A stretch of 64,000 bases of DNA. It comes from Chloroflexota bacterium. Its GTDB lineage: Bacteria > Chloroflexota > Limnocylindria > P2-11E. The position numbers and the translations under genes are program-made. Positions 1 through 64,000 of the stretch are shown one piece after another; within the stretch, counting starts at the first letter, position 1; each line of letters begins with the position of its first letter. The notes beneath the pieces are model-generated. The model was given only the letters and a program-made list of their open reading frames with translations. It was not told the DNA's origin and searched no databases. The stretch covers positions 2,075-66,074 of the forward strand of contig VBDQ01000017.1 of assembly GCA_005889075.1 (NCBI GenBank), written 5' to 3'.

Positions 1-999
1 CACCGTCGCGACCGTCTGCTCGGGTGACAGCTTCTCTGCAAGCGCAGTCGAGTCGCGCAGATCGGTGAACAGGATGGTCACTGTCTGACGCTCGCCCTCG
101 AGACGGAGGGGATCGCCCTGGATGACGCGCTCCACGACCACCGGCGGGAGAAAGCGCTCGAGGCCGCGACGCCGGTCGAGCTCGAGGAAGAGCGCGCCGA
201 GCGCGAGCGTGACCGAAATGAGCATGAGCCCGTGGTATTCCCACCAGGAGGGGGTCCAGACCGGCCCGAGGAACTGCGAGACCTGCGCTTGCGCGAGGAA
301 GAGGTAGGCGAAACCGAGCGCTCCCTGCAGCGGAAGACCGGTGCGGATGAAATCCCGGAGCTGCGCGATCGTCGCGAAGAGATAGAGCGCGACGACGAGT
401 CCCACGAGGGCGAAGGGAAGCCAGCCCGCGCCGCCGGTCACGTCGCCGGCGGCCGGCGCGCCGTAGCCGTAGGTCGAGGGGTCGTAGCCGGGCTGCGCGC
501 CGGTCTGCACGAGGATCCAATGCGCGATGCCGGTGAACGTGGCGGGCCACCCGAGGGCCACGGTCGCATATCCCGCGAGCGCGACGACGGTCGCGAGGGT
601 GAGCGCGCCAGCCTCGAGCCGACGCTCGAGCCAATCCGCCAGCGCCGTGTAGCGGATGGCGAAGAAGAGCGCCGCGACCGCGAGCGAGAGCTGGCCCGAC
701 ACGGCGACGACGAGGCTCGCCGCGGCGGCGCGATTGCCCTGCTGCAGGACATCTGGCGTGGAGAGACCGTGGACGGCGAAGATGCCGGCCATCGACGCGA
801 ATCCCAGGGCGACGAGCAGCGTGCGAAAGTGCGCGACCCCCAGCGCCGCGCGCGCGACGAGAAAGCCGACGAACGCGGCCACGATCGACACATTCGAGGT
901 GATCACGAAGTGCTCGAGCTTGATCACCCACGGCTGGTTGTGCGCCGGATCCGCAAGGAGCCACCACAAAAGCGCCGTCGGCGAAAGCGCGATGACCAT
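1..999 (-). CDS. membrane-anchored class III adenylate/guanylate cyclase, partial (C-terminus beyond left edge)
   Basis: Absent from the ORF track because it has no stop in the window. The minus-strand frame from ATG 999-997 gives about 290 aa of hydrophobic helices. It then reads VVERVIQGDPLRLEGERQTVTILFTDLRDSTALAEKLSPEQTVATV, the opening block of a class III cyclase catalytic domain. Confidence 0.7.
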   Translation of the reverse strand, partial: MVIALSPTALLWWLLADPAHNQPWVIKLEHFVITSNVSIVAAFVGFLVARAALGVAHFRTLLVALGFASMAGIFAVHGLSTPDVLQQGNRAAAASLVVAVSGQLSLAVAALFFAIRYTALADWLERRLEAGALTLATVVALAGYATVALGWPATFTGIAHWILVQTGAQPGYDPSTYGYGAPAAGDVTGGAGWLPFALVGLVVALYLFATIAQLRDFIRTGLPLQGALGFAYLFLAQAQVSQFLGPVWTPSWWEYHGLMLISVTLALGALFLELDRRRGLERFLPPVVVERVIQGDPLRLEGERQTVTILFTDLRDSTALAEKLSPEQTVATV

Positions 1000-1064
1000 C
1001 GCCGCGAGCGGCCGAGCTGGCGAGCGCACGGAGCGAGTCTACGAACGCGCGAGACGTCGGGTCG

Positions 1065-1445
1065 TCAGGCCGCTGAAGCGACGCGGGCGATCTTGGGCAG
1101 GAGCTCGGACAGATCGAATGGCTTCTCGATGACCTCCGCGGCGGCGAGAGTCTTGGCGTGCACCTTGAGGTCGCGCGCCGCCGAGAGCAGCACGAGCGGT
1201 ATGTCCTCCTCGCGCGCGCGAAGCTCCTTCACGAACTGCCATCCGTCCATCACGGGCATCATCAGGTCGAGGACGATCACGTCGGGATGGAACGTCCGCA
1301 TCGCCGCGAGCGCTTCCTGCCCATTCGCCGCGGGTACGCATTCGAAGCCTTCGTCCTCGAGCGCGGTGAAGAGCAGCTCTCGAATGTCCGGGTCGTCATC
1401 GACGACGAGCACACGTTTCCCCGCCACGTCGGCGGATGTTGCCAC
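1065..1445 (-). CDS. single-domain response regulator (CheY-like receiver)
   Basis: Track ORF 1065..1598 trimmed to in-frame GTG 1445, since the upstream gene stops at 1465. KRVLVVDDDPDIRELL...DVIVLDLMMPVMDG...EKPFDL gives the acidic pocket and phospho-acceptor Asp. No output domain. Confidence 0.85.
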   Translation of the reverse strand: MATSADVAGKRVLVVDDDPDIRELLFTALEDEGFECVPAANGQEALAAMRTFHPDVIVLDLMMPVMDGWQFVKELRAREEDIPLVLLSAARDLKVHAKTLAAAEVIEKPFDLSELLPKIARVASAA

Positions 1446-1464
1446 ACGAGTTCGGAGAAGGCGG

Positions 1465-1983
1465 TCAACCGAGCGGACGCGTTCCGCGCAGCGAAGCCGC
1501 GAAGACAGCAGGGATAAACACGATCCCGATGCTGAACAGCGCGACCCACAGCCAGATCGCCTCGATGTGGCACGCGATGCTCGCTGGACAGCCCTCAAGC
1601 GAGCGCTCGCGCTCGATCAGGAGCAGCGGGATCATCGCCGGCGACGCGACCACCGACGCCGCTGCGAACGTCGTGGCGATGGTGGCGATGCCCCGCTCGA
1701 TCCCGCCGGCGCGACGATCGATAACGCGCGCCTGCCAACGGGCCCAGAGGAAGGCGAGCACGCTCGCGAGCACCGCGAGGGTGACCGAGTAGGGAAAACG
1801 TTCGGTGAAACTTTTGTCTATGACGCGAGGAAGGGCAAGCTCACCAAGCGTGACCGCGGCCCAGTAGCCGAGCTTGATCGTGGTGATCCGGCCGACGAGG
1901 AGCGCGAGCGTTTTGTGCCGCGGAAGCGGCAGCGGCTCGCTCGCGACGGACCGGTCCACGAAGTCGCAGAATGCCATCCGCAA
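1465..1983 (-). CDS. hypothetical integral membrane protein
   Basis: Track ORF of 172 aa with several hydrophobic helices (VTLAVLASVLAFLWA, IWLWVALFSIGIVFIPAVFA). Same strand as the receiver gene and 19 nt upstream of it. No family recognised. Confidence 0.5.
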   Translation of the reverse strand: MRMAFCDFVDRSVASEPLPLPRHKTLALLVGRITTIKLGYWAAVTLGELALPRVIDKSFTERFPYSVTLAVLASVLAFLWARWQARVIDRRAGGIERGIATIATTFAAASVVASPAMIPLLLIERERSLEGCPASIACHIEAIWLWVALFSIGIVFIPAVFAASLRGTRPLG

Positions 1984-1994
1984 GGGGGGAGAGC

Positions 1995-2414
1995 ATGAAA
2001 TTCCAAGGACTGCTGATCGGATCGGAAGACCCGCGCCCGCTCAAGGACTACTACACGAAGATCTTCGGCCAGCCGCCGTTTGAGGACGGGGGTTACTTCG
2101 GATGGCAGCTCGGCGAGGCGATGGTCACCTTCGGGCCGCATGACCAGGTGAAGGGTCAGAACCGCGAGCCGGGCCGAGTGCTCTGGAACCTCGAGTCATC
2201 CGACGTCAAGGCTGACTTCGAGAAGCTCCGCCGGGCTGGTGCGACTGTCGTCCGTGAGCCCTATCGCCCGGGAGACGATGACGATGGAGATTTCTGGATC
2301 GCTACGTTCTCGGATCCCGACAACAACTACTTCCAGCTCATGAGCCCGATGCCGGAGGCTAGCGGTAGTTCGTCCACCACTTCTGCAGGAAGTACATCAG
2401 GGCGAGGAGGATGA
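1995..2414 (+). CDS. glyoxalase/bleomycin-resistance (VOC) family protein
   Basis: ATG 1995 is preceded by GGGGGAGAG. MKFQGLLIGSEDPRPLKDYY...FWIATFSDPDNNYFQLM has a VOC-fold-like layout. The low-complexity tail overlaps a minus-strand small ORF. Confidence 0.75.
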   Translation: MKFQGLLIGSEDPRPLKDYYTKIFGQPPFEDGGYFGWQLGEAMVTFGPHDQVKGQNREPGRVLWNLESSDVKADFEKLRRAGATVVREPYRPGDDDDGDFWIATFSDPDNNYFQLMSPMPEASGSSSTTSAGSTSGRGG

Positions 2415-2469
2415 ACACGGTCACGAGGACCATGTAGAACTCGGTCGCTTCGCTGACTTCGGTGATCAC
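2359..2469 (-). CDS. 36-codon single-TM ORF coupled to the cytochrome c gene (candidate small complex subunit)
   Basis: GTG 2469-2467 overlaps the cytochrome c TGA (2468-2466) as GTGA. It reads MITEVSEATEFYMVLVTVFILLALMYFLQKWWTNYR and stops at TAG 2361-2359. Third codon positions are GC-rich. It is below the track's 60-aa cut-off. A 56-nt overlap with the convergent VOC gene tail lowers confidence. Confidence 0.4.
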   Translation of the reverse strand: MITEVSEATEFYMVLVTVFILLALMYFLQKWWTNYR

Positions 2470-3587
2470 TTCAGGGTGTTCAGGTACTCAACGATCGCCT
2501 TGATCTGATCGTCGTTCAACTGGCCACCGTATGCGGTGCCGAATACGGGCATGACGATGCCGGGCTTGATCGACGGCGCGTTCTGGATCCAATGGAGGAG
2601 CCAGTCCGCGTCGCCGGCGGCCTTCTTCGCCTTGTTCTCGGCGTTGAGTGGGCCCTCCGTGCCGTAGTGGCCGAGGTTCGGTGCCTGGGGAAGGGTGCTC
2701 GGCTTCGACGGATCGAAGCTATGGCAGCTGATGCAGGGCGCCTGCGAGTTGCTCTGGGTCAGGGTCCTGCCGAGATCGGCGCCGGTCTGGATCACGGGCT
2801 TCGGCGGGTTCGGTGTGAGCGGCAGGTGTCCGTCCTCGGTGCCGGGCGTGTGCTGTCGCACCGTGACGACGTCGGCCCAGTCGGCGTCGGTGCCGTACAT
2901 GATGAAATTGATCAGCTGCTGGATCTGCTCGTCGTTGAGCGGTCCGCCATCGGTCGTGCTCCACGCGGGCATCGAGATCGCAGGTGGCGTCTTTGCGCGC
3001 CCGCGCTCGATCGTGAGCGTGATCAGGTCGGTCGTCGACTTGAGCGTCGTCGGATCGTTCTTGATGTTCTCGTACTTGAACTGTGGCCGGTTCAAGGGAA
3101 GCCCGGGGAGGCCGGCCTGGTTCGGATCGGTGCTCCCCAGACCGGTCTTGCCGTGACAGTCGAAGCAAAAGTTCGCGTACAGGTTGCGGCCGCGCTCGAT
3201 CGACTGGTCGAGCTGGTGCGTCTCGGCGAGCTTGTCGCGCCAGCGCTCGCTCGAGGCATCCGCGCGCACGACCATGAGCGTGAAGAAATAGCCGCCGACG
3301 AGGGCGAAGATCCCGAAGAGCATGGCCGCGCCGAGGATGATCTTCTTGTCGAGGTTCGCGCTGATCTCGAGGGGGTCCGGCGCGGCGGGGATCGGCGCGA
3401 CGTAGTACGGGGTGGGCTGCTCCACCGTTTGGCCCGGTGCGTAGTGCTGCTCGATGAGCTCGGCACCGGTCGGCTCCCTGGGCTCCATCGACTGCTGATG
3501 GAAGACGAGGAAGCCGAAGAACCCGACGAACGCGAGGAACAGCAACAGGCTGACCGCGGCGAGGACGAAGTTCGCGTCGAAGGTCAC
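2466..3587 (-). CDS. membrane-anchored dihaem cytochrome c
   Basis: Track ORF 2466..3827 trimmed to GTG 3587 (GTGA overlap with the Rieske stop). Two TM helices (FVLAAVSLLLFLAFVGFFGFLVF, ILGAAMLFGIFALVGGYFFTLMVV). Two CxxCH motifs (CFDCHGK, CISCHSF). Confidence 0.85.
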   Translation of the reverse strand: MTFDANFVLAAVSLLLFLAFVGFFGFLVFHQQSMEPREPTGAELIEQHYAPGQTVEQPTPYYVAPIPAAPDPLEISANLDKKIILGAAMLFGIFALVGGYFFTLMVVRADASSERWRDKLAETHQLDQSIERGRNLYANFCFDCHGKTGLGSTDPNQAGLPGLPLNRPQFKYENIKNDPTTLKSTTDLITLTIERGRAKTPPAISMPAWSTTDGGPLNDEQIQQLINFIMYGTDADWADVVTVRQHTPGTEDGHLPLTPNPPKPVIQTGADLGRTLTQSNSQAPCISCHSFDPSKPSTLPQAPNLGHYGTEGPLNAENKAKKAAGDADWLLHWIQNAPSIKPGIVMPVFGTAYGGQLNDDQIKAIVEYLNTLK

Positions 3588-4126
3588 TCCGTGATCTCCA
3601 GGTCCTTCGGGTTCCAGGCGTTCGCCGCGCGTGTGAGCACGTTGAGCGGGTTCGTGTCCACGATGAGCGTTCCGTTCGTGTCGGCGATGTGGAAGAGGTC
3701 GAGCGGTCGCGGCGCAGGCCCGCCGAGCACCACCGCGGTGTGCTTGTCGTAGAGGGAGCCGTGGCACGGGCAGTGGAAGCGGTCCTCGGCCGCGTTCCAG
3801 GGCACGCTGCAGCCGAGGTGCGTGCACTTGCGATAGGCGGCGGCGATGCCGCCCGGAGCGTGCAGCAGGAAGAACTTGCCCTCGATGTTCAGGATCGGCG
3901 TGTCGTTCGACGACTTGAACTGCGAGAGCACCGTGGCCTTCGCGCCGACCGGGATCTTCACGCCGAGGCCGACGATCTTGTTGACCCGGAAGAACGGCAC
4001 GATGATCGCGGTCAGCTCGACGGTCGCGAGGATCGTGCCGGTGAGAAAGCCCAACCGCAGCAGCTGCCGGCGCTTGATCCGGCCGATGAGCCCGGCGACG
4101 GTCGTGTCGGTGTGCGGCCGGATCAC
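3584..4126 (-). CDS. Rieske [2Fe-2S] iron-sulfur subunit
   Basis: Trimmed to GTG 4126, 5 nt after the upstream TAA. KRRQLLRLGF twin-arginine-like N-terminus plus a TM helix. CTHLGC ... CPCHGS Rieske boxes. Confidence 0.9.
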   Translation of the reverse strand: MIRPHTDTTVAGLIGRIKRRQLLRLGFLTGTILATVELTAIIVPFFRVNKIVGLGVKIPVGAKATVLSQFKSSNDTPILNIEGKFFLLHAPGGIAAAYRKCTHLGCSVPWNAAEDRFHCPCHGSLYDKHTAVVLGGPAPRPLDLFHIADTNGTLIVDTNPLNVLTRAANAWNPKDLEITE

Positions 4127-4131
4127 TTCAC

Positions 4132-4920
4132 TTAGCCGTGCGGCGCGTAGCACTGGCTCGTGGCCGGCACCGACCACGGCGTAAAGAGATCCATGCCCGG
4201 CCCGCGCATGGACGTACCCACGACCGTGAGCACGAGATACACGGAGATGAAGCCGGTGAAGATCGCGATCATCCACTCACGCGTGTTCGCGTCCCAAATG
4301 CGTTGCACGATGATCACCAAAAGGACCGAGAGCCCGATCATGATCACGATCGGGATGACGTAGTTCGGTAGCAGCTGCTTGCCGCCGGGGAAGTACTCGC
4401 TCGCGAACTCGATGTAGCCGTGGGCCTTCAGGAAGGCATCGAGCAGGATGAGCGAGAAGCAGAGGAGCGTCGCGTAGGCCGCGGCGAAGATCGTGATGCG
4501 CAGGCCGTTCTTGCTGGTAAACCAGATGCCGACGCCCTCGCGGCTGCGATCGATGTAGGGGATCGTCGCCATGAACACGAGCCAGAGCGTTGGCACGACC
4601 ACGCCGGCAAGTCCCTTGTCCATGTGGAGCAGGAGCTCCTGCAGGTTGAGCAGGTACCAGGGCGCCTTCGAGGGGTTCGGCGTGCAGTCCGGCGTCTGGT
4701 GGTCCTGGAGCGGCGCGTTGAACGCCGCCGAGATGACGAAGAGCCCGATCGACCAGAGCATCGCGGCGATGAACTCGATGACGAGCAGATGTGGCCAGAC
4801 CATCGCCGTGTCCTCGACGCGCTTGTCGACGCGCACCACCGAGTCCTGGCGCACGAACGCGAGCAAGCGAAGCCGCTTCTCCTGTCCCGGAAATGGTTGA
4901 GGACCGCGGGGAGTCGTCAT
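4132..4920 (-). CDS. cytochrome b C-terminal domain / subunit IV-like protein
   Basis: ATG 4920. Multi-TM protein. NPSKAPWYLLNLQELLLH aligns with the Qo-site PEWY loop of cytochrome b C-terminal domain / PetD-type proteins. Confidence 0.85.
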   Translation of the reverse strand: MTTPRGPQPFPGQEKRLRLLAFVRQDSVVRVDKRVEDTAMVWPHLLVIEFIAAMLWSIGLFVISAAFNAPLQDHQTPDCTPNPSKAPWYLLNLQELLLHMDKGLAGVVVPTLWLVFMATIPYIDRSREGVGIWFTSKNGLRITIFAAAYATLLCFSLILLDAFLKAHGYIEFASEYFPGGKQLLPNYVIPIVIMIGLSVLLVIIVQRIWDANTREWMIAIFTGFISVYLVLTVVGTSMRGPGMDLFTPWSVPATSQCYAPHG

Positions 4921-4956
4921 GCGCTATTCGCGAGCGCGGGCCGCGCGTTCGCGAGG

Positions 4957-5069
4957 GGGCGGCATGTTGTCTCGCGACGAGCGTCTGCGCCCAGCGCGCC
5001 CGACCGGTTCGCGCGCCGCACATCGGCGGGCGCGCGTAGCCAGCAGCGAGGAGCGAGACCATGCCGCCC
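4957..5069 (-). promoter_or_regulatory. intercistronic nested stem-loop between the cytochrome b6-like and subunit IV-like genes
   Basis: Arm 4957-4975 (GGGCGGCATGTTGTCTCGC) pairs with arm 5053-5069 (GCGAGACCATGCCGCCC) as 10 bp + 2-nt bulge + 7 bp. A nested 9-bp pair, GCGCGCCCG (4994-5002) / CGGGCGCGC (5027-5035), lies inside. Function is inferred only. Confidence 0.35.
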
Positions 5070-5113
5070 GCGAGCGGACAGCGCGGCCGCGGAAGCGAAG
5101 AAAACTGGACGAC

Positions 5114-5845
5114 TCACAGCGGTCCGGTGATGCCGCCGTCTTTGCGGATGCGCCAGAAATGGATCGCGATCAGGAAGCCGACGGCGAGCGGTAAGGCGAC
5201 GACATGCAGCACGTAGAAACGTAGTAATGCATTCGGCCCGAGCTGGAACCCGCCGAAGAGGACGAAGCTGAACTCGTCGCCGATGAAGGGCGTCGCGCGG
5301 GCGATCTCATATCCGACCGTGACCGCCCAGAACGAGAGCTGGTCCCAGGGGAGCAGGTATCCCGTGTAGGAGAGCAGGATCGTGAAGAAGAAGAGCAGCG
5401 TGCCGATGACCCAGTTGAACTCGCGCGGGGGCTTGTACGAGCCGGTGTAGAAGACGCGGATCATGTGCAGGAAGACGGTGATGACCATGCCGTGCGCGGC
5501 CCAGCGGTGCATGTTCCGCAGGAGCTGACCGAAAATGACGACGGTCTCGAGATCCTTGATGTCCGAATAGGCCCACTCGGTCGTCGGCCGGTAATAGAAC
5601 ATCAGCAGCGTTCCGGTCAGGGTGAGGACGAGGAAGAGGAAGAACGAGAGCCCGCCCATGCACCACGTGTAAGGGATCGCGAGCGCGTGCCGCCGCACCT
5701 TGACCGGGTGCAGGTGCAGGAAGACATTGGTGAAGACCGCGAGAGATTGGTTCTTCCGCGAGTCCGGATATCCGTGACGAAATAGCGACCGCCATATGTA
5801 GCTCGTCTTCGTCCGCTGCCAGATCTGGGCCGGTATCTCGAGCAC
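5114..5845 (-). CDS. cytochrome b6-type (N-terminal, 4-helix) cytochrome b
   Basis: Trimmed to GTG 5845-5843 (TAGTG overlap with the upstream stop). YTWCMGGLSFFLFLVLTLTGTLLMFYYRPT aligns with b6 FYCLGGIT...FYYRPT, including the Cys that binds haem ci in b6f. Bis-His pairs are HRWAAHGMVITVFLH (13 residues between) and HVVALPLAVGFLIAIH (14 between, b6-type spacing). Confidence 0.9.
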   Translation of the reverse strand: MLEIPAQIWQRTKTSYIWRSLFRHGYPDSRKNQSLAVFTNVFLHLHPVKVRRHALAIPYTWCMGGLSFFLFLVLTLTGTLLMFYYRPTTEWAYSDIKDLETVVIFGQLLRNMHRWAAHGMVITVFLHMIRVFYTGSYKPPREFNWVIGTLLFFFTILLSYTGYLLPWDQLSFWAVTVGYEIARATPFIGDEFSFVLFGGFQLGPNALLRFYVLHVVALPLAVGFLIAIHFWRIRKDGGITGPL

Positions 5846-7875
5846 TAGTGCTTGACGAGCTCCTTCTCTTTGACCTCGCCCGCGTGTCCGTCGCCATTTG
5901 GACCGTGCCCGTTCATCACCGGCTTGTACCCGACCGCGAGAGCCGGATCGTATTGCGGCAGAGGCCGCGCCGCTTTCTTCGCCGCGACCGTCAGGTCGAG
6001 ATGGATCTCGTCGTCGATCGATTCCTTCGGCAGGACATTGCCGACCGCGGGCATGACCGTGCCGTACCGGTTCATCGTGATCGCATCCGTCGGGCACCGG
6101 ATGATGCAGAGCGCGCAGCGGATGCACGCGGTCTCGTCGAGGAAGAACGCGACGCCGTTATCCCACTTCTTCGCCGCGGCCACGCCTGGGATGGAGCCGT
6201 CGTCGACGATGTCGCTCATGTCGACCATATGGATCACGTCCATCGGGCAGACGTCCACGCAGCCGCCGCAGATGATGCAGAGCTCGCCGATGATCTCGAT
6301 GTTGAAGTTGCACTTGAGGCAACGGTCGGACTCGGCGATCGCCTGCGCCTCGGTGTAGCCCTGGTTCACCTCGAGGAAGAGACCGCGGCGCTCCTGCTTG
6401 GTGAGCTTGGGCATCTCCTGCCGCGGGATGCGGTCGTAGTCGACGGACATGTTGTGGTAGACGCGGGCGAGCTCGCCCTCGAGAGCGATCATCCCGATGT
6501 TGTCCGGCGTCGACGACCGCCGGAGCGTGACCACCTCGTGGTACTCGGGCACGTTCACGGCGACCGCGTTGTCGTCGAGGAAGCGCGCGATCTGCTGCGC
6601 GGCCGAGCGGCCGTCGGCGACGGCCTCGATGATGGTCGACGGCGCCGTGCGGTAGTCACCGGCGATGAAGATCTTCGGGACGACGGTCTGGTAGGTCTCT
6701 TTGTCGACCTTGATCTCGGTCCAGCGCTTTACGCGGAACTCGGGGAAGTCCTGCGCGAGCCAGGTCGTATCCGGCGCCTGGCCGAGCGCGAGCAGCACGT
6801 TCTCACACGGAATCTCGAACTCGGAACCCTCGATCGGCTCGGGCGTGCGACGTCCTGACTTGTCAGGCTCCCCGAGCTTGTTGCGCACGAACTTCACCGC
6901 GCGCACGTGACCCTTGCCGTCGGCAAGGACCTCGACCGGGGACGCAAGGTAGACGAACTCCATGCCTTCGCGCTCGGTCTCCGTGAGCTCTTCCTCGTCC
7001 ACGACCATTTCGTCGCGGCTGCGCCGGTACACGATGTAGACCTGCTCGGCGCCCAACCGCCACGAGGTGGAGGCGCAGTCCATCGCGGTGTAGCCACCGC
7101 CGAGCACCACGACGCGCTTACCCACCTCGACCGGACGCCCGCGATACGCGCGCTCGAGGAACACGATGCCCGCCATGACGCCGGCGGAGTCTTCGCCCGG
7201 GATGCGCGGGTAGTTCGGCTCGAAGCAACCCGCTGCGACAAGCACCGCGTCGTACTCGTCGTGCAGCTGCCGCAGCGAGACATCGCGGCCGACATACGTC
7301 GACAGGCGGAGCTCGACGTTTTCGTTGACGACGCCGTTGATGTCGCGGTCGATGACCTCGCGCGGCAGCCGGAACGGCGGCACGCCCGCGAGCTGCGTTC
7401 CTCCAGCCTGGTCGAGGGCGTCGTAGACGGTGATGCCGAAGCCGAGCTTCGAAAGGTCGCTCGCGGCGGCGAGCCCGGCGCAGCCCGCGCCGATGATCGC
7501 CACCTTGCCGCGCGGCGGTCCGAACACCGGCGCGGGCGGCTGCGTGTACGAGTGGCCGTCGACCCGCACGTTCTGGTGCGTCCAGTCGGACAGGAACTTC
7601 TTCACGTAGCGGATCGAGAGGGGCTTGTCGACCTCTTTGCGCCGGCACGCCGTCTCGCACGGCGCGGCGCACACCGAACCGCAGATCGACGCCATGGGGT
7701 TCGGATCGAGCGCGAGCTCCCAGCCCTTCTCGAACTCACCCGCCGCGGCGAGATTCAAGTACCCGCGGCAATTCGTCTTGACGGGGCAGGCCTCCTGGCA
7801 CGGGATGTTGTCCTGATACCAGCCGGGACCTACCTCTACGACCTGGTAGAGCTCTCTCATCGGGGCTTCGGTCAT
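5845..7875 (-). CDS. GltD/NfnB/SudA-like NAD(P)H-dependent FAD oxidoreductase fused to a 2x[4Fe-4S] ferredoxin domain
   Basis: ATG 7875 (the track starts at 7905). N-terminal Cys clusters PCQEACPVKTNC and ICGSVCAAPCETAC. Dinucleotide folds KVAIIGAGCAGLAAA and RVVVLGGGYTAMDCA, plus IFIAGDY. C-terminal CIICGGCVDVCP and CIRCALCIIRCP. No TM helix. Confidence 0.85.
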   Translation of the reverse strand: MTEAPMRELYQVVEVGPGWYQDNIPCQEACPVKTNCRGYLNLAAAGEFEKGWELALDPNPMASICGSVCAAPCETACRRKEVDKPLSIRYVKKFLSDWTHQNVRVDGHSYTQPPAPVFGPPRGKVAIIGAGCAGLAAASDLSKLGFGITVYDALDQAGGTQLAGVPPFRLPREVIDRDINGVVNENVELRLSTYVGRDVSLRQLHDEYDAVLVAAGCFEPNYPRIPGEDSAGVMAGIVFLERAYRGRPVEVGKRVVVLGGGYTAMDCASTSWRLGAEQVYIVYRRSRDEMVVDEEELTETEREGMEFVYLASPVEVLADGKGHVRAVKFVRNKLGEPDKSGRRTPEPIEGSEFEIPCENVLLALGQAPDTTWLAQDFPEFRVKRWTEIKVDKETYQTVVPKIFIAGDYRTAPSTIIEAVADGRSAAQQIARFLDDNAVAVNVPEYHEVVTLRRSSTPDNIGMIALEGELARVYHNMSVDYDRIPRQEMPKLTKQERRGLFLEVNQGYTEAQAIAESDRCLKCNFNIEIIGELCIICGGCVDVCPMDVIHMVDMSDIVDDGSIPGVAAAKKWDNGVAFFLDETACIRCALCIIRCPTDAITMNRYGTVMPAVGNVLPKESIDDEIHLDLTVAAKKAARPLPQYDPALAVGYKPVMNGHGPNGDGHAGEVKEKELVKH

Positions 7876-7889
7876 GCTACCGGCGCGTA

Positions 7890-8384
7890 GTGGGCAGTCA
7901 AACACGAGGACCGATCACGGAACGTAAGACCCGACTGGACGGATCGGTCACCGACTACGCCTGCGAACGCGTAAGGATCGAGCCCGGGAAGCGCGCGGTG
8001 GTGCGCTTCGTCAGCGATCGGGACCGCGCGATCGAAGGCACCGAGCTCGTCCTCCGTGCGGGAACGGTGACGATCGGTCATTTCTGGGTCGACCGGCCAT
8101 ACAACGTCTACCACTGGCGCGACGGCGAGCGGACGATCGCGCTTTACGTGAGCATCGCCGACGGGACGACGATCGAGGATCAGCTTATCGCCTACACCGA
8201 CCTGGTGGTCGATGTCCTCGTCCGCCCATTCGGCGCGATCGAGATCCTCGACGAGGACGAGCTGCCGCCTGGCCTCGAGCCGCGGCACCGTCTCGCGATC
8301 GCGAAGGCCCTCGAGACGTGCGTCACCGAGCCGAAACGGCTGGTGAACGAGATCGAGCGGGAGACGCGAGCCGCGCTCGCATGA
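7890..8384 (+). CDS. DUF402 (FomD/Ntdp-like) domain protein
   Basis: Track ORF of 164 aa with GTG start. LIAYTDLVVDVLVRPFGAIEILDEDEL matches the DUF402 y.DL.lDv...lDeDEl block. Confidence 0.65.
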   Translation: MGSQTRGPITERKTRLDGSVTDYACERVRIEPGKRAVVRFVSDRDRAIEGTELVLRAGTVTIGHFWVDRPYNVYHWRDGERTIALYVSIADGTTIEDQLIAYTDLVVDVLVRPFGAIEILDEDELPPGLEPRHRLAIAKALETCVTEPKRLVNEIERETRAALA

Positions 8385-9178
8385 CGCTCGCGCTCAAGCT
8401 GGTCCTCACCCCGGCGCTCATCGCGATCGCCACGCTCGCGGGGCGCCGTTTCGGTCCCTCCATCGGCGGCTGGCTGGTCGGGCTGCCCTTCACGTCAGGG
8501 CCGGTCTCGCTCTTCCTCGCGCTCGAGCAGGGAACGAGCTTTGCAGCTGCCGCGGCGTCCGGCTCGATCGCGGGCGCGGCCGCGTCGGCGCTCTTCGCCG
8601 TCGTGTACGCGGCGGTCGCGCGCCGCGCGGGATGGATCGCCTCGCTCGCGGTCGCGAGCATCGCCTTCGTCGTCACCATCGCGGCCTTGCGATTAGTTCC
8701 GCTTGGCAACGGCCTTCCGCTTCCACTACTCGCGATCTATGCGGTCACGATCGCGGCTGCGCTGGGCGCGATCGGCCTCATCGCAGAGCCACCGGCGCTA
8801 CCGGCGGAGGTGGCGCCACCGAGGTGGGATCTGCCGGCGCGAATGATCGTCGCGACGAGCCTCGTCGTCGCGATCACCGGCGTCGCGCCGATCCTCGGAC
8901 CGCAGCTCACGGGGCTGGTGACGACATACCCCATCTACGCCAGCGTGCTCGCCGCGTTCGCCCACGCGCAGCGGGGCGGCATGGCGGCCATCCACGTGGT
9001 CCGCGGCCTCTGCTACGGGCTGCTCGCGTTCGCCTCGTTCTTCTTCGTGATCGGCGCGCTAATCGACCGCGTCGGGATTGGCCTTGCGTTCGCGGGAGCG
9101 ATAGCGGCGGCGCTCGCGGTGCAGACGCTGACGCTGCGCCGGCTCAGGACTGAAGCGTCGCGCTCACCGATAGGTTGA
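8381..9178 (+). CDS. hypothetical polytopic membrane protein
   Basis: ATG 8381 overlaps the DUF402 stop (ATGA). About 265 aa, Ala/Leu/Gly-rich with at least 7 hydrophobic helices. No family recognised. Confidence 0.6.
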   Translation: MTLALKLVLTPALIAIATLAGRRFGPSIGGWLVGLPFTSGPVSLFLALEQGTSFAAAAASGSIAGAAASALFAVVYAAVARRAGWIASLAVASIAFVVTIAALRLVPLGNGLPLPLLAIYAVTIAAALGAIGLIAEPPALPAEVAPPRWDLPARMIVATSLVVAITGVAPILGPQLTGLVTTYPIYASVLAAFAHAQRGGMAAIHVVRGLCYGLLAFASFFFVIGALIDRVGIGLAFAGAIAAALAVQTLTLRRLRTEASRSPIG

Positions 9179-9587
9179 CGTTGCCTTTGAGGGCGCGCGA
9201 GATCGGGCAGTTATCCTTCGCGCCGGTCGCGGCCTCGCGGAACTTCGCGGCGTCCGCGCCTGGAACCTCACCCGTCACGTCGAGCGCGCTCGCCACCACG
9301 GTCCAGTTGTCCCCGACCTTGTCGAACGTGACCTTCGCGCTCACCTCGAGCTTTTTGGGCGGCGTGCCCGCGCGTGCAAGTCCGGCCGACAGCGCCATCG
9401 CGAAGCACGACGCATGCGCTGCCGCGAGCAGCTCCTCCGGACTCGACTTGCCGCCGGGCGCTTCGGTCCGCGCGCTCCACGACACGGGGAGATCGCGGAA
9501 CTTGCCACTCGAACCTGCGCTCACCATGCCGTTGCCCGACATGAGGTCACCGTTCCAGGTCACGCGTGCTTCTCTCGTTGCCGCCAC
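9144..9587 (-). CDS. osmC: OsmC family peroxiredoxin
   Basis: Trimmed to GTG 9587, preceded by GGGAGG with 6-nt spacing. VTWNGDLMSGNG...SSPEELLAAAHASCFAMALS...AKDNCPISRAL aligns along the full length with E. coli OsmC, including both Cys. Confidence 0.9.
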   Translation of the reverse strand: MAATREARVTWNGDLMSGNGMVSAGSSGKFRDLPVSWSARTEAPGGKSSPEELLAAAHASCFAMALSAGLARAGTPPKKLEVSAKVTFDKVGDNWTVVASALDVTGEVPGADAAKFREAATGAKDNCPISRALKGNVNLSVSATLQS

Positions 9588-9588
9588 G

Positions 9589-10017
9589 TCACACCTCCCG
9601 TTCACGCTCAGGGTACGGATGCGGCGGCTCCTTCGGCAGGAGCCACGGCAGTGCCTCGTCGAGGGGACGCGCGAGGATTTGGAACTGTTCGCGGGTGATG
9701 TGATCGCGTGCGAAGAGGGCGAGCGCCGCGCCCATCGCCGCACGCTCAGCCTTGTGCCCGGTCTGGCCGTGCTCGTACTGCCACGAGACGAGCGCGCGCG
9801 ATCCCTCGGTCATATCGAAGAGCGAGCGGCGGAACTCTTCCCACGCCGGACCGCGTCCGGTGTCCTCGATCGCGCGCAGCGCCGCGCGCTCGGCGGCCTG
9901 GAAGGCCTCGCGGTTCGGTTCGCCGTGGCGGTCCCAGCCCCAAGCGGCGCGCTCGACACCCGCCGCCGAGAACACGCCAAGATCCGAACGAAGGCGCTCG
10001 CGCTCGGCCTGGCTCAC
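9589..10017 (-). CDS. hypothetical protein
   Basis: Track ORF of 142 aa. GTG 10017 is preceded by GGAG. The stop is 1 nt before the osmC start. No motif recognised. Confidence 0.5.
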   Translation of the reverse strand: MSQAERERLRSDLGVFSAAGVERAAWGWDRHGEPNREAFQAAERAALRAIEDTGRGPAWEEFRRSLFDMTEGSRALVSWQYEHGQTGHKAERAAMGAALALFARDHITREQFQILARPLDEALPWLLPKEPPHPYPEREREV

Positions 10018-10039
10018 GGCTACTCCGACCCCACTTTGG

Positions 10040-10210
10040 TCAGGCCGCCGCGGGCTTCGGGTCGCTCCGTTCCTGGATGGCCTTGATGACCGCTCGCCGT
10101 GCGATGTCCTCCCCGTGCGTGGCCGCTATCCGTTCACGCACCTCGTCCACAGATTGTGCACGGATGTGGTGGGCGAGGTCATCCCGGTCCTGCCAGAGGT
10201 AAGCGTTCAC
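10040..10210 (-). CDS. 56-codon hypothetical small protein (not in the ORF track)
   Basis: GTG 10210 to TGA 10042-10040. Reads VNAYLWQDRDDLAHHIRAQSVDEVRERIAATHGEDIARRAVIKAIQERSDPKPAAA. Mostly G/C third positions. Ends 22 nt upstream of the next gene start. Confidence 0.35.
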   Translation of the reverse strand: MNAYLWQDRDDLAHHIRAQSVDEVRERIAATHGEDIARRAVIKAIQERSDPKPAAA

Positions 10211-10230
10211 GTCACGAGCAACGCGATGTG

Positions 10231-10767
10231 ATGTTCCAACATTCCTGGTACCGAGCGATCCGCGGAGAAGTGTCGCGTCTTACTCTTTTCGCGGTGCCGC
10301 GGAACCGTAGTCAGCCGATCGAAGGCGTCTGGGAGATCCACGCCGGCGTTCCGCGCGCCAAGCGGGGCCGACCGCGCGCCCGCGATGGCGTCGAGGACCT
10401 TCACTACAACAACCCGTATGCCTACAACATCGAGCGGGTCTGGTTCGATGGGCGGATCGTCTTCGCCACCGAGCAGGGCGAGGTCGACGTCGATCCGCGG
10501 AGGGTCAAGGTCGCGCAGGAGTACCAGGTCGTATACGCGGTCCGGCTGACGAAGAGCGGAAAGCTGGTTGGCGGCCGCGAGCCCCAACGCGTGCCCGGGC
10601 AGCTCAACATCTACGACTCCGTTCCCGGAATGAGGAAGTACAGCCCGATCTGGCAATTCAACTACGTGATCGTCCCACGCGACTACGTCCCGAACGCTCT
10701 CCGCTCGGAGCGCGACTGTCTCGGGAGTGGCTATCCCATCAAACGGAGCCGCATCTTCGAGAACTGA
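10231..10767 (+). CDS. hypothetical protein
   Basis: ATG 10231, internal to track ORF 10099..10767 whose upstream part is Arg/Pro-rich. 178 aa. No signal peptide and no recognisable family. Confidence 0.5.
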   Translation: MFQHSWYRAIRGEVSRLTLFAVPRNRSQPIEGVWEIHAGVPRAKRGRPRARDGVEDLHYNNPYAYNIERVWFDGRIVFATEQGEVDVDPRRVKVAQEYQVVYAVRLTKSGKLVGGREPQRVPGQLNIYDSVPGMRKYSPIWQFNYVIVPRDYVPNALRSERDCLGSGYPIKRSRIFEN

Positions 10768-10775
10768 CCCGTCCT

Positions 10776-11315
10776 TTAGGCCTGCGGTCGCAGGCCGGCG
10801 AGCCACCCGGCGAGCTCCCTCGAGCTCCGGAGGTGCACGACCTTCAGGTGGCGGTACTCGGGACGGGCAAGCCACTCGCGGTATGTGCGCGAGCGCCGGC
10901 GCTCGGTCCGGATCATGAATAAGAGGAGCGAGTCGCGGGAAAAGAACGACGCGCGGAAGGTCTCGCGCTGGAGTCCCCAGAGCGGCTCGCTCGTCAGCAT
11001 CCGTGCGAGCGTCCGGCGCAACACCCGCCAGAGCCGCAGAAGGAACGGCAGCTCGAGCCACACAACCGTGTCGGCTCGCGCCCAGACAATGTCGCGCGTC
11101 CTCGAGTAGCTGCCGTCCACGACCCAGCGCTCGCCGGCTATCGCCTCCTTGACCCAAAGGCGGAACTCGTCGTCGGCGGGCATCCGCCAGTCGGGATAGC
11201 GGCCCCAGTGGATCTCATCGAGCTCGATGAAGGGAACGTCGAGCTTCGCCGCGATCGCGCGACCGACGAGGGTTTTCCCCGATCCGCTGCCGCCGATCAC
11301 GTTCACGCGTCGCAC
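10776..11315 (-). CDS. P-loop kinase (adenylate-kinase / topology-modulation FlaR-like)
   Basis: Trimmed to GTG 11315. Walker A GGSGSGKT sits at the N-terminus. About 180 aa, typical of small P-loop NMP-kinase-like proteins. Confidence 0.65.
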   Translation of the reverse strand: MRRVNVIGGSGSGKTLVGRAIAAKLDVPFIELDEIHWGRYPDWRMPADDEFRLWVKEAIAGERWVVDGSYSRTRDIVWARADTVVWLELPFLLRLWRVLRRTLARMLTSEPLWGLQRETFRASFFSRDSLLLFMIRTERRRSRTYREWLARPEYRHLKVVHLRSSRELAGWLAGLRPQA

Positions 11316-11370
11316 GTCCCGCGACGATATCGACCCATTCGCCGCGATGGCCCAGCGGCGGAGTTGGAAC

Positions 11371-12321
11371 TCAGATCGGATACGCCCCGCAGACGCGGCA
11401 ATAGGTCCCCTCAGGCCCCCGCGCGTGACAGTCTGGGCAGGCCTTCGGCATGGCTGGATCGGGTCTGGGCGGGCCACCGAAGACGTCGCGGTAGAGGCGG
11501 TAGTAGGCCAGGGACTCGGGATCCCGGAGCCGCACGCCGTCCTGGGCGCGCACCGCCTCGGCCGCCGCGGCGAAGTCGGCGACCGTACCCGCCATCAGGT
11601 CCTTGAGGGCCGTGGCGCCGGAGCCGATCTCGATCGGGTCCTTCCTGCGGAAGGCGTGACGTGCCCCGATCTCGCCCGCGAACGCGCGCCGCAGCGGCGC
11701 CTTGCCGAGCCGCTGGCCGTCGTGGTCAAGGACCAGGTCTTCGCCGCCCAGCGTGAGCGCGTGGGCGATGATCTCCGGTTCGAGATAAGGACTCCGGACC
11801 TCGACGCCGAGCTTCTCGCCGATGAGCGTTCCATTGAAGTGCATCGAGGCCGCGAAGCGTTTGATCGTCGCGACGATCTCATCCGGCGCTTTGGTGTAGA
11901 CGAACGAGTAACCCGCGAAGAGCTCATCCGCGCCGTCGCCGGTCCAGCATGAGCGGATGCCGCGTCGAGCCACTTCCCTGAGACCCTCGAGCACGACGAT
12001 GTCGTTGCGGAGGTACATGCCATCGAAGGTGTTGAGCAGAGCGATCAGCTCTGGCAGCACCGTCGCAAGCTCAGCGACGGTACGACGCAAGACGACGTGC
12101 TCGATGCGGAGGCGCCGCGCGACGGCGGTTGCGTAAGCGAGGTCGGGCGGGTCGTCGCCGACGGCGACGGTGACGGCGAAACGAAGGCCGTGCCGAGCCG
12201 CAAGCGCGGCGACGATGCTCGTGTCGAGACCGCCAGACAAGAGGATCGCCTTACAGCGTCGCCGCGCGACCGCGGCATCGAGGAGCGCGGCGAGTCGATG
12301 GGTCGCGGAAACGAGAGGCAT
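11371..12321 (-). CDS. asparagine synthetase-like PP-loop amidotransferase domain protein (no glutaminase domain) with C-terminal zinc ribbon
   Basis: ATG 12321 (the track begins at 12360). ILLSGGLDTS PP-loop and DGADELFAGY block of the AsnB synthetase domain. No Ntn glutaminase domain. Ends in CPDCHARGPEGTYCRVCGAYPI. Confidence 0.75.
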   Translation of the reverse strand: MPLVSATHRLAALLDAAVARRRCKAILLSGGLDTSIVAALAARHGLRFAVTVAVGDDPPDLAYATAVARRLRIEHVVLRRTVAELATVLPELIALLNTFDGMYLRNDIVVLEGLREVARRGIRSCWTGDGADELFAGYSFVYTKAPDEIVATIKRFAASMHFNGTLIGEKLGVEVRSPYLEPEIIAHALTLGGEDLVLDHDGQRLGKAPLRRAFAGEIGARHAFRRKDPIEIGSGATALKDLMAGTVADFAAAAEAVRAQDGVRLRDPESLAYYRLYRDVFGGPPRPDPAMPKACPDCHARGPEGTYCRVCGAYPI

Positions 12322-12348
12322 CAGCCGACGATATCCTCGAACGGCCCC

Positions 12349-13494
12349 GTGAAGCTCCACGAATATCAGGCGAAGCAGCTCCTCGCGCGCGCGGGCATCC
12401 CCATCCCCGACGGACGACTGGCGACGACAGCCGACGAGGCCGAGAGGGCGGCGCGCGCGATCGGAGCGTCAGTCGCGGTGAAGGCGCAGGTTCACGTCGG
12501 TGGCCGCGGCAAGGCCGGCGGGATCAGGATCGCAAAGACGCCCGCGGAGGCGCGCGACGCGGCGAAGGCGATCCTCGGTCTGGAGATCAAGGGACTGCGA
12601 GTCGAGAAGGTCTACGTCGAGCGCGCCGCGGACGTGGATCGCGAGCTTTACCTCGGGATCACGCTCGACCGCGATCGGCGGCGGCCGGTGGTCATGCTGT
12701 CGACCGTCGGAGGGATGGACATCGAGCAGGTCGCGGCGACCGATCCGGACAAGATCGCGCGCGGGTGGCCGAGCCCGCTGCTCGGGCTGCTGCCGTTCGA
12801 GGCGCGCGCGCTCGCGTTCGAGGCCGGCGTTCCCGAGCCGCAGCGCGACGCGGTCGCGGACATCGCGCGCAAGCTCTTCACCGTCTACGTGCAGACGGAT
12901 GCCTCGCTCGTCGAGATCAACCCGCTCTTCGTTCAGAAAGACCGATCTCTCTTGGCGGGCGACGCGAAGCTCGACGTGGACGACAACGCGCTCTACCGGC
13001 AGCCGGAGCTTGCGAAGCTCAAGGAGATCTCGCGAGACGAAGAGGCCGAGGAGAAAGCGCGCGCGCTCGGCTTCAGCTACGTCCAGCTCGACGGAGACGT
13101 CGGCATCATCGGGAACGGCGCCGGGTTGGTGATGAGCACGCTGGACGCGGTGAAGCTCGCCGGCGGCCGCGCCGCGAACTTCCTCGACGTCGGCGGCGGC
13201 GCCAAGGAAGAGGTCGTGCGCAACGCGCTCGAGATCGTCCTTGCGAACCCTCGTGTCCGAAGCGTGCTGATCAACATCTTCGGCGGGATCACGCGTGGCG
13301 ACGAAGTGGCGAAGGGCATCCTTGCGGTGATCGCCACGCATCCGCCTCGCGTCCCGCTGGTGATCCGGCTCTCGGGAACGGAAGCGGAGGCGGGGCGCAA
13401 GCTCCTCGCGAGCGCACCGCTCGAGTCGCGCGAGACGATGGACGACGCCGCGAAGGAGGCGGTGCGGCTGGCGAAGGAGCCGGTCCGCGTGTGA
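12349..13494 (+). CDS. sucC: succinyl-CoA synthetase beta subunit
   Basis: GTG 12349. VKLHEYQAKQLLARAGIP... aligns with SucC MNLHEYQAKQLF along the full-length ATP-grasp and ligase-CoA domains. Confidence 0.95.
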   Translation: MKLHEYQAKQLLARAGIPIPDGRLATTADEAERAARAIGASVAVKAQVHVGGRGKAGGIRIAKTPAEARDAAKAILGLEIKGLRVEKVYVERAADVDRELYLGITLDRDRRRPVVMLSTVGGMDIEQVAATDPDKIARGWPSPLLGLLPFEARALAFEAGVPEPQRDAVADIARKLFTVYVQTDASLVEINPLFVQKDRSLLAGDAKLDVDDNALYRQPELAKLKEISRDEEAEEKARALGFSYVQLDGDVGIIGNGAGLVMSTLDAVKLAGGRAANFLDVGGGAKEEVVRNALEIVLANPRVRSVLINIFGGITRGDEVAKGILAVIATHPPRVPLVIRLSGTEAEAGRKLLASAPLESRETMDDAAKEAVRLAKEPVRV

Positions 13495-14360
13495 GCGTCC
13501 TTCTTGATCGGAACACCCGTGTCGTGGTCCAAGGTCTCGGTCGCGAGGGTTCGTTCCACGCGGCACGCATGAAGGAGTACGGCACCAAGGTCGTCGGCGC
13601 GACGAAGCCCGGCAAGGGCGGGACGACGCAGGAGGGCGTTCCGCTTTTCGACACGATGGCGCAGGCGGTCGACGCGACGGACGCGAACACCTCGATCGTG
13701 TTCGTCCCCGCGCCGTTCGCGATGGATGCGATGCTCGAGGCGATCGACGCGGGCATCGATCTCGTCATCGCGATCACGGAGGGAATTCCCGTCGCCGACA
13801 TGCTGAAGGTCGCAGCGGTGCTCGAAACGAGCGGGACCACGCTGGTCGGACCGAACGGTCCGGGGGCGATCACGCCGGGTCAGGCGAAGGTCGGGATCAT
13901 GCCGGCCGAGAACTTCTCGCCTGGCGGCATTGGGTTCGTGTCGCGCAGCGGGACGCTCACCTACGAGATCGCCGATCTGCTCACGCGCGCCGGCCTCGGT
14001 CAGTCGACGTGCATCGGCGTCGGCGGCGATCCGGTCGTCGGACTTCCCACCCCGGACGCGGTCCGTCTGCTGAACGAGGATCCGGCGACAGAGGCAATCG
14101 TGATCGTCGGCGAGATCGGAGGCAGCGCGGAGGAGCACGCCGCCGAGTACCTGCGGGCCGAGGGCAAGAAGCCCGCGGTGGCGTTCATCGCCGGTCGTTC
14201 GGCGCCTCCCGGCAAGCGCATGGGCCACGCCGGCGCGATCGTCTCCGGAAATCAGGGAACCGCGGAGTCGAAGGTGCGCGCGTTCGAGGAGGCGGGCATC
14301 CCGGTCGCGAACGCGCCGAGCGAGATCCCGGACCTGGTGAAGCAGGCGCTGCGGCGGTGA
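13491..14360 (+). CDS. sucD: succinyl-CoA synthetase alpha subunit
   Basis: GTG 13491 overlaps the sucC TGA (GTGA). SRSGTLTYE, GIGGDP-like GVGGDP and GHAGAIVSG (phosphohistidine loop). Confidence 0.95.
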   Translation: MSVLLDRNTRVVVQGLGREGSFHAARMKEYGTKVVGATKPGKGGTTQEGVPLFDTMAQAVDATDANTSIVFVPAPFAMDAMLEAIDAGIDLVIAITEGIPVADMLKVAAVLETSGTTLVGPNGPGAITPGQAKVGIMPAENFSPGGIGFVSRSGTLTYEIADLLTRAGLGQSTCIGVGGDPVVGLPTPDAVRLLNEDPATEAIVIVGEIGGSAEEHAAEYLRAEGKKPAVAFIAGRSAPPGKRMGHAGAIVSGNQGTAESKVRAFEEAGIPVANAPSEIPDLVKQALRR

Positions 14361-14833
14361 GGGCTTTTGCCGCTCTTACGATCATGCTCGCCGCCTCGTG
14401 TCAGAGCGAAGGGCCTCATCCACTGACCGCTGCGGCGAGCTCGCCGTTGGCGACGCAATCGCTTCAGGCAGCGGCGACCGGGCAAACGTTGGGCGCAGGC
14501 GACGCCCTCCGCGCCGTCTTCGCGTCGGAATCTGGCGGGTTCGCCATTTCGAGCACTTTCCCGAGTGCTGCCGGCGTCAGCGTGTGCCAGATACACGGCG
14601 GTGGCCCGCCGCCTGGCATCGTCGTTCCGGGCACATGCCGAACCGAGCTGTCCGCGACCGGATCGGGCTTCATCGTCACCTTCACCGAGACGTGGGATGC
14701 GCGGCAATTCCATCTGGCGACCGAACCGGCGACAGGTGAGCTCCACCATACGTGGTCGTTCACGGTCGACCGAGCTGGGGAAGTGGTCCTCACGGAGCAA
14801 TCGGGCAACTTCCCGCCGCAGCTCGTGCTCTGA
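14357..14833 (+). CDS. putative lipoprotein, unknown function
   Basis: GTG 14357 overlaps the sucD TGA (GTGA). VRAFAALTIMLAASC is a lipobox-like signal. The rest has no known family. Confidence 0.55.
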   Translation: MRAFAALTIMLAASCQSEGPHPLTAAASSPLATQSLQAAATGQTLGAGDALRAVFASESGGFAISSTFPSAAGVSVCQIHGGGPPPGIVVPGTCRTELSATGSGFIVTFTETWDARQFHLATEPATGELHHTWSFTVDRAGEVVLTEQSGNFPPQLVL

Positions 14834-14873
14834 TCGGTCGGGTCTTCTCGAGCCGACTGCTCTCGCTAGTCGA

Positions 14874-15248
14874 TTACGACCGTCGCGGCTGGAACAGCTC
14901 GACGACGTTTCCGGAAGGGTCCTCGAGGAGGATCTGCGAACCACCCGGGCCGGTCACGATGTCGTTCCGGAAGCGCACCCCCGCCGAGCGGAGCCGCGCG
15001 ACCTCGGCGGCGATGTCGTCGACCACGAGCTCGATCCGGTTCCAACCCCCTGGCTCTGGACGACGGCCGTCAGGCATCGGCCGGCCGGCCGAGCTCGTCG
15101 CGCCACTCAAGAGCAGACGCAGCTCGCCGCGCTTGACGTCGGCGAAGGCCGGTGCCGCGCTCGATAAGAGCGCGAAGCCAAGGTGCTTCGTATAGAAGGC
15201 GACCGCGGCGTCGACGTCGTCGACCATGTAGCGCACGTTGACGGTCAT
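14874..15248 (-). CDS. glyoxalase/VOC family protein
   Basis: ATG 15248 (the track starts at 15317). MTVNVRYMVDDVDAAVAFYTKHLGF...GGSQILLEDPSGNVVELFQP is typical VOC. Confidence 0.8.
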   Translation of the reverse strand: MTVNVRYMVDDVDAAVAFYTKHLGFALLSSAAPAFADVKRGELRLLLSGATSSAGRPMPDGRRPEPGGWNRIELVVDDIAAEVARLRSAGVRFRNDIVTGPGGSQILLEDPSGNVVELFQPRRS

Positions 15249-15273
15249 GGGTTCGGGTATAGCGCGTCGCGGC

Positions 15274-16641
15274 CTACTCCGCGCAACACCATCCAAGGAA
15301 CTTCGCGATCGGAACAACGAAACGCTGCTCAGGACCGTTCACGCGAAGGACCGTGAGCTCGTTCTCGCCGGGGATCGCGGCCCACGTCGCGATGTCCGAC
15401 AGCAGCAGCGCGCCTTTGCGCGGCACAGTGATCTCGCGCATGACCGTACCGGTCTTGTCGACGAGCGCGGTCCGGTTGAGGAGCGTCGTCTCGCCGCACT
15501 CGGGCCCGAAGAGCGGGACGGCGAGGATCGGCGTCGCCCGCGCCCAATGGGCAAACGGGATGAAGCAGCTGTTGTTCGAGCGCACGATCCCGCGGAGGCC
15601 GGTCTCCTCATGGACGACAGCGACGGCGTAGTCGTACTGCCCGAGCGCGTGCAACCCGACCGCGAGCAGCCCGCCGCCCTGCCAATCGATGAACGTCACC
15701 TTCAAGTCTTTAGCCGCCCAGCCGCACGACTCCTTGGACCTCGTCACATCATCGGCGGTGAGCACGGTCCGATCGCCGACGATCGCTGTGCCAGTGACGT
15801 CGAGCGTCCGGACCGCGGCCGTACCGTCCGCCGTGACCGCGGGATACGCGAAGACCGCGCCGTCTGAACGCCACGCGGACCATCCCGCGAGATCGAGCTT
15901 CACCAGAGCTTGCGGCCGTTCGCCGGCGCGCCAGTCCCAGAGCGTCGCGCCAGAGATGGGGTAGTCCCGCGAGGATGCGCTGAAGAAGCTCAGCTCATCG
16001 GCTCCGCGCCACTCGAGGTCGAACACGAGACCGCCGGGCACGAAACGAGACGCGGGCTGGTCGAAGCCGGCGAAATAGATGGCGTCGACACGATCGGCGT
16101 CCGGAACGATCGCGAGGTGGCGCGCGTCGGGCGACCAGCTCACGATTCCGACGTCGCCGAGGAATGGGATGTCGAGCGCGACTTGCGCACCCGATGAGCT
16201 CCACTAGCTCATGCGCTGCGCTTTCACGTCCGCGAGCACCGCATGGGCGGCGCTTCCGTCGGGCGCAAGGACGGCGCGTGACCCCGAAAGCGGAGCGGGC
16301 AGCGACAGCTCCCGGACAGCTCCCCGTGAATACAGGAGCAGCGCGGTCGCGCTCTTCTCGAAGAGATAGGTCCCTGGCGGGGCGGGCGAAGGCAAAGCGC
16401 GACCGCTCGGGGCTGGTGACGGCGCGACGCTCGCCGTCGCGAGGGTCGGGAAGGATGCGCATGAGACCGACGTCCCACCGATGGCCGGCCCGCCGACCGA
16501 GGGGGTCGATGCGGCGGCAGTGGCAGCGCTCGGCACATTTGTAGGAGCGCACGCCGCGCAGACGATGGCGACGACCGCCGCGAAGCGCCTCACGCCAATT
16601 ACTACCGCCGACGATGTCGAGGGTTCCCGCGCGTACCGCAT
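15274..16641 (-). pseudogene. TolB-like beta-propeller lipoprotein gene interrupted by a single in-frame TAG (16206-16204)
   Basis: Track ORFs 16204..16668 and 15274..16143 share one frame (16206-16143 = 63). The upstream part has signal/lipobox RRFAAVVAIVCAAC and an LAPDGS repeat. The downstream part resumes WSSSGAQVALDIPFLGDVGIVSWSPDARHLAIV with no signal peptide of its own. Confidence 0.5.
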
Positions 16642-16709
16642 CACGTGCAGTTTCGTTCTCGGTTGCATGCCTGTGAAAGTGCTCGAGCGTCGAGTAAAGT
16701 GACGACCAA

Positions 16710-18899
16710 GTGATCAGACGGCTCTTCGCCTTCCTCGTCACCATCGTCGTCTGCACCGTCTGGCTGATACCGGCCGCGACGCCACGCCAGAGCATCGCCG
16801 CGGCACAGACCCTCGCGAACGGGCTTGTCGTCTCCGGCGATTTCAAGGGCGCGGGCTACACGCAGCTCGCGTCGCTGTATGACCCCGCTGACAACCTCGG
16901 TGTCCGGATATCGGTGCTCGACAAGACTGGCACCGGCGATCAGTTCGCGGCGACGCAGTGGTTCACGAGCGGGCTCGATTCGCTCGACCTCGGACGGATG
17001 AAGGTCGTCGCGACGGACCTCAACGGCGACGGCAAGACCGACCTCGCCGCGCTCTACGACGACGGAGGCACGTCGGTGCGGCTCCTCGTGTGGCTGTCGA
17101 CCGGCGCTGGCTTCAACTTCACCGGGACCGCGGGCTGGTGGCGCAGCGACTCGTATGCGTTCAGCCGGACGAAGGCGATCCTCGCGGGGAACTTCGCCGG
17201 GGTCGCGGGCCACAACGGTCTCTTGCTCGTTTACCAGTACGACGGCTTCGACATGCGCATCCACTACTTCGAGTCGACAGGTTCCTCGTTCACCTACGGC
17301 GGCAACCAGGGCGTGTACGACTCCGGCCCCGGCCAGTACGACGCGACGCGCGCGCGGTTCGTCGTTGGCCACTTCACCCGGCCGGCGGGCCCGGACCAGG
17401 TCGCGTCGATCTACCAGTACCCGAACTTCAAGATCCGCGTGCACGTCTTCGATCCCGCGTCCAAGCCGACGGCCTGTCCGGTCGGCCTCACCGGCTGCGG
17501 GCTGGCACTGGTGCCGGTGAACGGCTGGGCGGGCGTCTGGGAGTCGGCCGAAAACACGTACGACCTCTCGCGGACGAAGATCGCCGCGGCTGACTTCGAC
17601 GGCGACCACCTGACGGACCTGCTCTCCTTCTATTGGTACAACGACGGCTCGGTGCACGTGCATCTGTTCAATGGCGCGAAGAGCCTCGCCTTCACCGACG
17701 CGAACGGCGTCGCGACGTTCGCCCCCTCCACGATCCCGTGGCTCCAGACGCAGATCGTCGCGGGCGACTGGAACGGCGACGGCTTCGGTGACCTCGCTAC
17801 CCTCACCTCGCTCGACGACGGCTCGACGCACGTCGGCGTGCTGCGCTCGAATCCGGCGTTCGTCGGCGGGCCGCGTGCGCTGCAGTGGAGCGCGAATCAG
17901 TGGGTCACCGCGGCGACCGATGTCGTGCAACCGGCGTGTACCGCCTGCTGGCCGCTCACTGGGATCGCGACGAGCAGCGCGCTCGCCAACCGGCGCGTCC
18001 TCGCCGTGAAGATCGACAACGCGCCGACGGCGCGGCCGCACTGGGGCATCAGCCAGGCGGACATGGTCGTCGAGCTCCTCGTCGAGGGCTTCATCACGCG
18101 GCTCGCGGCGTACTTCCAATCGCAGGACCCGGGGACGATCGGCGCGGTCCGCAGCGTCCGCTTCAGCGACCGCTACACGACCCCGATGGTGCGCGGCGTG
18201 CTTGTCTTCTCCGGCGCGTCGCAGCTCATGGAAGGGCTCGTGCGCGCCGACATCGCCAACGGCAACTACGTGGGCGTCTCACCGCAGCTCGGTGAGGGCA
18301 ACTCCTTCTATCGGACTGACGCCGACGGCAAGGTCGCGCCGCACAATCTGTTCACCTCGGCGAGCGCGCTTCGTACGGCCGCGAACGAGGTCGGCGGCGG
18401 TTCGCCGGTCGACGTGCCCAAATGGGGCTTCTTCCGATCGACCGACCACGGACCCACCGCAGGCGGATTCCTCGGCGCACAAGGCGCGAGCACGCTCACC
18501 ATCCCCTACCGCGCGGACGCGACTGTGCGTTACGACTACGACCCGACGAGCCGGACCTACGCTCGCTACCAGTCGAACGGGTCGAGCTTCGTGCGCGAGG
18601 TCGATGGGGCGAACGGCATCGCGATCCGCGCGAGCAACGTGGTCGTGATCAACACCGACGTCTGGGTGACGACCGTCATCGATGACGCGGGCGGCGCGCC
18701 GAGCCTCGACATGCGCCTCACCGGCATGGGCCACGCGTCGATCTTCCGCGACGGACGGCGCCAGGAGGCGACGTGGTATCGCGCGAGCTGGTTCGACCCA
18801 TTCACCTTCTACACCGATGAGGGCGAGAAGATCCTGCTCGAGCCCGGCCAGACCTGGATGCACATCCTTCCGCTCGACTGGGCGGTGCCCTCGAGCTAG
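16710..18899 (+). CDS. secreted/anchored FG-GAP (VCBS)-repeat protein fused to a DUF3048 (YerB-like) domain
   Basis: N-terminal anchor MIRRLFAFLVTIVVCTVWLIP. FG-GAP loops DLNGDGKTDL, DFDGDHLTDL and DWNGDGFGDL. The C-terminal CWPLTG...RRVLAVKIDNAPTARPHWGISQADMVVELLVEGFITRLAAYF is a DUF3048 signature. Confidence 0.8.
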   Translation: MIRRLFAFLVTIVVCTVWLIPAATPRQSIAAAQTLANGLVVSGDFKGAGYTQLASLYDPADNLGVRISVLDKTGTGDQFAATQWFTSGLDSLDLGRMKVVATDLNGDGKTDLAALYDDGGTSVRLLVWLSTGAGFNFTGTAGWWRSDSYAFSRTKAILAGNFAGVAGHNGLLLVYQYDGFDMRIHYFESTGSSFTYGGNQGVYDSGPGQYDATRARFVVGHFTRPAGPDQVASIYQYPNFKIRVHVFDPASKPTACPVGLTGCGLALVPVNGWAGVWESAENTYDLSRTKIAAADFDGDHLTDLLSFYWYNDGSVHVHLFNGAKSLAFTDANGVATFAPSTIPWLQTQIVAGDWNGDGFGDLATLTSLDDGSTHVGVLRSNPAFVGGPRALQWSANQWVTAATDVVQPACTACWPLTGIATSSALANRRVLAVKIDNAPTARPHWGISQADMVVELLVEGFITRLAAYFQSQDPGTIGAVRSVRFSDRYTTPMVRGVLVFSGASQLMEGLVRADIANGNYVGVSPQLGEGNSFYRTDADGKVAPHNLFTSASALRTAANEVGGGSPVDVPKWGFFRSTDHGPTAGGFLGAQGASTLTIPYRADATVRYDYDPTSRTYARYQSNGSSFVREVDGANGIAIRASNVVVINTDVWVTTVIDDAGGAPSLDMRLTGMGHASIFRDGRRQEATWYRASWFDPFTFYTDEGEKILLEPGQTWMHILPLDWAVPSS

Positions 18900-18916
18900 C
18901 ACCTACGCTTCCGCGC

Positions 18917-20056
18917 GTGGCGGAAGCGGTCCCGATCCTCGAGATCGGCGTCATCCTTCTTGGCGCGGCGCTGGTCGGATTCGCGGCGCGCCGCCTGGGT
19001 CTTCCGGCGGTCGTCGGCTATCTCATCGTCGGCCTCGTCGTCGGCCCGTTCACGCCGGGATACGTGGCCGACCGTCACCAGATCCAAGTTCTCGCCGACG
19101 TTGGGGTGGTTCTGTTGCTGTTCGAGGTCGGGATCGAGCTCGACCTTCGCGCGTTGCGCCGGGAGCCGCTCGGCATCCTCGCCGCCGTGCCGGCGCAGGT
19201 CGCGCTCGTGACCTTTGCCGGTGCGCTCGTCTTCGTCGCGCTCGGGAGCGATGGGCTCGGTGCCATAACGCTCGGCCTCGCGGTCGGGCTCTCGAGCTCG
19301 ATCGTGATCGTGAACATCACGCGCTCGAAGCGCCGGACGCTCGACGACGCCTCCGCGCGCGCGCTGCTCGTGTGGTCGGTCTTGCAGGACGTCGTCACCC
19401 TCGTGGCGGCGACGATCCTCACCGTCGTGCTCTCGCCCGGCGAGGCGGGCAGCGCACCCATCGCGTTCGGCAAAGCCGTCCTCTTCGTCGCGCTTGCCGC
19501 CACGGTCCAGGACTGGGTATTGCCGCGCCTGCTGCGCGGCGTCCGCGACGAGCAGGACACGTTCCTCATCGTCGCGGTGTCGGCGGCGCTCGTCACCGCC
19601 GGGCTCGGCGCCGCGATCTTCGGCGTGCCGCTCGCGCTCGCCGCGTTCATTTCGGGGCTCTTCCTCTCGATCCGCGTCGAAGCGCAGGAGGCACGGCGCG
19701 AGGTGCTGCCGTTCCGCGACCTCTTCGCGGTCATGTTCTTCGTCGCGATCGGGACGCTCGTCGATCCCGCCGCGATCGCCCGCGAGCCGGTCTGGCTCGT
19801 CGCGGTCCTCGCGCTCGTCGGCGTGAAGGTGCTCGCGAGCTGGCTCTTTGCGTGGCTCTTCCGCGTGCCGGCGCGGCGGCCGCAGCTCGGCGTCGGCCTC
19901 GGTCAGATCGGCGAGTTCAGCTTCGTCGTCCTGGGCCTCGGCACCGGCGCGGGAGTCGTCAGCGCGGCCCAATTCAGTGCGGCGCTCGCCGCGGCGGCGA
20001 TCACGATCGCGGCGTCAGCGGTCGGCGTTCGGATGTTCCCCCGCGGCGCGCCATAA
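18917..20056 (+). CDS. cation:proton antiporter (CPA2/Kef-type membrane domain)
   Basis: LGLPAVVGYLIVGLVVGP...LLLFEVGIELDL is the typical Na+/H+ exchanger family N-terminus. Polytopic. Confidence 0.85.
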   Translation: MAEAVPILEIGVILLGAALVGFAARRLGLPAVVGYLIVGLVVGPFTPGYVADRHQIQVLADVGVVLLLFEVGIELDLRALRREPLGILAAVPAQVALVTFAGALVFVALGSDGLGAITLGLAVGLSSSIVIVNITRSKRRTLDDASARALLVWSVLQDVVTLVAATILTVVLSPGEAGSAPIAFGKAVLFVALAATVQDWVLPRLLRGVRDEQDTFLIVAVSAALVTAGLGAAIFGVPLALAAFISGLFLSIRVEAQEARREVLPFRDLFAVMFFVAIGTLVDPAAIAREPVWLVAVLALVGVKVLASWLFAWLFRVPARRPQLGVGLGQIGEFSFVVLGLGTGAGVVSAAQFSAALAAAAITIAASAVGVRMFPRGAP

Positions 20057-20875
20057 CGCGTCCCAGATCGCGCGCCGCTCGGCGTCGGTCGGCTTCCGCT
20101 CGAGCCGCGCGCGCAGCGCCGACACGCCACGCGCCGCAAGCGCGCCCCAGGCCTTCGGCCGCGCGCTTCGCGTTCCCATCGCGAGATCCGGCCAGGCGGC
20201 GACCGTCTCGCGCGCGACGTCGGCCGCCACGTCGACGACGTCGATCTGCGCGAACAAGCCATCGACGCGGGGCGCGCCACGCTCCCAAACGAGCGGGACA
20301 CGGAAGAGCGGTCCGGCGAACGCGAAGCTGTGGTACTCGCCGTTCTCTCCGCAAGGATCGACGCCGGTCTTGGCGATCGCGTCGACGAACGAGTCGTCGA
20401 TGACGCGCCCGAGCCAGCTTTCGTCGAGCTTCGCGAGCTCCACGCAGGTGACGACCGCGCGCATCCCGGTCACGACGTTCTCGCGTAGGACGTCCGCGGG
20501 CGGCTCGCCCCAGATGGGCTCGACGTGCTCGAGGCCGGCCGCGCGCACACGTTCCTCGTACCACGCCCGCACGTCGGCGAGGTGGATATCGCCGAAGATC
20601 ACGCCATCGAAGCCCTCCGCCTTCAGGTTGGCGAGCGCACCGCGAAAGGCGCCCTCGAAGTCCTCCCAAGTGGTCGCGATCTGGCGGAGCGGGATGCGGG
20701 TCGCGGCGGCCTGCGCCGCGATCACCTCGGCGCGCGTCGCGTGGAACCGGACACGCCTGGATGGTGCGTCGTAGAAATTGAGCAGCAGCCTCACATCGAG
20801 GCCGCGCTCGCGCCCTCGCCAGACCGCGAACGCGCCATCCTTCCCACCGGACCACATCGCCGCATAGCTCGTCAC
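20015..20875 (-). CDS. Dph6/MJ0570-like (DUF71) ATP pyrophosphatase family protein
   Basis: MWSGGKDGAFA PP-loop-like motif. GENGEYHSFAFAGPLF. A roughly 70-aa C-terminal extension overlaps the convergent antiporter gene by 42 nt. Confidence 0.7.
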   Translation of the reverse strand: MTSYAAMWSGGKDGAFAVWRGRERGLDVRLLLNFYDAPSRRVRFHATRAEVIAAQAAATRIPLRQIATTWEDFEGAFRGALANLKAEGFDGVIFGDIHLADVRAWYEERVRAAGLEHVEPIWGEPPADVLRENVVTGMRAVVTCVELAKLDESWLGRVIDDSFVDAIAKTGVDPCGENGEYHSFAFAGPLFRVPLVWERGAPRVDGLFAQIDVVDVAADVARETVAAWPDLAMGTRSARPKAWGALAARGVSALRARLERKPTDAERRAIWDALWRAAGEHPNADR

Positions 20876-20893
20876 GCTCGTACCCTATCGGCG

Positions 20894-21766
20894 ATGCGCA
20901 TCGTGTCGCTGGTGCCGGCTGCGACCGAGATCGCGTGCGCGCTCGGCGCGACGGGTGAGCTTGTCGCGGTGACGCACGACGACGATTTCCCGCCCGAGGT
21001 CCTCTCGCTGCCGCGGGTCACTCGCTCGACGATCCCGCCGCACGCGACCGCCCGCGAGATCGACACGCTGGTTCGCGAGGCCGGCGGTCGCGGCGAGAGC
21101 ACGTTCCACCTCGACGAGGCCGCGCTGCGCGACGCGAGACCAGACCTCATCCTCGGCCAGACGCTCTGCGCGGTGTGCGCGGTGACGCTCGAGCGCGTCC
21201 CGACCTTCGCGCGTCCTCCCGTCGTGGTGGCGCTCGACGCCTCGTCGCTCGAGGGGATGCTCCGCGATGTGCGACGGGTCGGCGACGCGTTGGGCCGGAC
21301 GCGCGAGGCTGACGAGCTCGTCGCCACACTCCGCCGGCGCATCGCGGCGGTCGAGAAGGCCGTTGCGGAAACGGAACGGCCGCGCGTCGCGTGCCTCGAG
21401 TGGCTGGATCCGCTCTTCAATGGCGGGCACTGGGTGCCGGAGCAGGTCGCGATCGCGGGCGGAGCCGACGTCCTTGGGCGTGCGGGCGAGCGTTCGCGCG
21501 AAGTCACGCACGACCAGGTCGTGGCCGCACGACCAGAGATCGTCGTCGCGATGCCATGCGGCTGGGACGCGCAACGCGCCGCCAAAGAGGCCGAGGCGCT
21601 GGCACGGATCGCGGGCGCGCGCGTCTTCGGCGTCGACGGTGCGGCGTACTTCAGCCGGCCCGGTCCCCGTCTCGTCGACGGGATCGAGCTTCTCGCCTCG
21701 ATCCTGCATCCCGACCACGTCGCGCCGCCGACCGGCGCGCTCGCGATCGAGCTGTCGCTGGTCTAG
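20894..21766 (+). CDS. BtuF/FhuD-like (periplasmic binding protein type 2) domain protein lacking a signal peptide
   Basis: ATG 20894, internal to track ORF 20525..21766. MRIVSLVPAATEIACALGATGELVAV...PDLILGQ...RVACLEW is the typical class III SBP layout. No signal or lipobox. Confidence 0.65.
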   Translation: MRIVSLVPAATEIACALGATGELVAVTHDDDFPPEVLSLPRVTRSTIPPHATAREIDTLVREAGGRGESTFHLDEAALRDARPDLILGQTLCAVCAVTLERVPTFARPPVVVALDASSLEGMLRDVRRVGDALGRTREADELVATLRRRIAAVEKAVAETERPRVACLEWLDPLFNGGHWVPEQVAIAGGADVLGRAGERSREVTHDQVVAARPEIVVAMPCGWDAQRAAKEAEALARIAGARVFGVDGAAYFSRPGPRLVDGIELLASILHPDHVAPPTGALAIELSLV

Positions 21767-22155
21767 GTCCCGAGGAACCCGATGATCGCGCCCTGGACGA
21801 TGGCCGCGACCACCTGATAGCCCGCGGTGATGGCGTAGAGGCGCGGCGGTCGTCCGGCGAAGAGCACCTCCGCGAACATCGCCGTCGCGACGAAGCCGAG
21901 TCCGACGTACAGCCCGATGATCGCGCCGGCTGAGCCGCTATTCGCGCCGGTCTGTCCAATGAACCACCACATCGTGATCGCCTCGACGATCGCGGCGACC
22001 GCGGTCAACGCGTACAGCGGGCCGGTTTGCTGGCCTTCGCCCATCGCCCGACCGGAGAGCTGCATCCAGCTTCTTCCGAACGCCCAGGTGCCATACCAGA
22101 GGAAGCCGACGACCATGTTCGCGATTGCGGCGAGGATGATCGCGAGCCAGTTCAC
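21763..22155 (-). CDS. DUF1761 family membrane protein
   Basis: MNWLAIILAAIANMVVGFLWYGTWAFGRSWMQLSG matches the DUF1761 N-terminal signature. 4 TM helices. Confidence 0.7.
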   Translation of the reverse strand: MNWLAIILAAIANMVVGFLWYGTWAFGRSWMQLSGRAMGEGQQTGPLYALTAVAAIVEAITMWWFIGQTGANSGSAGAIIGLYVGLGFVATAMFAEVLFAGRPPRLYAITAGYQVVAAIVQGAIIGFLGT

Positions 22156-22256
22156 GTTTCCCTCCTCAAGCGTGTTTGTGTCGCGGGGCTGACCCTATTG
22201 CGGCAGAAGCAGGAGCACAAGCACCACCTCGCTTCCCTTCTCTAAACTCGCGCGCC

Positions 22257-25200
22257 ATGCGTGTCGCTTGGCTGGGTGAGCCCGCGTCGTTCGATGAGTC
22301 GGTCGTGGGCGGGAAGAGCGCCAACCTCGGCCGCCTCGCGGCGACCTTCCGCGTCCCGCCCGGTTTCTGCATCGACGCCGCGGTGCAGGCGCGGCTGGGC
22401 GCCGCGGTGAACGGCGACGCGTCAGCGCATGCCGAGCTGCACGAGCTGATCGCGACGTCGTACACGGAGCTCGGCCGACGGACCGGGGATACGCGTCCGC
22501 GCGTGGCCGTCCGCTCGTCGGCGATCGGCGAGGACTCCCGCGACGCGTCTTTCGCGGGCCAGTACGAGAGCGTCCTCAATGTCGCGGGCGCGCCCGAGGT
22601 CGTGGACGCCGTGCTCCACTGCTGGCGATCGGTGTCGTCGGCGCGTGCGGTCGCCTACCGGCGCGAGCGCGGCATGACCGAGACCCCGCGCGTGGCGGTC
22701 CTGGTCCAGGTCATGGTCGACCCGGATGTCTCCGCGATCGCCTTCAGCGCGGATCCGGTGAGCGGCTCGCGCGAGGTCGTCGTCGTGAATGCCGCACGTG
22801 GACTCGGCGATGCCATTGCATCGGGGACGATCACACCGGACACGTTCAGGCTCCGCAAAAGCGATCTCGCGATCCTCGAGCGTCGCGCCACGAACGGCGA
22901 TCCGATCGCCGACGACGCGGTCGTCGCGGTCGCGCGACTGACCGAGCAGCTGGAGCGCGCGATGGGCTGGCCGGTCGACATCGAATGTGCGCGCCAAGGT
23001 GACGAGCTCTACCTGCTGCAATGCCGTCCCATCACGACGCTGGGCGAAGAGTTTCCGATCGTGTGGCCACAGCCCGGCGACGACGCGCTCACGTGGACAC
23101 AGGAGGACACGCACTTCGACCAGGCGCTCGGCCCGCTGGCGATCGACTTCATCCGCAACGCCGTCGACTACACGATCCAGAAGCGGCTGCGCGACACCGG
23201 CTCGCCCGTGCGCGTCCGGCACGCGGCCTTCAACGGCCGGTTCTACGTGAGCTCGGAGCGAATCGTTCCGCCGGATGACTTTGCTGCGGCGATCGCGGCG
23301 GCGACGGCGCGCCGGCGCAGTGGTGCGCGGACGCTCCGACAGCTATGGCACGACGAGATGCTCCCGGAGCTGCAGAGGCACTACGAATGGATGCGCGCGC
23401 TCGATGTCATGACGATGCCCGCCGCAGCCGCGGCCGCTGCGTGGGCTGACCTCTGGCGCCGCGTCCGACGGATCTGGGTGCTCCACTTCACGGTCACCGG
23501 ATCCGCATACCCGGTCATGGAGGAGCTCGCCGAGGCCTACGCGGCCGCGACCGGCGAGGCCGGCACCGCTGCCTTTGCGATCATCGCTGGCCTCGCGCCG
23601 ACGCTGCAGCAGCTCGAGGTCGATCTCGAGTCACTCGTCGAGACCGCGCGGGCCTCGGGCGGCACGGAGTCGGCCGACTTCGCGCGAGCCCTCGCGTCGT
23701 TCCTCGCGCGGCACGGCGACGTCGGCCAGGAGACACTCGACGTCGCGTCACCCGCGTGGCGCGACGATCCCGCGCGCCTCATCGCGCTCGTCTCCGCGCG
23801 GGCGCGCGCCGAGCCCGGCGAGACCGCGGCCGACCGCCAGGCCCGACTGCGGGCGCGCGCCGACGAGCTCGTCGCGCGCGCTCGCGCGCACCTTTCCGAC
23901 CGCTCCGCGGAGCGCGAGCGATTCGACGAGATCGTGACCGCGGCGTGCGCTGCCGGACCGCTGACCGAAGAGCACAACTACTGGATCGACCGGGTCTCGC
24001 AGGCGCTGGTCCGCCGAGCCGCGCTCGCCTTCGGCGACCGGCTCGCCCGCGACGGCGCGATCGCCTCGCCCGAGGATGTCTTCCTTCTCTACGCAGCCGA
24101 GGTCGAGGCGGTGCTGCGGCAGCCTTCCGACCAGCGTGCGCTCGTGGAGCACCATGCGAGCGAGCTGCGGCGCTGGAAGCGGCTCCGCGCGCCGAAGACG
24201 ATCGGCACGCCTCCGAGTCGCGCACCCGAAGGCGAAAAAGCGCCGGCCGCGGTCGTGGATGCGCCGGACGGCAGGTACCTGCTCAAGGGAGCCGGGGCGT
24301 CCATTGGAGTGGGCCGAGGGCCCGCGCGGCTGGTGCGCGACGACGGCGACTTCGCGAAGATGCGAGACGGCGACGTCCTCGTCTGCCACGCCTCGACGGT
24401 GTCATGGATCCCGCTGTTCACGATGGCATCGGCCATCGTCACGGAGATCGGCGGCGTCCTCGAGCACGCCGCCGTCGTGGCGCGCGAGTTCGGCGTTCCG
24501 GCGGTCGTCGGCGTCGAGGCGGCGCTCACGACGCTCGCCGACGGCGAGCCGCTCGAGGTGGACGGCGCGACCGGCCTGGTCAAGCGCCTGTTCCCGGTGA
24601 AATGGTCCGATCCCGACGACGCCAAGCTGCTCTGGCGGCGCGACGACGCGCACAACACCCGCGTGATCGCGCCGCTCGCGATCGAGTACGTTCGGCATGG
24701 CGCGACCTACGGGATGAGACGGCGCGACGCCGAGCTCGGGCCACCCGTCGTGCAGCGGATCGATGCGTTCAACGGGCGCACCTACACGAGCACGCGCTGG
24801 CTAAAACCTGCCGACGAGATGCCGTCGCATCTGCGCGCCGCCCAGCTGCGCCGTCGCGAGCTCGCGCGCCGGATCCGCCGCGATTGGGACGAGCGCTACC
24901 TTCCCGAGCTCGACGAGCACTACCGCTGGATGCGCGCGCTCTCCGTTTCCGAGCTCACGCCGCAGGAGGCCGCCGAGGCGTGGGACGATCTCTGGCGCCG
25001 CCACCGTCGCGCGTGGCGCATCCACATGCTCGTCACGGCCGGCTCGTACGCGGTCATGGATGAGCTCTCCGAGATATGGGTGGAGCTCCTCGGCGGCGAG
25101 CAGTCCGACGCGTTCGCGCTCACGCAGGGCCGCGCGCAAACGCTGCAGCGTCTGGAGCGGGACCTGCACGGGCTCACCGAGAGCGCGCGGCGATCGTCGC

Positions 25201-26198
25201 CCGTCGCCGCCGCGATGACGCGCGGCGCGACGCTCGCGGAGCTGCGGTCGCTCGATGCCGGGTTCGGCGACGCGGTTGACGCGTTCCTCCGCGCTCACGG
25301 AGACGCCGGCGAGTCCGGCGAAGGCTTTGGCGCGCGGTCCTGGCGAGACGACCCCGAACTGCTCCTCCAGGCCGTCGCGAGGCGTCTCGCCGCGCCGGTC
25401 GACCATCCCGACGATCGGCTCAAGCGCCTGCGCGATCGAGTGGCGAAGCTCGAGCGCGACGCGCGCCAGCGGCTGGCGGACCGGCCCGACGCGCTCGCGC
25501 GTTTCGAGGAAGTTCTCGCGGCAGCGCAGGCCGCCGGCCCGCTCACCGAAGAGCACAACTACTGGCTCGACCGGCGGAACATGACCAACGTCGCGGGCGC
25601 CGCTCGCGCGTTCGGCGCGAGACTCGTCCGCGACGGGGCACTGCGCGACGGGGATGAGGTCTTCCTTCTCTATGTCGCCGAGGTCCGCCAGGCGCTGCGC
25701 AAGCCGATGGACCTGTCCGCGCTCATCGCCGAACGGATCGAGGAGCAGCTAAGGTGGCGCACGTTCGAGGCGCCCGAAACCATCGGCACCGCGGATCCGG
25801 TGCAGCACGGCGCCGCAACGGCGACGATCGGCATGCGCCATCTTCTCTATCGCGCCGCGCAGGACGACCCAACGCGGGTGTTGCACGGCGCCGCCGCATC
25901 CGCGGGGGTCGCGCGCGGTCCGGCGCGGCTCATCCGCGAGCTCGACGAGTTCCCGCGTTTCCACCGGGGCGACGTGCTCGTCTGCCAGTCGTCGAACGTC
26001 TCGTGGATACCGCTCTTCACCACCGCGGCCGCGGTCGTCACCGACGTCGGCGGCGCGCTCTCGCATGCGGCGGTCGTCGCGCGCGAGTTCGGCATACCCG
26101 CCGTCGTCGGCACGTCGGTTGCGCTCACGACACTGCAAGACGGCGAGCCGCTCGAGGTCGACGGCTCGCGCGGACTCGTGCGCAGGCTCTCGGCCTAG
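22257..26198 (+). CDS. PEP-utilising phosphotransferase (rifampicin-phosphotransferase-like) with one ATP-grasp domain and two tandem substrate-domain + phosphohistidine swivel modules
   Basis: ATG 22257 (the track starts at 22176). N-terminus VGGKSANLGRL...RSSAIGEDSRDASFAGQYES...LYLLQCRPIT is PPDK_N ATP-grasp. Two swivel domains: GDVLVCHASTVSWIPLFTMASAIVTEIGGVLEHAAVVAREFGVPAVVG and GDVLVCQSSNVSWIPLFTTAAAVVTDVGGALSHAAVVAREFGIPAVVG. Confidence 0.85.
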   Translation: MRVAWLGEPASFDESVVGGKSANLGRLAATFRVPPGFCIDAAVQARLGAAVNGDASAHAELHELIATSYTELGRRTGDTRPRVAVRSSAIGEDSRDASFAGQYESVLNVAGAPEVVDAVLHCWRSVSSARAVAYRRERGMTETPRVAVLVQVMVDPDVSAIAFSADPVSGSREVVVVNAARGLGDAIASGTITPDTFRLRKSDLAILERRATNGDPIADDAVVAVARLTEQLERAMGWPVDIECARQGDELYLLQCRPITTLGEEFPIVWPQPGDDALTWTQEDTHFDQALGPLAIDFIRNAVDYTIQKRLRDTGSPVRVRHAAFNGRFYVSSERIVPPDDFAAAIAAATARRRSGARTLRQLWHDEMLPELQRHYEWMRALDVMTMPAAAAAAAWADLWRRVRRIWVLHFTVTGSAYPVMEELAEAYAAATGEAGTAAFAIIAGLAPTLQQLEVDLESLVETARASGGTESADFARALASFLARHGDVGQETLDVASPAWRDDPARLIALVSARARAEPGETAADRQARLRARADELVARARAHLSDRSAERERFDEIVTAACAAGPLTEEHNYWIDRVSQALVRRAALAFGDRLARDGAIASPEDVFLLYAAEVEAVLRQPSDQRALVEHHASELRRWKRLRAPKTIGTPPSRAPEGEKAPAAVVDAPDGRYLLKGAGASIGVGRGPARLVRDDGDFAKMRDGDVLVCHASTVSWIPLFTMASAIVTEIGGVLEHAAVVAREFGVPAVVGVEAALTTLADGEPLEVDGATGLVKRLFPVKWSDPDDAKLLWRRDDAHNTRVIAPLAIEYVRHGATYGMRRRDAELGPPVVQRIDAFNGRTYTSTRWLKPADEMPSHLRAAQLRRRELARRIRRDWDERYLPELDEHYRWMRALSVSELTPQEAAEAWDDLWRRHRRAWRIHMLVTAGSYAVMDELSEIWVELLGGEQSDAFALTQGRAQTLQRLERDLHGLTESARRSSPVAAAMTRGATLAELRSLDAGFGDAVDAFLRAHGDAGESGEGFGARSWRDDPELLLQAVARRLAAPVDHPDDRLKRLRDRVAKLERDARQRLADRPDALARFEEVLAAAQAAGPLTEEHNYWLDRRNMTNVAGAARAFGARLVRDGALRDGDEVFLLYVAEVRQALRKPMDLSALIAERIEEQLRWRTFEAPETIGTADPVQHGAATATIGMRHLLYRAAQDDPTRVLHGAAASAGVARGPARLIRELDEFPRFHRGDVLVCQSSNVSWIPLFTTAAAVVTDVGGALSHAAVVAREFGIPAVVGTSVALTTLQDGEPLEVDGSRGLVRRLSA
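23052..26195 (+). repeat. intragenic tandem duplication: module 1 (23052-24590) and module 2 (24591-26195)
   Basis: Both modules start FP(I/V)xW and end GEPLEVDGxxGLVxRL. Collinear shared blocks are PLAI, AFNGRxY, LPELxxHYxWMRAL, AWxDLWRR, AAGPLTEEHNYWxDR, (D/E)VFLLYxAEV, RGPARLxR and the swivel domain. Confidence 0.8.
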
Positions 26199-27544
26199 CC
26201 GACGGCCTCCTCGGCGACCGGCGTCGCGCTGCTCATACCTTCGCCCGGCAGCGCGAGGCTCGGGATGGCGGCCGCGAACGCGGCGCCGGCGAGGACTCCG
26301 AACAGCACGCGGAGCTCGCTCGCGGTCGGCGCGCCCGCGAGCGCGATCGCGACCGCGATCGATCCGAGCATCCCGCCGAAGTACCTGCTCGTGGAGAAGA
26401 CGCCCGACGCCAGCGCGGCGTGACGCTCCTCGACGGCCTCGACCGCGGCGAGCCGCATCGCGGGAAACGTGAACGCGAGTCCGACACCGGCGAGCCCGAG
26501 CGTTGCGACGAGGAGCTCGAGCGGAAGAGCTGCGGCGGAGACCGCGAGCGGGATCAAGCCGATCGCCAGGACGAGCGCGCCGCCGAGGGTCGGCCAGCGT
26601 GGGCCGTAGCGGTCCGCGGCGCGCCCGCCGATCGGCGCGAACACGATCGACCCGCCAGAGAACGCGGCGAGCGCGATGCCGCTCCGCACGCTCGCGCCCG
26701 AGAGCGCGACCGGCAGCGCGAGCAGCGTTCCGTACATGGCGAGGTTCTGGAACGTCACCGTCGCGCATGCGGCCGCGAAGGGCCTGATCCGGAACAGCGA
26801 GGGCGGCAACGCGGCGTCGGGCTGGCGTGACTCGAACCGCGCGAGCATGACCGCGGCAGGCACGATCGCCAAGCCGATCGCGACGATCACCGGATCGAGC
26901 GCATGGCCGAGCGAGACGAGGACCCACGCTGCCGCGAGCAGAAGGACACCGAGGCCGACCGCCCCGGCGAGGTCGAAACGCGCGGTGACGCGAGGCGCGC
27001 GCGCGGGCAGCACGCGCCACGCCGTCACGAACGCGGTCGCGCAGACCGGCACGTTCACGAGAAAGATGAAGCGCCAGTCGATGGCCGCGAGGAGTCCCCC
27101 GACAAGCGGGCCGACGGTCGCGCCAACGCCCGACGCCGCGCTCACGATGCCGAACTCCGCGCCACGCCGGCCCGGGGGCAGGGCCTCGCGGAGCAGTCCG
27201 AGACCGTTCGGGACCAGCGCCGCGGCGGCGATCGCCTGATTCAACCGGAAGACCGCGAGGGCGAGGATCGACGGAGCGACCGCCGCACCCACCGATGCCA
27301 GCGCGAAATACACAAGTGCGCCGAGCATCACGCGCTTGCGGCCGAAACGATCGCCGATCTTGCCGGCGATCGGCTGCAGCGAGGCCATCGCGATGAGGTA
27401 TGAGGTCACGATCCAGGATGTCGCCGCGACGTCGACGCCGAGGTCGCGCGCGACCTGAGGCAGCGCGACGACGATCATCGTGGAGTTCAGCGGCACCAAC
27501 AGGTTGCCGATGGCGACCGAGATCGCGAGCCAGCGCGCGCTCAC
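26195..27544 (-). CDS. MFS transporter (DHA2/EmrB-like drug:H+ antiporter type)
   Basis: LNSTMIVVALPQVARDLG...GKIGDRFGRKRVML is the MFS motif A region. About 14 TM helices. The 3-prime end overlaps the convergent phosphotransferase gene by 4 nt. Confidence 0.85.
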   Translation of the reverse strand: MSARWLAISVAIGNLLVPLNSTMIVVALPQVARDLGVDVAATSWIVTSYLIAMASLQPIAGKIGDRFGRKRVMLGALVYFALASVGAAVAPSILALAVFRLNQAIAAAALVPNGLGLLREALPPGRRGAEFGIVSAASGVGATVGPLVGGLLAAIDWRFIFLVNVPVCATAFVTAWRVLPARAPRVTARFDLAGAVGLGVLLLAAAWVLVSLGHALDPVIVAIGLAIVPAAVMLARFESRQPDAALPPSLFRIRPFAAACATVTFQNLAMYGTLLALPVALSGASVRSGIALAAFSGGSIVFAPIGGRAADRYGPRWPTLGGALVLAIGLIPLAVSAAALPLELLVATLGLAGVGLAFTFPAMRLAAVEAVEERHAALASGVFSTSRYFGGMLGSIAVAIALAGAPTASELRVLFGVLAGAAFAAAIPSLALPGEGMSSATPVAEEAVG

Positions 27545-27553
27545 CTCGCGATG

Positions 27554-28207
27554 CTAGGCGGCGCCACGACCCACGAATGGGACCAGCATGCCGACATCGC
27601 GCGCGTAGGCGTCGTACCGCGGACCGAGCTCGTCCCGCAGCAGACGCTCCTCGGTACGTGCACGTAGGTAGAGCAGCGGAAAGGTGACGACGAGCGAGCC
27701 CGCGACGAGCACGACATTGCCGGTCGCGAGCCACGCGCCGACGGTGTGGACGATGAAGCCGGTGTAGATCGGGTGCCGTACGAACGCGTACGGTCCCGAA
27801 CGCACGAGCTCGTGATCCTCATGGACTTCGATCTCGAGGTCGAAGTGCCGGCCGATCGTGGCGAGCGCCCACAGCGCGAAGACGATCCCCAGCACCGTCA
27901 GGGCGATCCCAGCGGCAAAAACCGGTGTCGGCGCCGCGAGCTCCGGGCCCACGTGGTACGCGACGACCGCGTACGGTACCCAGAGGAATGCGGGCGCCCA
28001 CTGCGCGATGCCGCTCGCCGCGCGAGTTCGTGGCCCGCGATTGGAGCGCGCGCGGCCGAGCACGAGCTCGGCGGTGACGACGTAGACGCCGAAGGACGCC
28101 ACGACCACGAAGGGGGTCGCGCCGTCGGGCCCCACCGCGTCGCTTATCGCCCGTGCGAGCACGGCGATGAACCCGACCGCGGCGAGGAGCGCGAGCGAGC
28201 GCTTCAC
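27554..28207 (-). CDS. isoprenylcysteine carboxyl / phospholipid methyltransferase family membrane protein
   Basis: Trimmed to GTG 28207 (GTGA overlap with the DUF72 stop). LVRSGPYAFVRHPIYTGFIV is the ICMT/PEMT signature. Multi-TM. Confidence 0.75.
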   Translation of the reverse strand: MKRSLALLAAVGFIAVLARAISDAVGPDGATPFVVVASFGVYVVTAELVLGRARSNRGPRTRAASGIAQWAPAFLWVPYAVVAYHVGPELAAPTPVFAAGIALTVLGIVFALWALATIGRHFDLEIEVHEDHELVRSGPYAFVRHPIYTGFIVHTVGAWLATGNVVLVAGSLVVTFPLLYLRARTEERLLRDELGPRYDAYARDVGMLVPFVGRGAA

Positions 28208-28959
28208 CGGAGCGCGTCGCGGAGCCGCTCGGCCGAGAGCGCGTTGGCGCCGGTGTCGTCGTGGCGGAAGTACGCGTAGACGTCCCGGCCGTCCGCCAGA
28301 TGTGAACGGAGCCGCGACGTCCACGTGTCCACGGCGGCGTCCGGATAACCAGCGCGGTCGCGCAGGCGCACGTACGCGAACGGCGCGGTACTCCCGAGTG
28401 TCTCGACCGGAGACGGCACGCGCTCGCCCTCGGCGTGCACGAGCGCGACGCCCGCCGTGCGTAGCAGCTCGTACACGTCGTCGACGTACCACGATGCATC
28501 GCGGACCTCGAGCGCGGAGCGACGCTCGCGCGGCAGCGAAGCGAGGAACATCGCGAGGCGATCGTCGTCGCGCTTGAGCCACGGCGGCGTCTGGAACAGG
28601 ACCGGCCCGAAGCGCTCGCCGAGGGGCGCCGCGCGCTCGAAGAAGAGCGGGACCGTCTCCGCGGGATCGCGGAGCTGGCGGACGTGCGTGATCTGCTGCG
28701 AGGCCTTGAGCGCGAAGAGGAAGTCCGGCGGCGTCGCGTCCTTCCACGTCGCGATGTTCTTCTCCGTTGGCAAGTGGTTGAACGTGTAGTTCACCTCGAG
28801 CGTCGAAAAGCGAGTCGCGTAATACCTGAGGAAGTCCTTTGACTTGATCTCGGCCGGGTAGAACGTCGGCTTCCACGTCGCGTATGCCCAGCCGCTGGTG
28901 CCCACATAGGCGTGCCCTGGGGTGATGGAGGGGGCAGCGCCCCCTCCAATCTCAGGCAT
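28204..28959 (-). CDS. DUF72 (YecE-like) family protein
   Basis: VGTSGWAYATWKPTFYP...LRYYATRFSTLEVNYTFNHLP...PDFLFALKASQQITH is typical DUF72. The start may be GTG 28905 rather than ATG 28959. Confidence 0.8.
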   Translation of the reverse strand: MPEIGGGAAPSITPGHAYVGTSGWAYATWKPTFYPAEIKSKDFLRYYATRFSTLEVNYTFNHLPTEKNIATWKDATPPDFLFALKASQQITHVRQLRDPAETVPLFFERAAPLGERFGPVLFQTPPWLKRDDDRLAMFLASLPRERRSALEVRDASWYVDDVYELLRTAGVALVHAEGERVPSPVETLGSTAPFAYVRLRDRAGYPDAAVDTWTSRLRSHLADGRDVYAYFRHDDTGANALSAERLRDALR

Positions 28960-30568
28960 GGTGCTGGCCGAGGACGGCGTACGCGATGCCAGTCACGAGC
29001 GAGTTCGCGCGCTTGAGCGCGGCGAGCATGTCGAGGTGGATGCTTGACGTGTCGATGGACTCGCGCAGGCCCGAGTGCAGCCGGGCGATGTGCGTCTGGC
29101 GGAGCTGCCGCTCGAGCACGTTCACGTTCCCCTTGTGGCGGATGACCTTCTCGGCGATCTCGCGGTCGCCGGCCGCGAGCGCGGCCATCGAGAGCTCGAT
29201 GTTCTCCACGACCTTCGCGTGAAGGTCCGCGATCTCCCGCCAGCCCTCCGCGGAGAAGACGTGGTTCCCGCGGATCTTCTTGTCGGCGAGCTCCATGAGG
29301 TTCTTGTCGATCACGTCGCCGATCTCCTCGAGGTTAACGATGACGAAGATCAGCGCGGTCTCGCGCTCCGCCTGGTCCTCGGTGAGCGAATGCTCGCGGA
29401 GCTTCACGAGGTACTGCTTGATGTCTTCCTCGAGACGATCGATGAGGTCGTCTCGCGCGATGACCTCGCGCATCAGCGCCTCGTCGTTGCGCTCGAACAC
29501 GACGAGCGTGTCGCGCAGCGACTGCACGACGACGTCACCCATGCGCAGGACCTCCCGGAGGGCTTGGCCCAGCGCGACCGCCGGCGTGTCCAGCACTTGC
29601 GGGTTGAGATAGATCGCCCCGCCCTCGGCGCGCCTGGTCTCGGGGATGAGCCGCGTGAACACGTCCGCCGCGAGACCGGCGAAGGGAAGGAAGATCAGCG
29701 CGAGGACGACGTTGAAGATCGTGTGCGCGTTGGCGATCTGGCGCTGCACGTCGGACGCCGTGGCGCGGACGAGATCACCGAAAGGGCCGACGAACGGAAG
29801 GAAGATGGCGACCCCGATGAGCTTGAACGCGACGTGCGCCGCGGCGACGCGGCGCGCTTCGGCGTTCTGACCGACCGCCGCGAGCGCGGCGGTCGCGGCG
29901 GTCCCAACGTTCGCGCCGAAGATCACCGGGATGGCACCCTGGAGCGGCATGAGACCGGCGGCCGAGAGCGACAGGGCGAGACCGATCACCGCGGCGCTCG
30001 AGCGCACCAGCCCGGTGAAGATCGCCGAAAGCAGGACGAGGAGCAGCGGCTGCGCGGTGAGGGAGCTCAGGAGATCGGCGAAGAGCGCGCTCTGGGCGAG
30101 CGGAGCGGTCCCGTCGCGCACGAGCTTCATCCCGAGGAAGAGGAATCCGAAGCCCAGAATGGCCTGCCCGACGTAGCGCCAGGTTCCGCGACCGGTCACG
30201 AACAGGAACCATCCGAGGAACACGACGAGCGGGGACACCTCGAGCAGGTCGAACGCGAGAAGCTGCACGGTCACCGTGGTCCCGATGTCCGCGCCGAGGA
30301 TCACCCCGATCGTTTGCCGCAGCGTGAGCAGTCCCGCCGACGCGAAGCCGACAAGCATCACCGTGGTCGCGCTCGACGACTGGAGGACCGCGGTGACGCC
30401 GGCGCCGACGAGGAGCGCGCGGACGCGATCGCCGGTGAGCGTCGAGAGGATGTGCCGAAGACGCGTGCCGGCGGCGCGCTGGAGGCCCTCGCCGACGAGG
30501 TGGACCCCGTAGAGGAGGAGCGCGGTACCGCCGAGGAGCGCGAAGAGGACCAGGTCTGCCTCGCTCAC
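28952..30568 (-). CDS. Na+/phosphate cotransporter (NptA/YjbB-like) with C-terminal PhoU-like domain
   Basis: Duplicated Na/Pi-cotransporter membrane repeats (LLYGVHLVGEGLQ, SSSATTVMLV, SSAAVIGLAL). The helical C-terminus carries PhoU-like repeats. Confidence 0.85.
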   Translation of the reverse strand: MSEADLVLFALLGGTALLLYGVHLVGEGLQRAAGTRLRHILSTLTGDRVRALLVGAGVTAVLQSSSATTVMLVGFASAGLLTLRQTIGVILGADIGTTVTVQLLAFDLLEVSPLVVFLGWFLFVTGRGTWRYVGQAILGFGFLFLGMKLVRDGTAPLAQSALFADLLSSLTAQPLLLVLLSAIFTGLVRSSAAVIGLALSLSAAGLMPLQGAIPVIFGANVGTAATAALAAVGQNAEARRVAAAHVAFKLIGVAIFLPFVGPFGDLVRATASDVQRQIANAHTIFNVVLALIFLPFAGLAADVFTRLIPETRRAEGGAIYLNPQVLDTPAVALGQALREVLRMGDVVVQSLRDTLVVFERNDEALMREVIARDDLIDRLEEDIKQYLVKLREHSLTEDQAERETALIFVIVNLEEIGDVIDKNLMELADKKIRGNHVFSAEGWREIADLHAKVVENIELSMAALAAGDREIAEKVIRHKGNVNVLERQLRQTHIARLHSGLRESIDTSSIHLDMLAALKRANSLVTGIAYAVLGQHHA

Positions 30569-30588
30569 GTGGTCGCGAGGCTAGCCGG

Positions 30589-31656
30589 TTAACGCGAGAC
30601 CGTCAGCGTTGCCTTCCCCGAAGCGCCGCCGCCGAGGACGACGATGGTGATCTCGCCTTGGGTCGTCGGAGCCGCAAATCCGATCCGGGCGATGCCGGTC
30701 GCGTCGGTGGTCGCGCTCGCGATGGGCACCGCACCGAGGGAGAGGGTGAGGGGGACGCCCGCCCGCGGTCCGTTCGCGTCCCGCAAGGTGATCGTCGCGA
30801 ACACGCCCTGCCCTGGACGCACCGACGTGCTGCTCATCGCCACCGTGAGGGTCAGACCGCCTGCCTGCGTTAGTGGCTGCGCGACGACGTTCAGCTTCTC
30901 CGTGGTCTCGTTGCCTGCGCGGTCGCGCGCGACGACCGTGATGACGAGCGGACCGGCGGACGCGTTCGTGGAGTCCCTGAAAGAGCCATCGGGCAGGACG
31001 ATCACGCTTCGGCCGTTGATGGTGAGCGTCGCACCGACTTCGGTCGTGCCACGGACGACGACGTTCGCCGCGTCGACGGTCGCATCCGGCTGGGGCAGCG
31101 CGATCGTCAGCGTCGGGGGCGTTCGATCGAGCGTCACCGAGTACGACGACGTCGCGACCACATCATGGTTATCGACGAGAACGATGCTGATCGTGTTCGC
31201 ACCTTCCTTGAGCGCAAGCGCGCCGTTGAACGTGCCGGCTTCCTCGATCGGGTTCGTCGCGATCACCGCCCCGTTCAGCACGATCTGCACGCTGCGCCCA
31301 GGTTGGATGGCGAATCCGGGAACGCGCCCGGCGAACTGCAGCTGCGGATCGCGCGTGAAGAGAGGCAGACCCTCGACGATCGGCGCTGCGCCCACCGGCG
31401 CTGCCGCACCGCCTGCGGGAAGCTGGATCGTCGATTGCCCCTGCAGGAGCGGGATCGCGGATTGCACCGACGCGAGCAGCTGATCGACACCGGTGCCGAC
31501 GCCGGCCTCGACGCGCGGGAGCGCGACGAATGCCGTGAGCACGAGGACGGCGACCAGCGCGCTATCGAGAGCAAGCAACCGCGTGCGGCGCGCTATCCCC
31601 GCCGTGCGCGCAGCCGCCCGATAGCGGTCGCGCTCGACGGGTTCGCGACGGGGCAT
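30589..31656 (-). CDS. membrane-anchored protein with bacterial Ig-like domains
   Basis: Arg-rich N-terminus and one TM helix (LLALDSALVAVLVLTAFVAL). It is followed by beta-rich T/V/A/G segments (VTLDRTPPTLTI, VVARDRAGNETT) typical of Big-type domains. Confidence 0.55.
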   Translation of the reverse strand: MPRREPVERDRYRAAARTAGIARRTRLLALDSALVAVLVLTAFVALPRVEAGVGTGVDQLLASVQSAIPLLQGQSTIQLPAGGAAAPVGAAPIVEGLPLFTRDPQLQFAGRVPGFAIQPGRSVQIVLNGAVIATNPIEEAGTFNGALALKEGANTISIVLVDNHDVVATSSYSVTLDRTPPTLTIALPQPDATVDAANVVVRGTTEVGATLTINGRSVIVLPDGSFRDSTNASAGPLVITVVARDRAGNETTEKLNVVAQPLTQAGGLTLTVAMSSTSVRPGQGVFATITLRDANGPRAGVPLTLSLGAVPIASATTDATGIARIGFAAPTTQGEITIVVLGGGASGKATLTVSR

Positions 31657-31980
31657 GCCAAGACGGCTGATCAGATGTGCGCCCTTCCTCGCTCATGACT
31701 TTATTTGGCCCATGGCGTCCGCTTCGCGTCAGGTTGGCCTCGGATAGCGAAAGGGCGCCGGCCTGGTGGCCGCCGCCCTCCGCTGGTGGGTGGGATGAGG
31801 GGCTAACAGCGTTAGCGCGCGTCTTCTAGGTAACGCGCGTTTGTGACGGTTGTTTCGTCCTCCCCGGACGGTATAGACCGCCTGACCCGTCCGGTCGCGA
31901 CTTTACCCCCGCCCCGTTGCGCTCGCAAGTCCTGCCTTCCCTGACCATCGGGCTGGCCCCAGAACTGGGCTGGCGAGGGT

Positions 31981-33156
31981 ATGCGACACTCGATTTTGGT
32001 GGCAGTCGAAGGGTCAAAGGCCGCCCCCAAGGGTCTTGAGGGCGTTGTCGCGACGACCACGGCGATCTGCTCGGTTTCCGACAACTTTCTCCAGTACCGG
32101 GGCTACCGGATCGAGGAGCTGGTCGGGAAGGCGGAGTACGAAGAGGTCGCGTACCTGCTTCTCAACGGCGAGCTTCCGAACAAGGAAGAGCTGCGCGACT
32201 TCAAGGCCGAGCTCACGAAACATCGAACGCTCTCTCCCTTCCTCCGCGGTCTGCTCCAGGAGATGTCGGAGACCGGCACCGGCATGGACGTTCTCCGCAC
32301 CGTGGTCTCGGCATCGGCTGCGGAAGATCCTGGTGAGGGAGACAACTCGCGCGAGGCCGAGTACGCGAAGTCCATCCGTCTGACCGCCAAGCTTCCGACG
32401 ATCCTCGCCTCGTACATCCGGCGCCGGCGCGGCGAGCAGCCGGTCCCGCCTGACCAGACGCTCGGGCACGCGGCGAACTTCGTGAAGATGGCGGGCCTCG
32501 ACGCCAACCCGCGCGCGGCCGAGATCCTCAACGCCTGCTTCATCCTGCAAGCCGAGCACGGGCTCAACGCGTCGACGTTCACCGCGCGCGTCGTCGCGGG
32601 CACCAACGCGGACATGCACGCGGCGGTGACCGCTGCCTTCGGCGCCCTCAAGGGTCCACTGCACGGCGGGGCAACCGACGGGACGATGAAGATGCTCGAC
32701 GAGATCGGCTCACCCGACCACGTCGACTCGTTCGTCGACAAGGCGATCGCGCAGAAGTACAAGTTCTCAGGGTTCGGGCATCGCGTGTACCTCACCGAGG
32801 ATCCCCGCGCGAAGTTCCTCCGTCGCTACGCGATCGAGCTGTCGAAGGAGTGGAAGGGCAAGCCGTATTTCGAGATCCAGGAGCGCCTCGCGAAGGCGAT
32901 CGCCGAGCGCCGCGCCAAGATGTCGCCCGCCGCGGCTGCGAAGGTGAACGTCGTGAACGTCGACTACTACGCGGCCACCACGTACACGTTCCTCGGCATC
33001 CCGGCGGACCTCGGTACGTCGATCTTCGCCGTCGGGCGGATGGCTGGCTGGTGCGCGCACGTGATGGAGCAGCACGCCGACAACCGCCTGATCCGGCCCG
33101 AGTCCGAGTACACCGGGCCGAATGGAAAGCGCTGGGTCCCGCTCGCCGAGAGATAA
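31981..33156 (+). CDS. gltA: citrate synthase
   Basis: ATG 31981 is preceded by GAGGG. GLEGVVA...LQYRGY.IEEL...GPLHGGA...GFGHRVY...DPRA are canonical citrate synthase blocks. Confidence 0.93.
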   Translation: MRHSILVAVEGSKAAPKGLEGVVATTTAICSVSDNFLQYRGYRIEELVGKAEYEEVAYLLLNGELPNKEELRDFKAELTKHRTLSPFLRGLLQEMSETGTGMDVLRTVVSASAAEDPGEGDNSREAEYAKSIRLTAKLPTILASYIRRRRGEQPVPPDQTLGHAANFVKMAGLDANPRAAEILNACFILQAEHGLNASTFTARVVAGTNADMHAAVTAAFGALKGPLHGGATDGTMKMLDEIGSPDHVDSFVDKAIAQKYKFSGFGHRVYLTEDPRAKFLRRYAIELSKEWKGKPYFEIQERLAKAIAERRAKMSPAAAAKVNVVNVDYYAATTYTFLGIPADLGTSIFAVGRMAGWCAHVMEQHADNRLIRPESEYTGPNGKRWVPLAER

Positions 33157-33227
33157 CGGACCACTAGTACTTTCGTCGCTGTCAAATCGGACGCCACCGC
33201 GCGGCTTTACAGAGGACACTTTCGTGC

Positions 33228-34016
33228 GTGCGCGCTGTCTCGGTGGCGCTCGCCGCCGGCTTACTTGCCTCCTGCGCGCCGCTTCCTGTGGGCGCGACTC
33301 CGGAGCCGTCGAACGACGCGCCCAACGCCCGAGGCGCGGCGCGCCCGGAGATCTCGCCGACGCCTCTTGCGGTCTTCAAGCCGACGCCGGTCCCGACGCG
33401 CGACCCGCTCGCGGTCGTAGGCGATCGGCTGACGATCGCGGCCGGCGATTTCGATTGCGACGGCCGGCCAGACCAGCTCGAGTTCTTCAACCTCGCCGGC
33501 CCGGCGACCATCGCTCTTCCGACCCTCGCGCGGTTGACGTTGGCGGCAGGCGCCGTCCACGAGCTGGCGGTCGATGGACAGCCCGACGTGAGCCCGTTCG
33601 TCGGGATCGCCGACGTGAACGGCGACGGCTGCGATGACGCGGTCGTCGCTGTCGGACACGGCGCGTCGACGACGTGGACGAGCTTCGTGGTTTACGACGG
33701 GGCGGATCTCCGGCGCGTCGAGGAAGACGGAGCGCCGGTGATGTTCCTGTTCGGCGGTTCGGTCCGGCACGGTAATGCCATCGAGTGCCGCAGGACGAAG
33801 GACGCGCCGGAGATCATCGCGCGAGGCGTCTCGGACTACACCTCTGACTACAACTGGGACCTCGTCGAGGACGTCCACCGGTGGTCGACGAAATCGCGCC
33901 TGGTGCTCTGGTCGAGGACCGCGACCGTGATTGCGGTGAGCACGCGCTTCGCGATGCCGCCGAACAGCGATCGCTACTGGGGCTTGGACTGCGGAGCGCT
34001 CAAGTTCGGCGGCTGA
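33228..34016 (+). CDS. lipoprotein with FG-GAP-like repeats
   Basis: MRAVSVALAAGLLASC lipobox. DFDCDGRPD and DVNGDGCDD loops. Confidence 0.65.
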   Translation: MRAVSVALAAGLLASCAPLPVGATPEPSNDAPNARGAARPEISPTPLAVFKPTPVPTRDPLAVVGDRLTIAAGDFDCDGRPDQLEFFNLAGPATIALPTLARLTLAAGAVHELAVDGQPDVSPFVGIADVNGDGCDDAVVAVGHGASTTWTSFVVYDGADLRRVEEDGAPVMFLFGGSVRHGNAIECRRTKDAPEIIARGVSDYTSDYNWDLVEDVHRWSTKSRLVLWSRTATVIAVSTRFAMPPNSDRYWGLDCGALKFGG

Positions 34017-34615
34017 TCCGGGTTGCGCTGGCGGTCGCCGGCGCCGCTCTCCTCGGTCTCGCGGTAGTCGCCGGTCTCTTCGTCATCTTCGACAACGACA
34101 ACCCGGTGCACGAGCTTCTGACGAACGATCGCGCCGAAGCGCGCGTCGACGCGTATCTCGGCGCGATCATGCGCGGCGACGAGTACACGGCGCTCGCGCT
34201 CTGGCAGCTCGATGAGAAGGTGACGCGAGCCGGAGTGCCAGACCGCCGAATGGCAGTCACCGGCGTGCTCATCAGCGCGCGGCCGACCGCGTATCGCGTC
34301 CTCAAGACGGAATGGTGGACGACGTGCTGCGATCCGCACCTCGTCGACGGCCCGCGCAACGCAGGACTCGCACGGATCCAGGTGGCGATCGATGGCGCCG
34401 ATACCTACGTCTTCGATGTTCTGACGCACGACACCGTCTATTGGGGTGACGCGGCAGGGAATCCGCCGCACAACTGGACGCTGCGTGACGTGTACCGATC
34501 CGGAGATCGGCCGCTGTTCTTCTTGCGGGCCCTCAGTCAAGGCGGTATGCTGGCATACCATGAAGCGAACGACCATAAAGCTGCCCGATCAGCTCGACGC
34601 GCGCCTCCGACATGA
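34013..34615 (+). CDS. membrane-anchored hypothetical protein, probable CTG start
   Basis: The track gives 33881..34615. The first 44 codons overlap the upstream gene and have poor third-position GC. There is no ATG/GTG/TTG between 33881 and the TM helix. CTG 34013 overlaps the upstream TGA (CTGA) and would give MIRVALAVAGAALLGLAVVAGLFVIF. Confidence 0.4.
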   Translation: MIRVALAVAGAALLGLAVVAGLFVIFDNDNPVHELLTNDRAEARVDAYLGAIMRGDEYTALALWQLDEKVTRAGVPDRRMAVTGVLISARPTAYRVLKTEWWTTCCDPHLVDGPRNAGLARIQVAIDGADTYVFDVLTHDTVYWGDAAGNPPHNWTLRDVYRSGDRPLFFLRALSQGGMLAYHEANDHKAARSARRAPPT

Positions 34616-34793
34616 GGCCGAGCGGCAGCATCGGACGATCTCAGAACTGACTCGAGAGGCGATCGAGCTGCGCTACGGCAGCTCTCCACGTCGCCTTATC
34701 GCGGCGAAGGCCGGCCGAAGCGGGCAGCGTGACGTGGCGCGGAAGATCGAACAAATCTTGCGCGTGGAGCTCGGCGCGTCGCGCTCCTCATAG
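34560..34793 (+). CDS. vapB: ribbon-helix-helix (CopG/VapB-type) antitoxin
   Basis: ATG 34560. MKRTTIKLPDQLDARLRHEAERQHRTISELTREAIE is the classic RHH N-terminus. It lies directly upstream of a PIN gene. Confidence 0.75.
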   Translation: MKRTTIKLPDQLDARLRHEAERQHRTISELTREAIELRYGSSPRRLIAAKAGRSGQRDVARKIEQILRVELGASRSS

Positions 34794-35191
34794 ATTCGGG
34801 CCCGCTTTACGCATACGTCGACGAAGACGATGTCGATCACGAGACGTGTCTCGAGCTGCTCACCTCGCACGCCGGCCCTCTCCTTGTGCCGCAGCTGGTC
34901 ATCACTGAAGTCGCCTATCTCATCGCAACACGACTTGGTGTGAGTGCGGAAGTCCGATTCATCGGCGACCTTGCTTCCGGCACTCTCATTTCCGAGCCGG
35001 TTCGGGTCGATGACTGGCTTCGCATCGCCGAGCTCGTGGCGAGATATGGCGATCTGCCCCTTGGGACGGTCGATGCATCGCTGGTCGCCGCAGCTGAGCG
35101 CATGGACATCAAGGCGATTGCGACCCTGGACAGACGCGACTTTGCCGTCGTGCGGCCGAAGCATGTGACAGCGTTCGAGTTATTGCCCTAG
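34790..35191 (+). CDS. vapC: PIN-domain (VapC-type) toxin; N-terminus has no canonical start codon
   Basis: The frame is open from 34733. IDSGPLYAYVDEDD (first PIN acidic residue), VITEVAYL and DASLVAAAERMDIKAIATLDRRDF are PIN blocks. The first ATG/GTG/TTG is GTG 34886, after the first catalytic Asp. ATA 34790 overlaps the antitoxin TAG. Confidence 0.65.
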   Translation: MDSGPLYAYVDEDDVDHETCLELLTSHAGPLLVPQLVITEVAYLIATRLGVSAEVRFIGDLASGTLISEPVRVDDWLRIAELVARYGDLPLGTVDASLVAAAERMDIKAIATLDRRDFAVVRPKHVTAFELLP

Positions 35192-35212
35192 TCGCCGACA
35201 CGCGTAGTCGAG

Positions 35213-37114
35213 CTAGTCGACGATGACCTCGACGCGCGCGGCGCCGCCCTGGCCGACGGGGTTGTACTGGATCACGTTCGGACCCGCGACGAGGCACGAG
35301 CTGACGTCCATCTCGATGGCTCCGGCGGCGAGCTGCGCGTCAGTGAAGCGAAGGTCGCATGCCTCGTTCACGTGGACCGAGAGCGCCTTCAGGTCGCCCG
35401 ATGCCACGATCCGCAGGCGGCCGGCGCCACTTGGGCTCGCGAACGTCTGCCGCAGCTGGCGAGGTCCGCCCCCGGGTACGAGCCTGACGTCGATGGGGTA
35501 CGCGGCGACCTCGATGCCGGTGTAGTACGCCTTGAGGATCTCGAGGAAGCTCTGCCCCGCTAGGCCGCGGCCATTCGCGCCGAACTGGCTCATTCCGACG
35601 TTGTGACCCCAGCCGCCGCCGGACGAGCGGATGCCAGTGAAGACCCCACCGCTGAACTGCTCTTCGATGACGCTCGGGTTGTTCAGGACGAAGCTCGCGG
35701 GGATCGTCGCGCCCGGTGTCATGCAGACCCACGGCTTGCTCGCGACACTTGTGCCGACGACCCGCCGGACATTGTCCCAGCCGCGCACCTCGACGACACC
35801 CGACGTTAGAGAGATCCGGACGACCGCAGCTCGCGCCGAGGCGCCGGTGCGCCGCACGATCTGGACACCGCTCACCGAGCCGCTGGTGTTTCCGCTGACG
35901 ACCACGCTGCGCCCCGGTACGAGGAGGCGCGAGCGGAGCGTCGTGGCATCGATGTCGATGCTCCAGCGGTCGAAACGGTTGTTCACGCGCGGACACGAGT
36001 CGAAGGTGGCCGGTCGCCGCTCTCCCCAGAACGCCGCGATCCCCGCGTCGGTCGAGAGATCCGGCGCCGCGCCTTCGCCGTCGTATACACCGCGGAGGTA
36101 CGGCGCGGCGTTGGTGCCCGGCAGTTGGCTCGGCGGCAAGTTGAAGATCCACTCGTTGTCCTCGGTGTGACCGCCCATCGAGGACGAATAGAGCGCGGAG
36201 ATGATGGTCCCGGCGTACGTCGCGACGAGTCCCTCCGTCGCGGCGACGGCGGCGTTGCCGTTGGGATGCTCGGAGCCTTTGCCGCGGTACACCTGCGAGG
36301 CCGTCGAGTCGTCCAACCCGTACGGCCGGCCGAAGCGCGTGCTGTCCTTGTTCGCCAGCGCGTAGCCGCGGGCGGCTACGGCTTGCGCCTCGAGGGCCGC
36401 GACGCTGAACGAGGCGATCGACTCGTTCACTACGACGCCGCGGACGTACGCCTCGAGCGGCACGATGTTCACCAGGTTGACCATCCCCGCCGCCGTCGAC
36501 GGTCCCCGCGTGATCTCGATCTCGCCCGCGTAGTCAGGGACGCCGTTCGCCCTCGTGGTGGGCGAGGTCCAGAGGCTGCGCCGAATGCTCAGCACCTTGA
36601 ACGTGTTCGTGGGATCGCTCGCTCGGAACCGTACGGGTCCCGATACGGCCGCGGCGATTCCGCCACCGACGCTCACCTGGTAAAGGCCGCCTGCGAACGC
36701 GACGCGGACCTCCTGACCCGCGGCAGGTGCGGCGATCTGTTTGCCGGTCGCGAGATCGATGACATGGAAGTCGCCGACGGTGCCTGTCACGCGCACGTCG
36801 GCATGGTCCTGCCCGGCCTGTTCCGTCGCGACGCCGCCGCTCACGTTGAAGGTCGTCGCGCGGAGCCCAACGCGCAGCACGGTGACCACATCGGTCGGAT
36901 TTCCCACGAGCTGCGGGCCGAGCTCAGGCCGGCTGCCGCTGGCGTGCGACGGGCAGGCTTCGACGAGGATTTGCTCGCAGGCGACGACCGTTTCGTCGTC
37001 GACGTTCGAAGGGTCGGCAGCGACGGGCAGGGATGAGGAGGCGAGAGCGAGGAGAAGTGAAACCGTGAAGGAGATCGTTCGCCTGGCCATCAAGACGACG
37101 GTCGCTCGCCGCAA
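35213..37114 (-). CDS. SpoIID/LytB domain protein (secreted)
   Basis: Signal peptide. ALEAQAVAARGYAL, STASQVYRG and LYSSSMGGHTEDNE are SpoIID/LytB motifs. Confidence 0.8.
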   Translation of the reverse strand: MRRATVVLMARRTISFTVSLLLALASSSLPVAADPSNVDDETVVACEQILVEACPSHASGSRPELGPQLVGNPTDVVTVLRVGLRATTFNVSGGVATEQAGQDHADVRVTGTVGDFHVIDLATGKQIAAPAAGQEVRVAFAGGLYQVSVGGGIAAAVSGPVRFRASDPTNTFKVLSIRRSLWTSPTTRANGVPDYAGEIEITRGPSTAAGMVNLVNIVPLEAYVRGVVVNESIASFSVAALEAQAVAARGYALANKDSTRFGRPYGLDDSTASQVYRGKGSEHPNGNAAVAATEGLVATYAGTIISALYSSSMGGHTEDNEWIFNLPPSQLPGTNAAPYLRGVYDGEGAAPDLSTDAGIAAFWGERRPATFDSCPRVNNRFDRWSIDIDATTLRSRLLVPGRSVVVSGNTSGSVSGVQIVRRTGASARAAVVRISLTSGVVEVRGWDNVRRVVGTSVASKPWVCMTPGATIPASFVLNNPSVIEEQFSGGVFTGIRSSGGGWGHNVGMSQFGANGRGLAGQSFLEILKAYYTGIEVAAYPIDVRLVPGGGPRQLRQTFASPSGAGRLRIVASGDLKALSVHVNEACDLRFTDAQLAAGAIEMDVSSCLVAGPNVIQYNPVGQGGAARVEVIVD

Positions 37115-37144
37115 GCGGCGTGCCGTCGTTCTTCGAACGACGGT

Positions 37145-38071
37145 CTAGTAGCTCGCGAGCACCGCTTCCCACATGGCGTCGGAGGCCAGCTCTCCGAGTG
37201 TGACCTCGTCGAGATCCGCGTTCGCGACCTCCTGCGTTGACACCATGTAGCTCACGTCGCCGTCCCATCGCGCGTGAAAGGGCTGTATGGCGCGCGCCAT
37301 CGAGGCATGGACTTGCCGGCCGATGGATCGCAGCTGCAGATGGTCGAGCTGTTGATTGGTGACCACGAGCGACAGCGTCGTGTTCGCCGCGATGTCGGAC
37401 GCCGCCTGCCCGGCTGCGCGCGGGACGCGACCGAGGACCGGCGGCGCGGGTCTGCCACGGACGATCTTCCCTGACCGATCGACGATGCAGCCGTACGCAT
37501 TCACGACGACGAAGGCGAGGATCTTCGTCGGTCCCTTCTCGCGGAGCGCGCCGCCCTGGCCCGCGAGCTCCGCTCCCTCCCCGTGGCTCGCGGTCGCCGA
37601 TCGCCCGGCGCCGCGCGGTCCGAGCGGGAACCACCCCGGGCGCATCGCGCGGACGGCGGCGCGACCGAGCTCCTTGTCAGGGTAGATCGCGTTCTTCCGA
37701 ACGCCGTAGTCGAAGAGGATCGCGCCCGATACGAGGGCGATGTCGATCCACTTCGTCGAGTACCCGCGAACCTTGAACATCTCGGCCGCGACGCCGGTCG
37801 AGGCTTCCAGGCCGTATAGCGATCCGCCGGCGAAGCAGATCGCGTTGATGACCTCGAGATGCTGTCCGTTGATCCCCGGCGACCCGCCGCGCACATCGAT
37901 CGCGAGGGACGCGGTCTTCGGGAAATGGAACACCGTGCAGCCGGTGGGACCTTCCTCGTACTCGGCGATACCGATCTCGAGCCCGGGGAAGTCGAATTCG
38001 AGTGCCCGCGCGCTCGGAAAATCGGTGCGCGGAACGAGCCGCAGCAGATCGTTGGTCGCCGGCCCGCTCAC
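37145..38071 (-). CDS. P1 (S58, DmpA/BapA-like) family aminopeptidase
   Basis: GPTGCTVFHFP...AIDVRGGSPG...NTTLSLVVTNQQL...HARWDGDV are family S58 blocks. Confidence 0.8.
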   Translation of the reverse strand: MSGPATNDLLRLVPRTDFPSARALEFDFPGLEIGIAEYEEGPTGCTVFHFPKTASLAIDVRGGSPGINGQHLEVINAICFAGGSLYGLEASTGVAAEMFKVRGYSTKWIDIALVSGAILFDYGVRKNAIYPDKELGRAAVRAMRPGWFPLGPRGAGRSATASHGEGAELAGQGGALREKGPTKILAFVVVNAYGCIVDRSGKIVRGRPAPPVLGRVPRAAGQAASDIAANTTLSLVVTNQQLDHLQLRSIGRQVHASMARAIQPFHARWDGDVSYMVSTQEVANADLDEVTLGELASDAMWEAVLASY

Positions 38072-38499
38072 CCGAGCGCGCGCTCGATCTCGTCCAGATG
38101 TGCCCGACGATGCTCGGACCGATCGATCAAGAAGGGACGCTCGAGCGACTGCAGGAAGCGCAGCTTGTCCACGGGGAGCGACGCGACGACCCGATCGACC
38201 GCCGCCGCAGCTTCACTCGCCTGTCGCGCGGCCACCTGCGGCGGGGTGTCGAGCCACTGGCGCATCCCGCCCCCGTTCGTGTACTCGGTGATCGCGTCGT
38301 CGGCGCTCGCAGGCGTCTCGTCGTCGCGCAGGTACTTCTCAAGACGCGCCAGCGCGAGGCGGTCCCAGAACGCGATGTGCGCGAGGAGCGCCGAAGCGGT
38401 CCAGCCACCGTGGATCCGGACCTCGCGGTCGCCCAGGCGCACCGCCACCTTCGCGAGTCGCTCGCGCCCGAGGCGATTGCGCTCGTTGTGGTCGATCAC
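38068..38499 (-). CDS. DinB-like helical-bundle protein (weak call)
   Basis: 143 aa. GTGA-type overlaps with both neighbours. WTASALLAHIAFWD and HRRAHLDEI resemble DinB/ClbS-type His-containing bundles, with low certainty. Confidence 0.45.
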   Translation of the reverse strand: MIDHNERNRLGRERLAKVAVRLGDREVRIHGGWTASALLAHIAFWDRLALARLEKYLRDDETPASADDAITEYTNGGGMRQWLDTPPQVAARQASEAAAAVDRVVASLPVDKLRFLQSLERPFLIDRSEHRRAHLDEIERALG

Positions 38500-39611
38500 G
38501 AGCGAAGCGACTCGCGGAACGATCGGTCTGTCGCGACCTTGAGCGCCGTCGCCGCGAGCGCCTGGATCACGACGAACGCGCTCTCGTGCGCGTAATCGCT
38601 CACCGAAGCCTCGCGCATCTTGTGCGAGTGCCCGGGGATCCTTTCATCGCTGACCGGGAAACCGATGTAGTCGGTCGGGATCTTTTGCGAGACGTTGCCG
38701 ATGTCGCCGGAGGCCGTCACGAGGTCGCCGATCTTCGGTCGCTTGCCAAGCCGCTCGAGCTCTTTCGCAAGCGCCGCCCCGAGCATCGGATTCGCCTTCA
38801 CCGGAAGATACGGGCGCATCTCGTCTTCGATCGCGACCTTTGTTCCGGTCTGAAGCGCCGCCCCTTTCGCCATATCTGTGAACATGTCGACCATGCCGCC
38901 AAGCGCGTCCATGTCGGCGGCGCGTATGCCGAAGTCCCCCACGGCGCGCGACGGGATGATGTTGGACGCCACCCCGCCCTCCCGAACGATCCCGTGAACG
39001 CGTGCGGTCGAAGGCAGATGCTGGCGCCAGCCGTCGACGGAGACGAACAGCGCGATGAGCGCGGTCAGCGCATTGCGTCCTTTCTCCGGTGACACGGCCG
39101 CGTGCGCGGCGAGTCCTTCGTAGATCACGCGCTTCACCGTGATCCCAAGAAGCCGCTCGCTGACGCTCCAGTTGCCCCCGGATCCGGGGTGCGAGAAGAG
39201 CGCGGCGACGGTCTCGCGGAATACGCCCTTGTCGAGCAGGTCGATCTTTCCGCCGCCCTTCTCCTCGGCGGGCGTGCCGATGAGCTCGATGCCGACTTCC
39301 AGATCCTGAGCGTCAGCCGCCGCCGCGAGGAAGGCGCCGACGATGGTCATCGAGATCAGGTTGTGGCCGCAGCCGTGCCCGACGTCGGGCAGCGCGTCGT
39401 ACTCGGCCAGCAGCGCGACCGTCGGACCGGGCGGGCCCACGCGCGCGCGGAACGCGGTCGGCAGGCCCGCGAGACCCTTCTCGACGCGGTGCCCGTGCTT
39501 CTCGAGGAGCGCGGCGATGCGCGCGACGGCGCGATGCTCCTCGTACGCGAGCTCTGGATCGGCGTTGATCTCGCGCGACAGGCGCACGAGATCCTCGCGG
39601 AAGCGGTCCAT
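38496..39611 (-). CDS. M20 family amidohydrolase (AbgB/PM20D2-like), copy 2
   Basis: Track ORF 38496..40823 trimmed to ATG 39611. HPELAYEEH, GHGCGHNL, GTPAEEKGGGK and SPEKGRNAL. Confidence 0.85.
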   Translation of the reverse strand: MDRFREDLVRLSREINADPELAYEEHRAVARIAALLEKHGHRVEKGLAGLPTAFRARVGPPGPTVALLAEYDALPDVGHGCGHNLISMTIVGAFLAAAADAQDLEVGIELIGTPAEEKGGGKIDLLDKGVFRETVAALFSHPGSGGNWSVSERLLGITVKRVIYEGLAAHAAVSPEKGRNALTALIALFVSVDGWRQHLPSTARVHGIVREGGVASNIIPSRAVGDFGIRAADMDALGGMVDMFTDMAKGAALQTGTKVAIEDEMRPYLPVKANPMLGAALAKELERLGKRPKIGDLVTASGDIGNVSQKIPTDYIGFPVSDERIPGHSHKMREASVSDYAHESAFVVIQALAATALKVATDRSFRESLRS

Positions 39612-39616
39612 CGCGC

Positions 39617-40744
39617 TCACGCGCTGATGCGCTCGCGCAGGGCGCGATCGGTCGCGACGCGGACCGCAGCCGCACCGAGCGCTTCCGCGGTGATCAGCGC
39701 GTTCTTGTGACCGAGGTCGGCGATCGAGGCCTCGCGCATCGCATCGGAGTGCCCGGCGATCGGTGTGTGGGTGACGGGGAAACGCACCGCGTCGGTTGGA
39801 ACCCTCTGCGACACGTTCCCGAGATCGGTGGACGCGGTCGTGAGCTGGCCGCGCGGCGCATCGATCCCGAGACGCGCGAGCTCGGCCGCGAGCACATCGC
39901 TGAGCTCCGCGTTCGCCGTCACCGGCTCGTAATACCGCAGGTACTCGGTGATCTCGACCTTCGTACCGGTCAGCAAGGCCGCCCCTTCGGCGATCTCCAC
40001 GAAACGGTCCACCATCGCGTCGAGGGTGGGCTTCTCGCGCGCGCGCAGTCCGATGATCGCTTCGGCGCGCGCGGGGATGACGTTCGCGGCCTTCCCGCCG
40101 TCGCTGATGATCCCGTGGACGCGCGAATCGCCGTCGAGCTGCTGCCGCCATCCGTCGATGCCGGTGAAAAGACGGATGACGGCGTTGAGGGCGTTGCGCC
40201 CCTTCTCCGGCGACGACGCCGCGTGCGAGGCCACACCGCGGTAGGTGACGAGCTTCTCGACGACACCGAGGCACGTGCCTCCGACACCCCACGATCCTTG
40301 CGCGGCGGGATGCGACGAAAGCACGGCGACGGTCTTCTTGAACACGCCCGCGTCGAGGAGATCGATCTTCCCGCCGCCGTTCTCTTCCGCCGGCGTTCCG
40401 ATGAGCTCGATGCCGACCTCGAGCCGCGATGCCACCGCGGCGGCCACGAGGAACGCTCCGACGTTGCTGATCGCTATCAGATTGTGGCCGCAGCCGTGGC
40501 CCACCTCGGGAAGCGCGTCGTACTCGGCGAGAAGCGCGACCGACGGACCCGGGGGGCCAATATGCGTGCGGAAGGCGGTCTCGAGCTTGCCGATGCCTCG
40601 CTCGACCCTGTGTCCTTCGCGCTCGATCAGACCGCCGATCGCGGCGAGAGCGTGGCGTTCCTGGTACGCGAGCTCGGGATGCGAATGGATCTCGTGCGAG
40701 AGAACGCGAAGCGCGCTGGTCTGGGAGGTGGTGAGGACGCCCAC
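39617..40744 (-). CDS. M20 family amidohydrolase (AbgB/PM20D2-like), copy 1
   Basis: HPELAYQERH, GHGCGHNL, GTPAEENGGGK and SPEKGRNAL. Collinear with the downstream copy. Confidence 0.85.
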   Translation of the reverse strand: MGVLTTSQTSALRVLSHEIHSHPELAYQERHALAAIGGLIEREGHRVERGIGKLETAFRTHIGPPGPSVALLAEYDALPEVGHGCGHNLIAISNVGAFLVAAAVASRLEVGIELIGTPAEENGGGKIDLLDAGVFKKTVAVLSSHPAAQGSWGVGGTCLGVVEKLVTYRGVASHAASSPEKGRNALNAVIRLFTGIDGWRQQLDGDSRVHGIISDGGKAANVIPARAEAIIGLRAREKPTLDAMVDRFVEIAEGAALLTGTKVEITEYLRYYEPVTANAELSDVLAAELARLGIDAPRGQLTTASTDLGNVSQRVPTDAVRFPVTHTPIAGHSDAMREASIADLGHKNALITAEALGAAAVRVATDRALRERISA

Positions 40745-40875
40745 GGCGCTGTATACTGTTCCACGAACACCTTCCCCTTTCTTGAGCCGGGTGCGAGCGC
40801 ACCTTGCGCCCCCCGGATCCCACGAGCGCCTCTAGACGCCAGGTCTTTAGGCAAAGCTAAGGAGCGACACACCAC

Positions 40876-42306
40876 TTGGATAACCCAGAAGCGACCCCGC
40901 AGCAGACTCCCGAACCTAAGACTGTGTCCGGCACCCCGACGGCGTCCGGCGCCGCCACCGCGACGAACGGACCCAACGGCAACGGCGGGACCGCGACAGC
41001 AACAGCGCAGCGCCGCGAACCGCCGCCCCCGCAGGCTTCACGGAAGTACTACACGATCACCGAGCTCAATCAGGCGAAGCAAAAAGAGCTCGCCGATATC
41101 GCGAAGGAATTCAACGTCGAGGGCGCCGCGGGCCTCCCGAAGCAAGACCTCATCACCCGCGTCCTCCAGGCGCAGACCGAAGCGCAGGGCAACATCTTCG
41201 CCCAGGGCATTCTCGAGATCGTCGAGGACGGCTTCGGATTCCTCCGCCGCCGCTCACTTCTCCCCTCACCCGAGGACGTGTACGTTGGATCGAGCCAGGT
41301 CCGGCGGCTCGGCCTGCGCACCGGCGACTTCGTCACCGGCCAAACCCGCCCACCGAAGGACAGCGAGAAGTACTTCAGTTTGCTGCGCGTCGAAGCGGTC
41401 AATGGCATCGACCCTGAGCAGGCGAAGCGACGTCCGGTCTTCGAGAACCTCGTCCCGGTCTTCCCCGACGAGATGTTCGACCTCGAGATCCCCAACGCGA
41501 ACCTCACGCAGCGCCTCATCAACCTCGTGAACCCGCTCGGCTTAGGTCAGCGCGCGCTCATCGTCTCGCCGCCGAAAGCCGGCAAGACCACCATCCTCAA
41601 GGACGTCGCCAACGGGATCCTCGGCAACCACCCCGACGTCCACGTCATGGTCGTGCTGGTGGGCGAGCGCCCAGAAGAGGTCACCGACTTCCGGCGCTCG
41701 GTGAACGCCGAGGTCTTCGCGTCGACGTTCGACGAGCCCACCGAAAACCACACCCGTGTGGCCGAGCTCGCGCTCGAGCGCGCAAAGCGGCTGGTCGAGA
41801 GCGGACGCGACGTCGTGATCCTGCTCGACTCGATCACCCGCATGACACGTGCTTACAACCTCGCGGTCCCCCCGTCGGGGCGGACGCTCTCCGGTGGCAT
41901 GGACCCGGTCGCGCTCTACCCGCCGAAGCGCTTCTTCGGAGCCGCGCGCAACATCGAAGGCGGCGGCTCGCTCACCATCATCGCCACGTGCCTCGTCGAC
42001 ACCGGCTCCCGTATGGACGACGTCATCTACGAGGAGTTCAAGGGCACCGGCAACTCCGAGATGATCCTCGACCGAAAGCTCCAGGAGCGCCGGACCTTCC
42101 CCGCGATCAACATCCCCTCATCGAGCACGCGCCGCGAGGAGATGCTCCTCGCACCGGACGTCATGCGCCAGGTCGTCCTCCTGCGCAAGATGCTGTCCGC
42201 GGTCGGCCAGATCGAGGGGACCGAGCTGCTCATCCAGCGCCTCGCCAAGACGAAGACGAACAAGGAGTTCCTCACCGCCATCGCGAAGTCGATGGAGGAG
42301 AAATAA
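40876..42306 (+). CDS. rho: transcription termination factor Rho with a ~57-aa low-complexity N-terminal extension
   Basis: TTG 40876 follows AAGGAG. GILEIVEDGFGFLR, PPKAGKTTIL (Walker A) and RTFPAINIPSSSTRREE are canonical Rho. Confidence 0.93.
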   Translation: MDNPEATPQQTPEPKTVSGTPTASGAATATNGPNGNGGTATATAQRREPPPPQASRKYYTITELNQAKQKELADIAKEFNVEGAAGLPKQDLITRVLQAQTEAQGNIFAQGILEIVEDGFGFLRRRSLLPSPEDVYVGSSQVRRLGLRTGDFVTGQTRPPKDSEKYFSLLRVEAVNGIDPEQAKRRPVFENLVPVFPDEMFDLEIPNANLTQRLINLVNPLGLGQRALIVSPPKAGKTTILKDVANGILGNHPDVHVMVVLVGERPEEVTDFRRSVNAEVFASTFDEPTENHTRVAELALERAKRLVESGRDVVILLDSITRMTRAYNLAVPPSGRTLSGGMDPVALYPPKRFFGAARNIEGGGSLTIIATCLVDTGSRMDDVIYEEFKGTGNSEMILDRKLQERRTFPAINIPSSSTRREEMLLAPDVMRQVVLLRKMLSAVGQIEGTELLIQRLAKTKTNKEFLTAIAKSMEEK

Positions 42307-42498
42307 CCTTCGAAGCGCGTTAGGGACGACTCGACCCACGTCCGAAACGGCGCGTTCCTGCTCTGGGTGTTCGCGTTCTTCGTTTGCCTCGCGTTCCTCG
42401 GCTTCATCGCCTTTGGCTATCTGGGTCACGCGCTCGACGGCCTGCCCAAGCTCTAGCGGACCCACCGGCGCGGCACGCTCCGTGCGGCGCGATCGGCC

Positions 42499-43188
42499 AT
42501 GGACGGCATGCGCCTCGACATGCACATGCACACCGAGTATTCGCGCGACAGCCGGGTGCTTCTCGCCGATTTCGCGGCACTCGCACGCGAGGCGGGCCTC
42601 GCCGCCGTCTGCGTGACCGACCACGACACGATCGAGGGCGCGCTTCGGCTGCGCGAGATGGATACCGGTCTCATGGTCGTCGTCGGCGAAGAGATCACCA
42701 CCACCGAGGGCGAGGTCATCGGGCTCTTCCTCGAGCGACCGATCCAACGAGGTCTGTCGGCGGACCGGACGATCGCGCTCATCCACGAGCAGGGTGGGCT
42801 CGCGGACGTGCCCCATCCATTCAGTCGCAATCGCGGCCGGCATTTGCGTCGGCGAGCGCTCGAACGCGTCGCGCCGACCCTCGACATCGTCGAGATCTTC
42901 AACGCGCGCGAGATCGCATCCTCGAGCAACGTCCGAGCGCTCGAGTTCGCGCGGCGGCACGATCTCCCCGGCGGCGTCGGGAGCGACTCCCACCGGCCGA
43001 TCGAGATCGGCCGTGCCTACATCGAGGTCGCCTCGTTCACCGGACCTCAGGGGCTGCTGCGCGCGCTCCGCGAAGGGAAGGTCACCGGGACGCTGAGCGG
43101 GTTCGGAATCCACGTGCGCACGTGGCTGGACATCGCGAGGAAGATCACGCGAACACGCGTAGCGCGCCTGCGCGGCAATGCACGGTGA
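42499..43188 (+). CDS. PHP-domain metal-dependent phosphoesterase
   Basis: DMHMHTEYSRDS, VTDHDT and GSDSH are PHP motifs. Confidence 0.8.
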   Translation: MDGMRLDMHMHTEYSRDSRVLLADFAALAREAGLAAVCVTDHDTIEGALRLREMDTGLMVVVGEEITTTEGEVIGLFLERPIQRGLSADRTIALIHEQGGLADVPHPFSRNRGRHLRRRALERVAPTLDIVEIFNAREIASSSNVRALEFARRHDLPGGVGSDSHRPIEIGRAYIEVASFTGPQGLLRALREGKVTGTLSGFGIHVRTWLDIARKITRTRVARLRGNAR

Positions 43189-44017
43189 TCGGCAGGCTGC
43201 CGGCGATCTGACCGTCCGCGTGGACCGGTAGCCGCGACCCCGATCGGATCTCGATGACCTTGCCGCGCCTGATGTGCGGCGCCGTGCCTGGCCGACCCCG
43301 CAACCAGATCTCGGCGAGCGAGCGAACTAGATCGCGCCGGCCCATCCGCGGAAACACCGCCACCTCGAGCAACCCGTCGGTCATGTCAGCGTCCGGCACC
43401 AGAGGAAAGGCCCACCCGTAATACGGACTGTTCACGACGAGGATCTGGAGCGCCTCGTGACGCGTCGCCTCGCCATCGACGACGATCTCGACGGCACGGG
43501 GGCGCGCGGTCGCCCAGCGGGCCATGCGTTTAAGCGCCCAGCTCCAGCGGCGCCGCTCGAGGTGACGCATCGCGCCGAAGGCGTCGGCGTCGAGCCCGAT
43601 GCCGCAGGTCTCGAAGAAGATCTTTTCTGCGACCTCGCCCGCGTCACAGCGTTTGGTGTTCCCGGCAACGATCACGCGAGCGGCGTCGATCGGAGCCAGC
43701 GGGATTCCGAGCCCATTAGCGATGTTCATCCACGAGCCGAATGGAAGGATGCCGAGCACGAGGTCCGTGTCCAGGAGCTCGATCGCGGCAGGGGCGACGG
43801 TGCCGTCGCCCCCGGCCACGATCACCGAATCGAAGCGGTCGCGTTTCGCCGACGCCGCGAGCTGCGCCGACGTGGATCCGGCCACACCGGTCTCGCAGCG
43901 CTCGAGCGAGAATCCCGCAGCGGTCAGCAGATTCACGCACTCCGCGAGATCGCCCTCGTGGGCGGTGCGCTTGCCAGCGGCAGGATTCACGATGAGGAGC
44001 GCGCGTCGACCCGCCAT
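43145..44017 (-). CDS. diacylglycerol/lipid kinase family protein (YegS/BmrU-like)
   Basis: LLIVNPAAGK...VIVAGGDGTV...LGILPFGS is the DAGK catalytic domain signature. Confidence 0.85.
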   Translation of the reverse strand: MAGRRALLIVNPAAGKRTAHEGDLAECVNLLTAAGFSLERCETGVAGSTSAQLAASAKRDRFDSVIVAGGDGTVAPAAIELLDTDLVLGILPFGSWMNIANGLGIPLAPIDAARVIVAGNTKRCDAGEVAEKIFFETCGIGLDADAFGAMRHLERRRWSWALKRMARWATARPRAVEIVVDGEATRHEALQILVVNSPYYGWAFPLVPDADMTDGLLEVAVFPRMGRRDLVRSLAEIWLRGRPGTAPHIRRGKVIEIRSGSRLPVHADGQIAGSLPITVHCRAGALRVFA

Positions 44018-44094
44018 CGGCCTCGCCGGGGCATGCCGCGGGCCAATCCCCTGGTGAAGGTGAAAGACCCAGCGTTGCGTGGCGCGGCATAGCC

Positions 44095-44466
44095 TTGTGG
44101 CGAATGCAGCGCAACGTGGTGCTGATCGAGGATGACGAAGGGATCCGAGAAGTGATCGAGCTCGCGCTCACCGCGGCCGGATACCGCGTGCACCTGGCCA
44201 GCAACGGCGCCCAGGCCCTCGACATCGTGGCCGGGACCAGCCCACAGCTCATCCTGCTCGACCTCAAGATGCCGATCCTCGACGGCCGCGAGTTCGCGCG
44301 CCGGTACGAAAGCTCCACGCAAGCCCGAGCGCCGCTCGTCCTCCTCACCGCGGCGCAGGATCCGGCGGCGGAGGCAGCGTCGATCGGAGCCGACGCCTAT
44401 CTCGCGAAGCCATTCGACCTGGATGCGCTCCTCGCGATGATCGAGCGGATGACGACGCAGGTCTGA
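44095..44466 (+). CDS. single-domain response regulator (CheY-like receiver)
   Basis: VVLIEDDEGIRE...LILLDLKMPILDG...AKPFDL. No output domain. Confidence 0.85.
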   Translation: MWRMQRNVVLIEDDEGIREVIELALTAAGYRVHLASNGAQALDIVAGTSPQLILLDLKMPILDGREFARRYESSTQARAPLVLLTAAQDPAAEAASIGADAYLAKPFDLDALLAMIERMTTQV

Positions 44467-44535
44467 TCCGGGCAAAGGCCGAGCAGCGCAAGCGCACGCC
44501 GTTAGAGATAAGCGAGTTCTTCAGAGCGAGGATCG

Positions 44536-45372
44536 TTGGTGTCACGACCTCTTTCGACGGGCCTCGCGACCGCGTTCTTTCGTCTGTATTTGCTCGACGC
44601 GCTCGCCCGCGGGCCTGCGCGTCCAGCGGTACTGCTCGCGGCGATCGCGGCCGAAGGGCTTCCGTTCGCGCCGGGCGCTTTTGGTCGCGCGGTTCAAAGC
44701 CTTCTCGAGGGCGGTCACATCGCGCCGGCGGCACTCGGGAACGTGAGCCTCACCATGCTTGGCGCAGCCGAGTGCGCGGTGGAACGCGAGCGCTGGTCCG
44801 TGATGCTTCCGACGCTGGTGCGTTTGCTCGGCGATCCAGAGCAACGACCGGCGACCGTCGTCGTCCCCACGCCCGCGGTCGAGCGCGCGCCTGCCGTCGC
44901 GGATGCCTATCTCGATCGGGTCCTCGTCGCCTCGGTGCGCGAGCGCGTCGCCGCCGCCCGGGACGGCGGGCCGATCTTCGCGGTCGTGCTGGCACAGGTC
45001 GACCTCGACGCGGTCGGCGAGGCGACGCGGCGAGCGATGCTGCATCGCGCGATCCGCGCGACCCTCGGCGGCAGCGCGACGCTCTTTGGTGGGGATACCT
45101 CGACCTATCGCTACGGCGACTCCGGTATCGCGGTGATCGCGCCCACCGGCCGGGACTCGGGACGCGCCGAACGTTTGCGCACGCTCGTGCGTGCGCGGCT
45201 CGACGAGCTGATGCGCACGATGACCGCCACGGTGCGCGCCTTCGGCGGTGCCCGCTGGCAAGTTCGCGCCGGCGCCGCCACATGGGGCGAGGAGCTGGGA
45301 ACGACCATTAATCTGCTGCGCCGCGCCGAAATTGCCCTTTCGGAGGACGCCCAGCGGCGCGACGCTGCCTGA
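44536..45372 (+). CDS. PadR-like wHTH fused to a degenerate GGDEF domain
   Basis: N-terminus FRLYLLDALARGPARPAVLL...LLEGGHI is PadR-like. C-terminus FAVVLAQVDLD...YRYGDSGIAVIAP...VRAGAATWG...LLRRAEIALSEDAQR follows the GGDEF fold order, with GGDEF replaced by GDSGI. Confidence 0.55.
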   Translation: MVSRPLSTGLATAFFRLYLLDALARGPARPAVLLAAIAAEGLPFAPGAFGRAVQSLLEGGHIAPAALGNVSLTMLGAAECAVERERWSVMLPTLVRLLGDPEQRPATVVVPTPAVERAPAVADAYLDRVLVASVRERVAAARDGGPIFAVVLAQVDLDAVGEATRRAMLHRAIRATLGGSATLFGGDTSTYRYGDSGIAVIAPTGRDSGRAERLRTLVRARLDELMRTMTATVRAFGGARWQVRAGAATWGEELGTTINLLRRAEIALSEDAQRRDAA

Positions 45373-45435
45373 GGACTTGTATGACGGCCCGTCACGCAGT
45401 ACCCCTATATGTGCACGTCGCCGGGGGGAGAACGC

Positions 45436-45675
45436 ATGACGAAGCTGGTTCGGTACGTTTGCCGGGCGTCGGGGCATCAGCAGCTGTCGCTGTTCGATGC
45501 ACAGGCGCCGTGGTCGCCGAATCCGCTCACGCTGCGCGAGGGCGCGTGGGCGTACTGCCCCATCGGTGCTCAGGAAGCGCACGACTGGGAGCAGATCGCG
45601 GATCGTCTGATCGATGACCTGCGCGAGGAGACCGAGCGGACGATCAGCGCGGCGCAGTCAGGCGGAAGCGCATAA
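45436..45675 (+). CDS. hypothetical small protein
   Basis: ATG 45436 is preceded by GGGGGGAG. 79 aa. No motif recognised. Confidence 0.4.
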   Translation: MTKLVRYVCRASGHQQLSLFDAQAPWSPNPLTLREGAWAYCPIGAQEAHDWEQIADRLIDDLREETERTISAAQSGGSA

Positions 45676-45690
45676 CGGGCTAGGTCGCGC

Positions 45691-46341
45691 CTACTGTTCG
45701 ACGAGTCCCAGCTCGTTCGCGCGGATCACGGCTTCGAGACGGGAGTGGGCCTGCAGCTTCTCCAGGATGTTCTGGATGTAGCCCCGCGCGGTATGGGCAG
45801 TGATCCCGAGCGCATCGCTGATCGCCGGAACATCCTGCGCTTTCGCCATGAGCCTCAGCACCTCTCGTTCCCGCGGCGTCAGGGAGGCGACCTGACGATC
45901 TCGTTCGAGTCGTTGCCGCGAGCGCTCGCGTGAGCGACGAAGGAGCCGAGTCAGCTCGTCCGGAGCCAGAAGGATCTCGCCCGCGGCCGCGCGACGCACC
46001 GCCGACACGACGTCGGCGGCGCGAGCGCCTTTCGGCACGTACCCACGGATCCCCGACTCGACGGCGGTCACGAGATCGTCCTCGGTCATCGAACCTGAAA
46101 ACATGATCACGGCGGTCGCCGGCCTGATTTCGAGCACCCTCGCGACCGCGTCGGTTCCGGACATCCCCGGCAGCCCCTGATCCATCAACACGACATCCGG
46201 TTCCGTCTCGCGGACGATGCGAAGGGCCGTCTCGGCGTCGGGCGCGATCGGTGTGAGCTCGAACCCGGGCTCGCGCGACAGCAGGGCGTGGAGACTCTCG
46301 GCGACGGCGATGTGGTCGTCGACGATGAGCAGGCGCACCAC
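45691..46341 (-). CDS. NarL/LuxR-family response regulator
   Basis: RLLIVDDH...VVLMDQGLPGMSG receiver plus LTPREREVLRLMAKAQDVPAISDALGITAHTARGYIQNILEKL LuxR HTH. Confidence 0.9.
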   Translation of the reverse strand: MVRLLIVDDHIAVAESLHALLSREPGFELTPIAPDAETALRIVRETEPDVVLMDQGLPGMSGTDAVARVLEIRPATAVIMFSGSMTEDDLVTAVESGIRGYVPKGARAADVVSAVRRAAAGEILLAPDELTRLLRRSRERSRQRLERDRQVASLTPREREVLRLMAKAQDVPAISDALGITAHTARGYIQNILEKLQAHSRLEAVIRANELGLVEQ

Positions 46342-46449
46342 CCTCGTTCGAGGTTAACAACCTCGAACCTGAAGTCAATTGAAATGCGCCTCGATTCTCG
46401 CTACGCGCGACTGCGTGACCGGCGCGGCGCGCCAGCGGAGCGCGGATGT

Positions 46450-46507
46450 TTGACGCTCTTAAGATATCTATGTATCTATGCCAAATAGGCCAGAGAAACC
46501 TATCTAT
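46450..46507 (+). promoter_or_regulatory. AT-rich promoter/operator candidate with three TATCTAT heptamers
   Basis: TATCTAT occurs at 46465-46471, 46473-46479 and 46501-46507. TTGACG lies at 46450-46455 and TAAGAT at 46460-46465. The regulator ATG (46478) lies inside heptamer 2, with no Shine-Dalgarno. Confidence 0.35.
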
Positions 46508-46918
46508 CGCGGCCTACGGCTCGGCGAAGCGGCCAAGCTCCTCGGAGTCTCAGTGGAGACCCTCCGCCGCTGGGAGGCCGGTGGCCGCGTGCGCACCCGC
46601 CGTTCGTCCGGCGGCCAGCGCCTCATCGGCCTTCCGGAGCTCCAACGCCTTCAGGCCGAGCGACGGCGAGCCAGGCCCGAACCGCCGATCGTCGCCCAAT
46701 CCTCGCGAAACCGCTTCCCGGGCATCGTCACAAGAGTCGAACGCGACCGCGTCGCGGCCGTCGTCGAGGTCCAAGCGGGCCCGCACCGACTGGTCAGCCT
46801 CATGACCGCCGAGGCGGCTCGCGAGCTCGGCCTCCGACCGGGCGTCGCCGTCGTGTGCGCGGTCAAGTCGACCAACGTCGTGGTCGAGATCGCCAAAGCC
46901 CCGCGAACCCCCGCTTGA
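46478..46918 (+). CDS. MerR/excisionase-type HTH + TOBE (Mop) molybdate-binding regulator
   Basis: LRLGEAAKLLGVSVETLRRWEAGG is the HTH. NRFPGIVTRVERDRVAAVVEVQAG...VCAVKSTNVVVE is a TOBE/Mop domain. It lies directly upstream of modABC. Confidence 0.8.
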   Translation: MPNRPEKPIYRGLRLGEAAKLLGVSVETLRRWEAGGRVRTRRSSGGQRLIGLPELQRLQAERRRARPEPPIVAQSSRNRFPGIVTRVERDRVAAVVEVQAGPHRLVSLMTAEAARELGLRPGVAVVCAVKSTNVVVEIAKAPRTPA

Positions 46919-46921
46919 GCG

Positions 46922-47680
46922 ATGTCCCGCCTTTTCGTGCTCGCGTGCCTTTCGCTCGTCGTCGGATGCACGCCTTCGCTCGGCCGACCCGGCGAAGCCT
47001 CAGCTGCGGGCGCGATCACGGTCTTCGCCGCGTCCTCGCTGACGGATGCGTTCACCAAAGCCGGCGCGGTGTTCGAGGGGCGGGTTCCGGGGGCGGACAT
47101 CACGTTCAACTTCGGGTCGTCGTCGACCCTCGCGACGCAAATCACGAACGGGGCTCCGGCCGACGTCTTCGCCTCGGCCGACGAGCCGAACATGCAGAAG
47201 GTCGTCGATGCGGAGCTCGTCGATGGATCGCCTTCGGTCTTCGCCGGCAATCATTTGGAGATCGCCGTCGCGCCAGGCAACCCGAAACGTATCGCGGCGC
47301 TTGCCGATCTCGCGAGACCCGGGATCATCGTCATCCTCGCCGCGCCCACGGTGCCGGCCGGCAGGTACGCGCTCGAATCACTGAACAAGGCTGGCGTTTC
47401 GCTCAGCCCCGCGAGCCAGGAGATCGACGTCAGGGCTGTCCTCAACAAGGTCGCGCTCGGCGAAGCTGACGCCGGGATCGTCTACGTGACCGATGTGGTC
47501 TCCGCCGGCACGCGCGTCACCGGCGTCGCGATCCAAGAGCGATATCAGGTGATCGGACGTTACCCGATCGCCGTCACCAGGAGCGCCACGAAACCAACCC
47601 TCGCGCACGCGTTCGTCGACTATCTGCTGTCGAGCGACGGCCAGCAGCTCCTGGCCGGGTTCGGTTTCTCGCGTCCATGA
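46922..47680 (+). CDS. modA: molybdate ABC transporter substrate-binding lipoprotein
   Basis: LVVGC lipobox. ITVFAASSLTDAF...FNFGSSSTLATQI...ADVFASAD are ModA blocks. Confidence 0.9.
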   Translation: MSRLFVLACLSLVVGCTPSLGRPGEASAAGAITVFAASSLTDAFTKAGAVFEGRVPGADITFNFGSSSTLATQITNGAPADVFASADEPNMQKVVDAELVDGSPSVFAGNHLEIAVAPGNPKRIAALADLARPGIIVILAAPTVPAGRYALESLNKAGVSLSPASQEIDVRAVLNKVALGEADAGIVYVTDVVSAGTRVTGVAIQERYQVIGRYPIAVTRSATKPTLAHAFVDYLLSSDGQQLLAGFGFSRP

Positions 47681-48462
47681 CCCCCGAACGGCCGCCACTG
47701 CCTGTGATCATCGCGGCCGCCGTCGCCATCGCGTTCTTCTTGATCCCGATCGCTGGTCTGATCGCGCGCGCGCCATGGGCGACCGCGGTCGAGGAGCTCA
47801 CGAGACCGGAGGCGCTCGCGGCGCTCCGGGTCTCGTTCGTCGTATCGGTCGCGTCGACGATCCTGGCCGTTTTCTTCGGCGTTCCCCTGGCGTGGCTCTA
47901 TGCGCGCGTCGCCTTCCCTGGGCGGGACGTCGTTCGCGCGCTCACGACGCTTCCGATGATCCTGCCGCCGGTCGTCGGCGGGGTGGCGCTGCTCTTCGCG
48001 TTCGGCCGCGCAGGGCTCATCGGTCCCGTGCTCGACGGTCTCTTCGGCATCCGTCTGTCGTTCACGACGCTGGCCGCGGTCCTCGCGGCCTTCTTCGTCT
48101 CAGCACCGTTCCTCGTGCTCACCGTGGAGGCCGGACTGCGCTCGATGGATCGCCGCTTCGAGGAGGCGGCCCGCACGCTCGGCGCCGGTCGCTGGCTGGT
48201 CTTCCGCGACGTGACCCTGCCACTCATCGGGCCGTCCCTGTTCGCGGGCGCGGTCCTCGCATGGGCGAGGGGACTGGGCGAGTTCGGCGCGACCATCACG
48301 TTCGCGGGCAACCTTCCCGGCGTGACGCAGACGCTGCCGCTGGCCGTGCTCGTCGCGCTCGAGAGCCGGCCCGAGGTCGCGCTGATGCTCAGCCTGCTCC
48401 TCCTCGCCATCTCGGCGGTCGTCCTCGTCGCGCTACGCGACCGCTATCTCCGGCTCGCCTGA
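47677..48462 (+). CDS. modB: molybdate ABC transporter permease
   Basis: ATGA overlap with mod[23 protein letters not shown] is the EAA loop. Confidence 0.9.
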
Positions 48463-49511
48463 TGTTGCACGCGGAGGTCGGACTTCAGCTGGGCACGCTC
48501 GCGCTCGATGCAACGCTCGATGCGAAGGCCGGCGAGATCGTCGTGCTCCTTGGCCCGAACGGCGCCGGCAAGACCACGCTGCTGCGAGCGATCGCCGGTC
48601 TGACCCCGCTCGCGCGCGGCGAGGTGACCCTCGACGGTGCGGTGCTGGACGACGTCGCGCGCGGCGTGCATGTCCCGGCAGAACGCCGCCCGATCGGCGT
48701 CGTGTTCCAGGAATATCTGCTCTTCCCCCATCAGACGGTCGCCGAGAACGTCGGCTTCGGGTTGCGCGCTCGTGGAGTCGACCGCGTTCACGCCCGCGCG
48801 CGCGCGCTCGAGTGGCTCGATCGCTTCGAGCTCGCGGCCTACGCCGACGCCCGCCCACGATCGCTCTCGGGTGGCCAAGCCCAGCGCGTCGCGCTCGCGC
48901 GGGCGCTCGCGTACACACCGAGGCTCCTGCTTCTCGACGAGCCACTCGCGGCGCTCGACGCGTCCGCGCGCGGCGAGGTGCGGCGCGATCTCAAGCGGCA
49001 TCTTGCCTCGTTCGATGGCATCCGCGTCCTGATCACGCACGATCCTCTCGAGGCCATCGCGCTCGCCGATCGCCTGGTGATCCTCGAGGAGGGCCGCGTC
49101 GTGCAGACCGGCACGCCGAGCGACGTTACGCAGCGACCGCGGACACGTTACGTCGCGGACCTCGTCGGCGTGAATCTCTTCCGCGGGCGCGCGAAGGCCG
49201 GATTGATCTCCCTCGAAAGCGGATCGACGCTCCAGAGCGCGGAGGAGCTCGACGGCGATGTGTTCGCGCTGATCCACCCCAGGGCCGTCGCGCTTCACCG
49301 CCATCGGCCGGAGGGGTCCCCGCGAAACGTCTGGCGCGGCAGGACCCGATCGTTGGATCTTCAGGGCGATCGCGTCCGGGTCGCGGTCGACGGCGAGCTC
49401 GCGATCGTCGCGGAGGTCACGCCGGCGGCGATCCGCGACCTCGCGCTCGCCCAGGGCGGCGAGGTCTGGGTCAGCGTGAAGGCCACCGAGATATCCGTCT
49501 ACCACGCCTGA
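48462..49511 (+). CDS. modC: molybdate ABC transporter ATPase with C-terminal TOBE
   Basis: TGATG junction. [24 protein letters not shown] and LLLDEP. The C-terminal region is TOBE-like. Confidence 0.9.
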
Positions 49512-49541
49512 CGCGTGAGGCCCAGTCCCTAAACTCGGCTC

Positions 49542-50792
49542 GTGCCGACCAGCGCCACCTCCGCGAGGCCCGCGGAGCGACTCATGCGAGCGGACGACGC
49601 CCTCGCGCGCATCCTCGCAGGCGTCCCGCCGCTTCCCTCCGTCGATGTCGCGATCCTCGACGCGCTCGGTCTGGTGCTCGACGAGGAGGTCGTCGCCGAC
49701 CGCGATGTTCCCCCGTTTCGCAACTCCGCGATGGACGGTTACGCCGTCCGTGCGCGCGACGTCGCGGATGCTCCTGCGAGCTTGCGGGTGATCGGCGAGA
49801 TCGCGGCCGGCCGCTCCCCGACGCGCACCGTCGGACCTGGGGAGGCGATGCGGATCATGACCGGCGCGCCGGTGCCGGAAGGCGCGGACACGGTCGTTCG
49901 GGTCGAGGACACCGACAACCGGAGCGATGTCGTCACGATCAACGCTGCGACGCCGCCGGGTACGGCGGTCCGTCACGCCGGGGAGGACCTACGGCGCGGC
50001 GAGACCGTGGTCGCGCGGGGGACGGTGCTCCGCGCGGCGGAGATCGGCCTCCTCGCGTCGGTCGGAAGAGCCCGAGCGCGCGTGATCAAGCGGCCGCGGG
50101 TGGCGGTGTTCTCGACCGGAGACGAGCTCGTCGATGCCGGTGCGCCGCTCGCGCCGGGTCAGATCCGCGACACGAACCGGTATTCGCTCGCGTCCGCGCT
50201 CCGAGAGGCCGGCGCGGAGCCATGGGTCCGTGGCATCGTGCGCGATTCGCCCGATGCGCTCCGCGCGGCACTGCGGGAGGCCAGCGCCGCGGACGCGATC
50301 GTCACGAGCGGGGGTGTGTCCGTAGGCGATCACGATTACATGAAGCCGATCATGTCCGAGCTCGGCACGATCGATTTTTGGGCGATCGCGATCCGGCCCG
50401 GACGGCCGCTCGCGTTCGGGGAGCTCCGCGACGGCGATCGGCGCGTCCCGGTCTTCGGTCTCCCGGGCAACGTCGTCTCGTCGCTCGTCACGTTCGAGCT
50501 TTTCGTGCGCCCGGCGCTCCTGCGGATGCAGGGGCGCGACGAGGTCGCGCGCCCGCGGACCAAGGCGCGTCTTCTCGAACCGATCGAGAAGATCGCCTCA
50601 CTCCGGGTCTTCGCACGCGGCATCCACGATCCCAGCGCCGGCACGGTCCGAACGACCGGGCCGCAGGGCTCGGGCATCCTGCGCTCGCTGTCGCTGGCGA
50701 ACTGCCTCATCGACCTCCCCGAAGGGCGCGCGCGTCACGAGGCCGGAGAGCAAGTCGATGTGATCCTCACCGAGCAGCCGGAGCCGCGCTGA
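49542..50792 (+). CDS. moeA: molybdopterin molybdenumtransferase
   Basis: [13 protein letters not shown]...[10 protein letters not shown]...[12 protein letters not shown] are MoeA blocks. The true start may be the internal Met at MRADDAL. Confidence 0.9.
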
Positions 50793-51271
50793 TGCCGCCG
50801 CGCGCTCGGCTCACTCATGTCGACGCCAAAGGCGCCGCGCGCATGGTCGACGTGGGAGCGAAGCCGGTGACCGAACGGCGCGCCACTGCCCGCGGGATGC
50901 TTCGTCTTTCGACCGCGACGGTCGAGCTCGTGCGCGATGGCAAAACGCCAAAGGGCGACGTGCTCGCCGCCGCGCGCCTTGCCGGAATCATGGCCGCGAA
51001 GAAGACGAGCGAGCTCATCCCGCTCACCCACCCCTTGCCGATCACGTACGCCTCGGTCGAGCTCGCGGTCGACGACGATGGCATCGGGATCGAGGCGACG
51101 GTCGCGACCGCCGCGCAGACCGGCGTCGAGATGGAGGCTCTGACCGCGGTGACCGTCGCGGGCCTCACGCTGTACGACATGTTGAAGGCGGTCGAGCGTG
51201 GCGCGCGCCTCACCGACGTGCGCCTCGTCGAGAAGACCGGGGGAAAGTCGGGGACGTATCGCGGCAAGTGA
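50792..51271 (+). CDS. moaC: cyclic pyranopterin monophosphate synthase
   Basis: TGATG junction. [25 protein letters not shown]...IPLTHPLP...[10 protein letters not shown]. Confidence 0.92.
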
Positions 51272-51768
51272 TCCGCGCCGGCGTCATCACCGTGAGCACG
51301 AAGGGCGCGCTCGGCAAACGCGTCGATGAGAGCGGGCCGGCGATGCACGAAATGCTCGTCACAGCGGGACACAGCGTCGTGCACCAGGCCCTGGTGCCCG
51401 ACGAGGTCGAAGCCATCGCGACCGCGATCCTCGCAGCGGTTCACGCCCGGGCGAACGTCGTGCTGACGACCGGTGGCACCGGTCTCTCGCCGAACGACGT
51501 GACCCCGGAGGCGACACGGCGCGTCATCGACCGCGAGATCCCGGGCATCGCCGAGGCGCTTCGCGCGCGATCGCTCGAGAAGACCGCGCACGCGATGCTG
51601 TCGCGCGGCGTCGCCGGCGCCGTTGGCGCGAGCCTCGTGGTCAACCTGCCGGGATCGCCGCGCGCGGTCCGTGAGTCGCTCGAAGTACTGCTACCGGTGC
51701 TCGAGCACGCCGTAGAGCTGCTCGCCGGCGAGAGCGGCGAGCGCGGACACGCGACCGGCCGGCGGTGA
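51268..51768 (+). CDS. moaB: MoaB/Mog-type molybdopterin adenylyltransferase family protein
   Basis: GTGA overlap. [19 protein letters not shown]...NLPGSP. Confidence 0.85.
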
Positions 51769-52661
51769 GGATCACCGTCGCGCCGCAGGTGCAGGAGCGG
51801 CTCGCAGCAAACGGCCCGGTCGTCGCCCTCGAGTCGACCGTGATCGCGCACGGCCTCCCGCGCCCGCGGAATCTCGAGGCCGCGCACGCCGTGGAGTCCG
51901 ACATACGCGCGGCCGGCGCCGTCCCCGCGACGATCGCGCTCCACGACGGCCTCGCGATCGTCGGGGCCGGAGACGTGCTCCTCGAGCGGCTGGCGAACGA
52001 GGACGGCGTCGCGAAGGCGTCGATCCGCGACATCGCGCCCATCCTCGCGTCGCGCGCGATCGGCGCGACGACCGTCGCCGCGACGGTCGACATCGCCAGT
52101 CGCGCCGGGATCTCGATCGTCGCGACCGGCGGGATCGGTGGCGTGCATCGTGGCGCGGAGCGCACGCTCGACGAGTCCGCGGATCTCGAAGCCATCGCGC
52201 GCAACCCGGTGTGCGTGGTGGCCGCTGGCGCGAAGCTCGTGCTCGATCTCGCGTTGACGCTCGAGCGCCTCGAGACGCTCGGTGTCCCGGTGATCGGCTA
52301 CGGCACGGACGAGTTCCCCGCGTTCTACGTGCGCTCGAGCGGACTGCGCCTCGCTCACCGGGTCAACGACGCGCTCGGCGCGGCGCGCGTCGCCAAAGAG
52401 CAGCTGTCGCGCGGCGGCGGGATGGTGCTCTGTGTTCCGGTACCGGCGCAGGTCGCGCTCGAGCGGAACGAGGTCGAGTCGGCGGTGCGACGCGCGATCG
52501 ACGAGGCCGACCGCGCGGGCATCCATGGCGCGGAGCTCACGCCGCGCTTGTTGCGCGCTCTCGGGGAAGCGACGAACTACAAGGCACTCGACGCAAATGT
52601 CGCGCTGCTGCGCGAGAACGCACGTGTCGCGGCACAGCTCGCGCTCGCTCTGTTCGGCTAG
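51765..52661 (+). CDS. psuG: pseudouridine-5-prime-phosphate glycosidase
   Basis: GTGA overlap with moaB. VVALESTVIAHGLPRP...TGGIGGVHRG...DESADL...GAKLVLDL are IndA/PsuG blocks. Confidence 0.88.
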   Translation: MRITVAPQVQERLAANGPVVALESTVIAHGLPRPRNLEAAHAVESDIRAAGAVPATIALHDGLAIVGAGDVLLERLANEDGVAKASIRDIAPILASRAIGATTVAATVDIASRAGISIVATGGIGGVHRGAERTLDESADLEAIARNPVCVVAAGAKLVLDLALTLERLETLGVPVIGYGTDEFPAFYVRSSGLRLAHRVNDALGAARVAKEQLSRGGGMVLCVPVPAQVALERNEVESAVRRAIDEADRAGIHGAELTPRLLRALGEATNYKALDANVALLRENARVAAQLALALFG

Positions 52662-52717
52662 TCCTTCGGATCGCGCGAAGCGCGGGCCGGTAGTGCTGTG
52701 TAGAGTCGCACCCGGTC

Positions 52718-53647
52718 ATGCAGCGAACGCTCACTGTGCCGCCCTCTCAGGACGAGATCGCGCAGGCCGCTGACGAGATCTCGGGCGGCGCGCTCGCTGG
52801 AGTACGTGTCGAGCCGTGGCCGCGCGGCCGCTCGCATCACGCGTACGTGCTTACGACGCCGACCGGCGAGCAATTCCTCTTCAAGGTGCATCGGCGTCCC
52901 CACGCCGGCCGGATGCGACGGTTCCTCCATCTCGCCGAGCTGCTTGCGGCGAGGAAAGTGCCGCACGCCGCAGTGCGCTGGTCCGACGTCGACCGCCAGA
53001 CGCTACCGGTCCCCTACTACATCCAGGACTTCATCACCGGGGAGGACGCCGCGCGCTCGAGCGGATTGCTCTCGTTCACCGATCAGCATCGCGTCGGTGA
53101 GGAGCTGGGCACCGGCCTCCGCATCATGCACCGTGTCGAATACGTCGATACGCCGATGCCGTGGGCGACCGAGCTCGACGATCGCTTGCGGACCCGCGCC
53201 GCGGAGTGCCGTTTCCTCGATGCGCTCGACCAGAGCTCGCACGCGACCGTGATCAGCTTCTACGAGGAGCGGCGCGCCGCGCTCGAGGGGGTCGAGCGCC
53301 GGCTGACGCACGACGACCTCAACCTGGCGAATCTGCTCCTTCAGCGTCGCGGCGACGGCTGGCATTTTGTCGCGTTCCTCGACTTCGAGCGCGCCCGGGG
53401 ACGCGATCCGCTCCTCGACCTGGTGCGTCTGGAATCCTGGACGCTCCCGGCGTGCCCCGCGATGATGACGCCGTTTCGCGACAGCTACGCGCACGTCGAC
53501 GACGAACGCGCGCGCCGCCGCGCGCAGATCTACGAGGTGTACCTCTTGCTCGCGGGCATCGTCTGGTACCGGCAGAACGAGCTTCCCGAACGCGAGCGCT
53601 TTTGCCGCGAACGCCTGGCCGAGTGGCTGAGCACGCGTCGGACATAG
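52718..53647 (+). CDS. aminoglycoside-phosphotransferase-fold (APH/ChoK-like) kinase
   Basis: LTHDDLNLANLLL...FLDFERA is the Brenner HxDxxxxN plus DFE metal loop of the APH fold. Confidence 0.75.
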   Translation: MQRTLTVPPSQDEIAQAADEISGGALAGVRVEPWPRGRSHHAYVLTTPTGEQFLFKVHRRPHAGRMRRFLHLAELLAARKVPHAAVRWSDVDRQTLPVPYYIQDFITGEDAARSSGLLSFTDQHRVGEELGTGLRIMHRVEYVDTPMPWATELDDRLRTRAAECRFLDALDQSSHATVISFYEERRAALEGVERRLTHDDLNLANLLLQRRGDGWHFVAFLDFERARGRDPLLDLVRLESWTLPACPAMMTPFRDSYAHVDDERARRRAQIYEVYLLLAGIVWYRQNELPERERFCRERLAEWLSTRRT

Positions 53648-55002
53648 CAGCGATCCGACGGCCGAGCTTCGTCGTGATACTCAGCGATGACCAGGCCTAT
53701 TGCGACCTCGGCTGCATGGGCGCGCAGGACCTGGCGACGCCGCACCTCGACGCCCTCGCCGCAGCCGGCGCGCTCCTTCGCAGCTGGTACTCGAACTCCC
53801 CGGTCTGCTCCCCTTCGCGAGCAAGCCTGCTCACAGGCCGCTATCCAGGGAACGCGGGGGTCCGCTCGATCCTGCGCGGCCATCGGACCGCGACCGGCCT
53901 TCCCCGCGACGTGCCGACGATCGCGACGGCGCTGCGCACGGCCGGCTACCGGACCGCGATGTTCGGGAAGTGGCACCTCGGACTCGCCGAGGGATCACGG
54001 CCGCAAGACCACGGCTTCGAAGAGTGGTTCGGATTCATGGCCGGCTGCATCGACTACTACTCGCACATCTTCTATTTCGACATGGAGGTCGGCACCGATC
54101 CGATCCACGATCTCTGGGAGAACGGCCGCGAGGTCTGGGCGAACGGCCGCTACTTCACCGAGCTCGTGACGGAGCGCGCCGTTGACTACGTCCGCCGGGC
54201 GGCCAGGGCCGGTGTCCCGCTCTTCCTCTATCTCCCATTCAACGCACCGCACTATCCACTGCACGCGCCGGCGAAATACCTCGACCGCTTCCCCGATCTG
54301 CCCGCGGAGCGCCGCATCATGGCTGCGATGATCGCGGCCATGGACGATGGCGTCGGGGAGATCGTCGCCGAGCTCGATCGCGCGGGGATGCGCGACGACA
54401 CCTTCGTGTTCTTCCAGAGCGACAACGGCCCCTCGCGCGAAACGCGTAACTGGCTCGACGGGCGCACCGAGCCGTACTACGGATCCCGCTGCGCGCTCAA
54501 GGGCCACAAGTTCTCGCTCTACGAAGGCGGGATTCGGTCGCCCGCGATCGCGAGCTGGCCCGCACGCATCCCACCCGGCACGAGCGTGAGCGAGCCGGGC
54601 GCTGCCATGGACCTGTTCCCGACGCTGCTCCGTGCCGCGGGCGGTGACACCGACAGCTACGAGCTGGACGGCCGCGATGTCCTGCCGGTGCTCGCGGACG
54701 GCGCACCCTCGCCCCAGCGCGATCTCTTCTGGGAGATGGGTCGCCAGACCGCGATCCGGCGCGGGAACTGGAAGCTCATCCTGAACGGCCAGCTCGTCGA
54801 AGGCACGCCGGCGTCCGACGACGTGTTCCTCGCCGATCTCGCGCAGGATCCCGAGGAGCGGACGAACCTGCGCGAGGATCATCCGGAGCTTGCTGCGGAG
54901 CTCGCGGAGGCGGCGCAAACCTGGCGCGCCGCGATCGAGGAGCGCTGGGCTCGCGAGTGGCGCGGCGGCGCTGAAGCCGCAACGACCGGCTGGCGTACTT
55001 AG
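53623..55002 (+). CDS. formylglycine-type (Cys) sulfatase, no signal peptide
   Basis: Track ORF 53161..55002 trimmed to GTG 53623. SFVVILSDDQ...CSPSRASLLTGRY (C-x-P-x-R) ...GKWHLG...PFNAPHYPL. Confidence 0.85.
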   Translation: MAEHASDIAAIRRPSFVVILSDDQAYCDLGCMGAQDLATPHLDALAAAGALLRSWYSNSPVCSPSRASLLTGRYPGNAGVRSILRGHRTATGLPRDVPTIATALRTAGYRTAMFGKWHLGLAEGSRPQDHGFEEWFGFMAGCIDYYSHIFYFDMEVGTDPIHDLWENGREVWANGRYFTELVTERAVDYVRRAARAGVPLFLYLPFNAPHYPLHAPAKYLDRFPDLPAERRIMAAMIAAMDDGVGEIVAELDRAGMRDDTFVFFQSDNGPSRETRNWLDGRTEPYYGSRCALKGHKFSLYEGGIRSPAIASWPARIPPGTSVSEPGAAMDLFPTLLRAAGGDTDSYELDGRDVLPVLADGAPSPQRDLFWEMGRQTAIRRGNWKLILNGQLVEGTPASDDVFLADLAQDPEERTNLREDHPELAAELAEAAQTWRAAIEERWAREWRGGAEAATTGWRT

Positions 55003-56009
55003 CTCGGGGTCGTCATCTCCGCGCGACCCGACCGATACGAGGCGATGCCCGCGAGCGCCGCGGCGACCGCGGCTCGACCGTCGCCGCCGGTGACCGCCGG
55101 CGGGCGCCGTTCGCGAACGCCGTCGACGAAGTCCGCCAGCTCCGCGAGGTAGGCGTCGGTGAAGCGCTCGAGGAATCCGGGAAACAGATCGTGCCTCGCG
55201 CCATCTTTCGTGTAGACGTCGAGACGGGTCCGCTGCTGGTGCCCGACGAGGGCCGTCCCGTTCGCGCAGACGACCTCCGTTCGGACGTCGTACGCGTACT
55301 GCGCTCCCCAGTAGGTCTCGATGTCCGCCAGCGCGCCGCGCACGAAACGCACCGCGTTGACCGCGGCGTTGGGCGCGTGATCGTGCTCGTCGCGGCCGTG
55401 GCAGAGGACCGCGGCCGTGGTCGTCACCGTTGCGATCTCGTCGGCAAGAAGGAATCTTGACAGGTCGAAGTCGTGGATCGTCGACTCGAGCATCATGTCG
55501 GTGACGCCGTTAGACGCGGGCAGATGCGTCGCCTCGCGATCGCGGTGGACCGCGTGGAAGAAGAGCGGCTCGCCGAGCGCACCCGAAACGATCAACCGTT
55601 TCGCTTCGGCGTACGCCGCGTCGTAGCGCCGCATGAATCCGAGCTGCACGCGGGACTGTCCGCGTTTTGCTGCGGCGATCACTCGGTCGCAGTCGTCCAG
55701 CGTGTGCGCCATGGGCTTTTCGAGGAGGACGTCCTTTCCGCGCACGAGAGCGGCGACAGCCTGCTCCGCGTGGAAGCGCGCGGGCGACGCGATGACGAGG
55801 ACGCGAACGTCGTCGCGCTCGAGGAGCTCGTCGAGCGATGCGCACGCGCGGGTGTCGAGCTCCGCCGCGGCGCGCGACGCGACCTGCGTGTCGGCATCGA
55901 AGAGCGCCACGAGCCGCGCACCTGCGATGCGCGATGCGGCGTTCTCGGCGTGTCGCCGGCCCATGAGGCCGGCACCGACGACCCCGACGCCGATGCGCTC
56001 GGGGCTCAA
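54999..56009 (-). CDS. Gfo/Idh/MocA family oxidoreductase (inositol dehydrogenase-like)
   Basis: Trimmed to TTG 56009 (TTGA overlap with the upstream stop). IGVGVVGAGLMGRRHAEN Rossmann fold and LLEKPMA. Confidence 0.85.
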   Translation of the reverse strand: MSPERIGVGVVGAGLMGRRHAENAASRIAGARLVALFDADTQVASRAAAELDTRACASLDELLERDDVRVLVIASPARFHAEQAVAALVRGKDVLLEKPMAHTLDDCDRVIAAAKRGQSRVQLGFMRRYDAAYAEAKRLIVSGALGEPLFFHAVHRDREATHLPASNGVTDMMLESTIHDFDLSRFLLADEIATVTTTAAVLCHGRDEHDHAPNAAVNAVRFVRGALADIETYWGAQYAYDVRTEVVCANGTALVGHQQRTRLDVYTKDGARHDLFPGFLERFTDAYLAELADFVDGVRERRPPAVTGGDGRAAVAAALAGIASYRSGRAEMTTPS

Positions 56010-56908
56010 GGGAGCGCCGCGGTGACGAACGCGAAGCTCTTCGCCGCGTCGAGCTTGGGCTGTCGCAAGGAGCCCGGCTGGATGCGGATGTCCTGCTCGA
56101 CGATGAGCCAGCCCTCGTACCGCGCGTCGCTCAGGATGCGCAGGAACGCGGCCATGTCGACCGCTCCCGACCCGACCGGCGCGAAGACGTCCTCGCCCAC
56201 CGCGGCGGTGAAGTCCAGCCGCGCCGCAAGCGCGCGCTGGTAGCGATCCCGATAGACATCTTTCAGGTGCACGTGCCGGATGCGCGCGGTCTCGCGACGA
56301 GCGAGGGCGACCGGATCGCCGCCGCCGTAGAAGACATGACCGGTATCGAGGCAGAGGCCGACCAGCGATGGATCGGTTTGGCGTAGCAGCTCGTCGACCT
56401 CGCTCGGCGTCTCGACGTAGGTGCCCGCGTGCGGGTGGAACGCGGTGACCAGGCCCATCTGCTTGGCGCGGCGCGCGATCTCGTTCGCGCCCTCCGCGAA
56501 TCTCTTCCAATCGTCTACCGAGAAGCGGGGGTCACCCGCGGAGACGCGTCCGGCGATCCGCTCGCGCCGCTCGTCTCCGGCTTCCGCGAGCACGAGGACG
56601 GGAGCGGACAGCTCAGCGAGCAGGCGGGTCGTGTCCATCGCGTACGCGAGCTGGTCCTCGTAGCGCGCCGGGTCGTGCAGCGTGACGGGGCAGAAGGCCC
56701 CGGCCATGGCGAGCCGCCGTTTCCCGAGCTCGGCCGCGAGGACGGCAGCTTCCTTCGGCAGGTAGCCCCATGGACCGAGCTCCGTACCGGCGTAGCCGAG
56801 CTCGGCCATCTCGTCGAGCACGTGCGCGTACGGCAGCATCGTCCCCCAGTCGGGAAGCTCGCAGATCCCCCAGGTGATCGGCGCGGTGCCGACCTTCATC
56901 GCAGCCAA
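56006..56908 (-). CDS. xylose-isomerase-like TIM-barrel sugar phosphate isomerase/epimerase (IolE-like)
   Basis: 300 aa. GTAPITWG...GYAGTELGPWGY...FHPHAGTYVE...LDTGH is the layout of inosose dehydratase/AP-endonuclease-2 TIM barrels. Confidence 0.75.
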   Translation of the reverse strand: MAAMKVGTAPITWGICELPDWGTMLPYAHVLDEMAELGYAGTELGPWGYLPKEAAVLAAELGKRRLAMAGAFCPVTLHDPARYEDQLAYAMDTTRLLAELSAPVLVLAEAGDERRERIAGRVSAGDPRFSVDDWKRFAEGANEIARRAKQMGLVTAFHPHAGTYVETPSEVDELLRQTDPSLVGLCLDTGHVFYGGGDPVALARRETARIRHVHLKDVYRDRYQRALAARLDFTAAVGEDVFAPVGSGAVDMAAFLRILSDARYEGWLIVEQDIRIQPGSLRQPKLDAAKSFAFVTAALP

Positions 56909-57684
56909 CGCTCGAGGACCTCCCCAACCTCGGCGAGAGACTCTATCTGGGCATCGGGAGTGACGGCGAAGCCGCTCGGCTCACCGACCGGACGCGGCCG
57001 TGGCTCGGGGGGACGCAGCCATACGGCACGCATCCCGAGCTGCTGCGCGCCGAAGACATCCTGGTATGGCTCGTCGCCCACCATCACCGCGTCGCGGGCC
57101 TGGACTCCGGCGATCGCGAGCGCCGCCTCGAAGATCGCGCGATGCGGCTTGCGGAACCCGGCGCTGTGAGAGGTCACCACGCCGTCGACGAGTCCCTCAA
57201 GACCAAGCGCCCCGAGATCCGACAGGAAATCCTCCGAAGCGCTCCAAAGCGTGTTGCTCACGAGTACGGTCCGCAGCCGGTGTTCGCGGCACCAGACAAG
57301 CGCGTCGCGGGCGCCCGGGGCGAGCTCGCCCGAGACGCTCCCACGAACGACGGCTACGCGTCGCAGCTCGTCGAGGTCGACCGGCTCGCCCGAGACGGCC
57401 TGCGCCTCGAGCCATCGGCGCACCATCTCGAGCGTGCGCTGGCGCATCGGCTCGGTGGGATCATCAGCGAGCATCTGCGTCAACAGATCGGCATCGAGCA
57501 ACGATCCATACCATTCGCGCGGACCAAAACGAGCGACGAGCTGCGCGAGCGAGAGCTCGCGCGGGGAAACGTCCGGACGTCCGCGCATCAACGTTCCGCC
57601 GACGTCGAACAGCACCGCGCCTAACAGAGCTTGTTTCCTTGACGGGCCACTGGGCCGCGCTAGGGTAGGCGTCTCGATAGGCAT
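56896..57684 (-). CDS. HAD-superfamily hydrolase (subfamily IA-like)
   Basis: VLFDVGGTL (DxD-type motif I variant), VSNT and MVGDEPYQDV. Confidence 0.75.
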   Translation of the reverse strand: MPIETPTLARPSGPSRKQALLGAVLFDVGGTLMRGRPDVSPRELSLAQLVARFGPREWYGSLLDADLLTQMLADDPTEPMRQRTLEMVRRWLEAQAVSGEPVDLDELRRVAVVRGSVSGELAPGARDALVWCREHRLRTVLVSNTLWSASEDFLSDLGALGLEGLVDGVVTSHSAGFRKPHRAIFEAALAIAGVQARDAVMVGDEPYQDVFGAQQLGMRAVWLRPPEPRPRPVGEPSGFAVTPDAQIESLAEVGEVLERWLR

Positions 57685-57701
57685 GGGGGAGGCAAACGGG
57701 C

Positions 57702-58850
57702 ATGAAGCAGTGGCTTCGTTCGATCACTCCGCTCGCCGCGGTGCTCCTGGTGGCGGCAGCGTGCGGCGGAGGCGGAACCCCAAGCGCCGGCGGGAGCTCG
57801 GCGCCGAGCGCGGCAGAAGACAAGGAGCTCGTCTTCTACAGCGGCGGCGACACGAACGTCCAGGACCTGCACCAAAAGCAGATCATCCCGGCGTTCGAGA
57901 AGGCGACCGGGATCAAGGTCACCTTCACGTTCCTCGAGCACGGCACCGGCGCCCAGGGCATCTACGACCGCATCAAGGCGCAGAGCGACGCGGGCAAGAC
58001 GCAGTGGGACATCGACCTCTGGGAGTCGGACACCGGTTACTACACCCGCCCGGATGACCTCTTCCTGCAGGTCACCGATAAGGACATCGCGAATCTCGGC
58101 AAGGTGCCGAAGCCGACGCTCGACTTCGTGCAGAACAAGGCGGTCCCGTACCGCGGATCGAGCGTCGTACTCGCGTACAACTCCGACAAGGTCACGAACC
58201 CGCCGCAGACCTACGACCAGCTGCTCGACTGGATCAAGGCGAACCCCGGCAAGTTCGCGTACAACGAGCCGTCGACCGGCGGGTCAGGTGACGCCTTCGT
58301 CATCGCGATGCTCTACAAGTACAGCGACTACAACAAGTACGTCAGCCAGCCGTTCAGCGCTTCGAACGAGAAGGACTGGGACGCGGCATTCGCCGCGCTC
58401 AAGGGCCTGGCGCCGTCGCTCTACGGCAAGGGCACCTACCCCAAGGGCAACGCCGGCACGCTCGACCTGCTGAACCGTGGCGAGATCTGGATGGGCACGG
58501 TCTGGTCCGATCAGTCGACGCAGGCCCTCCAGGCGGGCCAGCTCCCGAAGACCGTGAAGATCACGCAGATCAATCCGGCCTTCAACGGCGGCGCCGCCTA
58601 CATCGGCATCACCAAGAAAGCCACGCACAAGCAGGCCGCCATGAAGTACCTCAACTTCCTGCTCGAGCCCGCGCAGCAGTCGCTCATCGTCACCGGCGCG
58701 ATGTCCGGATACCCGGGCATCGACTGGCAGTACATGCCCTCCGACGCGCGTACCCGGTTCTCGGGTGCCGACAAGGAGTACCGCCTGTGGCCAGGTGGTA
58801 CGTACGGTCAGGACATGCAGCGGCTCTGGCACGAGAAGGTCGCGTCGTAA
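57702..58850 (+). CDS. ABC transporter substrate-binding lipoprotein (solute-binding family 1)
   Basis: LLVAAAC lipobox followed by a Gly/Ser linker. IIPAFEKATGIKVTF is typical of PotD/iron/phosphonate-type SBPs. Confidence 0.85.
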   Translation: MKQWLRSITPLAAVLLVAAACGGGGTPSAGGSSAPSAAEDKELVFYSGGDTNVQDLHQKQIIPAFEKATGIKVTFTFLEHGTGAQGIYDRIKAQSDAGKTQWDIDLWESDTGYYTRPDDLFLQVTDKDIANLGKVPKPTLDFVQNKAVPYRGSSVVLAYNSDKVTNPPQTYDQLLDWIKANPGKFAYNEPSTGGSGDAFVIAMLYKYSDYNKYVSQPFSASNEKDWDAAFAALKGLAPSLYGKGTYPKGNAGTLDLLNRGEIWMGTVWSDQSTQALQAGQLPKTVKITQINPAFNGGAAYIGITKKATHKQAAMKYLNFLLEPAQQSLIVTGAMSGYPGIDWQYMPSDARTRFSGADKEYRLWPGGTYGQDMQRLWHEKVAS

Positions 58851-58874
58851 CCAAAGGCTAGGAGGCACGACGGC

Positions 58875-59777
58875 GTGGCGGTCGTAACGTCCGCTCGCGC
58901 CGTCGTGCGACCTCGGCGGCTCGATCGGTCGCGGGCGGCAGGGGTTCTCCTCGTGCTTCCTTCGCTCCTCTACCTCACGCTCTTCGTCTTCATCCCGGTG
59001 ATCAAGGCGATCACCACATCGTTCACCGTGCGCGACCGCGACGACGCCGGGAACTACACGTACCGCGTCGGTCTCGACAACTACGCCCAGCTCGCCACGA
59101 GCGAGACCCTCCGCGCGAACGTCATCTTCACGGTGCTCATCGCGGTCACGTCGGTCGCGATCGTCTTCTGCATCGCGTACGTCATCGCCCTCGCGCTCCG
59201 CTTCGGGCGTGGCCCCAGCGCGCGATTCCTCGGGCGGATCTACATCGTCCCGCTCTTCATCCCCTCGGTGATCGCGAGCTACGCGATGATCACCTTCCTC
59301 GCGAACCACGGTTTCGTCGACGGCATCCTGCAGGCGCTCGGCCTTCCCGACGGGGTCTTCCCGAAGATCGTCTTCGACTGGAAGGGGATCGTCATCACCC
59401 AGGTCTGGCTCTCGCTGCCCTTCATGACGGTGCTGCTCTCGTCGGTGCTCCTAGAGATATCGGACTCGCTGATCGAGAGCGCGCGCGACGTCGGCGCCTC
59501 GTCGTGGCAGATCTTCCGCCACATCGTCCTGCCGCTCTCGGCGCCGGGCGCGCTCATCGGGGTGACGTTCATGTTCCTGGGCGTGATCGGCGGCTTCACC
59601 GTGCCCTACCTGCTCGGGCCAAACGCCCCGCAGATGCTCGGCGTGTCGATGGTCTACTACATGACCAACTACTTCGAGCCCTACATCGCGAGCACGCAGG
59701 CCGTCGCCATCTTCCTGCTCTCGCTGGTCGCGGCGGTCTACTACGTGCGCCAGCAGTTCAAGCGCGAGGTCCGCTGA
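58875..59777 (+). CDS. ABC transporter permease
   Basis: 6 TM helices. IESARDVGASSWQIFRHIVLPL is the EAA loop. Confidence 0.85.
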   Translation: MAVVTSARAVVRPRRLDRSRAAGVLLVLPSLLYLTLFVFIPVIKAITTSFTVRDRDDAGNYTYRVGLDNYAQLATSETLRANVIFTVLIAVTSVAIVFCIAYVIALALRFGRGPSARFLGRIYIVPLFIPSVIASYAMITFLANHGFVDGILQALGLPDGVFPKIVFDWKGIVITQVWLSLPFMTVLLSSVLLEISDSLIESARDVGASSWQIFRHIVLPLSAPGALIGVTFMFLGVIGGFTVPYLLGPNAPQMLGVSMVYYMTNYFEPYIASTQAVAIFLLSLVAAVYYVRQQFKREVR

Positions 59778-60637
59778 TGGCCGCGCAGGCGCCCGCCCTG
59801 CCGGCGGTCCGCCTCACCTGGTGGATCGACGATCCGCGGATGCGGCGCATGCTCCTGCGCCTTTTCGCCGGTGCGCTCGCGGTCTTCATCGGCATCCCGC
59901 TGCTGACCCTCGTCTTGTGGTCGTTCGCCGGCGAGTGGTTCTGGCCGAACCTCATCCCTACCCAGTGGTCGCTGCGATGGTGGCAGGAGGTCCTCGAGAA
60001 CCCGCGCGTCACCGACGCGATGTTCCTCTCGTTCACCATCGCGCCGGTCGTCACGGCGCTCACCGCGCTCGTCGCGATCCCGGCGGGATACGCGTTCGCG
60101 CGACTGGACGTCCCCTACCGCCGGCTGCTCCTGCTGCTCTTCCTGATCCCGAACGCCTTCCCGCGCATCGGCCTCTACGTGTCGCTCGCGGTCCTCTACT
60201 ACCAGATCGGACTCATCGACACGTACTGGGGCATCGTCTTCCTGCACATGATCGGGACGCTCGTGTACATGACCTGGATCACGACGGCCACGTTCCGCTC
60301 GATCGATCCGCACCTCGAGGAGGCGGCCCGCGACGCGGGCGCCTCGCCGCTGCGGGCGTTCTTCTCGGTGGTCATGCCGCTCGCGCTACCCGGGATCATC
60401 GTCGCCTCGCTCTTCAGCTTCCTCGCCTCGCTCGACGAGGCGCAGGGCACGCTCATCGTGGGGACGCCGCACTACATCACCATGCCGGTGCTTCTCTACA
60501 CGCTCATCTCGAGCTTCCAGCGGCCGGTCGCGGCGGTGTTCAGCGTGCTGCTCGCTCTTCCCTCGCTGCTCCTGCTCGTCGTCGCGCAGCGCTACCTGCA
60601 CAGCGAGTACGTCGCCGCCGGTCTTGGCAGGGTCTGA
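59777..60637 (+). CDS. ABC transporter permease
   Basis: TGATG junction. EEAARDAGASPLRAFFSVVMPL is the EAA loop. Confidence 0.85.
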   Translation: MAAQAPALPAVRLTWWIDDPRMRRMLLRLFAGALAVFIGIPLLTLVLWSFAGEWFWPNLIPTQWSLRWWQEVLENPRVTDAMFLSFTIAPVVTALTALVAIPAGYAFARLDVPYRRLLLLLFLIPNAFPRIGLYVSLAVLYYQIGLIDTYWGIVFLHMIGTLVYMTWITTATFRSIDPHLEEAARDAGASPLRAFFSVVMPLALPGIIVASLFSFLASLDEAQGTLIVGTPHYITMPVLLYTLISSFQRPVAAVFSVLLALPSLLLLVVAQRYLHSEYVAAGLGRV

Positions 60638-61734
60638 TGGCCGAGGTCGAGCTTCGCAACGTGTCGAAGGTCTACAAGGACACGGTCGCGGTCGACGACG
60701 TCTCGCTTCACATTCGAGATCGCGAGTTCGTCGCGCTGCTCGGCCCCTCCGGTTGCGGGAAGACCACGACCCTCCGCATGCTCGCGGGATTCATCCGACC
60801 CGACGGCGGGCAGATCCTCATCGACGGGCATGACGTGACGGACCTGCCCCCGGAGCGCCGGCCCACGGCCATGGTCTTCCAGAGCTACGCGCTGTGGCCG
60901 CACATGACGGTCGCCGACAACGTCGCGTTCGGGCTGCGGCTCCGCAAGCTGGCGCGGAACGTGGTCGAGGAGCGGACCGCGCGCATGCTCGACGTCGTCG
61001 GGCTGCCGGGGGTCACGAAGCGCTACCCCTCGCAGCTCTCGGGAGGTCAACAGCAGCGCGTCGCGCTCGCCCGGGCGCTCGTGCTCGGACCGAAGATCCT
61101 GCTCCTCGACGAGCCGCTCTCGAACCTCGACGCGAAGCTCCGCGTGCGTATGCGCGACGAGATCCGCCGCATCCAGCAGGAGCTGCAGATCACGACCGTG
61201 TACGTGACGCACGACCAGGAGGAGGCGCTCACCATGGCCGACCGCATCGCGGTCATGAACAAGGGCGTGCTCCAGCAGGTCGGCGACGCGCTGGACATCT
61301 ACGACCGGCCGGCGACCGCCTTCGTCGCCGACTTCATCGGGTCGAGCAATCTGCTCTCCGGCACGCTCCGCGTCGCGGGCGCGAGCGCGGTCGCCGAGGT
61401 CGGCACGGCGCGCGTGCCCGTCGATGCGGACGGCCTCGCCGACGGGACCGCAGTCACCGTCTCCGCACGGCCCGAGGACATGGAGGTGCTCCGCGCTCCG
61501 GCCGCGGACGCATTCGCGCTCGAGGACGCGCGGCTTGTGAACTTCGGCGCATACAAGCGGCTTCTCGGACGTCATCCCGCGTTCGGGCAGCTCGAGGCGC
61601 GCGTGCCAAAGAGCTTCCGGCTCGACAACGCGCCGGTCTACGTCCGGTTCACCCGCGCGCGTGCGTTCGCGAGCGACGAAGCCCCAGCGGACATTACGGA
61701 CAAGGCGGCCCGGGACCCCGCACGCAATAGGTAA
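60637..61734 (+). CDS. ABC transporter ATP-binding protein (PotA/FbpC-like with C-terminal TOBE-like region)
   Basis: TGATG junction. [24 protein letters not shown] and LLLDEPLSNLD. Confidence 0.92.
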   Translation: MAEVELRNVSKVYKDTVAVDDVSLHIRDREFVALLGPSGCGKTTTLRMLAGFIRPDGGQILIDGHDVTDLPPERRPTAMVFQSYALWPHMTVADNVAFGLRLRKLARNVVEERTARMLDVVGLPGVTKRYPSQLSGGQQQRVALARALVLGPKILLLDEPLSNLDAKLRVRMRDEIRRIQQELQITTVYVTHDQEEALTMADRIAVMNKGVLQQVGDALDIYDRPATAFVADFIGSSNLLSGTLRVAGASAVAEVGTARVPVDADGLADGTAVTVSARPEDMEVLRAPAADAFALEDARLVNFGAYKRLLGRHPAFGQLEARVPKSFRLDNAPVYVRFTRARAFASDEAPADITDKAARDPARNR

Positions 61735-62995
61735 GGATCACGGCTCGGGTGAGCAGGTCCGAGACCGTCGCGGTTGAGTCGTCGCCTCCGCTGATCGCGA
61801 ACAGCCGTGATCCATCGCGGGACCACCACACGTCGACGATGAACGCGCTCTCGGAAACCTTCGTTGCGGTGCCGTCAATCCGCCGAACCGTCACCGTGCG
61901 GGGAATCGTCAGCCCGCAGCACATCACGCTCTCGAGCACGACGTAGCGGTCCCGCGCTGGATGCCACGCGCCCAGCTGGATGGTCCCATTCGGCCCCGGG
62001 CGGTAGAGCTCGCGCGCAGCCGCGCTCGTAGCGTCGACGGTCGCGACGAAGGAGTCCCCGCCGAACAGGCTCCGTGAGCTCCAGACAAGGAGCGTCCGTC
62101 CATCGCCCGGGTCGAGACCGATGCCGCGAACGAGATCTCGCACGTCGCCCCCGACGAATCGGACCTCACCGCTCGACGTATCGAAGCGCGTCTCGCCGCC
62201 GGCGAGATTGACCAGCACGATGTGGTAGTCGCCTTCGCCCGCGCTCGCGCGGAACGCGAGAGCCGTGCCCGTCGCGAGGAACGCGACCGGCGTCGGAGGC
62301 GATCCGACGCGCCCGGGTTCCGACGCGACGATCCTTCGCATGCCTCCGCCGGACGTGGCGCTCACCCAGAGCCCCTCGACCGCCGGATCGCCGCCGATCC
62401 CGCCGGTGCTGCGCGCGAACGCAACGCTCGCGCCGTCCGGGCTGACGATCGCCGCCGCGACGGATGGGCCATCGAACAGCTGGTGCGCCATGCCTGCCGC
62501 GACGTCGAGCGCGAAGATCGTCTGACGGAGCTCGGGGTGGGTCGCGGTGACGATCACCGTGCGGCCATCTGCGGACGAGCTGACCGTCACCGCCGGAGCG
62601 GACTGCGAATCCGGCGGCACCGGCACGCTCACCGATGCGACCTCTATCGCGCGCGTGGCGCCGCCCACCGTCGGCACGACCGCGGCGTCGAGGTCGAGCA
62701 GGAGAACGCGGAAGCTCGCGACGCCGCCGCGCGCCGCGCCCGTCCCCGCGACCGCGTAGTGGAACTCGGCGGGCACACGTGCGGCCGTCGCCTCGATCGT
62801 GGCCGCCCCGGCAGGCGCCGCGGTCGGCGACGGCTGGGACGCCACCGACTGAGCCGGCGATGCGGATGGCGAAGGGACGGGCGAGCTCGTCGTGTCGGTT
62901 GGCGTTCGACTCGGGAGAGGGCGCGCGAGGGCGACGACGAGCACGACGAGCGCGAGCGCCGCGACAGTGAGCGCCGCGGCGGTGCGAATCTTCAT
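61694..62995 (-). CDS. secreted TolB-like beta-propeller repeat protein
   Basis: Signal/anchor MKIRTAAALTVAALALVVLVV and a Pro/Ser/Thr linker. Repeats SADGRTVIV, VSPDGASVAF and WSRDGSRLF. Confidence 0.6.
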   Translation of the reverse strand: MKIRTAAALTVAALALVVLVVALARPLPSRTPTDTTSSPVPSPSASPAQSVASQPSPTAAPAGAATIEATAARVPAEFHYAVAGTGAARGGVASFRVLLLDLDAAVVPTVGGATRAIEVASVSVPVPPDSQSAPAVTVSSSADGRTVIVTATHPELRQTIFALDVAAGMAHQLFDGPSVAAAIVSPDGASVAFARSTGGIGGDPAVEGLWVSATSGGGMRRIVASEPGRVGSPPTPVAFLATGTALAFRASAGEGDYHIVLVNLAGGETRFDTSSGEVRFVGGDVRDLVRGIGLDPGDGRTLLVWSSRSLFGGDSFVATVDATSAAARELYRPGPNGTIQLGAWHPARDRYVVLESVMCCGLTIPRTVTVRRIDGTATKVSESAFIVDVWWSRDGSRLFAISGGDDSTATVSDLLTRAVILTYCVRGPGPPCP

Positions 62996-63933
62996 GCCCG
63001 CTCGGGTGGCAGCCCACGCGCCGGTGTTTCGGAGGCGAGCTCGCGTCCCGCTGCTGCGAGCTCGCGCGCGGTGTTCGTGGTGACGATGTCGACGCCGCCG
63101 TTCACGAGGCGCGCGAATCGCTCGCGCCAGCGTGGCGTGTCCGCATCCAGCGTCCAGACGTCGAGCTTGATCCCCAGCGCGTGGACGATCTCGGCGGCCT
63201 CGGCCGCGTCATCAAGCATCCGCTCGAACATCTCGAGACGAACGTGCGCCTCCGTCACACCCGGGACCAGGCGCATGATCCCGCCGAAGCGGTCGCGAAG
63301 GTATTCGGCGGTGGTCGTGAGCCGGCTCTTGGCGAGGGGATGCGCGTCGCGGTACCCGTACGCGCCCAACGGAAGCGCGAGCTCGTTCTCGTCCTCCGTG
63401 TCGATGTAGCTGTGCGGATTGAGGCTGACCTGCAGCGTCGGGTCGACGCCGAGGATCCGCCGCAGGTTCCAGTCAGCTGGACAGCTGAAGTGCGCGCGGG
63501 CCTTGATCGGCTGGACCGCTCGGACAAGGGTCTCGACCTGCGGCCACGAATACGGAGCGAGGTCCTTGAGATCGAGCTCGATGCGTGTCGGATATTCGTG
63601 TGCGGCCATCAGCTCGACGGCTTCCGCGAAGAGGAGCGGATGGGTACCGTCCCGGAAGCGTGCGCGCTTCGCGTCGGCGGTCATCGCGTCGCGGACCAGG
63701 CCCTGTGCATCGGTGGCCCGATCGAAACGATCGTCGTGGAAGATGACGAATTGGCCGTCGCGAAGGAGCTGGAGGTCGATCTCGGTACGGAGGACGTTCT
63801 CCCGGCCGCACTCCTCTATGGCGAGCGGGGAATTCTCGGAATAGCGCCCGCTCCAGAGGGAGCGGTGGACCTTGAGCTCCACCGTCCTGCCGCGGTGCGA
63901 GAAGAACGAGTCGGGATTCGGTCCCCTGCTCAC
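62992..63933 (-). CDS. glycerophosphodiester phosphodiesterase (GDPD) family protein
   Basis: HRSLWSG..SENSPLAIEE...EIDLQLLRDGQFVIFHDD are the GDPD catalytic blocks. ATGA overlap with the downstream gene. Confidence 0.8.
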   Translation of the reverse strand: MSRGPNPDSFFSHRGRTVELKVHRSLWSGRYSENSPLAIEECGRENVLRTEIDLQLLRDGQFVIFHDDRFDRATDAQGLVRDAMTADAKRARFRDGTHPLLFAEAVELMAAHEYPTRIELDLKDLAPYSWPQVETLVRAVQPIKARAHFSCPADWNLRRILGVDPTLQVSLNPHSYIDTEDENELALPLGAYGYRDAHPLAKSRLTTTAEYLRDRFGGIMRLVPGVTEAHVRLEMFERMLDDAAEAAEIVHALGIKLDVWTLDADTPRWRERFARLVNGGVDIVTTNTARELAAAGRELASETPARGLPPERA

Positions 63934-63934
63934 G

Positions 63935-64000
63935 TCAGAGCTGCTCCGCCCAGATCGGATTGGCGATCGCGCGAAGCTCGCCGGTCGGGCTCGCGAGCTG
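63935..64000 (-). CDS. 3-prime end of an unidentified gene (partial, continues beyond right edge)
   Basis: Open minus-strand frame ending at TGA 63937-63935, reading ...QLASPTGELRAIANPIWAEQL. Too short to identify. Confidence 0.3.
   Translation of the reverse strand, partial: QLASPTGELRAIANPIWAEQL

Follow-up and report, generated by a model that had tools for sequence, protein, structure and literature searches.

Complexes that join a Rieske protein and a short cytochrome b to a cytoplasmic flavoprotein were first noticed in anammox bacteria, and it is found here that this kind of complex is conserved in at least 10 phyla. Kuenenia stuttgartiensis has two of them, R/b-2 (kuste4569-4574) and R/b-3 (kustd1480-1485). 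Two Kuenenia Rieske proteins were measured at +303 and +335 mV, and it was argued that such a Rieske protein together with menaquinol leaves a low-potential branch capable of NAD(P)+ reduction (PMC12954380). The same paper presents an AlphaFold3-predicted interfacial haem b with Kuste4571 His43 and Kustd1481 His62 as ligands. In Kao & Hunte 2014 (PMC4122944), the APWY motif goes with mid-to-high-potential Rieske proteins, and Chloroflexi are listed within the APWY clade. Dibrova et al. 2013, 2017 (PMC5600118) note that "in many other cases" short cytochromes b occur together with FeS oxidoreductases that bind NAD(P). The first-pass annotation of the locus described below thus overstated its novelty. 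On the other hand, neither of these two available texts mentions the Limnocylindria operon, its dihaem cytochrome c, its 36-aa subunit, or the invariant His44.

Results

The window is the whole 64-kb stretch of DNA analysed here, and it also carries ordinary TCA-cycle and transport genes. Six minus-strand ORFs were confirmed in this DNA of a soil Chloroflexota bacterium (Limnocylindria), in the order flavoprotein, cytochrome b, subunit IV, Rieske protein, cytochrome c, and 36-aa peptide. The chain of genes and its junctions had been read correctly in the first-pass annotation, and Pfam and NCBIfam profile matches, which it had proposed as a check, back every assignment. All six genes are co-oriented and overlap or nearly abut, except for a 193-nt spacer before the subunit IV gene. 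At 5845, the flavoprotein stop codon TAG donates its G to the GTG start codon of cytochrome b (a 1-nt overlap), which leaves no room for a promoter or terminator separating 5845-7875 from the cytochrome genes. A Shine-Dalgarno-like GAAGGAG lies 14 nt 5′ of this GTG. The gap between subunit IV and the Rieske gene, whose start codon is the GTG at 4126, is 5 nt, and GTGA overlaps join the Rieske and cytochrome c genes at 3587 and the cytochrome c gene and the 36-codon ORF at 2469. No significant terminator signal was found in the operon. Since the genes are joined by 1-4 nt overlaps or short gaps with no such signal, the best explanation is that all six make up one operon encoding a quinol oxidoreductase of the membrane Rieske/cytochrome b6 type.

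The flavoprotein ORF had been annotated from 7875, five codons further upstream than the ATG at 7860. Because most homologues begin with MRELYQ, the latter is probably the start codon, giving a soluble FeS flavoprotein of 671 aa (5845..7860, minus strand). A sigma-70-like promoter candidate (TTGACT-16 nt-TAGCAT, 7874..7901, minus strand) lies directly upstream; its position agrees with the MRELYQ start, and the leader would then be very short or absent. The search of 6.8 kb gave this one site against 0.8 expected by chance, so that the candidate alone is weak.

The flavoprotein has the Pfam domains Fer4_20 (residues 23-102), Pyr_redox_2 (124-422), and Fer4_7 (533-598). It comprises an N-terminal two-cluster Cys domain, Rossmann folds for FAD and NAD(P) that carry both dinucleotide motifs (VAIIGAGCAG and VVVLGGGYTAMD), a YRR motif, an RCLKC pair, and a C-terminal 2x[4Fe-4S] ferredoxin domain followed by a conserved tail of about 70 aa. 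The Cys clusters, both folds, and the motifs CIICGGCVDVCP and CIRCALCIIRCP were all found as first described. The lack of a TM helix also held up, as the hydropathy scan flagged just the two Cys-rich ferredoxin segments, neither of which is a true TM helix. Cys21, 25, 64, 68, 72, 514, 517, 528-538, and 579-589 are invariant in the family. The invariance takes in all Cys ligands of 2+2 clusters, the RCLxC pair, and both dinucleotide folds. As the nucleotide, NADP+ is suggested by the YRR motif. Alignment revealed a lineage-specific insertion in addition to the long conserved tail. The best NCBIfam match is PRK12771 with 439 bits, which does not reach the cut-off of 516, and every score against the generic GltD-family models is below its cut-off. 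The closest solved structures are NfnA (9n5u) and NfnABC (9bov/9bp5), with E 1e-98. Genes for GltB, NfnA, or other usual partners were not found near the flavoprotein gene in the window or in the loci of relatives.

The b6-type cytochrome b (243 aa, 5114..5845, minus strand; Cytochrome_B, E 9e-44) has the four canonical haem-ligand histidines H113, H127, H214, and H229, and scores 293.2 bits with NCBIfam cytb_ExtP, just above the cut-off of 290. Its sequence CMGG matches the CxGG haem-cn motif. In b6f, this motif is tied to Qn chemistry. The haem-cn cysteine retained here would allow a normal Q cycle with a working Qn site. The Chloroflexota, Nitrospirae, and Brocadiales versions keep CxGG, while 62% of the family members lack the cysteine and still keep the flavoprotein. 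Since the alignment to solved b6 structures opens only at residue 60, the preceding 59-aa N-terminal extension is absent from b6. The extension bears an invariant N40-x2-L43-H44, with His44 kept in 77/77 family sequences, and by b6 topology it would face the n side. The subunit IV-like membrane protein (262 aa, 4132..4920, minus strand) matches Cytochrom_B_C weakly (E 0.0066) and ExtQ with 40 bits. It has five hydrophobic helices by hydropathy peaks and the Qo motif APWY (KAPWYLL), which was found in 74/74 family members.

The Rieske [2Fe-2S] protein (180 aa, 3584..4126, minus strand; Pfam E 5e-9) has a twin-arginine N-terminus (KRRQLL), one TM anchor, and the cluster-binding motifs CTHLGC and CPCHGSLY. 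The Ser-Tyr signature in the latter predicts a high potential. Across the family, S-Y (24 sequences) and S-F (48) together account for 72 of the 75 signatures, predicting mid-to-high potentials. The top structure matches of the Rieske protein from the window are b6f Rieske proteins and 9rk4/9rk3. The membrane-anchored class-I cytochrome c (373 aa, 2466..3587, minus strand) has two cytochrome c domains with the haem motifs CFDCH and CISCH. Type-A Chloroflexota relatives likewise have two CxxCH motifs, while those of other phyla have 6-10 haems. The last ORF (2359..2469, minus strand) encodes a 36-aa small subunit with a single TM segment. It is kept in four relatives with an invariant YFLQKWWTxY. 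Because the peptide is conserved while the DNA changes are mostly synonymous, this ORF, already proposed as a gene, is judged from the alignment to be a real one that is translationally coupled through the GTGA.

The spacer (4921..5113, minus strand), described earlier as structured, does fold as a single long GC-rich hairpin (dG -111.9 kcal/mol, z -3.4), but its significance was overstated. Among the close relatives, it is 0 nt in L083-L085 and 85 nt in L082; the sequence is unrelated in L001 and only partially similar in L002. A repeat search found no copies elsewhere, and no Rfam family matched. Judging from these comparisons, the hairpin is a lineage-variable insertion rather than a conserved element, possibly one that stabilises the mRNA or takes part in its processing. 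A 66-codon ORF within the spacer (5117-4917) is implausible as a gene and was rejected as Arg/Ala-rich GC noise.

Is the linkage of the flavoprotein to the cytochrome genes common? The 80 nearest genomic relatives of the flavoprotein were inspected, of which 76 gave informative loci. In 76/76, the flavoprotein gene is followed directly by the Rieske, cytochrome b, and subunit IV genes, bearing out the adjacency for which the first-pass annotation had suggested a search. These loci span at least 10 phylum-level labels including Brocadiales (L081), and another five close relatives also have the intact operon. The combination of constant linkage with two gene orders speaks for selection acting to keep the genes linked rather than for synteny passed on by descent, and by these comparisons the linkage is not due to chance. 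The carriers found are mostly Limnocylindria and Acidobacteriota, and most are assumed to be (aerobic) organotrophs.

Discussion

The analysis shows directly which genes and cofactor motifs are present, how the operon is built, to which family the complex belongs, and that the linkage is conserved. On this basis, I propose, with a rough probability of 0.45, that the complex is a bifurcating quinol:cytochrome c / NAD(P)+ oxidoreductase driven by respiration. The flavoprotein would be docked at the cytoplasmic (n) side of the Rieske/cytochrome b6 complex. Menaquinol, the presumed substrate, would be oxidised at the APWY-type Qo site. The first electron would reach a terminal oxidase by way of the high-potential Rieske cluster and the anchored dihaem cytochrome c. 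The second, which is strongly reducing, would cross the membrane via haems bL and bH and, bypassing or supplementing quinone reduction at Qn, move through haem cn to a probable extra haem held by His44 from two cytochrome b copies. From there it may travel through the four [4Fe-4S] clusters to the FAD and reduce NAD(P)+. The invariant n-side His44 agrees with the interfacial haem b predicted by AlphaFold3 for Kuenenia (PMC12954380), and the reading of the clusters as an electron wire is supported by the invariant Cys ligands, dinucleotide folds, and RCLxC pair. The closest solved homologues are NADPH-binding bifurcating Nfn enzymes. On the energetic side, the family-wide APWY motif and the S-Y or S-F Rieske signatures also favour bifurcation.

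Several points speak against bifurcation. NAD(P)H production in the anammox members is itself only proposed. The carriers have no obvious need for reverse electron flow to NAD(P)H, since they are assumed to be organotrophs and the gene content of the window is ordinary, and the retained haem-cn cysteine is compatible with a normal Q cycle. Electrons may instead run the opposite way, which I consider somewhat unlikely: the flavoprotein would be a dehydrogenase module for NAD(P)H (or reduced ferredoxin) anchored by cytochrome b6, passing electrons from its FeS clusters to the extra haem, on to haem cn and then haem bH, and finally to quinone at Qn. The whole would be a fusion of an NAD(P)H:menaquinone reductase with a menaquinol:cytochrome c reductase that runs a normal Q cycle. 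Such a flow is thermodynamically downhill, would be useful to the aerobic organotrophs that most carriers are assumed to be, and has a parallel in cyclic electron flow, where FNR is bound to b6f; CxGG in the Chloroflexota, Nitrospirae, and Brocadiales versions and the ordinary respiratory look of the dihaem class-I cytochrome c suit it. Moreover, PMC5600118 proposes an origin of cytochrome bc complexes in dehydrogenases that are anchored in the membrane and have an identical layout. However, it leaves unexplained why a non-carboxylate APWY Qo site and a high-potential Rieske protein go together in the whole family, would, as argued in PMC12954380, be wasteful of energy next to a proton-pumping complex I, and sits poorly with the 62% of the family that keep the flavoprotein without the haem-cn cysteine.

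Less probable still is a reversible valve, in which a mostly normal Q cycle runs while the flavoprotein equilibrates NAD(P)H/NAD(P)+ with the b-haem chain in a direction set by the proton-motive force and by how reduced the quinone pool is, serving as an overflow, to balance redox, or for NADPH homeostasis. CxGG, a plausible Qn site, does coexist with a complete FeS/FAD wire, and the spread from anaerobic anammox bacteria to presumed aerobic soil organotrophs suits a general balancing role, but this model is hard to tell apart from the directional ones by means other than kinetics. That the flavoprotein is an independent soluble GltD/NfnB/SudA-like NADPH oxidoreductase, merely co-transcribed, is very improbable: it has no TM helix and its top NCBIfam matches are generic sub-cut-off GltD-family models, but adjacency in 76/76 loci of at least 10 phyla and two gene orders, the 1-nt stop/start overlap with cytochrome b, the lack of GltB, NfnA, or other usual partners nearby, and the reported co-migration of the Kuenenia homologues with membrane subunits (de Almeida et al. 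2016, as cited in PMC12954380 and PMC5600118) all speak for a subunit. The bifurcating reading is preferred, while the two functions first suggested, quinol:NAD(P)+/ferredoxin or NAD(P)H:cytochrome c oxidoreduction, are both live options.

Comparison with known systems

The window cytochrome b barely passes the equivalog cut-off of Geobacter ExtP, which is encoded with a Rieske protein and a membrane protein (ExtOPQ in extHIJKLMNOPQS), and subunit IV weakly matches the short ExtQ (a 134-position model). Multihaem cytochromes, a porin, and a rhodanese belong to the ext cluster, and a flavoprotein is not among its listed components (PMC5877670). The "selenite/tellurite" name is not transferable to this operon. 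With NfnAB, NfnABC, and GltD, the flavoprotein shares the N-terminal two-cluster domain and the FAD and NADPH folds (E 5e-85 to NfnB, 4ylf_B), but it has a C-terminal 2x[4Fe-4S] domain and tail, no NfnA/GltB partner gene, and linkage to Rieske/cytochrome b genes in all 76 informative loci. A membrane-anchored complex III with dihaem cytochrome c output, and probably a menaquinone-using host, are common to actinobacterial/Firmicute QcrABC. In contrast, QcrB is a long cytochrome b with PDWY, QcrABC has no flavoprotein subunit, and the NCBIfam scores are far below the cut-offs (QcrB 107 vs 500, QcrA 37 vs 275, QcrC 23 vs 200).

Among solved structures, those of cytochrome b6f come closest for both cytochrome b (E 5e-46) and the Rieske protein (E 1e-17). 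In b6f, too, cytochrome b is split from subunit IV and has the haem-cn cysteine. It also has an n-side NADP-linked flavoprotein, the bound FNR (Zhang et al. 2001, cited in PMC5600118). The operon differs in lacking cytochrome f, in having APWY instead of PEWY, five subunit IV helices instead of three, and the 59-aa extension of cytochrome b, and in encoding a GltD/Nfn-type FeS flavoprotein instead of a plant-type FNR. APWY, the mid-to-high-potential Rieske signature, and a scattered taxonomy are shared with the APWY clade (Kao & Hunte 2014, PMC4122944), and the large NAD(P)-binding Cys-rich oxidoreductase is shared with the short cytochromes b of subfamily G (Dibrova et al. 2013, 2017, PMC5600118); the likeness to the groups of these phylogenetic surveys is one of shared traits.

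Together with R/b-2 and R/b-3 of Kuenenia, these groups appear by shared traits to be of the same kind as the complex described here, so the anammox precedent named in the first-pass annotation pointed to the correct family; the L081 locus of Brocadiales is 34% (flavoprotein) and 54% (cytochrome b) identical to the proteins encoded in the window. The Kuenenia complexes likewise have a split b6-type cytochrome b with CxGG and an extra conserved N-terminal histidine, a five-helix subunit IV, Ser in box II of the Rieske protein, and a cytoplasmic FeS flavoprotein that binds NAD(P), carries four clusters, and is related to NfnABC (9bp5) (PMC12954380). The APWY Qo motif and the high-potential Rieske signature are further hallmarks in common. 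They differ in having a hexa-/octahaem cytochrome or HAO-like protein instead of the periplasmic dihaem class-I cytochrome c, while the present complex belongs to a non-anammox Chloroflexota host, runs in the order flavoprotein, cytochrome b, subunit IV, Rieske, and has a flavoprotein with a lineage-specific insertion and a long C-terminal tail. As judged from gene content, a dihaem rather than multihaem cytochrome c, the gene order, and the additional 36-aa subunit distinguish the Chloroflexota variant.

Organization of the operon and its surroundings

Six ORFs in the same direction lie on the minus strand at 2359-7875, each of them where the first-pass annotation had placed it. They encode a flavoprotein, a cytochrome b, a subunit IV, a Rieske protein, a cytochrome c, and a 36-aa membrane peptide. 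The six genes are one operon. At 5845, the last base of the flavoprotein stop codon TAG is the first base of the cytochrome b start codon GTG, as had been claimed, with a GAAGGAG ribosome-binding-like site upstream of this GTG. The 5-nt gap ahead of the Rieske start at 4126 was confirmed in the junction sequence, as were the GTGA stop/start overlaps at 3587 (from the Rieske gene to the cytochrome c gene) and at 2469 (from the cytochrome c gene to the 36-codon ORF). The terminator consensus is matched six times inside the operon against 3.2 ± 2.1 expected matches; all six lie within coding sequence and were not counted. Profile HMM searches supported the assignment of every large ORF. In short, the finding of the first-pass annotation is real, and it was correctly read and correctly compared.

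The flavoprotein gene and its ORF are real, while the start first proposed for it, 7875, should be replaced. Almost all flavoprotein homologues have the N-terminus MRELYQ, and thus the start is probably the ATG at 7860, five codons further in. The sole promoter-like site of the region, TTGACT-16-TAGCAT, ends at 7874. Together with the ATG at 7860, it suggests a leaderless or near-leaderless transcript, which would explain the closeness of the divergent DUF402 gene (7890-8384, plus strand), just 14-29 nt off the flavoprotein start. The divergent pairing of the two genes is also found in four close relatives (loci L001, L083, L084, and L085). The DUF402 and flavoprotein genes may have a compact shared regulatory region or leaderless transcripts.

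The 193-nt spacer between the genes for cytochrome b and for subunit IV had been described as structured, and it was found to fold into a single long hairpin (dG -111.9 kcal/mol, z = -3.4 versus shuffles). As a conserved regulatory RNA it does not stand; it is a lineage-variable insertion instead. The gap between the two genes is 0 nt in L083, L084, and L085, whose flavoproteins are 82-89% identical to that of the window, and 85 nt in the close relative L082; in L001, unrelated sequence fills a gap of about 197 nt. Among the 85 loci compared, only the close relative L002 has a partial similarity to the spacer. Apart from this match, no copies were found in the window or in the 85 loci, and no Rfam family matched, so that a known or repeated RNA or a mobile element was rejected. 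A spacer gene was also considered, since a 66-codon ORF (5117-4917) neatly overlaps both neighbours, and was rejected: the product is rich in Arg and Ala, and the segment is missing in close relatives.

The operon region is the ordinary chromosome of a soil Chloroflexota bacterium. The window has a G+C content of about 68%, and the neighbouring genes include those of succinyl-CoA ligase, DUF3048, an Na+/H+ exchanger, citrate synthase, Rho, MoaC, and ABC transporters. A 551-kb contig of Limnocylindria type shows synteny with the window for the operon's closest neighbours, namely DUF402, succinyl-CoA ligase, DUF3048, and the Na+/H+ exchanger. No further respiratory-chain or quinone-biosynthesis genes and no second complex III were found in the window. 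For the sucCD genes of the beta and alpha subunits of succinyl-CoA ligase (12097-14360, plus strand), the maximal ORFs overlap; since the Pfam domains of the alpha subunit begin only at residue 248, its true start must lie well within the ORF 12765-14360. With its PPDK_N (ATP-binding) domain and two PEP-utilizer mobile domains, a 1340-aa ORF (22176-26198, plus strand) belongs to the PEP synthase / pyruvate phosphate dikinase superfamily, for which it is unusually long. A 588-aa ORF (232-1998, plus strand) has no Pfam match, and a 592-aa gene near the operon in L082 (306-2084), also with no Pfam match, may be its homologue. In L001, L082, L083, and L085, the stretch 0.5-1.6 kb downstream of the operon holds a response-regulator gene and, after it, a guanylate/adenylate cyclase gene, while the window has a convergent glyoxalase-like gene (1971-2414) at that place.

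The flavoprotein

The profile search found Fer4_20, Pyr_redox_2, and a C-terminal 4Fe-4S dicluster in the flavoprotein. As first noted, it has no TM helix; two hydropathy peaks in the scan are its Cys-rich ferredoxin motifs. In the family alignment, every Cys ligand of the four clusters, two N-terminal and two C-terminal, is invariant, and so are the RCLxC pair and both dinucleotide folds. The nearest solved structures are NfnA (9n5u), NfnABC (9bov/9bp5), and NfnB, which are NADPH-dependent bifurcating enzymes. The scores against the GltD/NfnB family models are both below the cut-off (TIGR01317, 198 versus 448; TIGR01316, 323 versus 472), and no gene for a GltB or NfnA partner was found in the window or in the loci of the relatives. 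Flavoproteins of the window type have an insertion of about 19 residues after the NAD domain and a conserved C-terminal tail of about 70 residues. In an AlphaFold2 model from a 21-sequence alignment (mean pLDDT 52.6), the FAD/NAD core alone is confident. Hundreds of homologues at 80-96% identity exist, and those with a source label are mostly Candidatus Limnocylindria or Chloroflexi MAGs; a profile search aimed at more diverse homologues mostly re-found the same close relatives.

Linkage across phyla

One genome per GTDB species was scanned with an 8-sequence flavoprotein alignment, and each of the best 80 loci was searched with the six proteins of the window. Four of the 80 loci end within about 550 nt past the flavoprotein match, short of any cytochrome b gene, and were set aside; two of these four already show a cut Rieske gene. 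The adjacency of flavoprotein and cytochrome genes seen in the first-pass annotation is kept in all of the 76 informative loci, with the start of cytochrome b6 at most about 900 nt downstream. Subunit IV lies alongside in 73 of them, and Rieske genes were found in nearly all. The surveyed loci are the nearest relatives of this flavoprotein, and the result therefore concerns the flavoprotein subfamily, not all Rieske/cytochrome b complexes; the linkage in 76 of 76 loci shows that this subfamily is dedicated to such complexes.

By record titles, the loci come from Chloroflexota, Acidobacteriota (many), Planctomycetota (the Brocadiales MAG locus L081 and Phycisphaerae), Nitrospirae, Zixibacteria, Omnitrophica, Thermodesulfobacteriota, Deltaproteobacteria, Myxococcales, Eisenbacteria, Abyssobacteria, and Victivallales. 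The gene order in Chloroflexota is flavoprotein, cytochrome b, subunit IV, Rieske, while in nearly all other loci and in one locus labelled Limnocylindrales (L036) it is flavoprotein, Rieske, cytochrome b, subunit IV. This Acidobacteria-like gene order of L036 is accompanied by an octahaem cytochrome. A second Chloroflexota version was found in Limnocylindrales/Limnocylindrus (L003-L025, L043, and L078); its flavoprotein has 616 aa, is 45-47% identical to that of the window, and has neither the insertion nor the C-terminal tail, and its cytochrome c is monohaem.

The membrane subunits and cytochrome c

The operon encodes a split b6-type cytochrome b (four helices) and a separate subunit IV. 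The subunits were pulled from all loci (77 cytochromes b, 74 subunit IV, and 75 Rieske sequences). Cytochrome b has a Cytochrome_B match (E 9e-44), and the four haem-ligand histidines (H113, H127, H214, and H229) are conserved. Beyond these canonical ligands, all 77 of 77 sequences share one more histidine, His44, within an N-x2-L-H motif. It lies in an N-terminal extension of 59 residues that the solved b6 structures do not have, as the alignment with them begins at residue 60. The N-terminus of b6 and its haem-cn cysteine are on the n side. By this topology, the extension would face the cytoplasm, the side where the flavoprotein must sit. For Kuenenia stuttgartiensis, an extra haem b with His43 and His62 of two cytochrome b copies as ligands was predicted by AlphaFold3 (PMC12954380). 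His44 of the window is probably the equivalent of Kuste4571 His43, and may bind such a bridging haem. The invariant His44 would then be independent comparative support for a haem otherwise seen solely in structure prediction. In the Brocadiales locus L081, whose cytochrome b is a different paralogue from Kuste4571, the histidine is at position 34. The window keeps the haem-cn cysteine (CxGG), as do all Chloroflexota and the Nitrospirae and Brocadiales loci. Family-wide it occurs in just 38%; the others, across L026-L080, have Tyr or Gly at window residue 62. Since the cysteine is missing in much of the family, haem cn is not needed for the flavoprotein link.

Subunit IV has a weak but rightly placed Cytochrom_B_C match (E 0.0066), an ExtQ match of 40 bits, and five separate hydrophobic segments (helices) in the hydropathy scan. 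The Qo motif APWY is present in 74 of 74 sequences (KAPWYLL in the window). The Rieske protein has a profile match (E 5e-9) and a twin-arginine leader. Its box II, CPCHGSLY, has the S-Y pattern, which suggests a mid-to-high-potential protein; among the 75 Rieske sequences, CPCHGS-x-Y was found in 24 and CPCHGS-x-F in 48. A tandem Rieske duplicate (187 and 183 aa) lies at 13771-14882 of L001, an 85%-identical relative; in the window the gene is single.

In the last large protein, two class-I cytochrome c domains were recognised, and the motifs CFDCH and CISCH are present. The number of CxxCH motifs is two in the window and in window-like Chloroflexota operons (type A), one in the second Chloroflexota version (type B), and 6-10 in other phyla, where a 6-10-haem cytochrome c is encoded downstream of the core in most loci. 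With a dihaem class-I cytochrome c as the partner, the output side resembles an ordinary aerobic respiratory complex III. The 36-codon ORF proposed as the last gene is indeed a gene: it is kept in four relatives, YFLQKWWTxY is invariant, and the nucleotide changes are mostly synonymous.

Possible mechanism and direction of electron flow

The operon has cofactor motifs for a [2Fe-2S] cluster, haems bL, bH, and cn, two c haems, four [4Fe-4S] clusters, FAD, and NAD(P). Family-wide, a carboxylate-free Qo site occurs together with the high-potential Rieske signature. I infer the docking of the flavoprotein on cytochrome b, menaquinone as the quinone, and the direction of electron flow. The reading that I favour, with a probability of roughly 45%, is that quinol electrons are split between cytochrome c and NAD(P)+, as proposed for anammox bacteria. 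A Rieske protein at +300 mV would oxidise a low-potential quinol and leave a strongly reducing semiquinone, which would drive the branch of b haems, FeS clusters, and FAD towards NAD(P)+. To my knowledge, the coupling of quinol oxidation to NAD(P)+ reduction by such complexes has been proposed but never yet biochemically demonstrated, and membrane-bound bifurcation by them has been discussed almost solely for slow-growing anammox bacteria.

The main rival has the flavoprotein branch working in the forward direction: it would be an NAD(P)H dehydrogenase that feeds electrons to the Qn site. Such a mode would fit organotrophs, as the carriers are assumed to be, as well as the retention of haem cn, but the pairing of APWY with a high-potential Rieske protein would stay unexplained, and I consider it rather unlikely. 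A reversible redox valve, running in either direction, is distinctly less probable. The linkage survives gene-order rearrangement across phyla, which is a strong argument that the flavoprotein is functionally associated with the Rieske/cytochrome b complex; this association would almost certainly be physical, and it is very improbable that the flavoprotein is merely co-transcribed.

Returning to the splitting of quinol electrons, at least ten phyla share the core of APWY, the high-potential Rieske signature, invariant His44, a five-helix subunit IV, and an Nfn-like flavoprotein. Limnocylindria and Acidobacteriota are abundant in soils, and an aerobic lifestyle is assumed. It is conceivable, though doubtful, that the complex in Limnocylindria, Acidobacteriota, and at least eight other phyla is a general, overlooked membrane electron-bifurcating enzyme. 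Oxygen-driven quinol oxidation would then supply NADPH (or reduced ferredoxin) with no proton-motive force spent, electrons would pass an extra interfacial haem held by His44, and anammox would be one specialisation of a widespread route to reducing power. If so, proof would be simplest to obtain with the dihaem form of Chloroflexota.

The Limnocylindria version is stripped down, with the dihaem cytochrome c as its sole periplasmic partner. Its simplicity could render the functional question experimentally tractable, and together with the breadth of the family it carries the physiological question beyond anammox and gives experimenters simpler targets. Should the bifurcating direction hold, NADPH supply and respiratory efficiency would have to be modelled differently for some of the most abundant bacteria in soils; should it be the forward direction, complex III would carry a built-on NAD(P)H dehydrogenase of a new type. 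The breadth and strictness of the gene linkage shown here are also of value.

Comparison with known systems

The window complex differs from cytochrome b6f in that cytochrome f is absent (a dihaem class-I cytochrome c is present instead), the Qo motif is APWY rather than PEWY, and subunit IV has five helices rather than three. Compared with the actinobacterial QcrABC, the NCBIfam scores are below the cut-off (QcrA 37/275, QcrB 107/500, and QcrC 23/200). The score against ExtP (NF040969, selenite/tellurite reduction operon cytochrome b) is 293.2, just over the cut-off of 290. However, the porin, rhodanese, and multihaem cytochromes of the Geobacter ext cluster (PMC5877670) are absent around the window operon, and no flavoprotein is listed for the Geobacter ExtOPQ cluster (PMC5877670).

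In previous studies, the APWY clade of cytochrome b was found to include Chloroflexi, Planctomycetes, Nitrospirales, and delta-proteobacteria (Kao and Hunte, PMC4122944), and to pair only with mid-to-high-potential Rieske proteins (PMC4122944). Short subfamily-G cytochromes b co-occur "in many other cases" with large Cys-rich NAD(P)-binding oxidoreductases (Dibrova et al., PMC5600118). No description of the Limnocylindria version was found in the literature searched on Limnocylindria, Acidobacteria, or Chloroflexi.

The precedent named in the first-pass annotation, the Rieske/cytochrome b complexes of anammox bacteria, agrees in the family hallmarks. In the Kuenenia stuttgartiensis complexes (kuste4569-4574 and kustd1480-1485), cytochrome b is b6-like, subunit IV has five helices, the Rieske proteins are at +303 and +335 mV, and the NAD(P) oxidoreductase is Nfn-like and contains four clusters (PMC12954380). 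The split b6-type cytochrome b, the five-helix subunit IV, and the four-cluster Nfn-like subunit are common to the window and Kuenenia, and, as in anammox-type complexes, the same operon encodes a GltD/Nfn-like FAD/NAD(P) FeS protein that holds about four clusters. In contrast, the multihaem (6-10 haem) partner of the anammox-type complexes is replaced by a dihaem, membrane-anchored cytochrome c. The class is thus documented and not new; the window complex is its Chloroflexota variant, so called mainly because its cytochrome c has two haems rather than 6-10.
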